Source: an uncultured virus (IMG/VR IMGVR_UViG_3300032069_000001) (Duplodnaviria > Heunggongvirae > Uroviricota > Caudoviricetes). From it: a DNA stretch of 64,000 bases. The number at the start of each line of letters is the position of its first letter. The stretch's first letter is position 1. Shown here piece by piece: positions 1 through 64,000 of this stretch. The notes under the pieces were generated by a model, which saw only the letters and a list, made by a program, of their open reading frames with translations, was not told the origin of the DNA and searched no databases. The stretch spans positions 1 through 64,000 of IMG/VR virus record IMGVR_UViG_3300032069_000001; one strand, given 5' to 3'. Made by a program: the position numbers and the translations under genes.

Positions 1-242
1 TTCTGCATCAACTCACTAATTTTTTTTCTTGTTTCTGGAGAATTTATATAGCCCAACTGTATCTTTTTATTTATCCTTGCTATTCCTATTTTTTTCTTAT
101 GTTCTTCTTTTTGTGGGTGCTTACTGCCCAAAGCATATTTATTTCCCCTGAACGCCAATCCCTTGCATTTACAATTACAATATTTTTGTCTTGACCTTCT
201 TGTTTTGTATGTCGTGTTGCATTGTAAACAAATCTTTATCAT
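1..242 (-). CDS. Partial NUMOD3/HNH-type homing endonuclease-like protein (runs off window start)
   Basis: Manual translation from ATG at 242: MIKICLQCNTTYKTRRSRQKYCNCKCKG...HKKKIG...SPETRKKISE; CxxC/YCxxxC plus NUMOD3-like motifs; absent from the ORF track. Confidence 0.6.
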   Translation of the reverse strand, partial: MIKICLQCNTTYKTRRSRQKYCNCKCKGLAFRGNKYALGSKHPQKEEHKKKIGIARINKKIQLGYINSPETRKKISELMQ

Positions 243-252
243 ATTTATCCTT

Positions 253-1497
253 TTACGTTCTACGAGTTTTTTCCCAAAGCCTTAACCAATACTTATGGGG
301 AAGCGTTGCACCGTTATCGTGATGACGAGTAGCTCCCACCTGTTGCCAAATACTGTAAATAGCATAGTGCATAAATTCTATGCTGTATTGAGTTTTATCT
401 TCGCCATAAACCTGATAGGGTGTTTTAATATCAACACCCGCAGTTCCAACCAATTTATTTGTTGCTTCCGATACTGCACTCTGGTCATCTATTTCTTTTG
501 CGTCAGGACTTATAGTTGCCGTATAATCAGGACAATTCTCATTTATGTAATCTACGAGTTCTTGCACCGTAGGGTAACTATTAAACGATAAATTCAAATC
601 TGGAGTTCCATCAACAACAGTTACTAAATTTAATCCACTTATAGTCATAATAGCTGTCGTTCCAGCTCCAGTATAAACAATCGTAAAACATTTATGTTGT
701 GGTCTGTTACCGCTTGCTCCAATAAAACTCCAATTTATTTCTCCATTTGCTTCTACTCTAAAATCCGTATCTTCAGTAAATACATTATACTTATCTCGGC
801 ACATAATTACTTCAATACCCTGGTTTTTGTCGTATAATAATTTCTCTCTTGAATTTCCATATACATCAACTTCATATCGTCTCAAAAGGTCTGTTGTTCG
901 CAACATACTGTCTTTTATTGTAATTCTATCACGGACACCTAACCAATAAGCATCAGAAATAGTTATAATAACATCTCCCTGCAACCACTCGCCAGTAGGT
1001 ATAAAATTATTCTGGTAATCAACGTTAGTCATAATAGCTTTCATAGGAACATTCGGGTCTCTCTCATACACATAATCTACTTTTACCACATCATTTTCAA
1101 CGGGTAATGGAGAACCAGAAATTTGTATTCTATTGTTTGTCGTTCCTACAATCGTGTAAGTAACGTTCTGTGTTTCATTATAAACCCTGTCCACTCTGGC
1201 TATAGTTTTTGTATTGTCGTAAGTAAATTGCAATAAGGAGCATTGAACATCAATAAAACCAGGAGCAACATACATTGCTACTTCGTTCTTTATTGCTACA
1301 TTAGGATTTGTTCTATACAAATAACCGCTTCCACCACAGACGGGGCATTTATAATTGGGATTGCCTGTAATATTTGAATAACAAGGGCATTTGGTTTCTT
1401 CTTCCCAAAAAACGCCAGTCCAACCCCGTCTTTCAATAAGGTCTTCAAACCTCTCCACGTGGAAGTGGTTATTTTTCAGCAAATCATTTGTCGGCAC
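253..1497 (-). CDS. Neck/head-completion protein
   Basis: WEEETKCPC...NPNYKCPVCGGSG motif of Twort/SPO1-like neck proteins; position downstream of capsid and head-tail adaptor. Confidence 0.65.
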   Translation of the reverse strand: MPTNDLLKNNHFHVERFEDLIERRGWTGVFWEEETKCPCYSNITGNPNYKCPVCGGSGYLYRTNPNVAIKNEVAMYVAPGFIDVQCSLLQFTYDNTKTIARVDRVYNETQNVTYTIVGTTNNRIQISGSPLPVENDVVKVDYVYERDPNVPMKAIMTNVDYQNNFIPTGEWLQGDVIITISDAYWLGVRDRITIKDSMLRTTDLLRRYEVDVYGNSREKLLYDKNQGIEVIMCRDKYNVFTEDTDFRVEANGEINWSFIGASGNRPQHKCFTIVYTGAGTTAIMTISGLNLVTVVDGTPDLNLSFNSYPTVQELVDYINENCPDYTATISPDAKEIDDQSAVSEATNKLVGTAGVDIKTPYQVYGEDKTQYSIEFMHYAIYSIWQQVGATRHHDNGATLPHKYWLRLWEKTRRT

Positions 1498-1499
1498 TA

Positions 1500-1826
1500 T
1501 TATTTACCTTTTTTCCCTTTTTTTGCTACTTCCTTGACCTTGTTAGCGACTTTATTAACCACCCGTGCTACTTTGCCTGCGGGTTTTGGTGTCGGTTTTG
1601 AAACCGTTGTCGGAGCATCAAGCTCTGCAAGAATTGACTTCTCATCATTGGAAAGATAAGAAGCTTCTTTCCCCGATTTGAATATGATGGCATATTTTGT
1701 TGCCTGCCCCATAAGACAAATCGTATTTTCTTCACCAGGGAACCTCTTGTTCATAAACTTTACGAACTTAATTCTCTGGTTTCCATCTAACCCTGAAGCT
1801 ACTGCAACTTCATTATAGCTATTCAT
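1500..1826 (-). CDS. Hypothetical protein with basic tail; paralog of 53938..54264
   Basis: GGAGG RBS; aligns by eye to the early-region ORF. Confidence 0.7.
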   Translation of the reverse strand: MNSYNEVAVASGLDGNQRIKFVKFMNKRFPGEENTICLMGQATKYAIIFKSGKEASYLSNDEKSILAELDAPTTVSKPTPKPAGKVARVVNKVANKVKEVAKKGKKGK

Positions 1827-1835
1827 AATCCCTCC

Positions 1836-2879
1836 TTAACTCACTACAAAATTTATACCCTTCTGTGTTTCTCTGAAGTCATTGACAAAATCTTCAATGT
1901 CCTTCTTGTATTCATTTATATAGGACTGAAACAGCGTAGTTTGTGCCGATTGCGTAAGCGTCGTGCTTTCGCTCAACCCATCAGCTCCCGTGCTTACGCT
2001 TGCAACACCTGGCATCTGTGCCTGCCCAGCAATTCTTAATATTTCTATTGAAGCTTTTTTGTAAATTATATCCGCAAAATCAAGCGGTATTTCTCCCTGC
2101 TTAAACCCGCACGTATAATCTATGTGTATCAAACTTGGAATATTTTTAGTTAAAAATCCTGACAATAAAGGTAAATACATCGCACCCTGACCGATTAAAG
2201 GATATTGCTTAAAACTTCCAGCCATTGGAACTATCTGAAGTTGTCCAAATTTCGGATAAAGCTTAAGCCATTCATTCGGATAAGTTATAATCGTCTGTCC
2301 TGTCGGGTAAATCAACCTTACCCTTTCAATACTAATTACTGGTATTTTCCTTAACCTCATATAACCCCAATTCATATAATCGTGAACATCATAATCATAG
2401 GGCGGTTCAATAATATCATAAGGCAACGGCTCGGGTAGTTCCAACGTAGTCCCAAGAATAGCGTTTGATTTAATAACCGTAGGGGTAATAAAAATATCAA
2501 ATTCTCTTTGAAAATAACTAATAGCCAGAGAAAGTTTTTGTTGTAGCACTTGGTCTGTAATCGGATTTCCTGCACGGTCTTTAAGATTTAACCCAAACAA
2601 ATATGCCTGTCTCATTGTCAACACATCAAATCCCGAGGAGCCTTGCAAAACAGAAAACTTTGTTAAATAATAACAAACAAGAGCATCGCCAGCAGTAGGA
2701 ACGAAGTTAAATAAAAAGCTATGCGTAGTTGGCTGTTCAACGTAATCGCTATCTTTTCTTAAACATTGACCACCGAGAAAAAGCTGTGGTGTATTTGCTT
2801 CATATTCTTCAGCCAATACAAATGTTGTATTTACACCATCAACCTGGCTTGTTAAATCTTCCTGTTTCATTACTCCCAT
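1836..2879 (-). CDS. Head-tail adaptor/neck protein with N-terminal beta module
   Basis: RQAYLFGL...AISYFQREFDIFITP...YDYDVHDY...KIPVISIE resembles the conserved post-capsid gene of Twort-like phages. Confidence 0.7.
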   Translation of the reverse strand: MGVMKQEDLTSQVDGVNTTFVLAEEYEANTPQLFLGGQCLRKDSDYVEQPTTHSFLFNFVPTAGDALVCYYLTKFSVLQGSSGFDVLTMRQAYLFGLNLKDRAGNPITDQVLQQKLSLAISYFQREFDIFITPTVIKSNAILGTTLELPEPLPYDIIEPPYDYDVHDYMNWGYMRLRKIPVISIERVRLIYPTGQTIITYPNEWLKLYPKFGQLQIVPMAGSFKQYPLIGQGAMYLPLLSGFLTKNIPSLIHIDYTCGFKQGEIPLDFADIIYKKASIEILRIAGQAQMPGVASVSTGADGLSESTTLTQSAQTTLFQSYINEYKKDIEDFVNDFRETQKGINFVVS

Positions 2880-2893
2880 AATTTTCTCCTATT

Positions 2894-4039
2894 TTAATAT
2901 CTTATAAAGAAATAACCTACTCTATAAGGTTGTAAATTATTGTGAGGCGTATTGCTACCGTTTGCATCAGCACTATGACTATGAGCACCATCTCCACCTA
3001 TGACCGCAGATTGCCATACATTAACACCATTGTCGCCAAGCAAAAACCCAGCCCCTCCTGACCCACCAGACCCGTGATTTCCAAATACAGATGCCGTATG
3101 TGAAGAATGATTTCCACCGCTGACCGTATGTCCGTGTGACGCCAACTCTCCTACAGAAAGTTGATGCGTTTTCGCACCAGCATTTTTTCCAAGCACATTG
3201 AATTCAGCCTCTCCACCGCTAAAACCAACCTGCACCATACTATCCATTGGCGGGATTACTATAGTTTTAAGACTATTGAAATCGTTGAGAACATTCCCAG
3301 TTCTTCCGCCAGAAACAGGAGCATAGGTATCTGAAACATTATTGTATAAAAACTCAAACAAATTATAAGTATCAGCATTGGCTCTTAACGACGCCCCACT
3401 TCCAGCATTGCCAATCGTTCCCCCGTTCATCAATAACCACTTTCCTGATGCGGTTGGACACATTCTCCATTTTGTATCTCCAACTTCAAAATTATCAGCA
3501 ATAGCATTGCTATCAAACTGTGCACCTGAACCTAATGCCAATAGTTGATTTGGTTGTGGTGTTGCTGATGCGGATATTCCATTAACCGCCATTGTATTTG
3601 AGGAGCCGTTACCAAGAGCCCATACAAGGGAAACAAGTTCTCCGCCAGACATTCCAGAACCAAATAAAATATTTGTATTGTTGACTTCCGTGTAATGTGT
3701 AGTTGGAGTTTGTATTGCTCCATTTACAAACACTTTCAAGTTTTTATAACCCATTACATAAGCACTCGTAGTCGTGAAAACAGTCTGCCCTGGAGTAGCA
3801 ACAAAATTATTGCGATATTCAATAATATCCTGATTAGTTGCTTGAATAGTTATTGAACCGTGTCCGCTTCCGTCCCCGCCAGAAACAATAATATTCGCTC
3901 CAGCCGATACCTGACTTACAACATTGGTCGCCCCCGAAGTGTTAATCTTGGAAGCGGAAATAGACGCAGAAGGACTAATATGAAAGTCCGTTATTTGCTG
4001 ACTTGCTATATCTTGTGCCAGTATTAAAGTATTAGCCAT
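2894..4039 (-). CDS. Fibre protein with C-terminal tail-collar-like domain
   Basis: WLLMNG...LFEFL...GAKTHQLSVGELASHGH...HNNLQPY; N-terminus shared with 4042..6297. Confidence 0.75.
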   Translation of the reverse strand: MANTLILAQDIASQQITDFHISPSASISASKINTSGATNVVSQVSAGANIIVSGGDGSGHGSITIQATNQDIIEYRNNFVATPGQTVFTTTSAYVMGYKNLKVFVNGAIQTPTTHYTEVNNTNILFGSGMSGGELVSLVWALGNGSSNTMAVNGISASATPQPNQLLALGSGAQFDSNAIADNFEVGDTKWRMCPTASGKWLLMNGGTIGNAGSGASLRANADTYNLFEFLYNNVSDTYAPVSGGRTGNVLNDFNSLKTIVIPPMDSMVQVGFSGGEAEFNVLGKNAGAKTHQLSVGELASHGHTVSGGNHSSHTASVFGNHGSGGSGGAGFLLGDNGVNVWQSAVIGGDGAHSHSADANGSNTPHNNLQPYRVGYFFIRY

Positions 4040-4041
4040 CT

Positions 4042-6297
4042 TTACTCCTCAAAATCAGTTATATCCATATACGCTTGAGAACCGCTTAAATACAATCCAA
4101 AATAATAAACAACACTCCCAATGTCTATTATTAAATTTTTGAATGGAGAATACCAATATGTCGTTCCAGCAAAATTAAAATACTGTGATATTTGGTAACT
4201 GTCATCTCCGCTTAAGTAAGAATAAAGTGACATTAAAGACAACTCCTTGCCATTGTCACTCCATACATTACCACCGCAAATACTGGCGAGCGGAGAAACT
4301 CCGAGATTTGCCATTAAATCAATCGGGGTCGGATTGAAATTTGCACCGTTTGTTAAAACTCTTTGAGGCGGAAATGTGTATTTATCCCCAACTTTCATAA
4401 ATCTTCTTATGTTAAAATTGCTCATTGTTGCAAAACAACCCACATATCTAAAGTTGGTAGCTGGATAAGGAGAAAGAATAGCCCAATCCCCCTGTGCTGT
4501 ATATGTTGTCAAGTCGGTTCCATCATAAGAAAGAGAACTGCCATCATTTGCGGTCACGTTTCTGACAACTGCTTTAGCTCCACCAGTTAAAAATACTATT
4601 TTAGCTCCTATTAAAGAATTGGTGACAAAGCTGTAGTTTTGTGCTGATGCAGGACTTTTGTGTAATCCAAAAGTAATGCTATTACCACTATCACTACGAA
4701 CTCTAATGAAGGGAACTATTTTAAGATTAAATCCTCCGCTTCCATCATCTACAGCAAATACACCATACCAATTTTCGGCTACTCTTTTCCCGTCTATCAA
4801 ATCATCTTCGTAATCAGCAGAAGGAACGGTCGGTGTGACATAGGGAGCTTGTGTTTCGTTTACTTTCCCTGTATTTTCATATTTAAACTCATCTATATAT
4901 CCTGCAAAATTAGCCAATACATTGCCAGAATTATCAAGACCAGCCCCAATTAACAATTTGCCAGCGAAACCTGTATTGATTTGTGCTGAACCAATAAATC
5001 TTCTTGCATCTCCCCCTACGGAAAGCTGTAATGTTGAATATCCGCTTGAATTGGTTGTCACTTCACAATGAACCCAAGTATCTAAAGGAACACTATTTGT
5101 GCTCCAGAGAAATCCTGGGTGATTATAAGTGCTGGGGGGAGAAGCAAAATATTCTCCAAATCCGATGCTTCCAAATTCATTTATCGCCATTTCTATTCCA
5201 TTACCCGTGTTTCCAGTTGGAATAGCTCCCGTGCAACCAAAACTAAAAAATTTGCGTATATTGCCAGGAGAAGGATAACTACTTACCCTTATCCAGAAAG
5301 ATATAGTCCTCATATTTGTATTTGTGTTTATTCCTCTTGGAGTATTTACATAAAGATAGCTTCCGCCTGGAATTTGCACACACTTGGCGTATGCCGAATT
5401 ACCAGCAGGATAACTTCCGCCTAAATTCGTAAAAGAAGGAGACCCAACCGCCGTTAAATTTAAAGTTGCGTCCCACCCTCCTGCCTCATCGTAATTATCG
5501 TTAAAATGATACGTAAGACCAGCAAGCCTTGCTACTTTCATCGGGTCTGTGCTCTGCATCAATTTACGGTTTGAACCACTCGGATAAAACCCTTCTTTTT
5601 TACCGAGATAAAATCCATTCGCAGTATATCCGTAGTTAATCGGCAAACCGTATCTGCCAGCGTCATAACCATCGGTGTATATTGGAAGATAAACACAGCC
5701 CCTTCCGCCCCACATTATATCCCTTGTGTTGATGTGGTTCTCGTTAGGGACAGCTTTTAATGCTTCGTGAACAAATTGAGCATCGGAACCCAGAGGCAAC
5801 AACTGATTTGTTAATGGTGTAGCTGAAGCGTGTATGCTGTCAACCGTGTCGGCATTTGTTGCTCCCTGACCAACTGCCCAGATAAATGAAATGTATTCTC
5901 CACCGCTTAACGGGGCAATAAAAACAACGGTTGTAGTATTGTATTCGGTATAATCCGTTACAGGTTTTAATAATACTCCGTTTTTATAAACTTTCATATT
6001 TATATAGTTAAGTGTATATGCTACGGGGAGAGTAAATACCGTCTGTCCTGGTGTAGCTACATAATTATATCTATATTCAATTACAAACAAATTAACGGCT
6101 GTAATAGTTAATTCCCCGTGTCCATTCCCGTCCCCGCCTGTGATAATAATATTTGTGCCTGCGGTAATCTTTCTTACGAGATTAGTTGCACTTGCAGTAT
6201 CTATTTTGGAAGCCAAGATGCCAGCGGTCGGACTAATATGAAAATTCGTTATCTGGTCGCTTGCTATATCTTGTGCTAATATTAAAGTATTTGCCAT
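4042..6297 (-). CDS. Fibre/adhesin with LamG (concanavalin-like) domain
   Basis: RTISFWIR...VPLDTWVHCEVT...LLIGA...FAGYIDEFKY LamG signature. Confidence 0.75.
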   Translation of the reverse strand: MANTLILAQDIASDQITNFHISPTAGILASKIDTASATNLVRKITAGTNIIITGGDGNGHGELTITAVNLFVIEYRYNYVATPGQTVFTLPVAYTLNYINMKVYKNGVLLKPVTDYTEYNTTTVVFIAPLSGGEYISFIWAVGQGATNADTVDSIHASATPLTNQLLPLGSDAQFVHEALKAVPNENHINTRDIMWGGRGCVYLPIYTDGYDAGRYGLPINYGYTANGFYLGKKEGFYPSGSNRKLMQSTDPMKVARLAGLTYHFNDNYDEAGGWDATLNLTAVGSPSFTNLGGSYPAGNSAYAKCVQIPGGSYLYVNTPRGINTNTNMRTISFWIRVSSYPSPGNIRKFFSFGCTGAIPTGNTGNGIEMAINEFGSIGFGEYFASPPSTYNHPGFLWSTNSVPLDTWVHCEVTTNSSGYSTLQLSVGGDARRFIGSAQINTGFAGKLLIGAGLDNSGNVLANFAGYIDEFKYENTGKVNETQAPYVTPTVPSADYEDDLIDGKRVAENWYGVFAVDDGSGGFNLKIVPFIRVRSDSGNSITFGLHKSPASAQNYSFVTNSLIGAKIVFLTGGAKAVVRNVTANDGSSLSYDGTDLTTYTAQGDWAILSPYPATNFRYVGCFATMSNFNIRRFMKVGDKYTFPPQRVLTNGANFNPTPIDLMANLGVSPLASICGGNVWSDNGKELSLMSLYSYLSGDDSYQISQYFNFAGTTYWYSPFKNLIIDIGSVVYYFGLYLSGSQAYMDITDFEE

Positions 6298-6308
6298 AGT
6301 CTCCTACT

Positions 6309-6635
6309 TTATTGTGGTTTTGGATATTTTATTTTAACAGCATCACAATTAGCAATCCATTGAGTAAGTAAAACATTATTACCTTTTTGAGCCCAATAAA
6401 TTGCATCAGCAAAATCCCCCAATGAAGGATATTCTGGTTTCCTTAATCTTTGATATTCCATTGCTTGTCTCTCTGCCAGTATAATAACAACTCCAGCGTT
6501 TACTTCTACTTCTGTTGGCTTTTCTTGCTCCGTATCTTCCCATACTATACCTTCGTAAGAATTTGCAGTCATTCTATATTTTGCACCTGGTCTTAATCGT
6601 TGAACAGCAAAAAATACTGTATTGTTAATATTCAT
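6309..6635 (-). CDS. Fibre assembly chaperone-like protein
   Basis: LRPGA...IVWED...KPT...YQRLRKPEYPSLGDFADAIY pattern typical of small genes following fibres. Confidence 0.55.
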   Translation of the reverse strand: MNINNTVFFAVQRLRPGAKYRMTANSYEGIVWEDTEQEKPTEVEVNAGVVIILAERQAMEYQRLRKPEYPSLGDFADAIYWAQKGNNVLLTQWIANCDAVKIKYPKPQ

Positions 6636-6647
6636 ATCTTCTCCTTG

Positions 6648-7349
6648 TTAAATTGGATAATTAAAAGACAGACCTATTTCCCCCAATGCCTGTCCATCAG
6701 TTAAAGTTATATCATACGAACCAAAAAAACCATTATCTTCAAAAGAAGCCATCATACCTACAGATGGTTCATCATTACCGTTAGGAGCACATTGAAGATA
6801 AATCACTCCTATTGCAACTCTATTGTAATATCTTGATAATGGAGGATAAGAGGCAGGTAAAGTAAATCTAACCATTCTGAATGTTCCTACCTTTTGTGCT
6901 GAACTATAATTTTCATATTCCGCCCAAAAATAACAAGTTTGACCCTGTATCTTCATTTTAACATAGTCCTTTACTGGAGCTCCTCCTCCATAATGACAAA
7001 TAGTATTCAAATCCCAGACAACACCTTCACAATTAAACACATTTGGGAAACCTTGTGGGGTTTCTGCTTTACTAAAATAAATATTTGACGGATTGCCGAC
7101 AAGAGAATAATCCGTTCCACCAAATATAGTTATCGTTGTATTTCCTCCACCAAAAGTAGGTGTTGCGACGACATAAAAATATTTGGTCGTAGTATCTGTT
7201 AATTTAGCTTTATCTCCTTTACGAATTATAGGTGTATAATCACCTGGAATAGTAAAAACTGTATTGCTTGAACGAGTGCCAGCAATACCCACTAACGGCG
7301 TCCAGGCATTTAACAAATTTGTTGCAACTAAATTACCATTCACTCTCAT
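6648..7349 (-). CDS. Fibre/receptor-binding fragment
   Basis: Beta-rich; FSKAETPQGFP motif; fibre cluster context. Confidence 0.5.
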   Translation of the reverse strand: MRVNGNLVATNLLNAWTPLVGIAGTRSSNTVFTIPGDYTPIIRKGDKAKLTDTTTKYFYVVATPTFGGGNTTITIFGGTDYSLVGNPSNIYFSKAETPQGFPNVFNCEGVVWDLNTICHYGGGAPVKDYVKMKIQGQTCYFWAEYENYSSAQKVGTFRMVRFTLPASYPPLSRYYNRVAIGVIYLQCAPNGNDEPSVGMMASFEDNGFFGSYDITLTDGQALGEIGLSFNYPI

Positions 7350-7358
7350 AGATTGCTC

Positions 7359-7760
7359 CTATAAAGTATTATATTCAATTATTGCTGTATCTCTTGCTGT
7401 TTCAATTTCTGCCATTTTAGCATTTATGTCCAGTTCTGGCATATCGGTATAGACTTTAAGATTAGCAAGAGCATCTAATTGCTTCTGTAAATCCTGAATA
7501 TATACAAATAACTCCGTTTTTCTTTGAGCGTTTATTTCTACTTGCTTTTCTTCCTGTGTTCGTTCAACTATCGTTGCAGAGTTTTCGTCCCATTTCCAAT
7601 TATATGAACCATCAATATTCTTTACACAAGGAAGGTCGTAAAACCTGTCGTCGCTATCTTTAATAAACTTGTCGCCCTCTACGGGTTGCTCAAAGGCATC
7701 GCTGAACGGTTTTATGACCCTATTTTCGCCATCTATTTTTACATAATGTTTGTATAGCAT
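7359..7760 (-). CDS. Fibre assembly chaperone-like protein
   Basis: YKHYVKID...FSDAFEQP N-terminus plus C-terminal coiled coil; context. Confidence 0.45.
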   Translation of the reverse strand: MLYKHYVKIDGENRVIKPFSDAFEQPVEGDKFIKDSDDRFYDLPCVKNIDGSYNWKWDENSATIVERTQEEKQVEINAQRKTELFVYIQDLQKQLDALANLKVYTDMPELDINAKMAEIETARDTAIIEYNTL

Positions 7761-7775
7761 AAATTACTCCTTTGT

Positions 7776-7973
7776 TTAAATGTCCTCTAATCTGCCACCA
7801 AAAGACCAACCGAGAAACATTTTTTTACCTGCTGGAACTACTTTATCTGCAAGAACCTGTCCGCCTGTAAGAGTTGTAGGATTTATCACTAAAACTACCC
7901 TGTCTCCTGCCGTAATATTGGTAGGTTCAGTTCCTCCAACACTTGCAATTTCTGCTTTAAATTCTTCACTCAT
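7776..7973 (-). CDS. Small structural protein
   Basis: GGAGG RBS; co-oriented in fibre operon. Confidence 0.55.
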   Translation of the reverse strand: MSEEFKAEIASVGGTEPTNITAGDRVVLVINPTTLTGGQVLADKVVPAGKKMFLGWSFGGRLEDI

Positions 7974-7984
7974 AAATACCTCCC

Positions 7985-8590
7985 TTAATACTTAATAATA
8001 TAATGTAATGTGATATAAGGCTGTAAATTATTATGTGCTCCATTTCCACCATTATTTGAAATAGTATGACTGTGGTCTGCTGAAACAGTTCCCGTATAAG
8101 TTCCATACCAATAATATGGTGCCCAATTACCACCTGGATAATATGCAAAAGCCATATTTTGATGCAAATAATTATGAGTATGGTCAACACTTATCCACCC
8201 TGTTCTGTAATCCAAAACATCTGGGGCTGGATTATAATGACTATGACTTGCCATAGAAGCCAAATCTATTGTTACGGTTTTAACGCCTGCTTTTTGATTT
8301 AACGCACCAAAGTCTGCATCTCCGCTTTTATATCCAACAGGAACTCTTGTAGTTATATCTGGCACGTTGAAATTGGCTCCCGAACCACCGTAAGTGTATC
8401 CAATAATAGCAAATAAATCTGGATAGCTTGCTGTAGGATAGCTTGCACCATCGCATATTAACCAACCCGTTGGAGCACTACCTCCAGCAAAAGAATAAAT
8501 AACGCCAGCGGGAACAATTCCATAAATACTGTCTGTTGATACTATTTCTTTGTGCACTCCATTTACATATTTCAATGTATTAACTGGCAT
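7985..8590 (-). CDS. Phage tail collar domain protein (copy 3)
   Basis: PAGVIYSFAG..APTGWLICDG..YPDLFAIIGYTYGG..FNVPD; HxH motifs; HNNLQPY..YIIKY. Confidence 0.9.
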   Translation of the reverse strand: MPVNTLKYVNGVHKEIVSTDSIYGIVPAGVIYSFAGGSAPTGWLICDGASYPTASYPDLFAIIGYTYGGSGANFNVPDITTRVPVGYKSGDADFGALNQKAGVKTVTIDLASMASHSHYNPAPDVLDYRTGWISVDHTHNYLHQNMAFAYYPGGNWAPYYWYGTYTGTVSADHSHTISNNGGNGAHNNLQPYITLHYIIKY

Positions 8591-9055
8591 ATATCTCCCT
8601 TAATATTTAATAATATAATTTAAAACAATGTATGGCATTAAATTATTGTGTGACTGGTCTAATCCTGCATTATAAATACTATGAGTATGTGTTTCACCAC
8701 CATTTACTCCTGTTGTCCAACTTGAATAAGCATTATAATATGGGGCACCACGATAAGGTGACCCCACATAATTATATTGTGCATCATTAGGACATTCGTA
8801 ATAATGTTGATGGTTCTGATTTATTCCGCCAAGACTGTGACTGTGCGAAAACATTTCAGCCATAGTTAAAATATGTTTTGCTTCTCCTGCTTTTTGATTT
8901 AACGCACCGAAATCCGCATCTCCACTTTTGTAGCCTACAGGAATTCTTGTTGTTAAGTCAGGAACATTAAAATTCGCACCACTTCCCCCGTATGTATATC
9001 CGATAATAGCAAATAAATCTGGATAGCTTGCTGTAGGATAGCTTGCACCATCGCA
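8403..9055. repeat. 53-bp exact direct repeat (8403-8455 and 9003-9055) between collar copies
   Basis: ataatagcaaataaatctggatagcttgctgtaggatagcttgcaccatcgca occurs twice, 600 bp apart. Confidence 0.85.
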
Positions 9056-9190
9056 CGCCAACCAGCCTGTTGGAACTGCTAAAGCAGAATACGGTCTAAT
9101 AACCCCAGCGGGAAGAATAAAGCTAATACTATCTGTAGTTATTTCTTTGCAAACACCATTAACAACTTTTATTGTTTTAACTAATGCCAT
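8600..9190 (-). CDS. Phage tail collar domain protein (copy 2)
   Basis: Same collar signature. Confidence 0.9.
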   Translation of the reverse strand: MALVKTIKVVNGVCKEITTDSISFILPAGVIRPYSALAVPTGWLACDGASYPTASYPDLFAIIGYTYGGSGANFNVPDLTTRIPVGYKSGDADFGALNQKAGEAKHILTMAEMFSHSHSLGGINQNHQHYYECPNDAQYNYVGSPYRGAPYYNAYSSWTTGVNGGETHTHSIYNAGLDQSHNNLMPYIVLNYIIKY

Positions 9191-9198
9191 ATCTGCTC

Positions 9199-9783
9199 CT
9201 AATATTTGATAATATAATTTAATGTAATATAAGGTTGCAAATTATTATGTGCTCCGTTTCCGCCTGTCCACGCAATATTATGATTATGATTACTCGTAAC
9301 TCCACCTGTTGTTGCCCAGTATTCACCACTTTCACGTTGGTTGCCATCTCCTCTTAACACCGCAGTATTCCAGGGCGACCTTGTGTATGTATGAGCGTGG
9401 TCGGCTGATGGTGCACCCGTTATTCCGCCGTGATTATGAACTGGCAACTCCTGCGTTATCAAAACGTGAGTTTTTGCTCCGCCTACAGCACCCATAGTTC
9501 CAAAAACTGTATCTCCGCTTTTGTAACATATAGGCACTCTTGTCATCAGGTCTGGCACGTTAAAATTCGCTCCGCTTCCCCCATAAGTGTATCCGATAAC
9601 AGCAAATAAGTCTGGATAGTCCGCTGTAAGATAACTTGCACCATTACACACTAACCAGCCGTTAGGTGCAGAAGAACCTGCGTATGAATGTATTGCCCCA
9701 GGAGAAGCTACACCTACAACGCTATCTATTGCAATCTCCTTACATACACCATTATCAATTTTTAACATTTTAACAACTGGCAT
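9199..9783 (-). CDS. Phage tail collar domain protein (copy 1)
   Basis: Same collar signature. Confidence 0.9.
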   Translation of the reverse strand: MPVVKMLKIDNGVCKEIAIDSVVGVASPGAIHSYAGSSAPNGWLVCNGASYLTADYPDLFAVIGYTYGGSGANFNVPDLMTRVPICYKSGDTVFGTMGAVGGAKTHVLITQELPVHNHGGITGAPSADHAHTYTRSPWNTAVLRGDGNQRESGEYWATTGGVTSNHNHNIAWTGGNGAHNNLQPYITLNYIIKY

Positions 9784-9795
9784 TAAACTCTCCTA

Positions 9796-11172
9796 TTATC
9801 CAAGAACTGTTCTAAATCTATCAAAAGTAAATACAGCAGTTGTAACAGTTTTAGCATAACCCACTATTTGAACAACTTTTCCTGCTCCTGTTGGTGCTGT
9901 TTGCGTTAAACTACCGTCAACTGTATTTACAAATATATCTCCTCCTGGTGTCCAAGTCCACGAAGGATTAGTAACTTCACCCAAAACAACCATATCACCT
10001 ATGCTTCCTGCACTTAAATCAGTTAAAATAATCCCGCAGGCAGGCATAGTTGAAACCGAACTTGCATTTGCTTTTCCATATTCGTCTGCGGTTGAATTTT
10101 TAAACACAACATTGAAAGCACTTAATCCACCAGTTGCACTTTTTGCTTTAATTGTTAAGGCATTAGTTGCTGTTGCCGTGCCCGAGCTACCTACTATACA
10201 TATAATAGTTCCTGTTTCCGAAGAACCAAAAGTAATTGTGCATTGGTTTGTGGAATTATTGACTATGCTATCGGGAATAATAACATTTCCGCTGTTATCA
10301 ATAACCTGAACTATGGGATAATTCTCTAAATTGTGATTAACTACTACTGATGTCTGGCTTATAAATGATTGAACATATCTTGTTGTTGCAGTTGAAGACG
10401 TTGTTAATACAACCCTGAAAGTTACTTTTTCATTGAGGCTTCTACCAGAGACAAAAGTTACGGTATTATTATTCGTTTCGGCATAATCATCTGTAATTCT
10501 TTTTAATACACCATCACAAAATACCTGTAATGTATTACCTCCTGGAGTATAAGTAAATGGCAGATTAAAAACTGTTTGTCCATTCGTTGCATCAAAAGTA
10601 GCATAGTTTTGTATAATTTGACCGCCACCCCCGCCACCCATCTCCGTCCAATCTGTGCCGTCCCACTTCAGCATTTTCTTTGTATCAGTTTCAAATATCA
10701 TTTGTCCAACATTTGGAGATGCTGGACGGGCATCTGACGTGACATTATGAATACAAATATTTTTAATTTGATTTTTTGTTAAGTCAATATGACCAGCAAC
10801 TTGGAGTTTTTCCGTCGGCTCAACTGAACCTGTGCCAAGACCAACCTTTAAGTTTTTTATAGATACAACGCTGGCGTCTCCAGTTAAATCGTAAATATGC
10901 AAAGAACCAGTCAGCCAGCTTGGGGAAACAATAATAGAAAATTTCTGTGCTCCACCATTGGAACTGCCAAGTTCAATACTTAATTGTCCAGAATTTGTTA
11001 ATTTTATTCCACCTGTTTGCGGATTTGTAGGATTAAGCTGAACTCTTGTATCAAGGTCTGTGCGAATAGCAATATCTTCAGATGGGCTTAATTTAATATC
11101 AGAAGCCGTCATAGCTCCCGTAGAATTATATGGTAAACGTATTAAGTCTTTACTAATACTTGTTTTAGGCAT
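9796..11172 (-). CDS. Modular fibre/decoration protein
   Basis: RPASPNVGQMIFETDT..WDG motif, ATNGQTVF module, VNHNLENYPIVQV module. Confidence 0.65.
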   Translation of the reverse strand: MPKTSISKDLIRLPYNSTGAMTASDIKLSPSEDIAIRTDLDTRVQLNPTNPQTGGIKLTNSGQLSIELGSSNGGAQKFSIIVSPSWLTGSLHIYDLTGDASVVSIKNLKVGLGTGSVEPTEKLQVAGHIDLTKNQIKNICIHNVTSDARPASPNVGQMIFETDTKKMLKWDGTDWTEMGGGGGGQIIQNYATFDATNGQTVFNLPFTYTPGGNTLQVFCDGVLKRITDDYAETNNNTVTFVSGRSLNEKVTFRVVLTTSSTATTRYVQSFISQTSVVVNHNLENYPIVQVIDNSGNVIIPDSIVNNSTNQCTITFGSSETGTIICIVGSSGTATATNALTIKAKSATGGLSAFNVVFKNSTADEYGKANASSVSTMPACGIILTDLSAGSIGDMVVLGEVTNPSWTWTPGGDIFVNTVDGSLTQTAPTGAGKVVQIVGYAKTVTTAVFTFDRFRTVLG

Positions 11173-11183
11173 TATCTATACTC

Positions 11184-11411
11184 CTATGGTGTTAAATCCT
11201 CTAACCACGCAACAGTCGGATTGCAGAACGCCTGAAGTTCAAATTGAGCATCTGTAATTTGTTGTGCACGATAACCTGCTTCAATAAGGTCAACAGTCTG
11301 ATTGTAAACAATAATCAAAGGTAGCTTGGTTTCATCGTGTATAAGTTGCTCAACCTTAACTTTGCCGTGATTAGCGGATATATTTTTTACCCTTGTAATT
11401 TGTGCGGGCAT
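11184..11411 (-). CDS. Small protein, paralog of 11420..11680
   Basis: ITRVKNIS...WLEDLTP; GGAGG RBS. Confidence 0.65.
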   Translation of the reverse strand: MPAQITRVKNISANHGKVKVEQLIHDETKLPLIIVYNQTVDLIEAGYRAQQITDAQFELQAFCNPTVAWLEDLTP

Positions 11412-11419
11412 AAAACCTC

Positions 11420-11680
11420 CTACATTTTAGGTGTCAAATCTTTTAACCAACCACTTTTAACGCAATCGTGCAATTCTTTTTGTGCTCTTTCTATAACCTT
11501 TTCTCCAAACTTTTTTGTTTTTATAACTCTACCATCAAATATTGTAACTTTTCCTGTAAGGAGGTCATAGGTTTCATTCCACTCTATTCCGAATAATCCA
11601 AAAGTATCAAATAGTATCATACCCTTGTTTGGTGAAATGTTCTTTATCTTCGTTATTTTTGTCCAAAATAATGGTAACAT
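11420..11680 (-). CDS. Small protein, paralog of 11184..11411
   Basis: ITKIKNIS...WLKDLTP. Confidence 0.6.
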   Translation of the reverse strand: MLPLFWTKITKIKNISPNKGMILFDTFGLFGIEWNETYDLLTGKVTIFDGRVIKTKKFGEKVIERAQKELHDCVKSGWLKDLTPKM

Positions 11681-11687
11681 AGTTTAA

Positions 11688-11712
11688 TGGGGGAGAGTTC
11701 CGCTCTCCCCCA
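11688..11712 (-). terminator. GC-rich hairpin, probable terminator
   Basis: tgggggagag-ttccg-ctctccccca, a 10-bp perfect stem just after the 11718 stop. Confidence 0.65.
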
Positions 11713-11717
11713 GTTGG

Positions 11718-13205
11718 TTATAATGTTGCATACTTTTCTTCAATCCAAACGCTTATGTTATCGTTTGCGTTCGGAGCTGAAGCAAAAGTAATCGTAGATG
11801 AACCTGCAAGATGATTAACCACGTAGTCATTACCAGCACCTTCACGAAGCAATGCACCGTTAAGAAAAACCTGTTCGGTAAATGTAAGGTGTGTGTTCGC
11901 AAGGGTGAGAACTTGACCTACACAATCCGAACCGATTTTTTGAACTCTTAAATGATAGTGCAATGCGTTGTTGAATACGGTATGAGTATGTAAACTATCT
12001 GCATTTGAAGATGTACCAGCGGTTAATATTATGATGCTCGCTTCGGTTATTATCGTTATACCAAATGTCATACCCGTTCCTGGAATGGTAAGCATACCCG
12101 CTATACCGACATCACCCGTTGATGCGTCAACCGTAAACATTGTGGTCGCAACTTTGAAGTCATCGGCAACATCAAGGGTTCCACCTATGACCGTATCACC
12201 CGTAGCGGAAGCAACCGTAAACATAGTTGTCGCTACATCAAAATCTCCTGCGACGTGAGTGTCACCAGTTAAAGCAACAACCGTGAACATTGTCGTTGCA
12301 ACCCTAAAGTCACCCGTTGTGTCAAGAGTTCCACCTACAACTGTATTTCCTGTGGCGGAAGCAACCGTGAACATAGTGGTAGCAACATCAAAGTCTCCTA
12401 CGGAACGGAGAGTGCCTCCAACAACTGTATTGCCTGTCGCTGAAGCAACTGTAAACATTGTGGTAGCTACATCAAGGTCGCCTACTACGTGAAGTGTTCC
12501 ACCAACACCTGTATTCCCTGTAGCAGAAGCAACTGTGAACATCGTAGTCGCAACATCAAAATCCCCTACGGAACGGAGAGTGCCCCCAACAACAGTATTG
12601 CCCGTTAAAGCTTCAACGGTAAACATAGTTGTTGCAACCTTGAGGTTATCTCCAACATCAAGAGTTCCAGCCACAACTGTATTACCTGTTAAAGCATCAA
12701 CAGTAAACATTGTGCTATTGACTTTGAAATCGCCCGTAACATCTGCGGTCGTTCCTACGACAAGAGAAGTTCCCGCTTCAAGAGAACCCTGGGACTGCAA
12801 ATTGCCAGTCTCATTGTCTATTTCACACATCACGGAACTGTCGGATACCTTTTGCCATTGGGTAATGACTTTAATAGCCAAACTTCCACCAAAAACAACT
12901 GTAATACCTTTAATGTCGTTTGTATCAGTAACCTCGTTTCCAAGTTTGGTGTTCCCGTTTACGGTCAGGTCATTCGTAATGGTTGCCGACTGATTAACTT
13001 CAATGGTGTTGATTGAAGTAGTCGTGCCTTTTACAGTTAAATCTCCTTCTATAGTCGTTTCTCCGTAAACATGAAGGACTGCATCTTTTGCGTCCAAAGC
13101 ACTCTCATTTAATATCAGTTGACCAGCGTTGCCAACACCGCCCAACCCAAGAGTAAGGGAATTACCTTGTAACTGCGTGTCGGTTCTTATTTTAGTAATA
13201 GCCAT
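11718..13205 (-). CDS. Repeat-containing (head/neck) fibre protein
   Basis: Eight ~28-aa repeats GDFDVATTMFTVASATGNTVVGGTL; C-terminal VFLNG..GAGNDY module. Confidence 0.75.
   Translation of the reverse strand: MAITKIRTDTQLQGNSLTLGLGGVGNAGQLILNESALDAKDAVLHVYGETTIEGDLTVKGTTTSINTIEVNQSATITNDLTVNGNTKLGNEVTDTNDIKGITVVFGGSLAIKVITQWQKVSDSSVMCEIDNETGNLQSQGSLEAGTSLVVGTTADVTGDFKVNSTMFTVDALTGNTVVAGTLDVGDNLKVATTMFTVEALTGNTVVGGTLRSVGDFDVATTMFTVASATGNTGVGGTLHVVGDLDVATTMFTVASATGNTVVGGTLRSVGDFDVATTMFTVASATGNTVVGGTLDTTGDFRVATTMFTVVALTGDTHVAGDFDVATTMFTVASATGDTVIGGTLDVADDFKVATTMFTVDASTGDVGIAGMLTIPGTGMTFGITIITEASIIILTAGTSSNADSLHTHTVFNNALHYHLRVQKIGSDCVGQVLTLANTHLTFTEQVFLNGALLREGAGNDYVVNHLAGSSTITFASAPNANDNISVWIEEKYATL
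12100..12735 (-). repeat. Eight degenerate ~84-bp coding repeats
   Basis: TMFTV recurs 8 times; synonymous divergence at DNA level. Confidence 0.85.
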
Positions 13206-13224
13206 AAGTTTATTCCTCCTTTAA

Positions 13225-13686
13225 TTAAACCGCTTCTTCAACGGCATCAGCTTTTAATTTTAATCCTGTCAAGTTTGCGGTGCTTATTCCTGCTGGAACA
13301 AAACAGCGTATCCAGAATTTTCTTTCTGGATTTGTTCCGCTTGCCTCGGAAATCTCATCTAAATCAAGATAGCTTGTTCCCGCTATTCCGTAGGTATTCC
13401 ATTCTGTTTCATTAGGAACACTACCAGCAACATATTTGTTATCCAAAAATTTAAACCAAGATTTTTGTAATACTGGGTCGCTACCGCTTAAAGAAACTTG
13501 GGGTGTGACATATTTAAAACTTGCATCATCATTAAAACAAAAAAGAGCCAGCTCATTCGTGTCTCCGCTTCCACCTGACGTGGTATCAAACTTAAAAGCT
13601 TCAAACACGGGAACGCCAACTTGTCCTGCGTCGTCATTTATCAATATAGGCAATCCAACATCTGGCTTTATTTTAAAGTGTAGCAT
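13225..13686 (-). CDS. Virion protein immediately downstream of capsid (decoration candidate)
   Basis: Position; beta-rich; likely ATG start at 13686. Confidence 0.5.
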   Translation of the reverse strand: MLHFKIKPDVGLPILINDDAGQVGVPVFEAFKFDTTSGGSGDTNELALFCFNDDASFKYVTPQVSLSGSDPVLQKSWFKFLDNKYVAGSVPNETEWNTYGIAGTSYLDLDEISEASGTNPERKFWIRCFVPAGISTANLTGLKLKADAVEEAV

Positions 13687-13719
13687 TACACTCAATCCTT
13701 AATCCGAGAAGTATGAAAG

Positions 13720-13817
13720 GTGTGGAAGGGAGCAACCTTACGATTACTCCCTGAAGGCGTAGAGCGTTCATTTTTTTCCACACTATTCAATTTTAAAATA
13801 TAATATAGTTTCTACGC
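13720..13817 (-). terminator. Structured 3' element after capsid gene (GNRA hairpin within larger stem)
   Basis: Minus strand GGGAGUAAUC-GUAA-GGUUGCUCCC enclosed by GUGUGGAA/UUCCACAC. Confidence 0.6.
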
Positions 13818-13820
13818 AAA

Positions 13821-15245
13821 CTATAAGAGGTTCAACGGAACTGCCGAGCTTCCGACGTTGATTACCAAAGCACCTTTCTTCGGAGCGTAAAGGATAGGAA
13901 CTCCGTATAGGAGTATCATAAACCTAATCGCCGCCGAAATGGTTGCTAATGGTAACTTCATTATCGGTGCTAATTGCTTGAACGCCATAACTTGTATGGG
14001 GTTCATATCAAAGAAGAACGCAGGAGACGTTCCCTCAATGATTGACCCGTCGTCATATACCACAAATGTCGGGTCGCCAGGCGTGTATCCGCTGTCGTCA
14101 GCGGGAACAACAGTTTTCAGATAAAGAAACGCACCTGAAGCTGTCTGCCTGTAAATCTTGTAAGCTGTCGGAGCAGGCTGGTCTTGCGTCGGTGTTGCGG
14201 TCGGAATAGTGATGGTCAGAGCCACCCTGTTCGTATCCGCTACTGTCTGCACGATGGAACCGCCGACAGATGCACTTTCGCCGTTTGAGTTGACCGCAGA
14301 AACTTTCCAGTCATACGCACCCGCTTTCAGTTTGTAAGTTGTGCCTGCACCCGCACCCGAGGCAATACCTAACCCCGTAATCGCAGGAGCACCTGTCTGT
14401 CCAGGAGTAATAGGTGCAGAGCCTTCCCTGATGAAAACATCAGGATTGAAAGCATACACACCATTCTGGCTGGAGAAGTGAGTTATCGGAACACCGACAA
14501 CACCTTTTTCAGGAGCAGGTAGCTGAACACGTTCCCTCGGAAAGAAGGTCTTTGCAATGTTCGCTATCGCTTTTGTTGAAAGGAAGCAGTCAGTCACCAT
14601 ACCGTAGTTTATCGCTACGACCTGGCTCGCATTTTCAAGGATACCTTCAGAAATCGGCATACCTTGTGCGTCAATGACGTTTCCGCCATCGGCAAGCATT
14701 TTAGCATAGCCGTCAAACTGTAAGGGAACTTCCCTTGAGCTTCCGAAAAATAACGATTTTTCTATCGCTCTCATAATCCAGAGCGTTCCGTTCCTTGCTT
14801 CCAGGGCAAGAATATCCCCGTGAGCAGAGCGGACAAGAGTTGCTGGGTGCGTTACAACCCTGGTGCTTCCCAGGAATTTGACTAACGCAACCTTTCTTTC
14901 GTATTGTGTATCTTCTTCCCTCGGCAGACCGCCTTCCTGGAAGAACGCCCCGCTGTCAGCACCGTAATCAGTCAACCTGTTGTATTCCTCGGCTGTGCTG
15001 TATGCAGGTATTTTGTTTATCTTCTTCCAGAGTTTTACGTGCTGGTCTTGGAAGGTCAACACTTTCAATGTGCTTTCAAGCGACTGCGGTCTCAATGCAC
15101 CGCCACCAGTTTGAAATGCGACATCGTAGCCTGTTGAAATAGCTTTGTTCAGGTCATCAAGAATTGATGCAGAAGCGAGGTCGCCTCCGCCAAATCCCTG
15201 GAGACCTTCATAGTCGGCTAACGACACCATATTTTCTATTGACAT
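13821..15245 (-). CDS. Major capsid protein (Twort/SPO1-like)
   Basis: LNKAISTGY..GGGALRPQSLESTLKVLTF..KIPAYSTAEEY; Cps-like; follows protease and scaffold. Confidence 0.92.
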   Translation of the reverse strand: MSIENMVSLADYEGLQGFGGGDLASASILDDLNKAISTGYDVAFQTGGGALRPQSLESTLKVLTFQDQHVKLWKKINKIPAYSTAEEYNRLTDYGADSGAFFQEGGLPREEDTQYERKVALVKFLGSTRVVTHPATLVRSAHGDILALEARNGTLWIMRAIEKSLFFGSSREVPLQFDGYAKMLADGGNVIDAQGMPISEGILENASQVVAINYGMVTDCFLSTKAIANIAKTFFPRERVQLPAPEKGVVGVPITHFSSQNGVYAFNPDVFIREGSAPITPGQTGAPAITGLGIASGAGAGTTYKLKAGAYDWKVSAVNSNGESASVGGSIVQTVADTNRVALTITIPTATPTQDQPAPTAYKIYRQTASGAFLYLKTVVPADDSGYTPGDPTFVVYDDGSIIEGTSPAFFFDMNPIQVMAFKQLAPIMKLPLATISAAIRFMILLYGVPILYAPKKGALVINVGSSAVPLNLL

Positions 15246-15287
15246 ATTGAATGTCCTCCTTAATTAAAATTTTTGGAACTTTAAAAA

Positions 15288-16115
15288 TTATTCTCCGTAA
15301 ATCAAACCTTCCAGAGATTTATCAAGGACGCCAGTAACTTCAAATTTTGAAGTTGCCCCTACTGGAGCTTTGCCTGACACCTCAAGATTTGCAAGTTTGT
15401 CAGCGATTTGAGCTTTTGACAGTTCCTTGCCTTTATCTCCTTCGTTGCCTCTGAAGGATTTTTCTATTGACCTTCCGCTCTTTGATTTTGAAGGCATCGG
15501 TGCTTCACCGAATTCTTCAATGCTGTCGCCGAGGCTCTTAATGAAATCGTTCTGTGCTTCCTGCGATTTCAAAAATGCCTTTTTGAATTTCACATTGGAT
15601 TTCTCCAGGCTTTCAACTTTTGCGGAAAGAGTGTCAATGCTCTCGCTTAAGCTCTTTACGAGACTTGCCAAGAATTCCGAAACCTCAAGAGCATTTTTCA
15701 TCTGCTCGTTTGACTTTACGGTCTCGCTGAAGCTTTTCTTGGTTTCTTTCTTTTTTGCTTCTTCTTCGTCATCGTCGTCATCATCTTCTTCTTTCTTTCC
15801 TTTGGCTTCTTCGTCATCATCATCATCTTCCTTTTTACCTTTTGCTTCCTCGTCATCGTCCTCGTCTTCCTTTTTGCCTTTGGCTTCTTCGTCATCTTCT
15901 TCTTTCTTGCCTTTGGCTTCCTCGTCATCGTCCTCGTCTTCCTTCTTTCCCTTCGCTTCCTCGTCCTCTTTACATTCTTCCTCTTTCTTCGCCTTTTCAA
16001 CGTCATCAGAAGCAGTCACTTCTTCGTCGTTAATGGACTTTTCCAAATCCTCAACCGCCTGGTCAAGGGATTTTTCAACTTCTTCCTTGTTTTTGGTTTC
16101 CTTGCTCATATTCAT
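15288..16115 (-). CDS. Capsid scaffold protein
   Basis: Acidic DDDEEAKGKKE repeats, coiled coil, many KS/KA sites; between protease and capsid. Confidence 0.75.
   Translation of the reverse strand: MNMSKETKNKEEVEKSLDQAVEDLEKSINDEEVTASDDVEKAKKEEECKEDEEAKGKKEDEDDDEEAKGKKEEDDEEAKGKKEDEDDDEEAKGKKEDDDDDEEAKGKKEEDDDDDDEEEAKKKETKKSFSETVKSNEQMKNALEVSEFLASLVKSLSESIDTLSAKVESLEKSNVKFKKAFLKSQEAQNDFIKSLGDSIEEFGEAPMPSKSKSGRSIEKSFRGNEGDKGKELSKAQIADKLANLEVSGKAPVGATSKFEVTGVLDKSLEGLIYGE
15760..15965 (-). repeat. Tandem EEAKGKK(E)D(n) coding repeats
   Basis: About six units visible in the translation. Confidence 0.8.
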
Positions 16116-16963
16116 TTCCTCCTTTTAATTAGTTTCGTTAATCTATCTTTGTTTTTAGCGACGTAATCGCCAACGCAATATGCTGTCTCTTTATCCATTC
16201 CTTTGGACATAAGAAAGCTTGCGGTTTTTTTGGGACAGGTGGAAAAACTTTTGGAACGAACATATTCCTTAAATCTCTTTACATCTTTCTCAAGGCTTTG
16301 CGGAATTACTGGGTTGGTTCCTAAAGCCGTGCCTCCAGATGTAGAAATTGCTTTGTGCATTTCAGCACAACTTTTACTTCCCACTATTTCACACATACCG
16401 CAACAATTATGCGTTGGGTCGCCCATTGATTTTAACCATTCCTTATAGGGCTTTACCGTTGCAAAAGTGTTTAGGTTTTTCGGGTGGGGAGTTAGAGCGA
16501 TATGATTGATTAAGGCGTTTGTAATTTTTGAAACTCTGCGGTTAAGCGACTTGTCAAACTGCATTGCCTTCGCAAGCACTCGCCCGCCAACAGACCAACC
16601 AAGCCTGTTGTTTCCAGCTTTAAGTTGCTCCCATACTTGGTCTGCTATCTCAAGACCTTTGTAAAGTAGCGTCTTAATATGGAAATTGTTTTTATTATCA
16701 AACTTTGCTTCCAGAGGTTCACCGATTATGTATTTGGGTTCCAGTTTTGATTTGTGGTCGTAATCAATACGTCCGTGCTTCAATAAATAATTAAGAGACT
16801 TTTTTATAGCGGGAGAAGAAACAATTTCCCCGTCCATATCAAGGGTCTCATCTGAAGCTACACCATAAACAATTCTTTTCCCGTTTTCAACTCTTGCATT
16901 TGCTTTGTCTATCGGGAACCAGAATTCAAACTCTCCCAAATTTTCCAGAAGTTTTTCCGCCAT
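16112..16963 (-). CDS. Prohead (capsid maturation) protease
   Basis: GVASDETLDMDGEIV..IDYDH..GWSVGG..IALTPHPKN (HK97/herpes-fold prohead protease motifs). Confidence 0.88.
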   Translation of the reverse strand: MAEKLLENLGEFEFWFPIDKANARVENGKRIVYGVASDETLDMDGEIVSSPAIKKSLNYLLKHGRIDYDHKSKLEPKYIIGEPLEAKFDNKNNFHIKTLLYKGLEIADQVWEQLKAGNNRLGWSVGGRVLAKAMQFDKSLNRRVSKITNALINHIALTPHPKNLNTFATVKPYKEWLKSMGDPTHNCCGMCEIVGSKSCAEMHKAISTSGGTALGTNPVIPQSLEKDVKRFKEYVRSKSFSTCPKKTASFLMSKGMDKETAYCVGDYVAKNKDRLTKLIKRRK

Positions 16964-16972
16964 AATCTCCTC

Positions 16973-17167
16973 TTACAGGTCAATATTTTCAGTCGTGATA
17001 GGAATAGATACCACGCCTGCGTTTGCTACAGCATCGTTCAAAGATGCTTTCATCAGATTGCACATATCTTGCAACTTTTTCATCTCAATCTTTATAGCAT
17101 TGAGATTGGGGTCAGCATCAAAGTTGACCTCGTGTTTCAATCCAACTTTTTCGTCTATTGTCGGCAT
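16973..17167 (-). CDS. Small hypothetical protein heading the capsid operon
   Basis: Strong AAGGAGG RBS; downstream of consensus promoter. Confidence 0.65.
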   Translation of the reverse strand: MPTIDEKVGLKHEVNFDADPNLNAIKIEMKKLQDMCNLMKASLNDAVANAGVVSIPITTENIDL

Positions 17168-17207
17168 TTGACTTCCCTCCTTTTATAGAATTTGCCTTTT
17201 AAAACAA

Positions 17208-17246
17208 AAAGGCTAAAAGACATTTTTAATTTGTCCTTTAGCCTTT
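17208..17246 (-). terminator. Leader hairpin (possible attenuator)
   Basis: aaaggctaaa..gaca / tgtc..tttagccttt inverted repeat followed by a U-rich run on the minus strand. Confidence 0.55.
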
Positions 17247-17316
17247 GAATTCGCTCTTTGACCTTACACGACTGGTCGGAGAATACTCCCCTACTACTCC
17301 CAGATTATTTTAATAG

Positions 17317-17345
17317 ATTATAACATAATATCTCCTATTTGTCAA
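17317..17345 (-). promoter_or_regulatory. Consensus sigma70 promoter for the capsid operon
   Basis: TTGACA-17nt-TATAAT with extended TG. Confidence 0.85.
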
Positions 17346-17562
17346 GTGTATTCTTAATAATTGCGGTTGAATTCGCACTATTATTAAGAATGACGTGCGA
17401 CGTCAACTGAAAATGAAGTTCTTCTATTTTGTTTTCTGCTTTACAATGTGGACAAACAGCATATACGCCATCTGACTTCGCCAATATAATACGGTTCTTA
17501 ATCGCAATCTCTCCGTTAGAACGCTCTTGAACTATTTTCTGTCCACAGGAACATTGCCTCAT
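17335..17562 (-). CDS. Zn-ribbon protein (Mu Com-like)
   Basis: CSCG...VCPHCKAEN. Confidence 0.55.
   Translation of the reverse strand: MRQCSCGQKIVQERSNGEIAIKNRIILAKSDGVYAVCPHCKAENKIEELHFQLTSHVILNNSANSTAIIKNTLDK
17350..17391. promoter_or_regulatory. Inverted repeat operator upstream of -35
   Basis: attcttaataat (17350-17361) / attattaagaat (17380-17391). Confidence 0.55.
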
Positions 17563-17801
17563 TACTTCTTCTCCACCTGTCTATCCGATAGACGAATAAA
17601 ATGGGATAGAGATTTCTTTATTTTCTTAATTTTCCTAATTTTATCCCCCACATTATATTCAACGCCCAATTCATCTTTCATTCCAACCAGGGCACGCCGA
17701 GCTTGGATACGGTCAATTTCGTGTGGTAAATGCTCTATTTGGCGATGAATTGACCTAATATAATGCTTCATTCTGGTATCTCTGGTAGTTGCCTCACCCA
17801 T
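17562..17801 (-). CDS. Small basic hypothetical protein
   Basis: GGAGG RBS before ATG at 17801. Confidence 0.5.
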   Translation of the reverse strand: MGEATTRDTRMKHYIRSIHRQIEHLPHEIDRIQARRALVGMKDELGVEYNVGDKIRKIKKIKKSLSHFIRLSDRQVEKK

Positions 17802-18489
17802 TTTTCCTCCTTTTCTTGTGTTCAGCGATATGACATTTCTCGCAAAAGGTTTCTCCGTTATCAATATCCCAAAATGGGGAATAAATCATAACGGCATCAT
17901 ATAATTCCAGCAATGGCAAATTCTCTTTAACCTCTAAAAGTAGTTGTGAAAACGTCTTTTTTGAATGATGGGCGTTTAAAATACCGCCTCTTTTACCACA
18001 TTTTCTACAGGTAAAATCATCACGAATAAATACTTGCTGTCGCCATTGCTCATACCTTGAGGAAGCTCTTATGCGTCTTTTTATAGGAGAATTACCATTT
18101 TTATAATAAGGACTGTTTTTACCCATAAACAGCATAACCTTTCCTTTATTCCAGGGTTCCCTTTCTGATGTTTTTTTACCTATTTTTATAAGACTTTCTG
18201 GCTTATGTTTCCTGCCCTCAAAGAGTTTAATGCCTTTCTTTATTAAGCAAGCAGAAGAAGCATTATAACATCTTTTACTGTAATACTTTCCTCTACCATT
18301 CTTAATATCGCAAGGGTGAACATTAAATTCTTTACCACATTTTAAACATTTAACCTTTACTTTTTTGCCTTTATAGTAATTCGGGTGTCCAATTCTTTGT
18401 TTGCTCATAAGCAATTTAGTAGCTTCTGTTTGCTTAAACAGACCCCTTTTCCCTTTACTCCAGGGAATATGTCCTTTTGTAAATTTCAT
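17794..18489 (-). CDS. HNH homing endonuclease with NUMOD3 motifs
   Basis: FTKGHIPWSKG, PWNKGK, WRQQVFIRDDFTCRKCG..LNAHH..NGETFCEKCH; likely ATG at 18489. Confidence 0.88.
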   Translation of the reverse strand: MKFTKGHIPWSKGKRGLFKQTEATKLLMSKQRIGHPNYYKGKKVKVKCLKCGKEFNVHPCDIKNGRGKYYSKRCYNASSACLIKKGIKLFEGRKHKPESLIKIGKKTSEREPWNKGKVMLFMGKNSPYYKNGNSPIKRRIRASSRYEQWRQQVFIRDDFTCRKCGKRGGILNAHHSKKTFSQLLLEVKENLPLLELYDAVMIYSPFWDIDNGETFCEKCHIAEHKKRRKNG

Positions 18490-18491
18490 TT

Positions 18492-19253
18492 TTACACCTT
18501 TATCCACATACAGCGTTCCCCAGGGTGAAGCGGGAGACAGGGGAACCAATCGGCTCTCTTTCTTCCAAAATTTGACTTCCCTATCCAAACGTGCGTTTTT
18601 TGCATCGGGTCATTAGAAGATACTGGTGGATTATTAGTAAATATAAAGATTTTGCTATCTACAAACCTTCGGCACTCGTCACAAGCCCCAGGTAAAGAAT
18701 ACCCTTTTATTTTATCACCCTCCTGCAAAGTTGATAAAAAGCCCGTAATTGCCATCGTTGCTGTCTCGGTAACGGCAATAAGACGCCAATTCTTCTTTAA
18801 ACCATCAAACTTTTTATAGAGTTCGTGAGAAAGCTGTCTCGGGTGCTTCTTTTCCATATAAGCTCTTATGATTTCCCCTTTTACTTCCTTCCTAACTGTG
18901 TCAGAGATATTTGTTATGTAAATACCTATATTTTGCTCGGCTAACTGAAGAAGTTTCTCTTGGTGCGGTTTCAATGGAATTGCTTGTCTTATATGAAGAA
19001 TTACAGACTGTTGAGGCGTTAATTCATCTTTTCCTATCAGTTGAAAACGAGACCATTTAAGCTCTGGAATTTTTCTTAATTTATCAGGGTCTTCATTAAC
19101 CTTTGAATAAATACCAAGCATAATCCCCAAAAGCATTATTTTACTTACCAAATCAAAGGTTTCCTCTTTTGCTGGTTTAAACACCTCATCAATGGTATCA
19201 TCAATAAACTTCATTTGTTCGCTATTTGCTACGTTTTTCTCGTCATACTTCAT
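18492..19253 (-). CDS. MuF/SPP1 gp7-like minor head morphogenesis protein
   Basis: WRLIAVTETA..GACDEC..PLHPGERC. Confidence 0.75.
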   Translation of the reverse strand: MKYDEKNVANSEQMKFIDDTIDEVFKPAKEETFDLVSKIMLLGIMLGIYSKVNEDPDKLRKIPELKWSRFQLIGKDELTPQQSVILHIRQAIPLKPHQEKLLQLAEQNIGIYITNISDTVRKEVKGEIIRAYMEKKHPRQLSHELYKKFDGLKKNWRLIAVTETATMAITGFLSTLQEGDKIKGYSLPGACDECRRFVDSKIFIFTNNPPVSSNDPMQKTHVWIGKSNFGRKRADWFPCLPLHPGERCMWIKV

Positions 19254-19558
19254 AATTCGTTATCTCCGTATTTAACATCAGAAACCGTGTATGCCGTTCC
19301 GTGAGAATAAAATTCTGAAATAATATCCAGATATTTGAACGGCTTGTTTTTTGCCTTTTTAAGCTCCTCTTTGCTTTTGCGTCCTTCCAAGACCTCTTTA
19401 TAGAGAAATTGAACCTTTCTCTTTGTCTCATCATCTTTGCCGATAACGACAAACTTCTTGGCTTTGTCGTCCCAGCCAATCCGTCCTATTTTCTTCGGGT
19501 TGTCTTTTATGCTCCAGTTATCCCAAAATTCAATGTAAAATTTTAAATACATAAACAC
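19250..19558 (-). CDS. Hypothetical protein
   Basis: AAGGAG RBS; lies between the giant protein and MuF. Confidence 0.55.
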   Translation of the reverse strand: MFMYLKFYIEFWDNWSIKDNPKKIGRIGWDDKAKKFVVIGKDDETKRKVQFLYKEVLEGRKSKEELKKAKNKPFKYLDIISEFYSHGTAYTVSDVKYGDNEL

Positions 19559-19561
19559 TCC

Positions 19562-22500
19562 TTATACCCCCGCCTTTAGGGTTTCTTCCTGTGCTGGACG
19601 GTAAGCCAAACCTCTCCTATCCAGTATGTTTACTATCATCTGCTTTTTAACTCCGTCCACAATTTTTAAATTAAGCATATTTAGAAGGTCTGTAGTCGTA
19701 ATATGCTTGCTCAACTTATCCATTACTTTTTGCTGTTCCGTGAAATCTTTGGCATTACCCCAATCCTTCCTGAATTCCCTTCTTATTGCATCTCCATTAT
19801 CAAGCCTTCTCCAATATCTATTAGCAGGGTCAACATCTTGTTTATGGTAATATTCTTTTAATTCTTTGCCTACATTTCCAGCGTGTAAATTTAGGAAATT
19901 ATCAATTTGATGATTTGTCATAATATCTATCATTCTGGCTCCCTCGTTAATTCTTATATCCCTGTCGCTTACCCTCATAAAGTCATCAAGCTGATGTTGC
20001 TGGAACGGGTTCAAAAACTTTCTATGCTCTTTATCCATCTCGTCAAATTTCAATTTCTTCGCCATCATCATTGCACCTATGGCTCCCTTATGCAGTCCGA
20101 GGTCAAAGAACCTGTTGACCTGGCGATAATCAAGGGCATTAACAAAATCTTCTCTCGCTTTCCATTGTTCGTGAAGTTTAAATTTTGAGTTGACAACTGC
20201 TTCTTTGAATTTGTCAAACTTTTTAGATTGGTTATCATCAAGCAAACGTTTAAGTTTTTCAACCTTCTCATCAAAACCCAGTTTCTTATATCTCGGGTTC
20301 ATCTTTATCTGCTTTGCGTGTATTTCAAGTTGTTTTAAATCAAGGTCTTGTGCTTTAATGTGCATAGGGTCAGAAGGAGTAATTATTTTCATTGCTCCGC
20401 CTTCGCCAGCAAGGTCTTTCATAAACTTCCTTTCTCTCACTCTTTGCTTTTTCTCCCCTTCTTTTTCTATTGCTTTTACTTTTGCCCTCTCCTCATCTTT
20501 ATATTTTTTGTAATACATATTATCTATTTGTTCTATGCGGGTTCCACTCGGTATTTTACCATCATTTAACATTGTGGCTATTCTATTCTCCATCATTTCA
20601 GCCTGCAATGTAAGCATATCCTTGTCGGAGTGCATACCAGAATTCATAATCATATCTTTTACTTTATCAAAATTCTGTGCGAGTTTTTCAAGCCTCTCCA
20701 TATCTTCATTGTCTAATCTATCTAAACTGTGAGAATAAGCGTAGTCTAATGACCTTGTATTCATATAATAGGCTTTAGCTCCAAGCAATCCATTATCTAT
20801 AGCAAAAATATTTCCATTTCGTTTATCCATCATAATATTACCGCCGTGCCTGTCTGCATTACCCAATATGGCGTCTAAAAGAGCGAGATTGTGCATTTGC
20901 TTATTTCTATTGAGTTGACCTTTTTCACCCATTAAACCGCCCATATCATAATCTTGTTTATTTGCTCCCAAATCAAGAAAATGCTGGAGAGAAGCCATAC
21001 CGCCCTCTTTCAATCCTTTGTGTTTGTCTGCCACCTCTTTCGTAACTGGAACAAGTATTGTCGGGGGAACCAAGTCGCTACCAAAAAGCTTTGAAAGTTC
21101 GTATGCAAAAACTTCCCTAAATCCCTGCGTCCCACTCGGTATGTTGTGAAAAATCATTCCCCCTTTGTGACTTTCTCCATCAAGAGGTTTAAGAACACCC
21201 CAACCGTCGCCATCAATCTTTACTTTGGCAACGAGGTTAATGCCCTCTCTCCCGCCTTCATCTTTCATTAAACCAACATATTTATATTTTCCGTCCTTCG
21301 CTGGGCTCATCATCTTTTCAATATCGTTTCTTTTGGTATGATGATGTTCAGGGTCAATATGAACTTCGCCAGGCATTATGGTTCTTGTCGGGTCAAGTTG
21401 CGGAGCCATACCCTTGCCCACTCCAGCAGGTTCAGAAACTTTTCTTTGAGCTTCAGCCATCTTCCCTAATTTTTCCACTAAATTAGTAGCTTCTGGTTTT
21501 TCCTGTTCTTTAGCCTGTCCATATTGGTAATAATCACTTCGCCCAGCTTTCTTTCTTTCGTGTTCTCTCCATTTTTTCCATTTCTCAACGTGGTCTAAAT
21601 CAGCAACACCATTTTTCTCAAACTCTGCCCAGACTTCATCTTTTAGTCTTAATTCAGCCTGATTATGTCCATATACAGGAAGAACATTTTTCATTGCTTC
21701 AAGCCCGCCAGGTGTAGATATTGCGTGTATCATACCATTTGTTTTATCGGCATAAAAATATATATCGCCAAATGGAGTTTTATTGCTTCTTAAGAAAAGA
21801 AGATTTCCAGCTTTTGCTTCTTCATTAAGAGCGTGTATCTCATATTTTTTGACAACATCACTTTCAAGCTTACCAGCTTCTTTGTGCTTTGCCCAAACAT
21901 CATCTTGTAAATGCCTGTGCTCTTTTTCGTGCCCAGCTCCGCCAAATAACGGTTTATGCTTTCCTTCATCGTGCAACGGCTTATCGCTTGTGTAAAGATT
22001 TCCCTGCGGGTCACGATAATAATAAACATAACTGCCAGGTTGTCCTTCTCTGCGAATATATTTATGTCCTGGTCTCATCTGTCCTTTTAACTTTGAAGGT
22101 TGTCTTGTTCCAGGAAGTATGGGTGTTTTCTGGGGAGCAGAACCACCAAGTTTCGGCGTAGGTATTGGTATTTCTCCCGCTTTAATTAAATCTTCAATAA
22201 TGGATTTTGCTAAACCTTTATTTACGTGTTCAACAAATTCCACCAAATTCTTTATTTTGGCTTTCTTTAATGCTACAACGTTATTATAAACAGCATTTAA
22301 CATTGCGTCTGTCTGGTATTCTTTACCAAGCATATTGCCCTTATATTCAACGTGCCCACCACCGCCTTTCTTACCGACCAACTTTATGTCATCAGCTCCA
22401 GCTTCCTCTGCCTGCGTTAAAACCTGATTTATATTTTTTAACACTTCACGTTTGCCGATAGCGTGTTTTAAATCTTCTTCATTCTTAATCTTGCCTTCAA

Positions 22501-25500
22501 AATACTGGTCAGCAAAATTTTTTCTTTGGGCTTTATCATCAACGGCTACTTCCTTCCCTTTTGGTGCTGGTTTCTTGGCTTCCACTTTCTTTATTCCAGC
22601 TTCTTTCATTCCAGGAACTCCACCCTCTTTGATTGCCTGAAATACGTCAGCACCCGCACCCTTAAGACCCTTCATTCCTTTTGGGGCTTCTGGCATTTTT
22701 TCTTCTGCAACTTTTTCTGGTATCTTTTCTTTGGGTGTTTCAACTTTAGCTTCGCCTTCGTGTGCGTGCTCATATAATTCTTTAAGTCCGTATTCAGGCA
22801 GGGCTACTTCACCGTGTCTGTGTATTAAAGCAACCATATTTTCAGGACTGTCTTCCTGTGCAAAAGAATAACCAGCAAATCCTTTATCCTTGTGCACATT
22901 CTTAATCATATCCTCAATATGCCAACCTGCGTGCTCTTTATCAAATCCTCCAGTTCTTAAATGTCCATATGGATTTATTCTTAAACCTTTATAATTTTCA
23001 TAATCATAATAATTTTGGTTCTTTGCGTGCTCATTAAATTCCTTAATAAGTTTCTTGTGTTCTTCGTTCCTCGTATCAAATATATTCTTTGGATTAAGAT
23101 AAACTGCCTGGTCGTGCTTACTAATCTTCTTTGTGGTCAAAAATTCTGTCTTGTTCGTAGGTTCGTGAGCAAACGCCCTGTCCATTCCCCTATTAGTATC
23201 TCTATAGAAAATATTCTTTTCATTCGCCTTTTTAAAGCTCTCATAATCTTTATGCTTCTTTGCTTCCTCCACCAAACTCTTGAATTGTTTTTTGTATCCG
23301 CTTACCCTCTCGTCTCTCCCTTCCTTAAGAGCCTTATCAACTTTTTCCTTACCGTAAATATCATTCATTCTGGCTATCTGGTTTTTCTGTTGTTCTTCGT
23401 CGTAATGATGATGTAAGTCATAAGCCTTGCCTTCAATCCCTCCAATGTGCATCATAGCTTCACCTATTTCAGTTGAACCTATTTTCTTGGCTTTATTCAA
23501 ATCCCTTATCTTTTCGGCAAGTTCCAAAACCCTTTTTACTCTACCTATTTTCTCGGCATTATAAAGTTGTGCTTTTTCTCCATATTTTTCTTCCTCACCA
23601 GGAAGATTAAACATATTTTTATCTAAAGCGGATTTAAGCAAGCCTTTGCCGTCTTCATCAAAATTATCCTCAACCTTTTGCTGAACATCTTTAGCAAGAT
23701 TATAAGCATCTTCCTTTATCCCAAGATGTTTGTGTTTTTCAATCCCGAGTTCTTTTAATCTTTCATATATTTCAAATCCAGGAACATAAGTTTTTCCCTT
23801 GTCTCTTATCAGTTTCTCCACCAGCATTTTGCCTCTAACAGCATCAGCACCCATTCTAATATCTTCGTGCTTCATTCTTTCTATCTGGAAAGCTTCAGCC
23901 AAATGATGGGTTTTTATTATTTTTGATTTATCTTCTCCTGCAATCTTCTCTGCGAATTCTTTAAGGACTTCATCTTTTACCTTTCGCCCTGGGTGAAGTT
24001 CTGCATCATCTATTTTTTTCTTCCAAGCATCGTATAAAGTTTTAGCATCTTCCTCCACCTTCATACCGCCGACTTCAACTGGTTCTTTAACTTCAGCTTT
24101 CTTTTCTATTTGTTTTACGGGTAGGGGTATTTCTTTTACTTTTTTTGCTGGTTTCTTTTCTTCTGCTTTCGGTATTTTAACTTTAGGTTTTTCCGCTGGC
24201 TTCGGAACTTCAACTTTTGGTTCTTCTACTTTTTTCTCTCCAATTATTTCGCCTTCAGGAGTAACCTGAACATTCCCTTTATCATAAACGTAAATCTTGC
24301 CTCCAATCTCCTTAAGGGCTCTTTTCCATACGTCATCTGGTATCCCGTGCGGATTTGCCCCTTCAAGACCTGCCATACGCTTTATTTCGTGTTCGTGCAG
24401 AGGATTATTCTCAAGAACATACTTTGCATAATCAAGTTGTTCCTGCTCGTTCATTCCTTTTTTCTTTTCTTCTGCTTTCGGTTCTTCCTCTTTCGGTGCT
24501 TCAATTTTAGCTTCTTCGGCTGGTGTTCCCGCTCCTGCTTTTGCTTCTGGTGCTTGACCCGCCTGCTCTTTTAATTTTTGCCATAGTTCATAAGCAGTAG
24601 CTTCTTTAAGACCTGCTTTATCAAGTAAAGTTTTTAAACCAATCTTATTCTCTCTGCCAAATTTGTCTATCCACCCTCTCGCTTCTTCTTTTGTATTAAA
24701 ATATTCCCCCATCTTTGGCTTTCCAATATTTATCATATTGTTGCCAATTTTTCTAATTGCAAAACCCTTTTTAGTTCTAACAATATGCCAGCTTTGAGAC
24801 TTAATCATAAAATCAACAAAATCTTTCTGTTCAACAGCGTGTTTTTGAACTTGTTGAGTATATTCCCCAAACTTGTCGGCTGGTTTCTCCTCTGCCTTTG
24901 GCTCCTCTACCTTTGGAGCTTCTCCTGGTTTAGGTTCCTCTGCTTTTGGTTCTTCAGCTTTAGGTTCAGGAACAGGTGCTTTAAGATTTGCCTCGTCCCA
25001 GCCCTCTACCCAAGCTTTCATATTAGCAATATTCACTCCAGGTTCTCCGTGTTCAAGCCTATCCATCAATTCTTTATTTTGTGCTGGAGCTCTTATTTTT
25101 CCATACTTAAATGCTTCCTTACCCATTTCTTTAGCTTCTTTTGGAGTTAATGGTTTAACTACTGGTTTTTCTTCAGCTTTCGGTTCTTCTTTGGGTTCTT
25201 CTTTCGGTTTTTCTTCTGCCTTTGGTTCTTCGGCTTTTGGTTCTTCTTTCAGTTCTTCCTCAACTGGTTTCTTTAATTTTTCTGGCGTATAATAAACATC
25301 AGAAGGCATTTCAACAGTTTCTTCTTTCTTTGGTTCATCTTTTTGAACATCAGACGGAGTTGATGGTTCCTCTCTTTGTATCTGTTGCTCTGATGGTTCA
25401 TCAGCCACTTCAACAGGGCTCTCTGGCGGTTTCTCTGCCATCAATTCATTAAGCCTTTTGCCTTCTTCAATTATCTGTTTATGTTGAATATGAGCTTCGT

Positions 25501-26884
25501 GATGATGACGAATATACTCATTATCCCAATCAAACTTTCCTGGAAGAATTCCCTGATGCTTCATATCCCGCAACATAAAGTCTTTGAATGAATTATATCC
25601 AAGATTATCAAGATTATTTATCCACATCTTTTGCTGATTAAAGTCTTGAATATTTTCCTGTATCAAAGTAATCTTCTCGTCCCTGCTCATATTATTAAAT
25701 TTATCAATAATGAATTGTTCGTTATCCCACTCTGGCGGATTATGAAGCGGTATATTGCTTTCATAATTCTGATTAAGTTCATCTGCATAAATATAAATAT
25801 AATTACCAGGTGTTCCTTTTCTTTCAATGTATTTGTGCCCAGGTTTCATTCTTCCTACACGTGGGTCAATGCCTCCTGTTGTTGGCGGGGGAACTTTGGC
25901 AGACGGCAAACTTACTCCTGGAGCCACTATCGGTTTATCTATGGGAGCAGAGCCTTCACCTGGCAATGCTTTAATGAGTTCTTCTTTATCCAAAATATTC
26001 TTTTTAATAAAATCAAGCTTCTTTCTTCCTGTTACTCCGTGAAACCTTCCAATCAATCCAGTCACAGCAAAACTAAAGCTTTCCGTGAAATCTTCCTTCG
26101 GATTTCTTGTGGCATACCACCTAACAAAATTAGCATCTTCTTTAAACGCCCAGTTTGATTTTAGTTTCGGTGCACCTTCTTCTCTAATAATAAGTCTTTT
26201 ATAGCCCTTCGGCGTTTCATTATCGCCTATGAACTTCCAACCGCTTATACTTATCCACTCTTTCTTATCGCTAAAACCGTTTTTGTCATCAATAGCGTGA
26301 GCAATTTCGTGAATAACAACCTGCGTAACTTTTGATATACTGTGTCCTTCACCGTCTTCATATCTTGTTTTAAGGTTAAATATATCGGGGTTAAGCATTA
26401 TCTTTTTTTCTTCTTCAATATATTTACCGTGATTTGGATAAAGACGCTTGCTCTTACCCATTCTTTCATCAAGAATAACTCTTTCCACCTTGCCTTTTAA
26501 AAAGTTTTTTGGTATATCTTCCAAAGCTTCATAAAGTTTTTTTGCTGTTTCTTTATCAAAATTATCCGACAATTCAATACCGTGCTCTTTTTTGAATGTC
26601 TCACGAAAATCATCAGCAAAAGATTTATTTATTTTTTCAGTCTTTTTAAGGCTGGGCAGGTCAAGGGCATCAAAAATCTTTTCTTCAATCTTATCCAATA
26701 CGTCAGCAATAAGATTGTCAACCAGTTCCTCTGCGTCAGCTATGGGTTCAATGCTATGCGGTTCCCATAATTTGCTTTCGCTGTCATATTCCTTCGGTTT
26801 GGTTGCTTTTTCTATTTCCTGACTTACTGGAGAGACTATATCTGCTTTATAATTATTATTGAGCTTGAGTATCAGCTTTGTCAT
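19562..26884 (-). CDS. Giant polyvalent virion-associated protein (Zn-peptidase; RMF-like; ComM-C-like; ART-like; PI3K/HipA-like kinase)
   Basis: HEIAH + YATRNPKEDFTESF; REVFAYELS..VPPT..DAILGNADRHGGN..IDNG; duplicated GHKYI motif; lies between portal and MuF. Confidence 0.8.
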   Translation of the reverse strand: MTKLILKLNNNYKADIVSPVSQEIEKATKPKEYDSESKLWEPHSIEPIADAEELVDNLIADVLDKIEEKIFDALDLPSLKKTEKINKSFADDFRETFKKEHGIELSDNFDKETAKKLYEALEDIPKNFLKGKVERVILDERMGKSKRLYPNHGKYIEEEKKIMLNPDIFNLKTRYEDGEGHSISKVTQVVIHEIAHAIDDKNGFSDKKEWISISGWKFIGDNETPKGYKRLIIREEGAPKLKSNWAFKEDANFVRWYATRNPKEDFTESFSFAVTGLIGRFHGVTGRKKLDFIKKNILDKEELIKALPGEGSAPIDKPIVAPGVSLPSAKVPPPTTGGIDPRVGRMKPGHKYIERKGTPGNYIYIYADELNQNYESNIPLHNPPEWDNEQFIIDKFNNMSRDEKITLIQENIQDFNQQKMWINNLDNLGYNSFKDFMLRDMKHQGILPGKFDWDNEYIRHHHEAHIQHKQIIEEGKRLNELMAEKPPESPVEVADEPSEQQIQREEPSTPSDVQKDEPKKEETVEMPSDVYYTPEKLKKPVEEELKEEPKAEEPKAEEKPKEEPKEEPKAEEKPVVKPLTPKEAKEMGKEAFKYGKIRAPAQNKELMDRLEHGEPGVNIANMKAWVEGWDEANLKAPVPEPKAEEPKAEEPKPGEAPKVEEPKAEEKPADKFGEYTQQVQKHAVEQKDFVDFMIKSQSWHIVRTKKGFAIRKIGNNMINIGKPKMGEYFNTKEEARGWIDKFGRENKIGLKTLLDKAGLKEATAYELWQKLKEQAGQAPEAKAGAGTPAEEAKIEAPKEEEPKAEEKKKGMNEQEQLDYAKYVLENNPLHEHEIKRMAGLEGANPHGIPDDVWKRALKEIGGKIYVYDKGNVQVTPEGEIIGEKKVEEPKVEVPKPAEKPKVKIPKAEEKKPAKKVKEIPLPVKQIEKKAEVKEPVEVGGMKVEEDAKTLYDAWKKKIDDAELHPGRKVKDEVLKEFAEKIAGEDKSKIIKTHHLAEAFQIERMKHEDIRMGADAVRGKMLVEKLIRDKGKTYVPGFEIYERLKELGIEKHKHLGIKEDAYNLAKDVQQKVEDNFDEDGKGLLKSALDKNMFNLPGEEEKYGEKAQLYNAEKIGRVKRVLELAEKIRDLNKAKKIGSTEIGEAMMHIGGIEGKAYDLHHHYDEEQQKNQIARMNDIYGKEKVDKALKEGRDERVSGYKKQFKSLVEEAKKHKDYESFKKANEKNIFYRDTNRGMDRAFAHEPTNKTEFLTTKKISKHDQAVYLNPKNIFDTRNEEHKKLIKEFNEHAKNQNYYDYENYKGLRINPYGHLRTGGFDKEHAGWHIEDMIKNVHKDKGFAGYSFAQEDSPENMVALIHRHGEVALPEYGLKELYEHAHEGEAKVETPKEKIPEKVAEEKMPEAPKGMKGLKGAGADVFQAIKEGGVPGMKEAGIKKVEAKKPAPKGKEVAVDDKAQRKNFADQYFEGKIKNEEDLKHAIGKREVLKNINQVLTQAEEAGADDIKLVGKKGGGGHVEYKGNMLGKEYQTDAMLNAVYNNVVALKKAKIKNLVEFVEHVNKGLAKSIIEDLIKAGEIPIPTPKLGGSAPQKTPILPGTRQPSKLKGQMRPGHKYIRREGQPGSYVYYYRDPQGNLYTSDKPLHDEGKHKPLFGGAGHEKEHRHLQDDVWAKHKEAGKLESDVVKKYEIHALNEEAKAGNLLFLRSNKTPFGDIYFYADKTNGMIHAISTPGGLEAMKNVLPVYGHNQAELRLKDEVWAEFEKNGVADLDHVEKWKKWREHERKKAGRSDYYQYGQAKEQEKPEATNLVEKLGKMAEAQRKVSEPAGVGKGMAPQLDPTRTIMPGEVHIDPEHHHTKRNDIEKMMSPAKDGKYKYVGLMKDEGGREGINLVAKVKIDGDGWGVLKPLDGESHKGGMIFHNIPSGTQGFREVFAYELSKLFGSDLVPPTILVPVTKEVADKHKGLKEGGMASLQHFLDLGANKQDYDMGGLMGEKGQLNRNKQMHNLALLDAILGNADRHGGNIMMDKRNGNIFAIDNGLLGAKAYYMNTRSLDYAYSHSLDRLDNEDMERLEKLAQNFDKVKDMIMNSGMHSDKDMLTLQAEMMENRIATMLNDGKIPSGTRIEQIDNMYYKKYKDEERAKVKAIEKEGEKKQRVRERKFMKDLAGEGGAMKIITPSDPMHIKAQDLDLKQLEIHAKQIKMNPRYKKLGFDEKVEKLKRLLDDNQSKKFDKFKEAVVNSKFKLHEQWKAREDFVNALDYRQVNRFFDLGLHKGAIGAMMMAKKLKFDEMDKEHRKFLNPFQQHQLDDFMRVSDRDIRINEGARMIDIMTNHQIDNFLNLHAGNVGKELKEYYHKQDVDPANRYWRRLDNGDAIRREFRKDWGNAKDFTEQQKVMDKLSKHITTTDLLNMLNLKIVDGVKKQMIVNILDRRGLAYRPAQEETLKAGV
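24880..25270 (-). repeat. EEPKA low-complexity linker repeats
   Basis: EEPKAEEPKAEEKPK in the translation. Confidence 0.75.
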
Positions 26885-26898
26885 AAGTCCCTTTAGTA

Positions 26899-26982
26899 TT
26901 GGGGTAGAATTAAGGCTTCCAACCCACCCACATTTAACAAACTGTGAATATTTGGTAATCCCCAGCTCTTAACCTACCCCAT
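26899..26982 (-). other. Long intergenic stem-loop between portal and giant gene
   Basis: UGGGGUAG/CUACCCCA, UUAAG/CUUAA and GCU/AGC nested pairing. Confidence 0.55.
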
Positions 26983-26985
26983 TTT

Positions 26986-28872
26986 TTATTTAAAGTCTAT
27001 TTCAACAGTATCGCTTTCTTCGCCTTCAGATTTATAAACGTTAATGCCTAAATGAGCCTTTTCTTCCTTTTTCTCTTTTAATGCCTTTTCGTTTTTTCTT
27101 GCTCCAGCATATTCTTCGGTTTCTTTATTTTTTCCACGTCTCATTTTCATCGCAGTATCAACATCTGCTTTAGGTTCTAACCCCTTAAGTTCTGGGGGAA
27201 CTTCACCACCACCTTGAGGCATTGTTGCTCCAGGTTGTCCAGGCTGTCCTGGTTGCCCTGGTTGCCCTGGTTGCCCACCCATAACTTGCTGTTGCTGTGC
27301 CTGCTTCTCGGCTTGTTCCGTCTCTTTCTGCTTAAGATAAACTTGAGCTAACGTTGCGTGTGCAGGTGCATCTGCCCAATCTTCATCAATTTGGGGCATA
27401 TCTTCCAATGCTCTCGCTTCATTAACCGTCATTAAACCTGTCTGAATTTTCTTTGACGTTATTTCCACCTTATCTTGTTCACTTGTTGCGTCCGCTCCTA
27501 CCCATTCAAAATAAAGGTCGGGATACATCTTTTGGACAATATGCTTGTTAATAATATGTTGATAAAATTTCAGAAGCGGGCGTAAACCCTTATCCTTGCT
27601 GAAATCCAACTTAACTGCTCCAGAGTGTTCGTATAGTGGAGAACCTCCACCGCCTTTAATCAAGTATCCAACTTCCGAAGGGTCAATGCAGAATATTGCA
27701 CAAGCAGTTTGAATAAGATATTCAAGCCACAAATGATATTCCATATCCTTATTCGTTTGCTTAAAGTTGGTAAATGTTATTCCTCCGCCTTTTTCATCAA
27801 TAGCCATTATAGGCACTCTCCAAGCATTTGCCACACCCGATACTTGGGCAACCCATTGACGCTTGAAAGCTTCAAGAGCTTCGTTCGTATATTTACCAGC
27901 AATATTAAGAACACCCTGGGGAACCGAGTTTTGCGTAAAATATTTTGCGTTATACTGCTCACCAAATAAAATACTCGTTACCGTCTCCATAAGTATCTCC
28001 AAAGGAGATAAACCATAACCACCAATATCAATGTCTGAACGGGGGTTAAAGACTTCATACGCCAACTCCTCCGTGTTATAAACTGCAACACGCTGACCAT
28101 TTACGAGTTCTTGAACATACTTCACGGGCAACCCATCGGTCATTTCCGCAATTTCTGCTATTGGCTTATTGGTTATCGGGTCAAACTTATAATCAGGAGC
28201 GGAAAATTTAATAGTTCCGCCGTCAACTACCCAAACAGCATAGGGCTTGTTGTTTCTTTTACGCTGTATTTCAAAACAAGTTGCATCAAGACTTAATGTA
28301 TCCCTGACAAGCTTTCTCATAAAACTGTCAAAATTATCAGTTCTTTCCTCGCCGTTGATTATATCCTCTCTCCTTACTGGATAACCTGTGCCGAGAATAA
28401 AATCTTGAAGTTCTTCTATTCTTCTCTTTTCGCTGTCACTTGGAAACTTTTTCGGGTTCTTTGTGGTTATCTTAAAACCAATTTCTCCTGGTTTTCTCGG
28501 AACTTGCGTAAATGAAGCTATCTGGTTCTGTCTTACCTGTATGATTGCCGAAACTGGCTTACAGGTTATTGCCATACGTCTTAAAATCTGCCAAGTGACC
28601 CTTGAGGGTTTTGCTCTGCTTCCCAAGAAATCCAGCATATTCCAGGGGTCAATAAATGTTGATTTAATCGCAGTCTTTGATACTCCAGCCTTCTCCAAAT
28701 CCTGTTCTACCGCTTGATGAATAAAATTTTCAACCTCATCAGTTGTTAATTGTCTTGTTGGGTGAACAATGTCTAAAGACTTCTCAACAGGAATACCTGA
28801 TTGGTAAATCCTGTCTTGGCTCGCCTGCGAATGGACAAGTTCATATTCATCTAAATTTTCAATTTCGGACAT
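26986..28872 (-). CDS. Portal protein
   Basis: GYGLSPLE..YFTQNSVPQGVL..IDPSEVG..KGLRPLL..MTVNEAR; likely ATG at 28872; C-terminal GQP repeats. Confidence 0.92.
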   Translation of the reverse strand: MSEIENLDEYELVHSQASQDRIYQSGIPVEKSLDIVHPTRQLTTDEVENFIHQAVEQDLEKAGVSKTAIKSTFIDPWNMLDFLGSRAKPSRVTWQILRRMAITCKPVSAIIQVRQNQIASFTQVPRKPGEIGFKITTKNPKKFPSDSEKRRIEELQDFILGTGYPVRREDIINGEERTDNFDSFMRKLVRDTLSLDATCFEIQRKRNNKPYAVWVVDGGTIKFSAPDYKFDPITNKPIAEIAEMTDGLPVKYVQELVNGQRVAVYNTEELAYEVFNPRSDIDIGGYGLSPLEILMETVTSILFGEQYNAKYFTQNSVPQGVLNIAGKYTNEALEAFKRQWVAQVSGVANAWRVPIMAIDEKGGGITFTNFKQTNKDMEYHLWLEYLIQTACAIFCIDPSEVGYLIKGGGGSPLYEHSGAVKLDFSKDKGLRPLLKFYQHIINKHIVQKMYPDLYFEWVGADATSEQDKVEITSKKIQTGLMTVNEARALEDMPQIDEDWADAPAHATLAQVYLKQKETEQAEKQAQQQQVMGGQPGQPGQPGQPGQPGATMPQGGGEVPPELKGLEPKADVDTAMKMRRGKNKETEEYAGARKNEKALKEKKEEKAHLGINVYKSEGEESDTVEIDFK

Positions 28873-38384: not shown

Positions 38385-38824
38385 TTAAGCCTTTCGTCAA
38401 TATGTTTTATATTTTTTTTAGCCAATTCAATAGTTTTTTCTTTAACGCCTTTCACAGCCAGACATTGTTCTAATAGTTTTTTAGCGTTTTCATAGTCGGC
38501 TTTAAACAAGTCTTTTGCGTCCCACTTATCCAATGCGTGCTTTTTGATTAGCATATAGCCAGCATTGTTAAGTCCCCACGCTTTTAAATCCATTCTGTTC
38601 AACTGTTCGCCAATACTGGAATATTTCAAATAAAGCTCGGAAGCCTTATCATAATCATAAATCGCACACGCTTGTTCGGCTTCTTTACAGACCTTATTCC
38701 AGTCCGCATACAATTTTGCTTCGGTCGTGGTCAACTCTTTCGGGGCGACGAGTTTATCCTCCGCAAAACTTATCCCGCAGAACAGAAGAACCAAAATCAA
38801 AAACATCTCTACGCACTTTTTCAT
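38381..38824 (-). CDS. Secreted helical (TPR-like) protein
   Basis: Signal peptide MKK..SFA|ED; AWGLNNAGY. Confidence 0.6.
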   Translation of the reverse strand: MKKCVEMFLILVLLFCGISFAEDKLVAPKELTTTEAKLYADWNKVCKEAEQACAIYDYDKASELYLKYSSIGEQLNRMDLKAWGLNNAGYMLIKKHALDKWDAKDLFKADYENAKKLLEQCLAVKGVKEKTIELAKKNIKHIDERLK

Positions 38825-39057
38825 TTCTTTACCTCCTTTTTAACTTCTTTTTTGGCGTCAGCTTTCGCATCTGCCTTTACATCTTTCTTCGCTTCAACTG
38901 CGACCGAGACGGGCTGGAGGGTCAGGGATTTCTTGCACGATTTTATTACAATCCCCGCAACCAGACCGACAACAATCACGATGAGAACCCCGATTAACCA
39001 GGGCTTCATTATCTTCTTTGCCACTTTCTTAACTTCTACCTTCGCTTGTGCTACCAT
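38821..39057 (-). CDS. Small membrane protein
   Basis: One hydrophobic helix; Lys-rich ends; GGAGG RBS. Confidence 0.6.
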   Translation of the reverse strand: MVAQAKVEVKKVAKKIMKPWLIGVLIVIVVGLVAGIVIKSCKKSLTLQPVSVAVEAKKDVKADAKADAKKEVKKEVKK

Positions 39058-39226
39058 ACTTTAAGTCCTCCTTTAATAGAGGGAGCGGGAACATAGGCTA
39101 ACGCCCGCCCAGACCTCCCTTGAGATTTAATATCGGGAATGGAGCAGGGGTTTTTATCTCTCTTTTGTATAAGTAATTATTTACTTAACTGTTTTGCAAG
39201 AAACAACCTTTTCCTGCTCCATCTCG

Positions 39227-39613
39227 TTATTCAATATAAGTTGCTGTTCTCAAGGCGTCAAAAATCGCTTCGGCGGTCTTTGCTTCCAGGACGAACGCTT
39301 TATCGTCCATCTTTTCCGTGCCCGAAGCAACCTGAACGCATTGCTGGTCGCCCACCATCTTTACCTGCTCCCCGAAATCAGGAAGGGTAAATGCAATGGA
39401 TTTTGCAATCAGGACAGCGATAAGAGCCTGGTTGGTTTTATGCAACTGGTCTATCGGGGTATCCCCTACTGCAACTGCTGGAAGAACAACTGGAACTGCG
39501 TTTGCCTCCAGAGCTTCAATACATTGCTTCTGTATTGATTTTGTTTTTGTGAAATCGTCTGCGATTTCATTGCCGAACAATGCTTCGCTTGGTTTCTGTG
39601 GAACTATAGCCAT
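39227..39613 (-). CDS. Hypothetical protein
   Basis: AAGGAGG RBS. Confidence 0.6.
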   Translation of the reverse strand: MAIVPQKPSEALFGNEIADDFTKTKSIQKQCIEALEANAVPVVLPAVAVGDTPIDQLHKTNQALIAVLIAKSIAFTLPDFGEQVKMVGDQQCVQVASGTEKMDDKAFVLEAKTAEAIFDALRTATYIE

Positions 39614-39804
39614 AAAATTTTCCTCCTTTTATTAAATTCGCTCTACGCTTGGGTTAATTTTTTTATTTTCTCTCTCCTCTGCCCTCCTTTTTCTCTCACG
39701 TTTATCTTTCAATGCCTGTAAATGACGCTGGAACCAGTTTTCGCCCTCTGGTTTTACGGGCTTCGGCTCCTCTTTTATTTTTTCCTCCAAAACAAAGGCG
39801 TCGT

Positions 39805-40110
39805 TCAACATATCGCTATCCTCACATATCGTTTATTTTCAAATCTGCACAAAATATGCAACTTTTTGTCCTTAAAGTCGTATAAGTAATCAAGTATCTC
39901 CCCGTGATGCTTGGCTGTGATGATGAATTGGACTTTATCCCAGGGGTCAAGGTCGTCTCCAATATATCTTTCAACAACATAAGAATTAACAAACCTTCCA
40001 ATATTGTCTGCATTTCCCCAATCGTCCTCATCTGTTTCAGATATGTCGCTGTAACGCTCGCCATATTTGGATTTAAAGCTTGCGATAAAGGCTTCTGGTG
40101 TCTTCTGCAT
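39805..40110 (-). CDS. Hypothetical protein
   Basis: ORF track. Confidence 0.4.
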   Translation of the reverse strand: MQKTPEAFIASFKSKYGERYSDISETDEDDWGNADNIGRFVNSYVVERYIGDDLDPWDKVQFIITAKHHGEILDYLYDFKDKKLHILCRFENKRYVRIAIC

Positions 40111-40162
40111 ACGTTATACCCCGAATTATCTCCTACGCCCTCCACAAAAGCTCCTTTTTCCG

Positions 40163-40543
40163 TTAATTTGTTTTAAACGGTTCTTTTTTCTCTCCAAAAT
40201 AGGGTTTTGCATAACCCTTATCAACCAATTCCTTATTCAACCATCTTTCAACGGCTTTTTCGTCCTTAAAATACACGTCTGCAAGGTATCTTCCGAATTT
40301 CTCCTGTTTATCCGACTTCGTAACGACCCTGATACGCTTGTTTAATATGCAATTCTCCACATATTTCTTGGCATTTGTGCCCGCTAACAGCTCCTCATCG
40401 CTCACTTTGCCGTGTATTTCAGGAGTATCTACGCCCAATAAACGCACTCTTTGCTCTATCCCAATGCGAAATCCGAGGTCAATAATCACATCAATCGTAT
40501 CCCCATCTTTTACCGCCTTGACTATTGCCTCGTATTCATACAT
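40163..40543 (-). CDS. Thermonuclease (SNase-like)
   Basis: MYEY..DGDTIDVIIDLGF..RVRLLGVDTPE..KFGRYLA; likely ATG at 40543. Confidence 0.9.
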   Translation of the reverse strand: MYEYEAIVKAVKDGDTIDVIIDLGFRIGIEQRVRLLGVDTPEIHGKVSDEELLAGTNAKKYVENCILNKRIRVVTKSDKQEKFGRYLADVYFKDEKAVERWLNKELVDKGYAKPYFGEKKEPFKTN

Positions 40544-41105
40544 CTTTAGACCCCCTTCTATTCCCCCTCTTAAATTTCTTAACCAACTCGTCCATAGTTT
40601 CGCCCTTTTCGGAGCCAGTTTCAACCGCATCTATTGACAACCCCGACCGCAGAGCAGTCACATCTTGAACCTCATAGTGCCTTGTAACCGCCGTTTTCGG
40701 GTCAACGATGCTGAACTTGTGCCCCTTTTTGAACCGTAGCACCTTGCTATTGTCGGGGAGCTCCGTCAACTCCCGTATCTTGGACGCATCACGAACACCT
40801 ACCATTCCAGCGACTTGCAGAAACTTGGAACACGCCTCATTGTAGCCCTTTGCATACCACTCCAGCTCCACCTTGCGTATATCAGCTCTTGCTTCCTCAA
40901 CCTTCTTCATTGCCCGCAGTTCCCAGTCAGCTGGAACATAATCAACAAGCCAATGCCACAGAGCCCGAGCCCAACGAACGACTAAATTTATCCCTACAGG
41001 ATAACAGACCATTCCATCAAACGTGTCCGCTACATACGCTACCCCGTAGAACCTCGGTCGCCTTCCTCCTTCCACAACCTCTCTCCTCATAAGTAAGAAC
41101 CTCAT
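40536..41105 (-). CDS. Hypothetical protein
   Basis: GGAGG RBS; ORF track. Confidence 0.55.
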   Translation of the reverse strand: MRFLLMRREVVEGGRRPRFYGVAYVADTFDGMVCYPVGINLVVRWARALWHWLVDYVPADWELRAMKKVEEARADIRKVELEWYAKGYNEACSKFLQVAGMVGVRDASKIRELTELPDNSKVLRFKKGHKFSIVDPKTAVTRHYEVQDVTALRSGLSIDAVETGSEKGETMDELVKKFKRGNRRGSKDV

Positions 41106-41294
41106 ACTCTACGCCTCCCCTCCCCTACTACTACCCGACTACTACCTTACTACTCCCGTATTAGTAGAGAACTTTTAACGCTAACTGCCACACCCATAAA
41201 CTACCTTCCGTAAATAGAAAACTTTCAATACCTATAAGCATAATTATAATCAGCCCTTCTGAACTTACATAACCCTTATCACTATCGCATCTTC

Positions 41295-41597
41295 TCATTT
41301 TTCCTCCTTTAAAACACAGGGCAGGATAGTGAGAGATTTGTCTTTGGCAAAGACAGATATAGTAGAATTTTCCTGCTCAAATTGAAGTGGAGCAACTTCA
41401 ACCTTTAACTCCTGCCCTGTTTTGGTAAAACCTGAATAATTCCCGAATGTATAATAAACATTTATAATTCCGCTGATTACATTACCATAACAGTCATAAT
41501 GCTTCCCGCATTTTGGACAGTAATATCCACCTGTATAAGCAATCAATTTTTCCCCACAAGAAAAACAATTTACTATAATCATTTTAAGCCACCTCAA
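41295..41597 (-). CDS. Zn-ribbon hypothetical protein
   Basis: CFSCG..YCPKCG. Confidence 0.45.
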   Translation of the reverse strand: MRWLKMIIVNCFSCGEKLIAYTGGYYCPKCGKHYDCYGNVISGIINVYYTFGNYSGFTKTGQELKVEVAPLQFEQENSTISVFAKDKSLTILPCVLKEEK

Positions 41598-41699
41598 AAC
41601 CTTTATAAAATCTACAGAATAAATGACTGGAAGTGCTGATATTTACTGGGGTTCGGAGAAGCCTCCAGAAATGTAAAAATGAGGCGGATTTCCGATAGT

Positions 41700-42470
41700 C
41701 CCCACCCCCCAACGAGCCGTTCCGCCGTAGTGTTCCGCCCGTTTTACGCAAGCCCCGCCCCGACCAGACCGACCCGAGCCTCTGAAAGCCCTGTTGCTGT
41801 ATGACGTATTGAAGCCCTGCCCTGTTGACCCTTAAGCCCGCCGTATTATAGCAGTAATAAGCCCCATCAATAGCATCAGCCCGAGAAAAGCCCTGATAAA
41901 ATAAGGACTTCTGAACGTCTCCGCCCGCCCGCTGTTGTTTTTCCCCTTGTTTTTCCTTGCTTATTCTTAAGAATTTCTTAAGAATATTAAGAATACTTAA
42001 GCCCCTATATAGCATATTAAGAAGCCAGCACGCCCCGCTTTCACCTGTTGCCCATTGCCCACCGTTGCCCGTTTGCGACGCCCGCCCGCTATTATTAAGA
42101 ATATTAAGAGCACGCCCGCCCCTGTTGCCTGCTATTGTTTGAGCTGTTGCCGTTGCCGTTGTTGTTGCCTGCTGTTGCCTGTAATAAGCCCCGCCCGCTG
42201 TTGCTTGTTTGTTAGTGTTTGATATTCTTATTATTCTTAAGAGCACGCCGACCCCGCCCGCCCCTGCTTTAGACCCGCCCGCCCCGCTTTTAGCTGTTTT
42301 AATATTCTTAAGAAGCTTTAGGACGCCCGCCGTTGCTATTCTTAAGAAGCCCGCCCCTGTATTAAGACCCTTAAGAAGCCCCGCCAAGAGCCAAGAGCTA
42401 CAAGAGCCAAGAGCTAAAAGCTTCCTTGTATTCTTTACCTTGTTATATTTGCCCGCTTGTTTTACTTTCA
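41700..42470. repeat. Low-complexity tract rich in GCCCG and TTCTTAAG(AA) motifs; candidate genome end/pac region
   Basis: Many ttcttaag/ttaagaa and gcccgcc units; caagagcc(t)a tandem at ~42385-42415. Confidence 0.6.
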
Positions 42471-43286
42471 TATTTGCCCCGCTTCTGTATTTGCCCCGCC
42501 GACGTTGCCCGCTTCTATTACATCATCAAGCGACAAGCCCGAGACGTTGCCCGCTTCATTATTGCCCGCCCCGCTTGCGACCGCTTTTTTTTCTTTTTGC
42601 CCGCCGTTGCCGTTGCCCGCTTCTGTATTGCTTGCGACGCTTGCGACCGCTTCAATTATATTTTCATTATTTATACCGAGCACGCCCCGCTTTCGCTTTA
42701 TTGCTTCAATTACTGCTTCTTTTAGATTTTTTTTCAATTCAGCTTTATTCCCTGATTGCATATTATTTATTATTGCAATTAAATTTATTGAACGCCCGCC
42801 CGAGCTTCCGACCCCGCCCGCCCCTGCTTCCGTATCTTTTCTTAATTCTTGTATTCCCTGATAATACTTGCTTAATAATGGAGTAGGTTTAATAAACCTT
42901 AATTCAGCTGTATTATTAAGCTTGTCAAGTAATATCGTTTCAATTTTTTCTAAAATATTCTTTTGACCCGAGACCCTGCGGACTTTATCCGACAAGCCCG
43001 TTGTTAAAATAAATTCATTTACTTTTTTAATAAATTCAGCTTGTTTTTTCCACTTTGCCAGAGTTTGCGGGGCAATATGCAGAGCTTTTGAAATATCAGA
43101 ATTATTGTATTTGTCAAGAGACAAGAGAAAAGCAGATTGAAGCTTTTTAGTATTCCATTTGAAAATTTTTTCCGAGCCAGACGCCGACGCTTCTAAATAA
43201 TTTTGACCTAATTCAAGAGCCGAGTTTATCCCCGCCCCTGTATCAGCGACTACGCCCGCCGTGTTTTCCGTTTTTGGTTTTACCAT
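42468..43286 (-). CDS. Putative terminase small subunit (HTH)
   Basis: NSDISKALHIAPQTLAKWKKQAEF HTH resembling TerS N-termini; first gene of the arm leading to terL. Confidence 0.6.
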   Translation of the reverse strand: MVKPKTENTAGVVADTGAGINSALELGQNYLEASASGSEKIFKWNTKKLQSAFLLSLDKYNNSDISKALHIAPQTLAKWKKQAEFIKKVNEFILTTGLSDKVRRVSGQKNILEKIETILLDKLNNTAELRFIKPTPLLSKYYQGIQELRKDTEAGAGGVGSSGGRSINLIAIINNMQSGNKAELKKNLKEAVIEAIKRKRGVLGINNENIIEAVASVASNTEAGNGNGGQKEKKAVASGAGNNEAGNVSGLSLDDVIEAGNVGGANTEAGQI

Positions 43287-43391
43287 AATAAATAAGCCCG
43301 CCCCTGTTTAAATTATTTTTATTGTTTTGGTTTTTGGTTTTATTATGGTTTTGGTTTTGACCCCGAGACCGTGAAGCCCCGAGCACGCCCC

Positions 43392-43414
43392 GCTTGTCTA
43401 TCCGATAGACAAGC
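43392..43414. promoter_or_regulatory. Perfect inverted repeat just downstream of leftward promoter
   Basis: gcttgtctatc-c-gatagacaagc. Confidence 0.6.
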
Positions 43415-43435
43415 CCGAGCCGTTTAATATGTTTT

Positions 43436-43464
43436 ATTATACAGTATTTAATTGAGCTTGTCAA
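43436..43464 (-). promoter_or_regulatory. Consensus sigma70 promoter (leftward)
   Basis: TTGACA-17nt-TATAAT. Confidence 0.85.
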
Positions 43465-43726
43465 TAGTAAAACGCTTTATTTTATCTTATCTTATAAGAG
43501 ATAATACGCCTGCTACCGTATAGCATTTAAGCAAGCGAAAACCCTTATAGTATATAGCGTTTTAAGCATATTCTTAATAGTTATTATTCTTAATTACTAA
43601 TAACTAATAAGCTATATAAATTAAGACGTTTTAAGCATATTAAGAATAAGCTATATACTATATAGCATATTACATTTTTAGCATATTAAGAAAATAAATT
43701 TATTTTTGAAAAAATACGATTTACTA

Positions 43727-43754
43727 TTGACAATTAGGAAATAAGTGTTATAAT
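43727..43754 (+). promoter_or_regulatory. Consensus sigma70 promoter (rightward, early arm)
   Basis: TTGACA-16nt-TATAAT with TG extension and AT-rich upstream element. Confidence 0.8.
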
Positions 43755-43856
43755 ATATTATGAGAAGGGATAAGAAAAGATGAGAAAAGAAAAAAAAGAA
43801 AATAAAAAAATCAAAGAGCCCGAGAAAATAAAAACAGCGGGCAAAGGAGCGGAAAA

Positions 43857-44948
43857 ATGAAAACGGAAATAAAAGCAGTAGCCGACAAGTTTAAAGAATT
43901 GCAGGACATAAACAAAGTAGCAAAGGCATTGAGCATACATATAAGCAATGCTTACAGACGTTTAGCCCAAGCCCGAGCATTAGGACTGCTTGACGATAAG
44001 AAGCCCGCCGACGCTTCCGAGCTTACCGACAATAACCCTATTACAAGCGAGGACGCCGTTTTTTATCCCGCCGATTTTATCCCGAAAACAGACGACCCCG
44101 ATATTTTAAACTATAAGCCCCGCCCCGAGTATAAAATTATGGTTGACGCTTTAGAGCACGGCGAAAATGTTATGTTGATAGGCGAAGCGGGCACGGGCAA
44201 AACAAGCGGAGTTAAATTTTACGCAAGCCAAGCGAAGCTTCCTTTTTTACATATCTCTTGTGATAATCTTTTAGAGTTTGGCGAGGTTTTAGGTTATCAA
44301 GGATTGAAAAACGGCAATACTCATTTTACGGAAGGGGCATTGATAAAGCTTGCTTGCGAAAATCCTGCAATAGTTTTATTTGATGAAATTACAATGATTG
44401 ACGCAGGCAAAAACGGACGCCTGAACGTGTTTGCAGAAAATAGGAAATTTTTTGTAAAAGAAGCGAACGGCGGGGCAGGGCGATATTACACGCTACACCC
44501 GAAAACAAAAATAGTATTTGCAGGCAACCCGCCGACAGCTTTATATGTAGGGGCGGGCAAGCTTAACATTGCTTTAATATCCCGAACACGTGTAATATGG
44601 ACGCCGACCTTTACGCCCGCCGAATTGAAAAGAATTTTTAACGGCGAGCCGAGAAGCGACGAGGTAATTAAATTTTACACGGAAGCAAAGGAAGCCATTG
44701 AAACGCAAAAATTAAGGACGACATTTTCAATAAGAGACGTTAAAAAAATATTTGACGCCTTAAAGCGAGGTTATAGCATTAAGGACGCCTTAACGACAAG
44801 CTACCTTAACGCCGTGAAAATGACCGCAGGGCAGGAAGTTTATGACAGCTTTTTAAAATTATCTTTAATGATATTTAAGCAAGCAGACGAAAAAAATAAA
44901 ACGCCCGCAGACCCGAACGCAGAAGCGGACAAGGGAGCGACGAAATGA
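43857..44948 (+). CDS. MoxR/CbbQ-type AAA+ ATPase with N-terminal HTH
   Basis: GEAGTGKT, VLFDEI, AGNP..YVG..LNIALISR. Confidence 0.88.
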   Translation: MKTEIKAVADKFKELQDINKVAKALSIHISNAYRRLAQARALGLLDDKKPADASELTDNNPITSEDAVFYPADFIPKTDDPDILNYKPRPEYKIMVDALEHGENVMLIGEAGTGKTSGVKFYASQAKLPFLHISCDNLLEFGEVLGYQGLKNGNTHFTEGALIKLACENPAIVLFDEITMIDAGKNGRLNVFAENRKFFVKEANGGAGRYYTLHPKTKIVFAGNPPTALYVGAGKLNIALISRTRVIWTPTFTPAELKRIFNGEPRSDEVIKFYTEAKEAIETQKLRTTFSIRDVKKIFDALKRGYSIKDALTTSYLNAVKMTAGQEVYDSFLKLSLMIFKQADEKNKTPADPNAEADKGATK

Positions 44949-46744
44949 AAAACAGAGACCTTGAAATTTTAGCCAGAGCATTAAGCAAAAATACTGGTAT
45001 AAATATTTTTTTCAAAGGCGAGGGAGCTTACACGGACGGCAATAATATTTATTTACCCGAGAATATTAACCCCGATATTATTGAGCCCTTACTTGCGACG
45101 CTATTGCACGAAGCATACCACATTAAGCATACGCAGTTTACCATTGAAATACACCCCGAGACATTAAAATTTATTGCTAACGCATTAGAGGATATAAGAA
45201 TTGACGCCCGAGCCATTGGCGATTATAACGGGGCACGTGATTTATACAAAAAACTAATTGACTACTACAGCCGAACATTGCACAGCCCCGAAGCCGTAGC
45301 AAAGGCAGACAAGGGAATTTTAGCCCTTAAGGATTTAATATTGAAAGGTTATGGAGCGGACTTTTACGACGCTTACAAGGCGACACGTCCCGACGTTTTA
45401 GAGCTTCACGCCAAGCACGCCGAGCTTTTTGACTACATCATTAAGAAAGTAAAAGAAGCAAAGAACACGGACGACCTTAAACAATACGCTTTAAAAATAC
45501 ACGACGTAATTTTTGGACATTTAAAAGAGCAAGCGGAAAAAGAAAAGCAGGAAGCTAAAGAACAGGCAAAGCAGGCGAGACAGGGAGCAGGACAAGCAGG
45601 CAAAGACGCCGACGCCAAGCAGGACGCCGTAAACGAGCTTTACGAAAAAGCCGACGACGTTAAAAGGGAGCATAACAAAAAAGCGGGAGCGTATAAGCGA
45701 GCGAAAGACCCCGAGAAGCAAAAAGAGCTTGAAAAGGAAATGAACGAGCTTAAAAAAGATTTTGAACAAAAGAAAAAAGAGCTTGACAAGGCGAACAAAG
45801 AAAGAGACAACGCCCGAGAAAATGCACGCCGAGCCCAAAACAACGCCGACGAAAAAGAAAGGCGAGCCGATAATAATAATCTTGACAGGGAGCTTGATAA
45901 TATTATTGACGAAATAGCGGGAGCGGATATTGAGTATAAGAACGAAAAGGGGCAAAACGTGAAAGCGACGGCGGGCGACCTTGCGGGATACGGTTTAAAC
46001 GGTTTAAATAACGGCGACCTTGTAGCCCCGCCAGACGCTAAATTATGGACGGAAATAAGCTTTAGCGTAAAAGAATTATTTTTACAATTCTTAAAAAATC
46101 ACAAAGCACAGCCCCGAATACATCAGCAGGGAAAAATTAACGCTAAAAGAATACATCAATATTTTGACCTTGACCATTTATTTAAACAATACAAAAAAGA
46201 CGCTATAAAGCCGACCGAGCTAATTTTTGTTTTAGATAATAGCGGGAGTATGAAAGGCAATAATAAAAGAGAAACGACAATAAACGCATTTTTGGAGCTT
46301 CACAAAGCCATTGACGAAGCAATTTACAACGGCGATATAAACGCCGATACGTTTAAATATTCTGTTATGCTTTTTGGACGTGAAGCGGAATATTTTAAAA
46401 CATTTGACGAGGAATTTAACGAAAATAACTTTAGGAAAAATTATACTTGCGAGGAAGGAAGCACGAACATTGAGCCCGCTATAAATTTAATTGAAAAAGA
46501 CGAGCCAGACACGAACACAAAAAGAATTGTTATTATTTTAACCGACGGCGAATTACAATTTGATAATTATGAAAAGCTTTATAAAACTATTGACGACAGC
46601 CCCGCAAAGTATATTTTAATTGGAATAATGCACAGCGGACACGACAGAGACGGCGACCTTGCGAAAAGGTTTGAAAGCTATAATATAAGAGATATTAAAG
46701 AGCTTGACGACGTATTTTTAAAAGCTATTGAGGAAAACATTTAA
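44945..46744 (+). CDS. vWA protein with N-terminal HExxH peptidase-like domain (CobT-like)
   Basis: AYTDG..HEAYH..NALEDIRI; DNSGSM, GSTN, LTDG MIDAS motifs. Confidence 0.88.
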   Translation: MKNRDLEILARALSKNTGINIFFKGEGAYTDGNNIYLPENINPDIIEPLLATLLHEAYHIKHTQFTIEIHPETLKFIANALEDIRIDARAIGDYNGARDLYKKLIDYYSRTLHSPEAVAKADKGILALKDLILKGYGADFYDAYKATRPDVLELHAKHAELFDYIIKKVKEAKNTDDLKQYALKIHDVIFGHLKEQAEKEKQEAKEQAKQARQGAGQAGKDADAKQDAVNELYEKADDVKREHNKKAGAYKRAKDPEKQKELEKEMNELKKDFEQKKKELDKANKERDNARENARRAQNNADEKERRADNNNLDRELDNIIDEIAGADIEYKNEKGQNVKATAGDLAGYGLNGLNNGDLVAPPDAKLWTEISFSVKELFLQFLKNHKAQPRIHQQGKINAKRIHQYFDLDHLFKQYKKDAIKPTELIFVLDNSGSMKGNNKRETTINAFLELHKAIDEAIYNGDINADTFKYSVMLFGREAEYFKTFDEEFNENNFRKNYTCEEGSTNIEPAINLIEKDEPDTNTKRIVIILTDGELQFDNYEKLYKTIDDSPAKYILIGIMHSGHDRDGDLAKRFESYNIRDIKELDDVFLKAIEENI

Positions 46745-46837
46745 CGGACAAAGCGGGGAGCACAGGGCGGGCACGGACGGACACAGCCCCCGCCCAAGCC
46801 CCGCAAAGCCCGCCAGAGCGGGCAAAGGAGCGAAAAA

Positions 46838-47314
46838 ATGAGCAATCTAACAGAGCAAGCCAAAAGATTTACGGAAAAGAAAAGCATTAACGCCTTAATT
46901 GGCGGGAGCTTGACCGTAAAAGAAGCGGACACGGACACCGAGACCGCAAGCAAGCCCGAGACAGCAGGCAAGGGAGCGAGCCGATACTTTAGGTACGCCC
47001 GCAAAGACGAGCCCGCACAGGACACAGCGGAAACCAGCAGAGGCGACGACAGCGAGATAAAAGGCACGGCGAAAAATAAGAATATTAAGAAAAATAAGAA
47101 CGCCGAGCCCGATTTTAGTAATGTTGACCCGATATTTTTTGTTGAGCCGTTTAATAAGTGTTGTTTTTGCGACGAACGAGACCCGAGAAATTTAACAGCA
47201 GTAATAAGCGAACTTGCGAGCTACTGCGATAAACATTGGGAAAGCCGTTATTTAATTAAGCAAGGTTTGCTTTTAACAACGGGCAAGCCCGAGACAAAGG
47301 GAGCGACGAAATGA
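46838..47314 (+). CDS. Hypothetical early protein with C-terminal Zn finger
   Basis: CCFCD..YCDKH; AAGGAGCG RBS. Confidence 0.55.
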   Translation: MSNLTEQAKRFTEKKSINALIGGSLTVKEADTDTETASKPETAGKGASRYFRYARKDEPAQDTAETSRGDDSEIKGTAKNKNIKKNKNAEPDFSNVDPIFFVEPFNKCCFCDERDPRNLTAVISELASYCDKHWESRYLIKQGLLLTTGKPETKGATK

Positions 47315-47496
47315 AAACAGCGACGGCAGGACATAAGCCGAGCATTTACGCCGAGAAGCCAGACGGCGAGCTTTACGGACTTTTGACAAAGTATTTTAAC
47401 GAAGCCCGAGAAAAGCCGAGCCGTGTTTTTTATTACTTAAAGCAATGTTATTTAATAGAGCGGGAATTTAAAGCCCGCAAGGGAGCGAGAAAATGA
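47311..47496 (+). CDS. Small early protein
   Basis: Repeated RBS cassette; ATGA coupling. Confidence 0.55.
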   Translation: MKTATAGHKPSIYAEKPDGELYGLLTKYFNEAREKPSRVFYYLKQCYLIEREFKARKGARK

Positions 47497-47630
47497 CCTT
47501 TTCACTTTTAGCATTACTTACAGCGATTTTAATTGCAATAGGTTTGCTTAAATGCACGGACGCCGAAACCGTAAAAGCCGACGAGCCAAGACACCAAGAG
47601 ACCGACGAAAACCCGTTAAAACGAATTTAA
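47493..47630 (+). CDS. Small membrane/lipoprotein-like peptide (45 aa)
   Basis: Manual translation MTFSLLALLTAILIAIGLLKC...; RBS cassette and ATGA overlap. Confidence 0.45.
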   Translation: MTFSLLALLTAILIAIGLLKCTDAETVKADEPRHQETDENPLKRI

Positions 47631-47671
47631 GAAAGGTTTTTAAGCCGAGAAAACGGCAAAGGAGCGATAAA

Positions 47672-48121
47672 ATGAAAAACGAAGCGAAAGACGAGAAGCT
47701 TAAAAAGTATAACGACCCGCTTGTTTACAGTAGCACAGAATTATTTGAAGCTATTGACACGATACCGATACCGCACCCATATTGCATAACGCCCCGCCAT
47801 ATTGCAACGGCGAGCGATAAGCACAGCGGAATTTTAGACGCCGACGCCATAAGAGACGCCGAGAAAACTAACAAAGCCGTTTGTGATATTTGCAAGCATA
47901 TAAATAAAAAAGACCCGAGTAAACCGATTTTATCTTATGACGAGCACGGGCAAGCTTTACTTTTAGCAGTTAAAAGCGACAAAGAGCTTAAAGACATACC
48001 CGAGTTAAAAGATTATTTGCTTGAAATTAAGCCCTTACTTATTACCGATAATTTTCAGGGCATAGCATTTAAACAGATTAAGCCCGCCGAAGCCGAAGCG
48101 AGCAAGGGAGCGGAAAAATGA
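47672..48121 (+). CDS. Hypothetical early protein
   Basis: RBS cassette before ATG 47672; PHPYCITPRH..CDIC..H putative metal site. Confidence 0.65.
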   Translation: MKNEAKDEKLKKYNDPLVYSSTELFEAIDTIPIPHPYCITPRHIATASDKHSGILDADAIRDAEKTNKAVCDICKHINKKDPSKPILSYDEHGQALLLAVKSDKELKDIPELKDYLLEIKPLLITDNFQGIAFKQIKPAEAEASKGAEK

Positions 48122-48321
48122 AAAAAGATATTTTAGAGCTTAATAAACTGATAGCAGACCTAAAAATTGAGCTTTACCATTTATTATTAGTAAAAGCGGA
48201 AAAAACAAAAAACAATCTTACGAATAACGAAATTGATATTGCTTTTAAATTGGCGGGCGATAAAGATATTCAAAATCTTTTAAAAGCAAAAATGCAAGCC
48301 AAAAAAAAGGGAGCTGATTAA
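48118..48321 (+). CDS. Small early protein
   Basis: RBS cassette. Confidence 0.55.
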   Translation: MKKDILELNKLIADLKIELYHLLLVKAEKTKNNLTNNEIDIAFKLAGDKDIQNLLKAKMQAKKKGAD

Positions 48322-48322
48322 A

Positions 48323-49285
48323 ATGGAAAACGCCGAGATTTTAAGACCAAAAAAATTGAGCGACTTTATAGGCAAGCCAAAACTTAAGCTTGTTTTAAAT
48401 GCAATGATTGAAGCGACAAAGAGCCGAGCCGAGCCCATAGACCATATTTTATTTACAGGCAACGCAGGATTAGGAAAAACAACGCTTGCGAAAATCATTG
48501 CTAATGAGCTTCACAAAGACATTAAAGCAATGATAGGCAATAACATCAATGAAAGCATTGCCCGAGAACTTACAACGCTTAAGGACGGCGATATTTTATT
48601 CATTGACGAAATACACAGAATACCGACGAAATGGCAAGAGCTTCTTTATCCTGCAATGGAAAGCTTTAAAACGTTTTACAACGTAGGAAATAGACGCTTT
48701 AGCACAAACATTGAAATTGACACGCCCCGCTTTACTTTAATTGGAGCGACAACGGACATAGGACTTTTAACAAAGCCCTTGCGAGACCGTTTTGGAATTG
48801 TTTTTGAGCTTGACCCTTACACGATAGACGAGCTTAAAAAGATTATTGAAAATAATATTTTGACGCTTGACTTAAAGCTTAAGCCCCTGCAATTTGACGA
48901 CATAAGCACAGCGATAGCACAGCGGGCACGCTTTACGCCGAGAATTGCTAACAATCTTTTAAAACGTATAAGAGATTTTACAGCGGGCGACGTCAACGAC
49001 ATCACGCTTGACCGTGTTTTAAGAGTTTTTGAAATACTTGAAATCAACGAAAACGGAATTGACAGCAACGACATTAAATATTTAACGCTACTTGAAAAAT
49101 ACGGGATACCTTTAGGCATTACTAATTTATCAGCGAGCACGGGCATTGACAGAACGACTGTTGAAAGAGTTATTGAGCCGTATTTATTGCAAAACGAATA
49201 TATCTTAAGAACGGGCAGGGGGCGAATTATAACACAAAAAGGAAAAGACGTTATTAAGAATATTAAGAAAGGGGGCAAGGTATGA
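48323..49285 (+). CDS. ruvB: Holliday junction branch migration helicase RuvB
   Basis: LRPKKLSDFIG..GNAGLGKTTLA..FIDEIHR..FTLIGATT..LRDRFG..EPYLLQ..RTGRGR. Confidence 0.93.
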   Translation: MENAEILRPKKLSDFIGKPKLKLVLNAMIEATKSRAEPIDHILFTGNAGLGKTTLAKIIANELHKDIKAMIGNNINESIARELTTLKDGDILFIDEIHRIPTKWQELLYPAMESFKTFYNVGNRRFSTNIEIDTPRFTLIGATTDIGLLTKPLRDRFGIVFELDPYTIDELKKIIENNILTLDLKLKPLQFDDISTAIAQRARFTPRIANNLLKRIRDFTAGDVNDITLDRVLRVFEILEINENGIDSNDIKYLTLLEKYGIPLGITNLSASTGIDRTTVERVIEPYLLQNEYILRTGRGRIITQKGKDVIKNIKKGGKV

Positions 49286-49335
49286 ACTATCAAGACCGTT
49301 TTAAAAATGTAAATTCTTTTCAAGGGGGGCGAAAT

Positions 49336-49854
49336 ATGAGCAAAGCAGGGAGCACGGAAATTGAAGCAGTAAAGGAATTGGCATTGATACAAAAACAAAA
49401 AGCTATTGAGCTTTTTAATAACATTGGCGAGGTTAAAGCCGTAATTTATTTTGTTGACAGGCAAAAACGGCAGGGGATTATCCCTGTTTTTCAGCTTAAC
49501 GCCCCAAAAGAAATACAGCGGGCAATAGTCAACGACATTTTAAACGACGTTAAGCCCGCCGTAGTTATTTTTATATCCGAAGCATACGCCTTAAGTGGCG
49601 ACAAAGAGCACCCCTTGACGCCCGAGCAGTTAGCCGAAGCCGAAAAAAACGGACTTAAGGACATAACAGGGCGAAAGGAAATACTTATTATAAACGCCGA
49701 AAGCAAAAATTGCAGTTATACCGTGAGTATTGAAATAAACAGAGACCCGACAGGCAAGGGAACTTTAGGACAAGAGCATTATTTAATTAAAAACGGCAAA
49801 GCTACCGACAGCAGAGATATAAATAAATTTATTAACCCTGCTATTTTTGAGTAA
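49336..49854 (+). CDS. Hypothetical early protein
   Basis: FISEAY..RKEILII; start at 49336 or 49282. Confidence 0.6.
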   Translation: MSKAGSTEIEAVKELALIQKQKAIELFNNIGEVKAVIYFVDRQKRQGIIPVFQLNAPKEIQRAIVNDILNDVKPAVVIFISEAYALSGDKEHPLTPEQLAEAEKNGLKDITGRKEILIINAESKNCSYTVSIEINRDPTGKGTLGQEHYLIKNGKATDSRDINKFINPAIFE

Positions 49855-49932
49855 TGGGGGCATTTATGAGTAATAGGAGCACTTTAAGAATAAGAAACAA
49901 TATGAAAAATACTTTAAAATAAGGGGGGCAAA

Positions 49933-50148
49933 ATGTTTAATATTTATTCTGATTGGGAAAAATATCACAATGTTGAAATATCAACGCCATTATCACAAGA
50001 GACAATTATAATTATAAGACCTTTTGACAAAAGTAAAAAAGTAATAACTTTTAGCGTCAATACAAGGGAAATAATGAAAAGGGGATTAAAAAGAACTGTA
50101 AATAAATTATTAAAAGGGGGGAGCTATGAAAATAAGAGCACAGTATAA
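49933..50148 (+). CDS. Small early protein
   Basis: G-run RBS. Confidence 0.5.
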   Translation: MFNIYSDWEKYHNVEISTPLSQETIIIIRPFDKSKKVITFSVNTREIMKRGLKRTVNKLLKGGSYENKSTV

Positions 50149-50536
50149 AGGAAAAAAAGAAAGCTACAAAATGGATAAGCTTACTTTTGCCGAGTTTATG
50201 CGAATATACCGACCGAACGGCACAGGGAGCATTGGAATAATGGTTGACGGAAAAATGGACTTGATTGACGAAATAACCGAAGTAGTTTGCGACTTTTGCA
50301 ACGACGAAATCCCGCCGAGCACTTGCGAAGCGGACAAATGCAACGGCAAAACCAGAACAGCGGGCACAGCTTGCGACCTGCAAGAAAATTGTCAGCACAA
50401 AAAGCAAAGCACTATTTACATCACAGGCACTTATGCTTTTTGTCAAAAATGTTTTGACGAAAGCTATGAAATTGTTGAACGAGACCCGAACGACTTGAAG
50501 CTTAAGACGATAAAGACAGAAGGAGGAAAACAATGA
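50126..50536 (+). CDS. Cys-rich Zn-finger early protein
   Basis: CDFC..CQKC. Confidence 0.55.
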   Translation: MKIRAQYKGKKESYKMDKLTFAEFMRIYRPNGTGSIGIMVDGKMDLIDEITEVVCDFCNDEIPPSTCEADKCNGKTRTAGTACDLQENCQHKKQSTIYITGTYAFCQKCFDESYEIVERDPNDLKLKTIKTEGGKQ

Positions 50537-50841
50537 AAACAAAAGAAAAGAAAGCCGAACAGTTAAGTTTTCTTGATAATTTTAAGAATATCAAGAAAAC
50601 CGAGAAAGCCAAGCCCGCAGGAGCGAGCGACGAGAAAAAGGGAGCTTGTCAACGGTGTGGACGAACATTGACGAGACCCGAGAGCATACAGGCGGGATAT
50701 GGCGAGACGTGTTATAAAAAGATACACGGCACAGGATTTACAACGTCAACGAGACGAGCGAGAAAGCCCGAGCCCATTGACGAGAGACAAGGAAAGCTTT
50801 TTGACGACAAAGGGGGCGAGAACAATGGCAATAAAAAGTAA
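50533..50841 (+). CDS. DUF6011-like Zn-finger protein
   Basis: CQRCGRTLTRPESIQAGYGETC. Confidence 0.75.
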   Translation: MKTKEKKAEQLSFLDNFKNIKKTEKAKPAGASDEKKGACQRCGRTLTRPESIQAGYGETCYKKIHGTGFTTSTRRARKPEPIDERQGKLFDDKGGENNGNKK

Positions 50842-51004
50842 AGTTATCAATCAAAGTGAAATGACGGGCGAGTGTTGGAATATTCAATTTTGGGGAAAAG
50901 AAGCTTGCGAAAAATGCGAATACAAAAACACGAAACAATGCGGGGGCAAGGCAATAAGAAAAACAGGCAAAAATGCGAACGGTTTTAAAATACCGCTTAA
51001 TTAA
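50825..51004 (+). CDS. Small Cys-rich early protein
   Basis: RBS before ATG 50825; C..CEKC..CGG. Confidence 0.55.
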   Translation: MAIKSKVINQSEMTGECWNIQFWGKEACEKCEYKNTKQCGGKAIRKTGKNANGFKIPLN

Positions 51005-51018
51005 AGGGGGTGTTTAAT

Positions 51019-51297
51019 ATGCACTTTACGATTGAACTACCGAGAACTGTAAAAGGTTTGAAATGTGGCAGATGTAGCGAACAAAAACACGAGCCCGTTA
51101 TTAACGCACACGACGGTTTTACGGGTGTTAGCGGGAACTGTTGCTTGACCTGTATAAAAGAGCTTCTTATTGTTGCGAACACGACAAAAGAAAATCCTGC
51201 ATTTATGGAGCTTCAAAAGAGACGAAAAGAAGCCGAGCAAAAGAAAAAGGAAATTAAAAAAGCAGGAAAATTCAAAGTGGAGCTGTTAAAACTATGA
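51019..51297 (+). CDS. Zn-finger early protein
   Basis: CGRC..CCLTC. Confidence 0.5.
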   Translation: MHFTIELPRTVKGLKCGRCSEQKHEPVINAHDGFTGVSGNCCLTCIKELLIVANTTKENPAFMELQKRRKEAEQKKKEIKKAGKFKVELLKL

Positions 51298-51459
51298 TTT
51301 ATAAAGTGATTGTAAAGAAAGAAAAGAGAAACGTGATTTTTGCGATTATTAGGGAGCTTAACATTGCCCTTGAAATAATCAAGTATTGGAAAAAGAAAGG
51401 TTTTACTGCCGAGCTTTTAGGCGGGAAGCCGAAAAGACGGCAATAATTTATCACGGGGG

Positions 51460-51840
51460 GTGGAGAAAATGTTATATAAAGCGATTTGCGACGGGGATAT
51501 TGGAATTAAGGGAACGCCGAAAATAAAAAGCGACAAGCAAAACGGATATAAACAGACAGCTTGCTATTTTGTTGACAGTAGCGGTTTTGGACGTGATGAC
51601 GAGCTTGCTTTACCGTTTGCAAAGTTTTTAAAACAAGTTAAAAAGGGATATTATTACGGGATTGCGAAAGCGGGGCAATTTCAAGTTTATATTAACGAAT
51701 ACAAAAAAATTGAAGCTGATGATACGTCTTTGCTTAAGCTTGACAATAAAGAATACAAAATAAAAAAGAAAAAAAGAATAAGGTGCAAGATATGCGGGAA
51801 CTTTCACGGCGACGGCACTTATGGAAATTGCGGAAATTAA
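51460..51840 (+). CDS. Hypothetical early protein
   Basis: FVDSSGFG..E.AL..GQFQVY. Confidence 0.6.
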   Translation: MEKMLYKAICDGDIGIKGTPKIKSDKQNGYKQTACYFVDSSGFGRDDELALPFAKFLKQVKKGYYYGIAKAGQFQVYINEYKKIEADDTSLLKLDNKEYKIKKKKRIRCKICGNFHGDGTYGNCGN

Positions 51841-51857
51841 AAAGGGGGTGGTAAAAA

Positions 51858-52295
51858 ATGAATACTTTATACTTTGACCTTGAAACGTTTGGAATAACAC
51901 AAAAGAGCTTAAAGCTTTTTCGTGATGAGATTTGCAAAAGAATTGAACACGAAATTGCAATATTCTGCGTGCCGACAGCGGATATTGTTTGCGGATTTTT
52001 GATTGTAGATAAAACGACCAATGACTTGACTTGGACTGGAGACGGCTTCCGAAGTGATGAAGGGGGAGAAGGCGGGGCGGGATACCGAACGGCGAGAGAA
52101 TTATTAAGAATTTTAGGAATACAGACGTTTGACTTAATGCTTGATGATATGCCGAAGCCGTTAGTAGAAAACGGAATTAGCAATGAAACGGAGCTTAAAA
52201 AACTTGTTAAGTATGTTATGGATACTTACAAAGACGAGATACTTTATAATAAGCCCGCAAGCCATAACATAAGATATATAAGGTTAGACAAATAA
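51858..52295 (+). CDS. Hypothetical early protein
   Basis: RBS cassette; GDGFRSD.GGEGGAGY. Confidence 0.65.
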   Translation: MNTLYFDLETFGITQKSLKLFRDEICKRIEHEIAIFCVPTADIVCGFLIVDKTTNDLTWTGDGFRSDEGGEGGAGYRTARELLRILGIQTFDLMLDDMPKPLVENGISNETELKKLVKYVMDTYKDEILYNKPASHNIRYIRLDK

Positions 52296-52316
52296 AATTA
52301 AAAGGGGGTGGTTTAA

Positions 52317-52727
52317 ATGACAAGGAAACAGGAAAGGAAAAAAGCAAAAGAAGTTTTAAAGGAGCTTAACGAATTAAAAAAGCTTTACGAAAAGGAAAAA
52401 GAGCAAAAGGACGTGTTAGTCAATCTTAAGACGCTAATATTGGACGGAAGCGACGACAAGCTTGGAGCTGAACTTGCGAAGCTTGACGGCGAGGTGCTTG
52501 CTGATTTGATAGGAGAAATTGCCCGAACAAAAAAGGTGTGGGTTGCGAACTGGTTTAATAAAGGACACGTTGAGGACTTGACGGGCGAAACCTTGACCGA
52601 CGAACAAATGGCTGACTTTGTGAACTATGCAGAGGACGACACGGGGGAAATGGACGACATAAGCGAACACGTGAGCGAGATTTTTCAAAATGCCGTTGAC
52701 GACGGAAGCATAACGGGCAAAAAATAA
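52317..52727 (+). CDS. Acidic early protein
   Basis: RBS cassette. Confidence 0.65.
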   Translation: MTRKQERKKAKEVLKELNELKKLYEKEKEQKDVLVNLKTLILDGSDDKLGAELAKLDGEVLADLIGEIARTKKVWVANWFNKGHVEDLTGETLTDEQMADFVNYAEDDTGEMDDISEHVSEIFQNAVDDGSITGKK

Positions 52728-52856
52728 AAGGGGGTATTGTGAAAAATTATACAGGTGGCAAAACAAAATGTAAATATTATGATACTTGCGGAACTAAAGA
52801 AAATTGTGCAAGATGTAAAGGATATGAAATAAAAGAACAAAAAGGGGGTGGTAAAA

Positions 52857-53069
52857 ATGACCTTAAAAGAAAAAATTAAGGAATTTTCACGGGAAATTGA
52901 CCTATACGAGCTTGATAAAAATGATAAGCAAAAAATAAAGGACACGGGAAGCAGGGCAGACGTTTACATAAGCGGTATGGAGCGAGCATTTGAACTTGTT
53001 GCCGACTTAATAGAGGAATTTAAGGTTGATATTGACCTTGATACAAAAAGGAAAGTAAGAAAACAATAA
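52857..53069 (+). CDS. Small early protein
   Basis: RBS cassette; true ATG 9 nt after the track's GTG. Confidence 0.6.
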   Translation: MTLKEKIKEFSREIDLYELDKNDKQKIKDTGSRADVYISGMERAFELVADLIEEFKVDIDLDTKRKVRKQ

Positions 53070-53085
53070 AAAGGGGGTGGTTAAA

Positions 53086-53295
53086 ATGGTTATGGCAATA
53101 GCTTATGGCAAAAAGAAAAAGAATTACAGGGTTGCTTTTACCGTTTATGCAACGGTTGAACTTGAAGCAAAAAACAAAGATGAAGCGGAAACAAAAGCAA
53201 AAGAGTATATGAACGGCAAAGCTAATTTTGTTGACCATAAAGATTTTTACACGACAATAAAAGAAACAGAGTGTAATGACGTATTTAAAATTTAA
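53086..53295 (+). CDS. Small early protein
   Basis: RBS cassette; ELEAKNKDEAETKA. Confidence 0.6.
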   Translation: MVMAIAYGKKKKNYRVAFTVYATVELEAKNKDEAETKAKEYMNGKANFVDHKDFYTTIKETECNDVFKI

Positions 53296-53310
53296 AAGGG
53301 GGTGGTTAAA

Positions 53311-53589
53311 ATGATTAAAATAGCGAACAGCAATAAGAAAATAATTGCGACGGGTAATATGAAAATAAAGAACTCAATGATTGGCGGGATTGATGAAACG
53401 AAACAGCTTGCTATTGACATAATTGACGAATTTGAGAACTTGCTTGACGAAAAGAATATTACGATACCGAGCCGAGACCGTGAAGGCGGGAAAGACGAAG
53501 CCAGAATATACGGCGAGGAGTATTACAATCTTGAGGATAGCATTACTAATATTCTTAAGAAAAATCTTAAAAGGGGGGCAATAAAATGA
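53311..53589 (+). CDS. Small early protein
   Basis: RBS cassette; IIDEFENLLDEKNITIP..IYGEEY. Confidence 0.6.
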   Translation: MIKIANSNKKIIATGNMKIKNSMIGGIDETKQLAIDIIDEFENLLDEKNITIPSRDREGGKDEARIYGEEYYNLEDSITNILKKNLKRGAIK

Positions 53590-53924
53590 AAAATGAAAAG
53601 TGGGTAAAAATTGGGGAGTGCGGTGTTGACAGCGGGCAACTAATGATTGTTGACCCTTGCTATGTAAAAGATTTTAGAAATGACAGCTACACAGGGAAAA
53701 AAGACCGAGACGGTATGGCAGGGGAATTTTCTTACAGCGGTATTTGCGGGCTAACGATAGGCAAAGAAATGGGCGGGCAGATTAAGAATAAGATTGGAGC
53801 AGAGATTGCCGTTGCCTTTAGTAGCGGTTGGGGCGACGGTGTTTATCCTGTTTATGCGAGGATAAAAGATTTTGGAAAAGACGGCGGGAAAAGAGTAATA
53901 GAAGTAAAAATTGTAATGGAATAA
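53586..53924 (+). CDS. DUF4241-like protein
   Basis: GVDSGQLMIVDPCY..SGWGDGVYPVY. Confidence 0.7.
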   Translation: MKNEKWVKIGECGVDSGQLMIVDPCYVKDFRNDSYTGKKDRDGMAGEFSYSGICGLTIGKEMGGQIKNKIGAEIAVAFSSGWGDGVYPVYARIKDFGKDGGKRVIEVKIVME

Positions 53925-53937
53925 GGGGGTGGTTAAA

Positions 53938-54264
53938 ATGGAGCATACAGACGCAGTATATACGTATGAAGCCATTGCTAAAAAGGTTGGGCTTGACGAA
54001 CTGACTACCTTGCGATACCTTAAGTTTATGAAAACAAGGTGGGCAGACCAAGAGGAACAGCATTGTAAATGCAGTTATGCGACCGAGTGGGCAAAAAGAT
54101 TTAAGAGGAAAAGCGAATTTTCTGATGCCGACACAAGCGGACAGCAGACGTTGCTTGCGATTGACGCCGAGATAACGAAAGAAAGGTGTAAAGGATTGAA
54201 AGTTATTAAAACAAAGAAAGAAAATAAGAAACAAAAAGGGGGTGGGTGCAATGAAAAAAATTGA
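53938..54264 (+). CDS. Early protein, paralog of 1500..1826
   Basis: GLD..YLKFMKTRW..C..YATEWAKRFK. Confidence 0.7.
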   Translation: MEHTDAVYTYEAIAKKVGLDELTTLRYLKFMKTRWADQEEQHCKCSYATEWAKRFKRKSEFSDADTSGQQTLLAIDAEITKERCKGLKVIKTKKENKKQKGGGCNEKN

Positions 54265-54526
54265 TGGATATAGTTTTACTCTCTTTTCAATTATTTTCTT
54301 TTACATAAGCTATCGGGGTGTTGGCATTGCCTTAACGATATTTGATTTTACCTTAAGTATTGGCTATGACAAATACGAGGGCTTGCTATTTAACACTACG
54401 GCACAAGAAAATCAAATGCGAAAATGGAAAGAGCAGGAAAGAAAGGAGCGAGCGGAAAGAGACAAGAAGCTTTATGGAAATACCGAGTGGAAGCCCGAGC
54501 CGTTTGACCCTAAAAAAAGGAGATGA
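54251..54526 (+). CDS. Small, possibly membrane-associated protein
   Basis: Hydrophobic N-terminal half. Confidence 0.5.
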   Translation: MKKIDGYSFTLFSIIFFYISYRGVGIALTIFDFTLSIGYDKYEGLLFNTTAQENQMRKWKEQERKERAERDKKLYGNTEWKPEPFDPKKRR

Positions 54527-55272
54527 TTGGTATGGATAAACTTATAACGCTTAAGAACGACATAAGAACTGTTTTTGTTGGAGACATACACGGAGACCTG
54601 ATAACGTTAAACAAGGTTTTTAATCGTTATAACGTAGGAGATACCCGCTTTGTCTTTTTGGGCGACTACATTGACAGGGGAGAATATTCAAATGACGTTG
54701 TTGCTACGTTGCTTCAAGGTAAACAGATATTCCCCGACAGAATAATAATGCTACTTGGTAATCACGAACTTGGCGACTGCGGGGATTTTTGGTTTGATGA
54801 ACGTTGCAATAAATACAAGGAACTATTTAAAAGCTTGCCGTTAGCGGTTGAACTTGGAAACATTGTTGCAACGCACGGAGCTATCCCTATTCTTAATAAT
54901 ATTAAGAATTTTAACGATATAGGTGTTAATATTGGCTTTGACCCATTACTTCAGATTATTGTTTGGGGAGACCTTGACCATTACGGCTTTGTCCAAAGTG
55001 GCATTGATAATACGAACGGTTTAAGACCTTGCCTATCAAAGAAATACATTGATGAAGCTTTGGCAAGCATAAATAAGAAAATTCTAATACGAGGGCACGA
55101 CCCTAAAAATCCTACCGTCTCTATTGGTGGGAAATGTTTAACTCTTATGACTAACGACATTTGGGCAGAATATTACAAAGACGCTACGCCTAAAATTGCG
55201 GTGGTGGAAGCGGGGGAAAATCCCGAACAAGCAAGCGACATTAAAATTATTGATTTACAGGGGGCATTATGA
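54523..55272 (+). CDS. Ser/Thr protein phosphatase (PPP/calcineurin-like metallophosphoesterase)
   Basis: GDIHG, GDYIDRG, GNHE, HGA, RGHD. Confidence 0.9.
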   Translation: MIGMDKLITLKNDIRTVFVGDIHGDLITLNKVFNRYNVGDTRFVFLGDYIDRGEYSNDVVATLLQGKQIFPDRIIMLLGNHELGDCGDFWFDERCNKYKELFKSLPLAVELGNIVATHGAIPILNNIKNFNDIGVNIGFDPLLQIIVWGDLDHYGFVQSGIDNTNGLRPCLSKKYIDEALASINKKILIRGHDPKNPTVSIGGKCLTLMTNDIWAEYYKDATPKIAVVEAGENPEQASDIKIIDLQGAL

Positions 55273-55276
55273 AACG

Positions 55277-55612
55277 TTAATCAACGACATTAAAATCGTC
55301 CAATGGCTCTAACCACTTAATAAAAAAATATTCATTTGATTTAATTTTTGATTTTCTATCGTGGTTTTTTATCTTATGGCACATACCATTTGTTTCGCCT
55401 TTACGAATTGCCCATACATCAAGGCATAATTTTTTACCGTCCAGAACCAACTCAATAAAGTTAATATTCTCTCTTATAAAAAGGGCTAAATCATCTAAAA
55501 GTAATCCGACAGTATCATCATCTCTTTTGCTTTTAAGAATAAAAGTAGGATTATAAATAGCAACTCCGTCTTTTATTTTGTATCTTTCTTTGTCTCCAAA
55601 TATTTCTCCCAC
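55277..55612 (-). CDS. Hypothetical protein (ends LDDFNVVD)
   Basis: ORF track. Confidence 0.5.
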   Translation of the reverse strand: MGEIFGDKERYKIKDGVAIYNPTFILKSKRDDDTVGLLLDDLALFIRENINFIELVLDGKKLCLDVWAIRKGETNGMCHKIKNHDRKSKIKSNEYFFIKWLEPLDDFNVVD

Positions 55613-55908
55613 TCTAACCTCAACTTTTCTATTGCGTCTTTTTGCAATATCATATTGTCAACTATTTTTTTAAATAAATCCTTTGACATTTTAAAGTGCT
55701 CCCGAAGTATAGGATTAAATTTCTTGGGTGGCAATTTATTAGAATACTCCTCAAGAATATTCAACGTCTTGCAATATTCAACCAGATAAAGAGTAGTAAT
55801 TTGATAATCCTTTAAGAACACAGTAAAAAAATTGTTTCTTGCTTTAGGAATTTCCACTATCTTGCCTCCGCCATCACCAGAAGATTTTCCAGCATCTTCG
55901 TTCTCCAT
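55573..55908 (-). CDS. Hypothetical protein
   Basis: AAGGAGG RBS. Confidence 0.6.
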   Translation of the reverse strand: MENEDAGKSSGDGGGKIVEIPKARNNFFTVFLKDYQITTLYLVEYCKTLNILEEYSNKLPPKKFNPILREHFKMSKDLFKKIVDNMILQKDAIEKLRLEWEKYLETKKDTK

Positions 55909-55984
55909 TTTGCCTCCTTTCTTAATTTTATTCTTAATAATTCTTAAAATTTTTTAGGAATTCGTAGGAATTCTGCCCTAATTT

Positions 55985-56362
55985 TTACCCAGTCTTCCTC
56001 TCATCACCTTCTCCGCCCAGATGAAACAACTTCTTAAAAAATCCCTTTTTCGTTTCTACCTTTTCGCCAACAACTGTTCCATCTTTTTTCAAGGAGAGCA
56101 AATGAACTGCATTGTTCTTAAGAGCATTGAGACAGGAATTAGCAACAATGTTCCAAAAGGCATTAGTTAAAAGTAGGTTTTTATCTTTATCAAACTTCAT
56201 CAAATAGGGATTATCTTTCCCCTGCCTTTCCTTGATTAACTGGGAGCACTCAACATCAATCACTTCCGCAAATGGACTTAACACTTCATCAGGTTTTTCT
56301 ATCACAGGGTTCTGCACATTTTTTTTCACCTGCGGTATTACTTTTTTATTTGTTCTTGGCAT
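55985..56362 (-). CDS. Hypothetical protein
   Basis: G-run RBS. Confidence 0.6.
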   Translation of the reverse strand: MPRTNKKVIPQVKKNVQNPVIEKPDEVLSPFAEVIDVECSQLIKERQGKDNPYLMKFDKDKNLLLTNAFWNIVANSCLNALKNNAVHLLSLKKDGTVVGEKVETKKGFFKKLFHLGGEGDERKTG

Positions 56363-56402
56363 ATTTCCCCCTTTTTTTCTTAAATTTCTTAATAATTCTT
56401 AA

Positions 56403-56720
56403 TCACACTACATTAAAATCATCTAAATTTTCTACGACCAATGACCCACCAACGTCTTGTGGCGTTCCATCAGAATTTCCCTTTTTGACTACCGAATTAT
56501 TAGGAATATTAGGAGCTGAACTCTTTAAAGCTTCAACAATCCTGTCTATTGTTTCCAACACAACATTATGAATTGCTATCGTAGCTTTATGAATATCAAC
56601 TTTACGGCTTGCAACATCATCAAGAGTATTAAGAATAAAAGTTTTTTGCATTGCCATTTCTTTATCCGAATGATAATGAACTTGTCCAACTGCGTCGTCT
56701 ATCGCTTCTTTTAAATCCAT
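56403..56720 (-). CDS. Hypothetical protein (ends LDDFNVV)
   Basis: G-run RBS. Confidence 0.6.
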   Translation of the reverse strand: MDLKEAIDDAVGQVHYHSDKEMAMQKTFILNTLDDVASRKVDIHKATIAIHNVVLETIDRIVEALKSSAPNIPNNSVVKKGNSDGTPQDVGGSLVVENLDDFNVV

Positions 56721-56730
56721 AAAAGCCCCC

Positions 56731-56997
56731 TTATTCTACAAACGTTTTATCATCAGTAGTATCACCAAAATATTTACTTCTGACATTGTTTTTCATCTCT
56801 TTGTCTTTCTTTAACAAAACACCGTGAGACATAAAACCCGTTTGAATTGCCATTCTAACAACACTTGTGCCATAGTATCCTTTTTCTTTTGTGCCACCGC
56901 ATTTGCACTTCATCTTGGACTTGCTATCCGAACTTGAGTGGAAGAACTCGTCCGTAATCTTCCCACACTTTTTGCATTTATACGTGTAAATAGGCAT
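56731..56997 (-). CDS. FmdB-family Zn-ribbon protein
   Basis: MPIYTYKCKKCG..CKCGG. Confidence 0.75.
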   Translation of the reverse strand: MPIYTYKCKKCGKITDEFFHSSSDSKSKMKCKCGGTKEKGYYGTSVVRMAIQTGFMSHGVLLKKDKEMKNNVRSKYFGDTTDDKTFVE

Positions 56998-57842
56998 TAT
57001 CCTCTCCTAATTTTCTTACAATTATTAAGAATAAGCTTCCTGTGCTTCAAATACCAATGCTTCTGCGTCGCCTTCAATCTTTCCCTCCTGCAATAAAAAC
57101 AGTATCTTGGTCTCATTGTGTTATAATCTATTGTCTGACCACACTTTTTACACACCGTAATCTTTACAGTAGGTATCGGTTCTCTCCTTCTTTCACCAAC
57201 CAAACGTAAATCTAAATCTGGATTATACCAACAGTCATACTTGGAATGATTGTTTCTATAAATGCTAATAGCATTAACTTCTGGAATACGTTTAGACGGA
57301 ATAACATAAAAGAACTCTATTTCATTATTCTCATCTATTGCCACACAAATAAGAAAATCGCATATCTTTGGGTAATCTCTCCTGACTGTCGTCGTGTTTC
57401 CTAATCTTCTTTTGTATCCAACAAGACTATTCAAACTCTTTGTGCCGTCATCTGCAAGAGCAAAACAAAAGAAAGGATAATCTCTTTGGGCATACTTCCC
57501 TCCTTTTTTCATCATTACCTTACTTCCCTTGACTTCTATTCTTAATTTTCCTAATAATACGTCGCAGGTTGAGTGAGGGTCTATCTTGTTTAAGTCAACT
57601 ATTTTTTCGTTTGGGTATTTATCTTTCAAATACCTAATAGCTATTTTTTCCGCTTGTCTGCCAACACCTTTTAAGATAGTTTTAATATTGTTATCCTTCC
57701 GCTTTTGCTGAACATAAGCTTCAGAACAACTATATTTCTCCGCAATTAAAGCGTCTGACAATCCAGCTTTATACTCCTTCTCCAAAACAGAAGGAATAAG
57801 CGTCTTTGCTTTATCTGATAAATTAACTCCCTTTTTAGCCAT
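56997..57842 (-). CDS. HTH + PD-(D/E)xK nuclease-like protein with C-terminal Zn finger
   Basis: GRQAE..CDVLL..IEVK..CDFLICVA..FYVIP; CKKC..CFYC. Confidence 0.65.
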   Translation of the reverse strand: MAKKGVNLSDKAKTLIPSVLEKEYKAGLSDALIAEKYSCSEAYVQQKRKDNNIKTILKGVGRQAEKIAIRYLKDKYPNEKIVDLNKIDPHSTCDVLLGKLRIEVKGSKVMMKKGGKYAQRDYPFFCFALADDGTKSLNSLVGYKRRLGNTTTVRRDYPKICDFLICVAIDENNEIEFFYVIPSKRIPEVNAISIYRNNHSKYDCWYNPDLDLRLVGERRREPIPTVKITVCKKCGQTIDYNTMRPRYCFYCRRERLKATQKHWYLKHRKLILNNCKKIRRG

Positions 57843-58077
57843 CAACTTTCCCTTGAATATTATTGCACTCATTGTATCTGCCACATTGTATCCCAAGACA
57901 ATTTACGGCAAACACAACCATCTGCGGAGTATTAAATCCCCCCGCCTTAATGGTGAACTGCATCATAGCTGGGCATACCTTCTTGCCAATCGGAATACGA
58001 ATATCTACAATGTTAAATCCACCCGTATCTTCTGGCGGAGGAAGTCCCTTCTCTTTTTCATCATTTTTTCCCACCAT
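57835..58077 (-). CDS. Cys-containing hypothetical protein
   Basis: KVCP..NCLGIQCGRY. Confidence 0.5.
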   Translation of the reverse strand: MVGKNDEKEKGLPPPEDTGGFNIVDIRIPIGKKVCPAMMQFTIKAGGFNTPQMVVFAVNCLGIQCGRYNECNNIQGKVDG

Positions 58078-58354
58078 CTTGCCCTCCTTTCTTATTTTTA
58101 TTAGGAATATTAAGAACTCTTGAAACATTTTTAGGTAATCCTACCTTCATTAAATAATCTATATGCTCTGCCAAATCATCAACCATTAAAAGCAATTCCT
58201 CTACAACAATAGCTATCATTGCCAAATCAATCACACCTGTCTCGTGTTTCTTATCCAACTGCGTGTAAAGCTGTTTGGCTTTCTCTCTTATATCTTTTAA
58301 TGTTTTCTTCCCTTCAAATAATTCCTGTATCTCTTTCAGTTTATTTACGTCCAC
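58061..58354 (-). CDS. Hypothetical protein
   Basis: ORF track; GAGG RBS. Confidence 0.5.
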   Translation of the reverse strand: MDVNKLKEIQELFEGKKTLKDIREKAKQLYTQLDKKHETGVIDLAMIAIVVEELLLMVDDLAEHIDYLMKVGLPKNVSRVLNIPNKNKKGGQDGGKK

Positions 58355-58727
58355 AACTCGCCTCCTCTACGGTCTCCAATGTTCCGTAATTCAACTTCCA
58401 GTCATCAGGGTCAACAATATTTAAAACTTTAATTACCCTTAAAACAAAGCTATCATTAAATTTTCTTAATACGTAAGTTTCTTTTCTCTCCGCAATGGCG
58501 TGGTGCAACTCATCATAAACACCCTTGCCAATGTGTTTCTTGTGTTCCATTGCAACAACAACAGAACACGTATCTATTTTTTCCAAATAAGGTTGTATTG
58601 AACCAAGCTCACCCAAATCTCTGTTCGGGCATATTACCTTAAACTTCCCTTCAAGATATTTACGGGCTTCCTTTTCGGTCTGACTTCCATACGAAAGCTT
58701 GCTATGTGCAAAATAAGCTCTTTTCAT
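58341..58727 (-). CDS. Nucleoside 2-deoxyribosyltransferase-like fold protein
   Basis: AYFAH..VICPN..CSVVVA..GKGVYDE. Confidence 0.5.
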   Translation of the reverse strand: MKRAYFAHSKLSYGSQTEKEARKYLEGKFKVICPNRDLGELGSIQPYLEKIDTCSVVVAMEHKKHIGKGVYDELHHAIAERKETYVLRKFNDSFVLRVIKVLNIVDPDDWKLNYGTLETVEEASCGRK

Positions 58728-58895
58728 TTAATCCCCTTATAAATCCGATAGTCGTATCCTTCTCTCAAAAGCACACCATTAAGCATTATAAAATCTCTTT
58801 TCTCTATCCTCATATTATTAAACACAACTACTGTTTCATCTGGCTTTGCTTTTTCATCTTTCTTTTTTCTTTCCTTGCTCCCCATAAACCATTTT

Positions 58896-59963
58896 TTATT
58901 CAGCATAAATTCCCTCCCACCCACTTACTCTTTCAAGCATAAAAACAACATTCTTATCCCAACGTCCATCGTCCTTTTTATCCATTTTGTCAATAACTCT
59001 TTTTTCGTCAACCAATAATCTCATCATTGCACAAATTTCAGGGTCTAACAACCACCTGTTCCATTTGTCGCTCCACAAACCAAGCTGTGTAAGTCTGGCG
59101 AGCGTCCAATTAACATTACAATCATTTACTTGTAGCCAGCCATAATCTTTTGTAGTCTTAATAAGATGTTTCTTTAGTTCCTCAAAAGATATTACTACAA
59201 CCCTTTCCTTTTCGTCTCCTTTTTCTCTGTAATACAATGTCCAAGTTCCGTCCTTATTCCTAATAGCCCTTTTCCCTGACTTAACAACATATTCGTATGA
59301 TATTGTTTTCTTTCCACCCTCAACGACATACCAATCATAATAATCGCTTCCAGTTTTTACCTTCTCTATTTTTCTATTCTCGTCCTCCATTATGTAATTT
59401 CCGTATTTATCCTTAAGATAATTCTGGCAAATAAGTTGAAATGTATAATCGCTTTCTGATTTACCTTCTCCCAACAAACGCAATGCTGTTTGTCTCGGAC
59501 TTTTAGCATAATATTTTATTTCTCCCTTTTCCCATAGTTTCATTGAAGCACTAAAAGCAACGTCAACTGCTGTTTCAAGGTCTTTCTCTTTGCGGTGCAT
59601 ACCCCAAGCCCCATACAAACCAATCAAGCGGTCTCTTAAACCAAAACAATAGTTTTTTTTCTTTTCTATCTTTTTATCTTCCTCTTGTTTTTTTATCATA
59701 TCAATTATATCTGATTGCAATTTTATTTTATCATCTTGAACTTTTGAAAGCTTTGCTTCCGTATCATCAATAACAGTAATGGAATTACCATACTTCTTAA
59801 TTAAATCTGAAAGGTCTTTACGTATTTTATTAAGCTGTCCCCATTCAAGAACAATAACAACGCAAAGAGCCAAGATAATACCAACCAAAACCAAGCTAAC
59901 CAAAACCTTAACTCTTATTAAAGTCTGGACGGCTTTAATGACGGCTCTTATATCAAACATCAA
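58896..59963 (-). CDS. Membrane-anchored lytic transglycosylase-like protein
   Basis: N-terminal TM plus coiled coil; SES..DYGWLQVND..LLDP. Confidence 0.5.
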   Translation of the reverse strand: MMFDIRAVIKAVQTLIRVKVLVSLVLVGIILALCVVIVLEWGQLNKIRKDLSDLIKKYGNSITVIDDTEAKLSKVQDDKIKLQSDIIDMIKKQEEDKKIEKKKNYCFGLRDRLIGLYGAWGMHRKEKDLETAVDVAFSASMKLWEKGEIKYYAKSPRQTALRLLGEGKSESDYTFQLICQNYLKDKYGNYIMEDENRKIEKVKTGSDYYDWYVVEGGKKTISYEYVVKSGKRAIRNKDGTWTLYYREKGDEKERVVVISFEELKKHLIKTTKDYGWLQVNDCNVNWTLARLTQLGLWSDKWNRWLLDPEICAMMRLLVDEKRVIDKMDKKDDGRWDKNVVFMLERVSGWEGIYAE

Positions 59964-60250
59964 ATCTCCTTTTTGCCGTCCTGTTCCTTAAGGAACTTCG
60001 CTATGTCTCCCTTCAACTGCTGAATATATGTTGAGTATTTAATAGCGTTGACTATCGGCTTCCCGCCCTTCCATTCTGAAAGCAAATCCCCAAGATTTTC
60101 TCCTTCAAAAATAAATATAATCTTACGACCGCCGACAACTTCCTTGCCTAAAAGTCTGCACTCCCGAGCCATAAAATAAGCCCCTTCGTAAATGCTGTCG
60201 GTGCGATACTTCCCCGTTTTTCTTACGTCATCAATTTCTTTATCTTGCAT
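59960..60250 (-). CDS. DUF5659-like protein
   Basis: YRTDSIYEGAYFM..FIFE..VNAIKY. Confidence 0.6.
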   Translation of the reverse strand: MQDKEIDDVRKTGKYRTDSIYEGAYFMARECRLLGKEVVGGRKIIFIFEGENLGDLLSEWKGGKPIVNAIKYSTYIQQLKGDIAKFLKEQDGKKEI

Positions 60251-60274
60251 TTAATCCTCCCGTCTATAATGATT

Positions 60275-60580
60275 TTATTTTTTCTTTTTCAAATCATCTT
60301 TTTGTTGCTTATCCCAACCACCAACGACCCTTATCAAGCCAACCAAACCGACGACTACCATACCGACCGAAGCGTATTGGTTAATATTGCTCTCAAACTT
60401 TATGTTGCCTTCCTGTTGCCAAAAAGATATTCTTGGCGTGGGTATTTGTGCATCAAGTTTTGCCTTCTCTGCGTCTAAAAATACCTTCTTTTCCTCAATC
60501 GTCATATCCTCAAACTTTTTTAACGGAACATCTTTCTCTGCCATATTGTCCTCCTTCTTCTTAAATATTTTATTGAACAT
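60275..60580 (-). CDS. Hypothetical protein
   Basis: ORF track. Confidence 0.5.
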   Translation of the reverse strand: MFNKIFKKKEDNMAEKDVPLKKFEDMTIEEKKVFLDAEKAKLDAQIPTPRISFWQQEGNIKFESNINQYASVGMVVVGLVGLIRVVGGWDKQQKDDLKKKK

Positions 60581-60708
60581 TGTCCTTACCCCCTTTTTGA
60601 ACTTTTTTTATTTCGCATTTCTCGTCTCTATCTGGACAATCCTTACATCTCTTTTTATTCGTCTTAATACCTTTCTTAACGCAAATCGCCTTTTCTTCGG
60701 GCATCTCC

Positions 60709-60969
60709 TTACTCACCCCCTTCTTGAATTTTCATACTCTTAATTTCCTCTGGACTTACATCAGTTAGTTTTAGCTCTTTCGGTTTATCCTGTATTGCGT
60801 CCATATCTGCATCTTTTTTCCCTTCAACCACTCCATTATGAACCATAATCATTACAATCTGCTTGATAAATTCCGCATCTGTTATTATATCTCTTTTTGT
60901 TTTTTGTTTCTTTATCCAATCATAATCCTCTTGCTGTATCAAAACTTCGTGAAGCGTTATGTAATTCAT
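60709..60969 (-). CDS. Hypothetical protein
   Basis: GGAGG RBS. Confidence 0.55.
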   Translation of the reverse strand: MNYITLHEVLIQQEDYDWIKKQKTKRDIITDAEFIKQIVMIMVHNGVVEGKKDADMDAIQDKPKELKLTDVSPEEIKSMKIQEGGE

Positions 60970-61325
60970 TTCTCCTCCTTTGCTATTTTATCAAAATAAT
61001 CCTCTGGCTTCATATCCAATACTTTTTCCGCAAACAATCTTAACCCCTTTTTCAATTCTTCAGTAGGTTTTGTATGAACTATATATTGCTTGCTGTCCTC
61101 GTAGGTCAATCCCCATTTTTTTACTAATTCTTTTATCTTGTTTAAATCTGCTCCCAACATTAACGCCTCTAAAACCAAAGTCCAGGCGTCTGCTCTATCA
61201 TCTGTCTCTATTAACCAAACCTTTTTTACAAAAGGACTACTAAAATATTCATCATCACTATCCACAACAACTGGATTTTTACCGATTAAATCTCCGTTAG
61301 TATGTAAATAATAATACCATTTCAT
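60966..61325 (-). CDS. Conserved phage hypothetical protein
   Basis: WYYYLHTNGDLI..SPFVKKVW..RADAW. Confidence 0.6.
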   Translation of the reverse strand: MKWYYYLHTNGDLIGKNPVVVDSDDEYFSSPFVKKVWLIETDDRADAWTLVLEALMLGADLNKIKELVKKWGLTYEDSKQYIVHTKPTEELKKGLRLFAEKVLDMKPEDYFDKIAKEEK

Positions 61326-61410
61326 TTTATTCTCCTCCCTATTCTAACGTGTAAAAAAGGAAATTTTAAATCCCACCAACACATTACTTTCCCACCAAAT
61401 AAAAATTTCA

Positions 61411-61851
61411 TTAGTTTTCCTTTGCCATTTCCGACAAAATGTATCCCTCTAAATCCTTTTCCTTTTTCTCAAATTTATCTTTATACAATACCCACAAATC
61501 AGCACCCACGATTTTGTTTTTCTTAAGCCACATCAACATATCCTTCCACTTTGGATTACCCCTAAACATCATCATCACGCCTATCGCACCAGGATTGCCA
61601 TTTGATATTTCTACAACAAGTTCCTTTATTTCGTGTATCTCTCTTGAGTTTTCATTGAAGTCATTAACACCCATTTCCTTGCCTTCCTCAAAGACCCAAT
61701 TCGGTTCTATGTCTGCCCAAGACCAGCCTTCTTTACCGTCAATATGAATTTTAAAATACGGTTTCTCTGTCGGCATCTCGGGGTGCTTCAACTCCAAAAG
61801 CAATTCCTCAATCTTTTTTGCTATAAGTTTTTTCTCCTCTACGCTGAACAT
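61411..61851 (-). CDS. Two-domain hypothetical protein
   Basis: HPEMP..WSWADIEPNW fused to SNGNPGA..GADLWVLYKD. Confidence 0.6.
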   Translation of the reverse strand: MFSVEEKKLIAKKIEELLLELKHPEMPTEKPYFKIHIDGKEGWSWADIEPNWVFEEGKEMGVNDFNENSREIHEIKELVVEISNGNPGAIGVMMMFRGNPKWKDMLMWLKKNKIVGADLWVLYKDKFEKKEKDLEGYILSEMAKEN

Positions 61852-61852
61852 T

Positions 61853-62257
61853 CTACGCCTCCTTTAATGCAAATATTTCTATTTCCAATCTCGGATTTTT
61901 CTTATCAATGCTAAAGTCTATAAATCTCGGCAAGCAATCCTTGTCGTCGTGAAATACCCACTTCTTCATACTATCCTCTGTAAGCTTAAGTAAGTTAGAA
62001 CAATCTCCGTGCCTGCCATTCTCCCAATAGACTATAATATTCATTACAAACTTCGTGCCTTTAGGTATCATCATAAAGTCCTGCTTCTGCATTTCGCTAA
62101 AGGCATAAATCCCCATACCCTCTTTCCAGTCTTTTGCTTCCTCTGTTAGCACTCTCCCTGTATAACTCCTACCGTAAGCACTATAACGTGTAGCGTTCTT
62201 GTAGCAATGATTAACGCTCTCTGGTAAAGGCATTGACAACTTCAATACATCGCCCAT
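61853..62257 (-). CDS. rusA: RusA-family Holliday junction resolvase
   Basis: PESVNHCY..GDCSNLLKLTEDSM..FHDD..NPRLEI. Confidence 0.8.
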   Translation of the reverse strand: MGDVLKLSMPLPESVNHCYKNATRYSAYGRSYTGRVLTEEAKDWKEGMGIYAFSEMQKQDFMMIPKGTKFVMNIIVYWENGRHGDCSNLLKLTEDSMKKWVFHDDKDCLPRFIDFSIDKKNPRLEIEIFALKEA

Positions 62258-62629
62258 TTACTTAACCACCCACATTATAGGATATTTTTCCTCTTTCTTT
62301 TTAATAAGCCACCCTAAAAAATATACGTGAACATTGATATATATGTTTTCTTTACCGCTACTAACCGTTACGTTTATCGTTATTAAATTCATCTGCTCTC
62401 CTTTTTAAAGAGGAGGCGGGACTTTTAACCGAACCGCCATCAGCTTTTTCCGAAAAGACAAGACGCAAAGTTCAGCTACGCCCGCTTCTCCCCCGTTTCA
62501 ACATCAACAACAGCCTTCAAAGAATGAAGTTTGTGATTGCAAACAAAACGAACTTTCTTAATAATCTTAATATTCTTAAGAACATTGTCGTTTAAATGCT
62601 TCTTGATTATCCCTTCCAGGTTCTCCTGG

Positions 62630-63238
62630 CTAATTTCTATTTTTGCGTCCACTTTTTACCTCCTTTTCTTTTGCCACTTTTACAGCTTGCTCTTTTAATA
62701 TATCGTGCTTATACTTTTTAAAGAACGGACAAATATTTCCCCTGTGTATCGGGCAACCCATCTTGAGCCCATCAAGAACCAAGTCTTCGTCGTTGAACAA
62801 TGTTCCAGTATAGTTTGGGTTAGACTTCATCTGGTCAACTTCTTTCCTTAAATCACTCCTGCTTAAATCCCTCGCCTTGTCCAACATTTCTTTATAGTTC
62901 TTGTCCGTCACAACAGGAGCAATCATATTCAACTTCGTCCAATGAATATCCGCCAGCTCTGCCTGCGGAACCTTGTAGGTCTGGATATACATTCTGTAAA
63001 TTTTCATTAACGCATAAACCGTGCTTCTATCAAAACCAATCTCGGGCATACCCAAATATTCCTCAAAGGTGTCTGCCATACTTTCATACAGCTTGCCATC
63101 AAATATTTTCACAAAGGTTTTCCCAAACTCAATAAAGCTTATAACAACAACACGCTTCAACTCCAAAATATGATTATGGAGTTCGTGCATTTCCTCCGCC
63201 CGCTTTTGTTTCTCCGTCTTGTCCAGCTCTTTACCCAT
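62630..63238 (-). CDS. Hypothetical DNA-associated protein
   Basis: FIEFGK..TFEEYL..WTKL. Confidence 0.55.
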   Translation of the reverse strand: MGKELDKTEKQKRAEEMHELHNHILELKRVVVISFIEFGKTFVKIFDGKLYESMADTFEEYLGMPEIGFDRSTVYALMKIYRMYIQTYKVPQAELADIHWTKLNMIAPVVTDKNYKEMLDKARDLSRSDLRKEVDQMKSNPNYTGTLFNDEDLVLDGLKMGCPIHRGNICPFFKKYKHDILKEQAVKVAKEKEVKSGRKNRN

Positions 63239-63247
63239 CTACGCCTC

Positions 63248-63523
63248 CTATTTCATATCTGATAAATATTCAATTTTTCCATCACGAACAAAAATATGCA
63301 ACCCACAACCATTCTCAAATCCATTAACAGTCTTTGGGTGTCCAATGCTCGGGCTTATCGTGACCTCTTTTTTATCGTTTATTGTGACAGTATGTTCCAA
63401 TCGTAAAGCCATACCGCACCTCGGACAAGCCAAATAATACCAATCTCCCCATTTTTGTATTTCTCCCTTCTTGAGTTCGTCTATTTTAAATACGCCTTCT
63501 TTTAATACAACATTTCCAACCAT
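63248..63523 (-). CDS. DUF6527-like Zn-binding protein
   Basis: CPRCG..TISPSI..CGLHIFVRDGKIEY. Confidence 0.6.
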   Translation of the reverse strand: MVGNVVLKEGVFKIDELKKGEIQKWGDWYYLACPRCGMALRLEHTVTINDKKEVTISPSIGHPKTVNGFENGCGLHIFVRDGKIEYLSDMK

Positions 63524-63530
63524 ATTCCCC

Positions 63531-63788
63531 CTATTTTATGATAACAACCCTGCACTCAACTTTATATTCGCAGGAGTGTAAAAAACTCGTAATCTTCTGC
63601 GACCGCAACTCAACGAGACCGTCCTGTGCCATTCTCTCAACAACCTCTTTTATTATGTCTTTTTTTACGGTGTCGTAATGTTCAAGTTGAATTGCGTTCA
63701 CTATTTTAGAGCAACCATAAATCCTTACCCTATCCCTGAAAGCCCACAACAGCACTCTCTTTACAATCCCATTGAAGTATTTTTTCAT
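63531..63788 (-). CDS. Hypothetical protein
   Basis: GGAG RBS. Confidence 0.5.
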   Translation of the reverse strand: MKKYFNGIVKRVLLWAFRDRVRIYGCSKIVNAIQLEHYDTVKKDIIKEVVERMAQDGLVELRSQKITSFLHSCEYKVECRVVIIK

Positions 63789-63796
63789 TTTCACTC

Positions 63797-64000
63797 CTAA
63801 TAATCCGTTATTCTTAATATCGGTTTCTCAAAATTAAGCTTAAATATCGCCCCGCCTGCTCCTGCTCTATTCTTAAGTATCCCGACATACATCTGACACA
63901 CCTTGTCAAGTATAAGCTTCTTCGCTTCGTCCAATCCTTCCACCAAATCATTTCTCCAAAGCCCAAGCACTATATCCCCGCTTTCCTCTACTACCCCACT
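63797..64000 (-). CDS. dnaB: DnaB-like replicative helicase, C-terminal end (partial)
   Basis: Manual translation SGVVEESGDIVLGLWR...ILKNRAG...* matches the DnaB SG.IEQ.AD / K.R.G motifs. Confidence 0.75.
   Translation of the reverse strand, partial: SGVVEESGDIVLGLWRNDLVEGLDEAKKLILDKVCQMYVGILKNRAGAGGAIFKLNFEKPILRITDY

What the first reader, a model, noticed from the sequence alone, without database searches (positions are those of the whole stretch)
41700..54000. Sharp, strand-specific compositional switch beside terS
Seen by eye: from ~41,700 the plus strand becomes rich in GCCCG/CGA/GAC/GAG and poor in TC words (CTC, GTC, TCG). For example there are about 4 TC in 45001-45600 versus about 9 in the single line 41041-41100. 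The bias holds both where genes are on the minus strand (41.7-43.3 kb) and where they are on the plus strand, and it fades by ~54 kb. Inference: this marks a physical genome end or first-entering DNA under strand-specific pressure. Candidates are TC-context deamination, TNTC-specific DarT-type ssDNA modification, or orientation bias against asymmetric restriction sites as in T7/EcoP15.
Basis: partly seen in the sequence, partly recalled or inferred. Interest (0 to 1): 0.72.

Follow-up and report, generated by a model that had tools for sequence, protein, structure and literature searches.

The report
Restriction-proofed early segment of a phage
A 13.6-kb stretch holding this uncultured phage's first-expressed genes has been rewritten by selection so that many short DNA words are missing, some on both strands and some on one strand only. 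This is best read as armour against host DNA-cutting defences on the DNA that is exposed first.

Summary
On the + strand, TC falls to rho 0.31 between 41,733 and 55,305, against 1.0 elsewhere. 5'-GNTC-3' occurs 0 times there, against 264 on the opposite strand and 104-139 expected. The ban holds in the 11.5-kb rightward operon, in the oppositely oriented terS-like gene, and in non-coding DNA including an untranscribed spacer. It survives codon correction: synonymous shuffles give 26.6±4.4 GNTC, observed 0.

TC chemistry is not the whole story. A TC-free word, CAACA, is also banned on the same strand in the same zone (0 vs 30). Other words are banned there in both orientations but common elsewhere: GAAGA, GAACC, GAATG, CAACT, and more widely CCWGG and GTNAC. 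The whole 97-kb genome also lacks about 25 restriction-type words, including nine 4-bp palindromes.

Best reading: an early, probably first-entering segment hardened against restriction. Ordinary sites are removed both ways. Sites of orientation-dependent systems (Type III, ISP, MANTIS-like) are kept co-oriented, as in T7 with EcoP15I. A TNTC-type DarT and simple TC deamination are not supported. The physical end could not be mapped and the reading agent is unidentified. Earlier notes of this scan report smaller TC/CC-free early-gene islands in other phages.

The parts
41733..55305 (+). Core zone: no 5'-GNTC-3' on the + strand (264 on the - strand), with TC rho 0.31
   Evidence: The last GNTC(+) is at 41,732 and the next at 55,306. 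104-139 were expected.
43857..55272 (+). Rightward early operon of about 20 genes. It encodes a MoxR-like AAA ATPase, a VWA protein, a RuvB homologue, DUF6011, DUF4241, a Metallophos phosphatase and many unknown proteins. Each gene has an AAGGAGCG-type ribosome site.
   Evidence: Codon usage is rewritten (Ser AGC 70%, Asp GAC 76%, Phe TTT 94%).
43727..43754 (+). Perfect 12/12 sigma-70 promoter (TTGACA, 16-nt spacer, TATAAT, with TG) for the rightward operon
43436..43464 (-). Perfect 12/12 sigma-70 promoter for the leftward terS-like unit. It shares an upstream inverted repeat with the rightward promoter.
   Evidence: repeat I2
43465..43726 (.). Spacer between the divergent promoters, presumably untranscribed, and still TC-poor on the + strand
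   Evidence: TC 4 against 12.1 expected; GA 8 against 10.7
42468..43286 (-). terS-like HTH protein on the opposite strand. It obeys the + strand ban: Glu is GAA in 24 of 25 codons across this gene and ORF 41584-42471 pooled, Val is GTC 54%, Ser is TCG 29%, and its C-terminal half is Gly/Ala-rich.
41584..42471 (-). Doubtful ORF, or a non-coding repeat array (ATTCTTAAG-type and GCCCGCCC-type repeats). The left edge of the zone falls inside it.
   Evidence: weak codon periodicity; D+E only 2.7%
41290..55880 (.). Interval free of GAAGA/TCTTC on both strands (244 sites elsewhere). GAACC, GAATG and CAACT have near-coincident free intervals.
   Evidence: Synonymous shuffles give GAAGA 21.4±3.7 against 0.
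40943..56068 (+). Interval with no CAACA on the + strand (30 on the - strand). This is a second one-orientation ban, and it contains no TC.
39940..62367 (.). Wider domain free of CCWGG (39,940-61,182) and GTNAC (40,684-62,367) on both strands

Best explanation
The zone is the phage's early segment. It consists of two divergent units driven by consensus host-type promoters and lies beside the packaging genes. It is probably the DNA that enters or is exposed first, and possibly a long terminal repeat.

Selection has removed from it the recognition words of host DNA-cutting defences more thoroughly than from the rest of the genome. The rest would be covered by early anti-defence products or would enter later. 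Words of ordinary restriction enzymes are deleted in both orientations.

Words of defences that cut only when two sites face each other (Type III, Type ISP, MANTIS-like) are kept in one orientation only. GA-rich words (GANC, CGA, GAG) stay on the purine-rich coding strand of the large operon. Their complements (GNTC, TCG, CTC) are forbidden on that strand. The few genes that run the other way must conform and lose Asp and Glu.

Shown: the bans, their limits, their independence from codon use and transcription, and their co-location.

Inferred: that restriction-type defences are the agent, that entry is stepwise, and that the left edge near 41.7 kb is a physical end.
For: 1. The bans act at site level and are absolute. 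GNTC(+) is 0 against 264 on the other strand and 104-139 expected. It is 0 against 26.6±4.4 under synonymous shuffles that keep the zone's own codon usage.
2. The ban follows the absolute strand, not the gene direction. The terS-like gene avoids GANC on its own coding strand (0 against 9.3±2.4). Only its GA/TC words have skews that follow the operon. All its other words follow normal minus-strand genes (r=0.43 with the rest against 0.04 with the operon).
3. The ban is at DNA level. It holds in intergenic DNA (TC 11 against 35; GNTC 0 against GANC 23) and in the spacer between the divergent promoters (4 against 12.1).
4. It is not TC chemistry alone. CAACA is 0:30 and GGCGT 0:47 on the same strand and in the same zone.
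5. Both-orientation bans are confined to the zone: GAAGA, GAACC, GAATG, CAACT, and more widely CCWGG and GTNAC. Of the 33 words with a significant largest gap, 26 have that gap on or overlapping the zone. 13 of those gaps start between 41.29 and 41.92 kb, and their right edges are staggered as far as 62.9 kb.
6. The whole genome lacks about 25 restriction-type words. The closest relative lacks a partly different list, so site avoidance is a dominant force in this lineage.
7. There are precedents. T7 carries 36 EcoP15 sites in one orientation (PMC3874151). In Autographiviridae, absence of a motif from the first-injected region decides sensitivity to Type I restriction (PMC12455610). In T5 only the first-step-transfer DNA is restriction-sensitive (10.1101/866236). 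MANTIS prefers inverted sites, and one MANTIS system is assigned the site CAACAG (10.64898/2026.09.23.753747).
8. terL is 36% identical to SPO1-group terminases. The zone sits relative to terL where SPO1's 13.2-kb terminal repeat sits.
Against: - No terminus or order of entry could be shown. Only contigs of one run were available.
- GNTC has three specified bases, shorter than any Type III or ISP site I know of.
- The depletion is graded: GNTC is absolute, CTC and TCG nearly so, and WTCW about twofold. That pattern suits one enzyme with a loose preference better than a set of exact sites.
- SPO1's own terminal repeat shows no such bias.
- No relative close enough to show conservation or a breakpoint was found.
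- No anti-restriction gene was recognised in the operon.
Confidence: 0.5

Rival explanations
1. One strand-specific enzyme with a loose short specificity attacks the + strand while it is single-stranded. Its core would be TC, with its best substrates GNTC, CTC/GTC and TCG. It could be a DarT-like ADP-ribosyltransferase with G instead of T at -2, an ssDNA nuclease like T4 endonuclease IV, or an ssDNA deaminase. The strand could be single-stranded as the 5' strand of the entering end, as the non-template strand of the heavily transcribed operon, or as a lagging or displaced strand from an origin in the repeat array at 41.9-42.4 kb. Selection removes the substrates.
For: - The context hierarchy is graded, as expected of one enzyme's preference.
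- The X-N-T-C form matches the architecture of DarT's TNTC motif (my own knowledge: Jankevicius et al. 2016).
- The banned strand is the non-template strand of the 11.5-kb operon.
- Earlier scan notes report TC/CC-free message strands in the early genes of other phages (leads only).
Against: - It does not explain CAACA or GGCGT (TC-free, same strand), nor the both-orientation bans with the same limits.
- In the leftward unit the banned strand is the template strand, not the exposed one.
- The untranscribed spacer is depleted too.
- No process is known that keeps exactly this 13.6 kb single-stranded on one strand.
Confidence: 0.22
2. Self-immunity. An early phage nuclease or nickase destroys host DNA at GNTC-type and other short words. 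The only phage DNA present at that time must lack these words on the strand that has to stay intact. This is the idea proposed for T5 A1 and its first-step-transfer DNA.
For: - The T5 hypothesis is stated in 10.1101/866236.
- The zone is full of unknown early genes.
- Zone-limited bans fit DNA that co-exists with the enzyme.
Against: - No nuclease domain was recognised in the operon.
- It still requires stepwise entry.
- Many different words are banned, which suits many host enzymes better than one phage enzyme.
Confidence: 0.1
3. Exclusion of priming sites. The phage's DnaG-DnaB-type primase-helicase would recognise an S-T-C-type trinucleotide, as T7 primase recognises GTC. The + strand of a terminal repeat would be kept free of such sites so that it stays single-stranded and can invade or anneal to form concatemers.
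For: - A T7 gp4-like primase-helicase fusion is encoded at 63,797-65,827.
- The strongest bans are CTC/GTC and GNTC.
- The zone carries a RuvB homologue.
Against: - It explains neither the TCG, CAACA and GAAGA bans nor the both-orientation bans.
- The primase's specificity is unknown.
- No such strategy is known in any phage.
Confidence: 0.06
4. Mutational footprint. Repeated C-to-U deamination at TC on one strand (APOBEC- or DddA-like), or another strand-biased mutation process, has eroded TC to TT.
For: TT, TTT, CTT and ATT are enriched (TT rho 1.96; TTT 3.3). TC depletion by APOBEC3 is documented in human viruses (PMC7449416).
Against: - T is lower and C higher than in other genes.
- Ser has moved to AGC.
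- There are no broken reading frames, and RuvB is well conserved.
- GNTC is absent absolutely, yet the shuffles show that many synonymous placements were available.
- TC-free words are banned as well.
Confidence: 0.05
5. RNA-level avoidance. The early transcripts would avoid UC to escape Rho (YC binding) or a UC-specific ribonuclease.
For: The main operon's message strand is the TC-free strand. Earlier scan notes proposed Rho for similar islands.
Against: - CC is not depleted (rho 1.14).
- C/G is higher than in other genes.
- The leftward unit is depleted on its template strand.
- The untranscribed spacer is depleted.
- No + strand promoter lies near 41.7 kb.
Confidence: 0.04
6. Artefact: an assembly chimera, a foreign insert or systematic sequencing error.
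For: Only one sample holds the sequence.
Against: - The zone shares the genome-wide absence of nine palindromic tetramers and about 15 longer words.
- An independent Logan contig of 96.5 kb is identical across both edges.
- The genes are intact, with ribosome sites and conserved domains.
Confidence: 0.02

Closest known systems
T7 strand bias of EcoP15I sites (Type III restriction needs inversely oriented sites; PMC3874151)
   Same: An asymmetric word is present many times but only in one orientation, which would defeat enzymes that need head-to-head sites.
   Different: - Here the ratio is 264:0 for a word with three specified bases, plus CAACA 30:0 and GGCGT 47:0.
- The bias is confined to 13.6 kb.
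- It is imposed on genes of both directions at the cost of amino-acid composition.
- No enzyme is known.
T5 first-step-transfer DNA and the leading regions of T7-like phages (10.1101/866236; PMC12455610)
   Same: A first-exposed early segment must itself lack sites, while the rest of the genome may carry them. The segment has host-type promoters and lies beside or within a terminal region.
   Different: - Entry order and termini are not shown here.
- The number of banned words is far larger.
- Several bans are one-orientation only.
Genome-wide restriction-site avoidance in SPO1/Twort-group and other phages (for example the lack of GATC in Staphylococcus phage K; my own knowledge)
   Same: Palindromic 4-6-bp words are lost completely. 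terL is related to this group.
   Different: - About 25 words are absent from the 97 kb.
- A second, stricter tier of bans is limited to the early segment.
- SPO1's terminal repeat shows no TC or GNTC bias.
MANTIS / BREX-related hemimethylating defences (10.64898/2026.09.23.753747)
   Same: These systems read asymmetric sites and prefer inverted pairs. One MANTIS system is assigned the site CAACAG, and CAACA is a one-orientation ban here.
   Different: The resemblance is one of words only. No host or system was identified.
DarT ssDNA ADP-ribosylation at TNTC (my own knowledge), and the APOBEC3 TC footprint in human viruses (PMC7449416)
   Same: A TC-centred target that acts on one strand.
   Different: TNTC is the best-tolerated context here. 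TC-free words and both-orientation bans share the same zone.

Membership tests
Orientation-only site bias (T7/EcoP15I type) | An asymmetric word is frequent in one orientation and absent in the other | tested here: met
   GANC:GNTC on the + strand is 264:0. TGTTG:CAACA is 30:0. ACGCC:GGCGT is 47:0.
Orientation-only site bias (T7/EcoP15I type) | The bias follows the DNA strand, not the direction of the genes | tested here: met
   The bias holds in the minus-strand terS-like gene and in intergenic DNA.
Orientation-only site bias (T7/EcoP15I type) | The host has a defence that needs inverted copies of that word | not testable with these tools
   The host is unknown. The sequence comes from a single sediment metagenome run.
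First-entering / first-step-transfer segment (T5, T7 type) | The segment lacks sites that are common in the rest of the same genome | tested here: met
   GAAGA, GAACC, GAATG, CAACT, CCWGG and GTNAC have 0 sites in the zone and 92-244 elsewhere.
First-entering / first-step-transfer segment (T5, T7 type) | Early genes lie behind host-type promoters | tested here: met
   There are two 12/12 sigma-70 matches. No other promoter in the zone scores 12/12.
First-entering / first-step-transfer segment (T5, T7 type) | The segment lies at a physical end and enters first | not testable with these tools
   Only Logan contigs were available, with no read starts or depth. Indirect support: the left edges of the free intervals cluster at 41.3-41.9 kb while the right edges are staggered.
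Long terminal repeat of SPO1-group phages | terL of the group, with a repeat of several kb a few kb from terL | tested here: inconclusive
   terL is 36% identical to the group. The zone lies 3.5 kb from terL and is 13.6 kb long, against 13.2 kb in SPO1. Duplication was not measurable.
APOBEC-type TC mutational footprint | TC is lost to TT by mutation, with no constraint on TC-free words | tested here: not met
   TC-free words are banned in the same zone. T is lower than elsewhere. Ser has moved to AGC.
DarT (TNTC) target avoidance | TNTC is depleted more than other NNTC | tested here: not met
   T at -2 is the most frequent base among the remaining TC sites (42 of 95). G at -2 is found in 0 of 95.
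Rho (YC) avoidance in early transcripts | Both UC and CC are depleted on the message strand only | tested here: not met
   CC rho is 1.14. The leftward unit is depleted on its template strand, and the spacer is depleted too.
Phage 7-deazaguanine (DpdA) or thymidine hypermodification at GA/TC | The phage encodes DpdA/TGT or a thymidylate-synthase-like hydroxymethylase | tested here: not met
   PF01702, PF00303 and PF00383 give no match in the complete 97-kb genome. An unknown enzyme cannot be excluded.

The most novel reading that the evidence does not exclude
Host cells (or the phage itself) possess an unrecognised agent that reads a two- to four-letter step (core TC, absolutely GNTC) on one strand of incoming phage DNA. 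The pressure is strong enough to rewrite 13.6 kb, including protein composition. The same agent class would explain the smaller TC/CC-free early-gene islands noted elsewhere in this scan. That would be a new kind of strand-specific innate defence acting on the leading DNA of phages.
Probability: 0.25. Interest if true: 0.88.

Novelty: new variant of a known kind. Interest (0 to 1): 0.7.

Why it matters
Restriction-site avoidance and the special status of first-injected DNA are known, but two features here go further.

First, there is a two-tier pattern in one genome. About 25 words are removed everywhere. A stricter list applies only in the early segment.

Second, the strict list includes absolute one-orientation bans. 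These override codon choice and even amino-acid content in genes of the minority direction.

The missing words can therefore be read as a catalogue of what an unknown sediment host cuts. The same kind of map marks where a phage's leading DNA lies without any experiment.

If the one-strand GNTC/TC ban proves to be due to something other than orientation-dependent restriction, it points to an undescribed strand-specific defence. It also offers a testable explanation for similar TC-free early islands in other uncultured phages.

Tried and rejected
- **Close relatives.** Single-protein scans of viral contigs with the VWA protein and with terL found nothing.
- **Alignment-based scans.** These gave only terL relatives at 65% identity or less and distant AAA proteins. 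None has a TC- or GA-poor domain. The genome-collection scan gave two short MAG fragments.
- **Terminus mapping.** The single holding run is kept as contigs only, so neither read starts nor local depth were available.
- **Paralogue pair** 1500-1826 / 53929-54264. At 33% identity it is too diverged to polarise substitutions.
- **Chi-like skewed words** (AGCGG, GAAGCGG and others) follow gene direction, not the zone.
- **A + strand promoter near 41.7 kb.** None was found.
- **SPO1 terminal repeat** as a test of generality. It shows no bias.
- **Literature searches** for strand-specific dinucleotide depletion in phages, or for anti-phage TC deaminases, gave nothing direct.
- **Acidic DNA-mimic candidates** in the operon. 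None is convincing.
- **Phage tRNAs** as a cause of the codon shift. The genome has none.


Full report
**What the window is.** The window is the first 64 kb of a 97,213-bp virus record. Its 127-bp end overlap marks a circular assembly path. CheckV rates the record complete.

It is a contractile-tailed phage. Its GpA-type terL is 36% identical to SPO1-group terminases. It encodes a primase-helicase fusion, a PD-(D/E)XK nuclease and an integrase. It has no tRNAs.

All genes run on the minus strand except an 11.5-kb block at 43,857-55,272.

The sequence comes from one sediment metagenome run. An independent 96.5-kb contig of that run is identical over 38-58 kb.

**The observation.**
- On the + strand, TC rho is 0.05-0.40 per kb from 42 to 55 kb, against 0.72-1.22 elsewhere.
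- Zone totals are TC 182 (rho 0.31) against GA 1141. CTC/GTC/TCG number 9/19/6, against GAG/GAC/CGA 256/315/350.
- The sharpest form is 5'-GNTC-3'. There is no copy on the + strand between 41,732 and 55,306, a stretch of 13,573 bp. The other strand carries 264, and the rest of the genome predicts 104-139.
- Context is graded. G at -2 never occurs. CTC and TCG are almost absent. WTCW is reduced about twofold. TNTC is the best-tolerated context.

**Codon use does not explain it.**
- In the operon, Ser is AGC in 70% of codons, Asp is GAC in 76% and Phe is TTT in 94%.
- Val is rare (3.7% of residues, against 6.8% in the rest). In the RuvB alignment several Val positions of Pseudomonas RuvB are Ile or Leu here.
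- Codon-junction T|C is 41 against 85.4±6.9.
- Synonymous shuffles that keep the proteins and the zone's own codon usage give 26.6±4.4 GNTC, never fewer than 13 in 1000. The observed count is 0.

**It is not tied to gene direction or transcription.**
- The terS-like gene (42,468-43,286, minus strand, HTH match) and the doubtful ORF next to it avoid GANC on their own coding strand: 0 against 9.3±2.4.
- Over these two ORFs pooled, GAA supplies 24 of the 25 Glu codons, and Asp plus Glu make up 6.5% of residues against 13.1% in the rest.
- Only the GA/TC words of this part have strand skews that follow the operon (GAGC 14:0, CCGA 15:0). All its other words behave as in ordinary minus-strand genes.
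- Intergenic DNA obeys the ban (TC 11 against 35; GNTC 0 against GANC 23). So does the 262-bp spacer between the two divergent, perfect sigma-70 promoters (TC 4 against 12.1).
- The ban is therefore a property of one DNA strand over a bounded stretch.

**It is not TC chemistry alone.** This is what decides between the candidate explanations.
- CAACA contains no TC. It is absent from the + strand from 40,943 to 56,068 but occurs 30 times on the other strand, in both sub-regions. Shuffles give 13.1±3.0. GGCGT is 0:47.
- Other words are absent in both orientations from the same stretch, although they occur 150-244 times elsewhere:
  - GAAGA/TCTTC, free from 41,290 to 55,880
  - GAACC/GGTTC, free from 41,650 to 55,444
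  - GAATG/CATTC, free from 41,445 to 56,668
  - CAACT/AGTTG, free from 41,393 to 53,637
- CCWGG and GTNAC are absent from a wider domain of about 40-62 kb.
- Of the 33 words whose largest site-free gap is significant, 26 have that gap on or overlapping the zone. 13 of those gaps start within 41.29-41.92 kb, while their right edges are staggered as far as 62.9 kb.

**Genome-wide avoidance.** The whole genome lacks, entirely or nearly:
- CATG, CCGG, CGCG, CTAG, GATC, GCGC, GGCC, GTAC and TCGA
- CTNAG, GANTC, GCNGC, GGWCC, GGATG and CASTG
- ATTAAT, CAATTG, CCAAGG, CTCTTC, GAATGC, GATATC and GTTAAC

The zone shares this list. This rules out a chimera or a recent foreign insert. The closest relative (terL 65% identical) lacks a partly different list.

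**Reading.** The phage lineage is shaped by avoidance of restriction sites, and the zone carries a second, stricter tier.

A stricter tier limited to one segment makes sense only if that segment faces the defences before the rest of the genome is exposed or protected. This is the logic known for three cases:
- T5 first-step-transfer DNA (10.1101/866236);
- the first-injected region of Autographiviridae (PMC12455610);
- T7.

The zone fits the part in three ways:
- It holds both early units behind the only two perfect host-type promoters found in the scanned region, 40.8-56.5 kb.
- It adjoins the packaging genes.
- It sits, relative to terL, where SPO1's 13.2-kb terminal repeat sits.

The clustered left edges and staggered right edges suggest entry from about 41.7 kb rightwards, co-directional with the large operon. 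This is inference.

**The one-orientation bans.** These are what defences with site-orientation preference would select. Type III enzymes do not cut co-oriented sites, and T7 carries 36 EcoP15 sites in one orientation (PMC3874151). MANTIS behaves similarly, and one MANTIS system is assigned the site CAACAG (10.64898/2026.09.23.753747).

Keeping GA-rich words on the purine-rich coding strand of the majority operon is the cheap choice. The minority-direction genes then pay, exactly as seen in the terS-like gene. No transcription- or ssDNA-based model predicts that.

**Weak points.**
- No terminus, coverage step or entry order could be measured.
- The host is unknown.
- GNTC is shorter than any known orientation-dependent site.
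- The graded context hierarchy would suit a single loosely specific enzyme acting on one strand. I keep that as the main rival (0.22) and as the most novel reading.
- SPO1's repeat shows no such bias, and no close relative was available.

**Rejected or weakened readings.**
- A TNTC-type DarT is rejected.
- Simple deamination is largely refuted.
- Rho or UC avoidance is not supported.
- Phage-encoded DpdA or thymidine hypermodification is not supported: there is no TGT, ThyA or dCMP-deaminase match.
- An artefact is very unlikely.

**Relation to earlier notes of this scan.** Earlier notes report TC/CC-free early-gene islands of 0.5-2 kb in other uncultured phages, read as Rho avoidance or base modification. 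I used them only as leads. For this genome the DpdA idea fails and the Rho idea does not fit.

This case differs from those islands in four ways:
- its size, 13.6 kb;
- CC is not depleted;
- the ban crosses gene directions;
- other word bans share the same zone.

**Verdict.** This is a new variant of known restriction-avoidance strategies. The agent behind the GNTC/TC ban is still unidentified.

Noticed in passing
whole genome (window 1-64000 and G000:C1:64001-97213): About 25 restriction-type words are absent from all 97 kb on both strands. They include nine palindromic tetramers (CATG, CCGG, CGCG, CTAG, GATC, GCGC, GGCC, GTAC, TCGA), several degenerate pentamers (CTNAG, GANTC, GCNGC, GGWCC, GGATG) and several hexamers. 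Each was expected 13-276 times.
   Followed up: partly
window 43436-43464 (-) and 43727-43754 (+): Twin divergent promoters each match the sigma-70 consensus 12/12. They share a 25-nt upstream inverted repeat (43458-43482 / 43709-43733). A partial third copy of the repeat lies at 41558-41576.
   Followed up: partly
window 41920-42420: A dense array of ATTCTTAAG-type and GCCCGCCC-type repeats lies inside a 295-codon ORF that has weak codon periodicity and only 2.7% Asp+Glu. It may be a non-coding protein-binding array (origin, packaging or injection-stop site) rather than a gene.
   Followed up: partly
window 48323-49285: The phage encodes a full-length RuvB homologue (E 1e-72 to solved RuvB structures). 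Its Walker A reads GNAGLGKT instead of GPPGLGKT. No RuvA was seen nearby.
   Followed up: no
window 43857-46744: The first two genes of the early operon are a MoxR-like AAA ATPase and a VWA-domain protein (a CobS/CobT-like pair). Almost no homologues were found: one at 44% identity.
   Followed up: partly
L001:6032-6748 against window 54523-55272: In the closest relative, the homologue of the Metallophos phosphatase lies upstream of terL on the same strand. Here it ends the oppositely oriented early operon and is only half as TC-depleted as its neighbours. This suggests a rearrangement that brought it into the zone.
   Followed up: partly
G000:C1:74470-75522 (L039:11470-12522): A tyrosine integrase is present in a 97-kb myophage with an SPO1-like terminase. 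The phage may be temperate.
   Followed up: no
G000:C1:75572-94570: GC-rich words (CGCCC/GGGCG, GCCCG/CGGGC, GAGCG/CGCTC) have 13-18-kb site-free gaps over the tail and baseplate genes. In the zone the same kinds of words are enriched.
   Followed up: no
window 57900-59000: Minus-strand genes just right of the zone show a milder depletion of TC on their coding strand (GA rho 0.31-0.47 on the + strand). They lie inside the wider CCWGG/GTNAC-free domain.
   Followed up: no
contig ends (1-127 and 97087-97213): The terminal overlap is exactly 127 bp. This looks like an assembler k-mer overlap of a circular path rather than a biological terminal repeat.
   Followed up: partly
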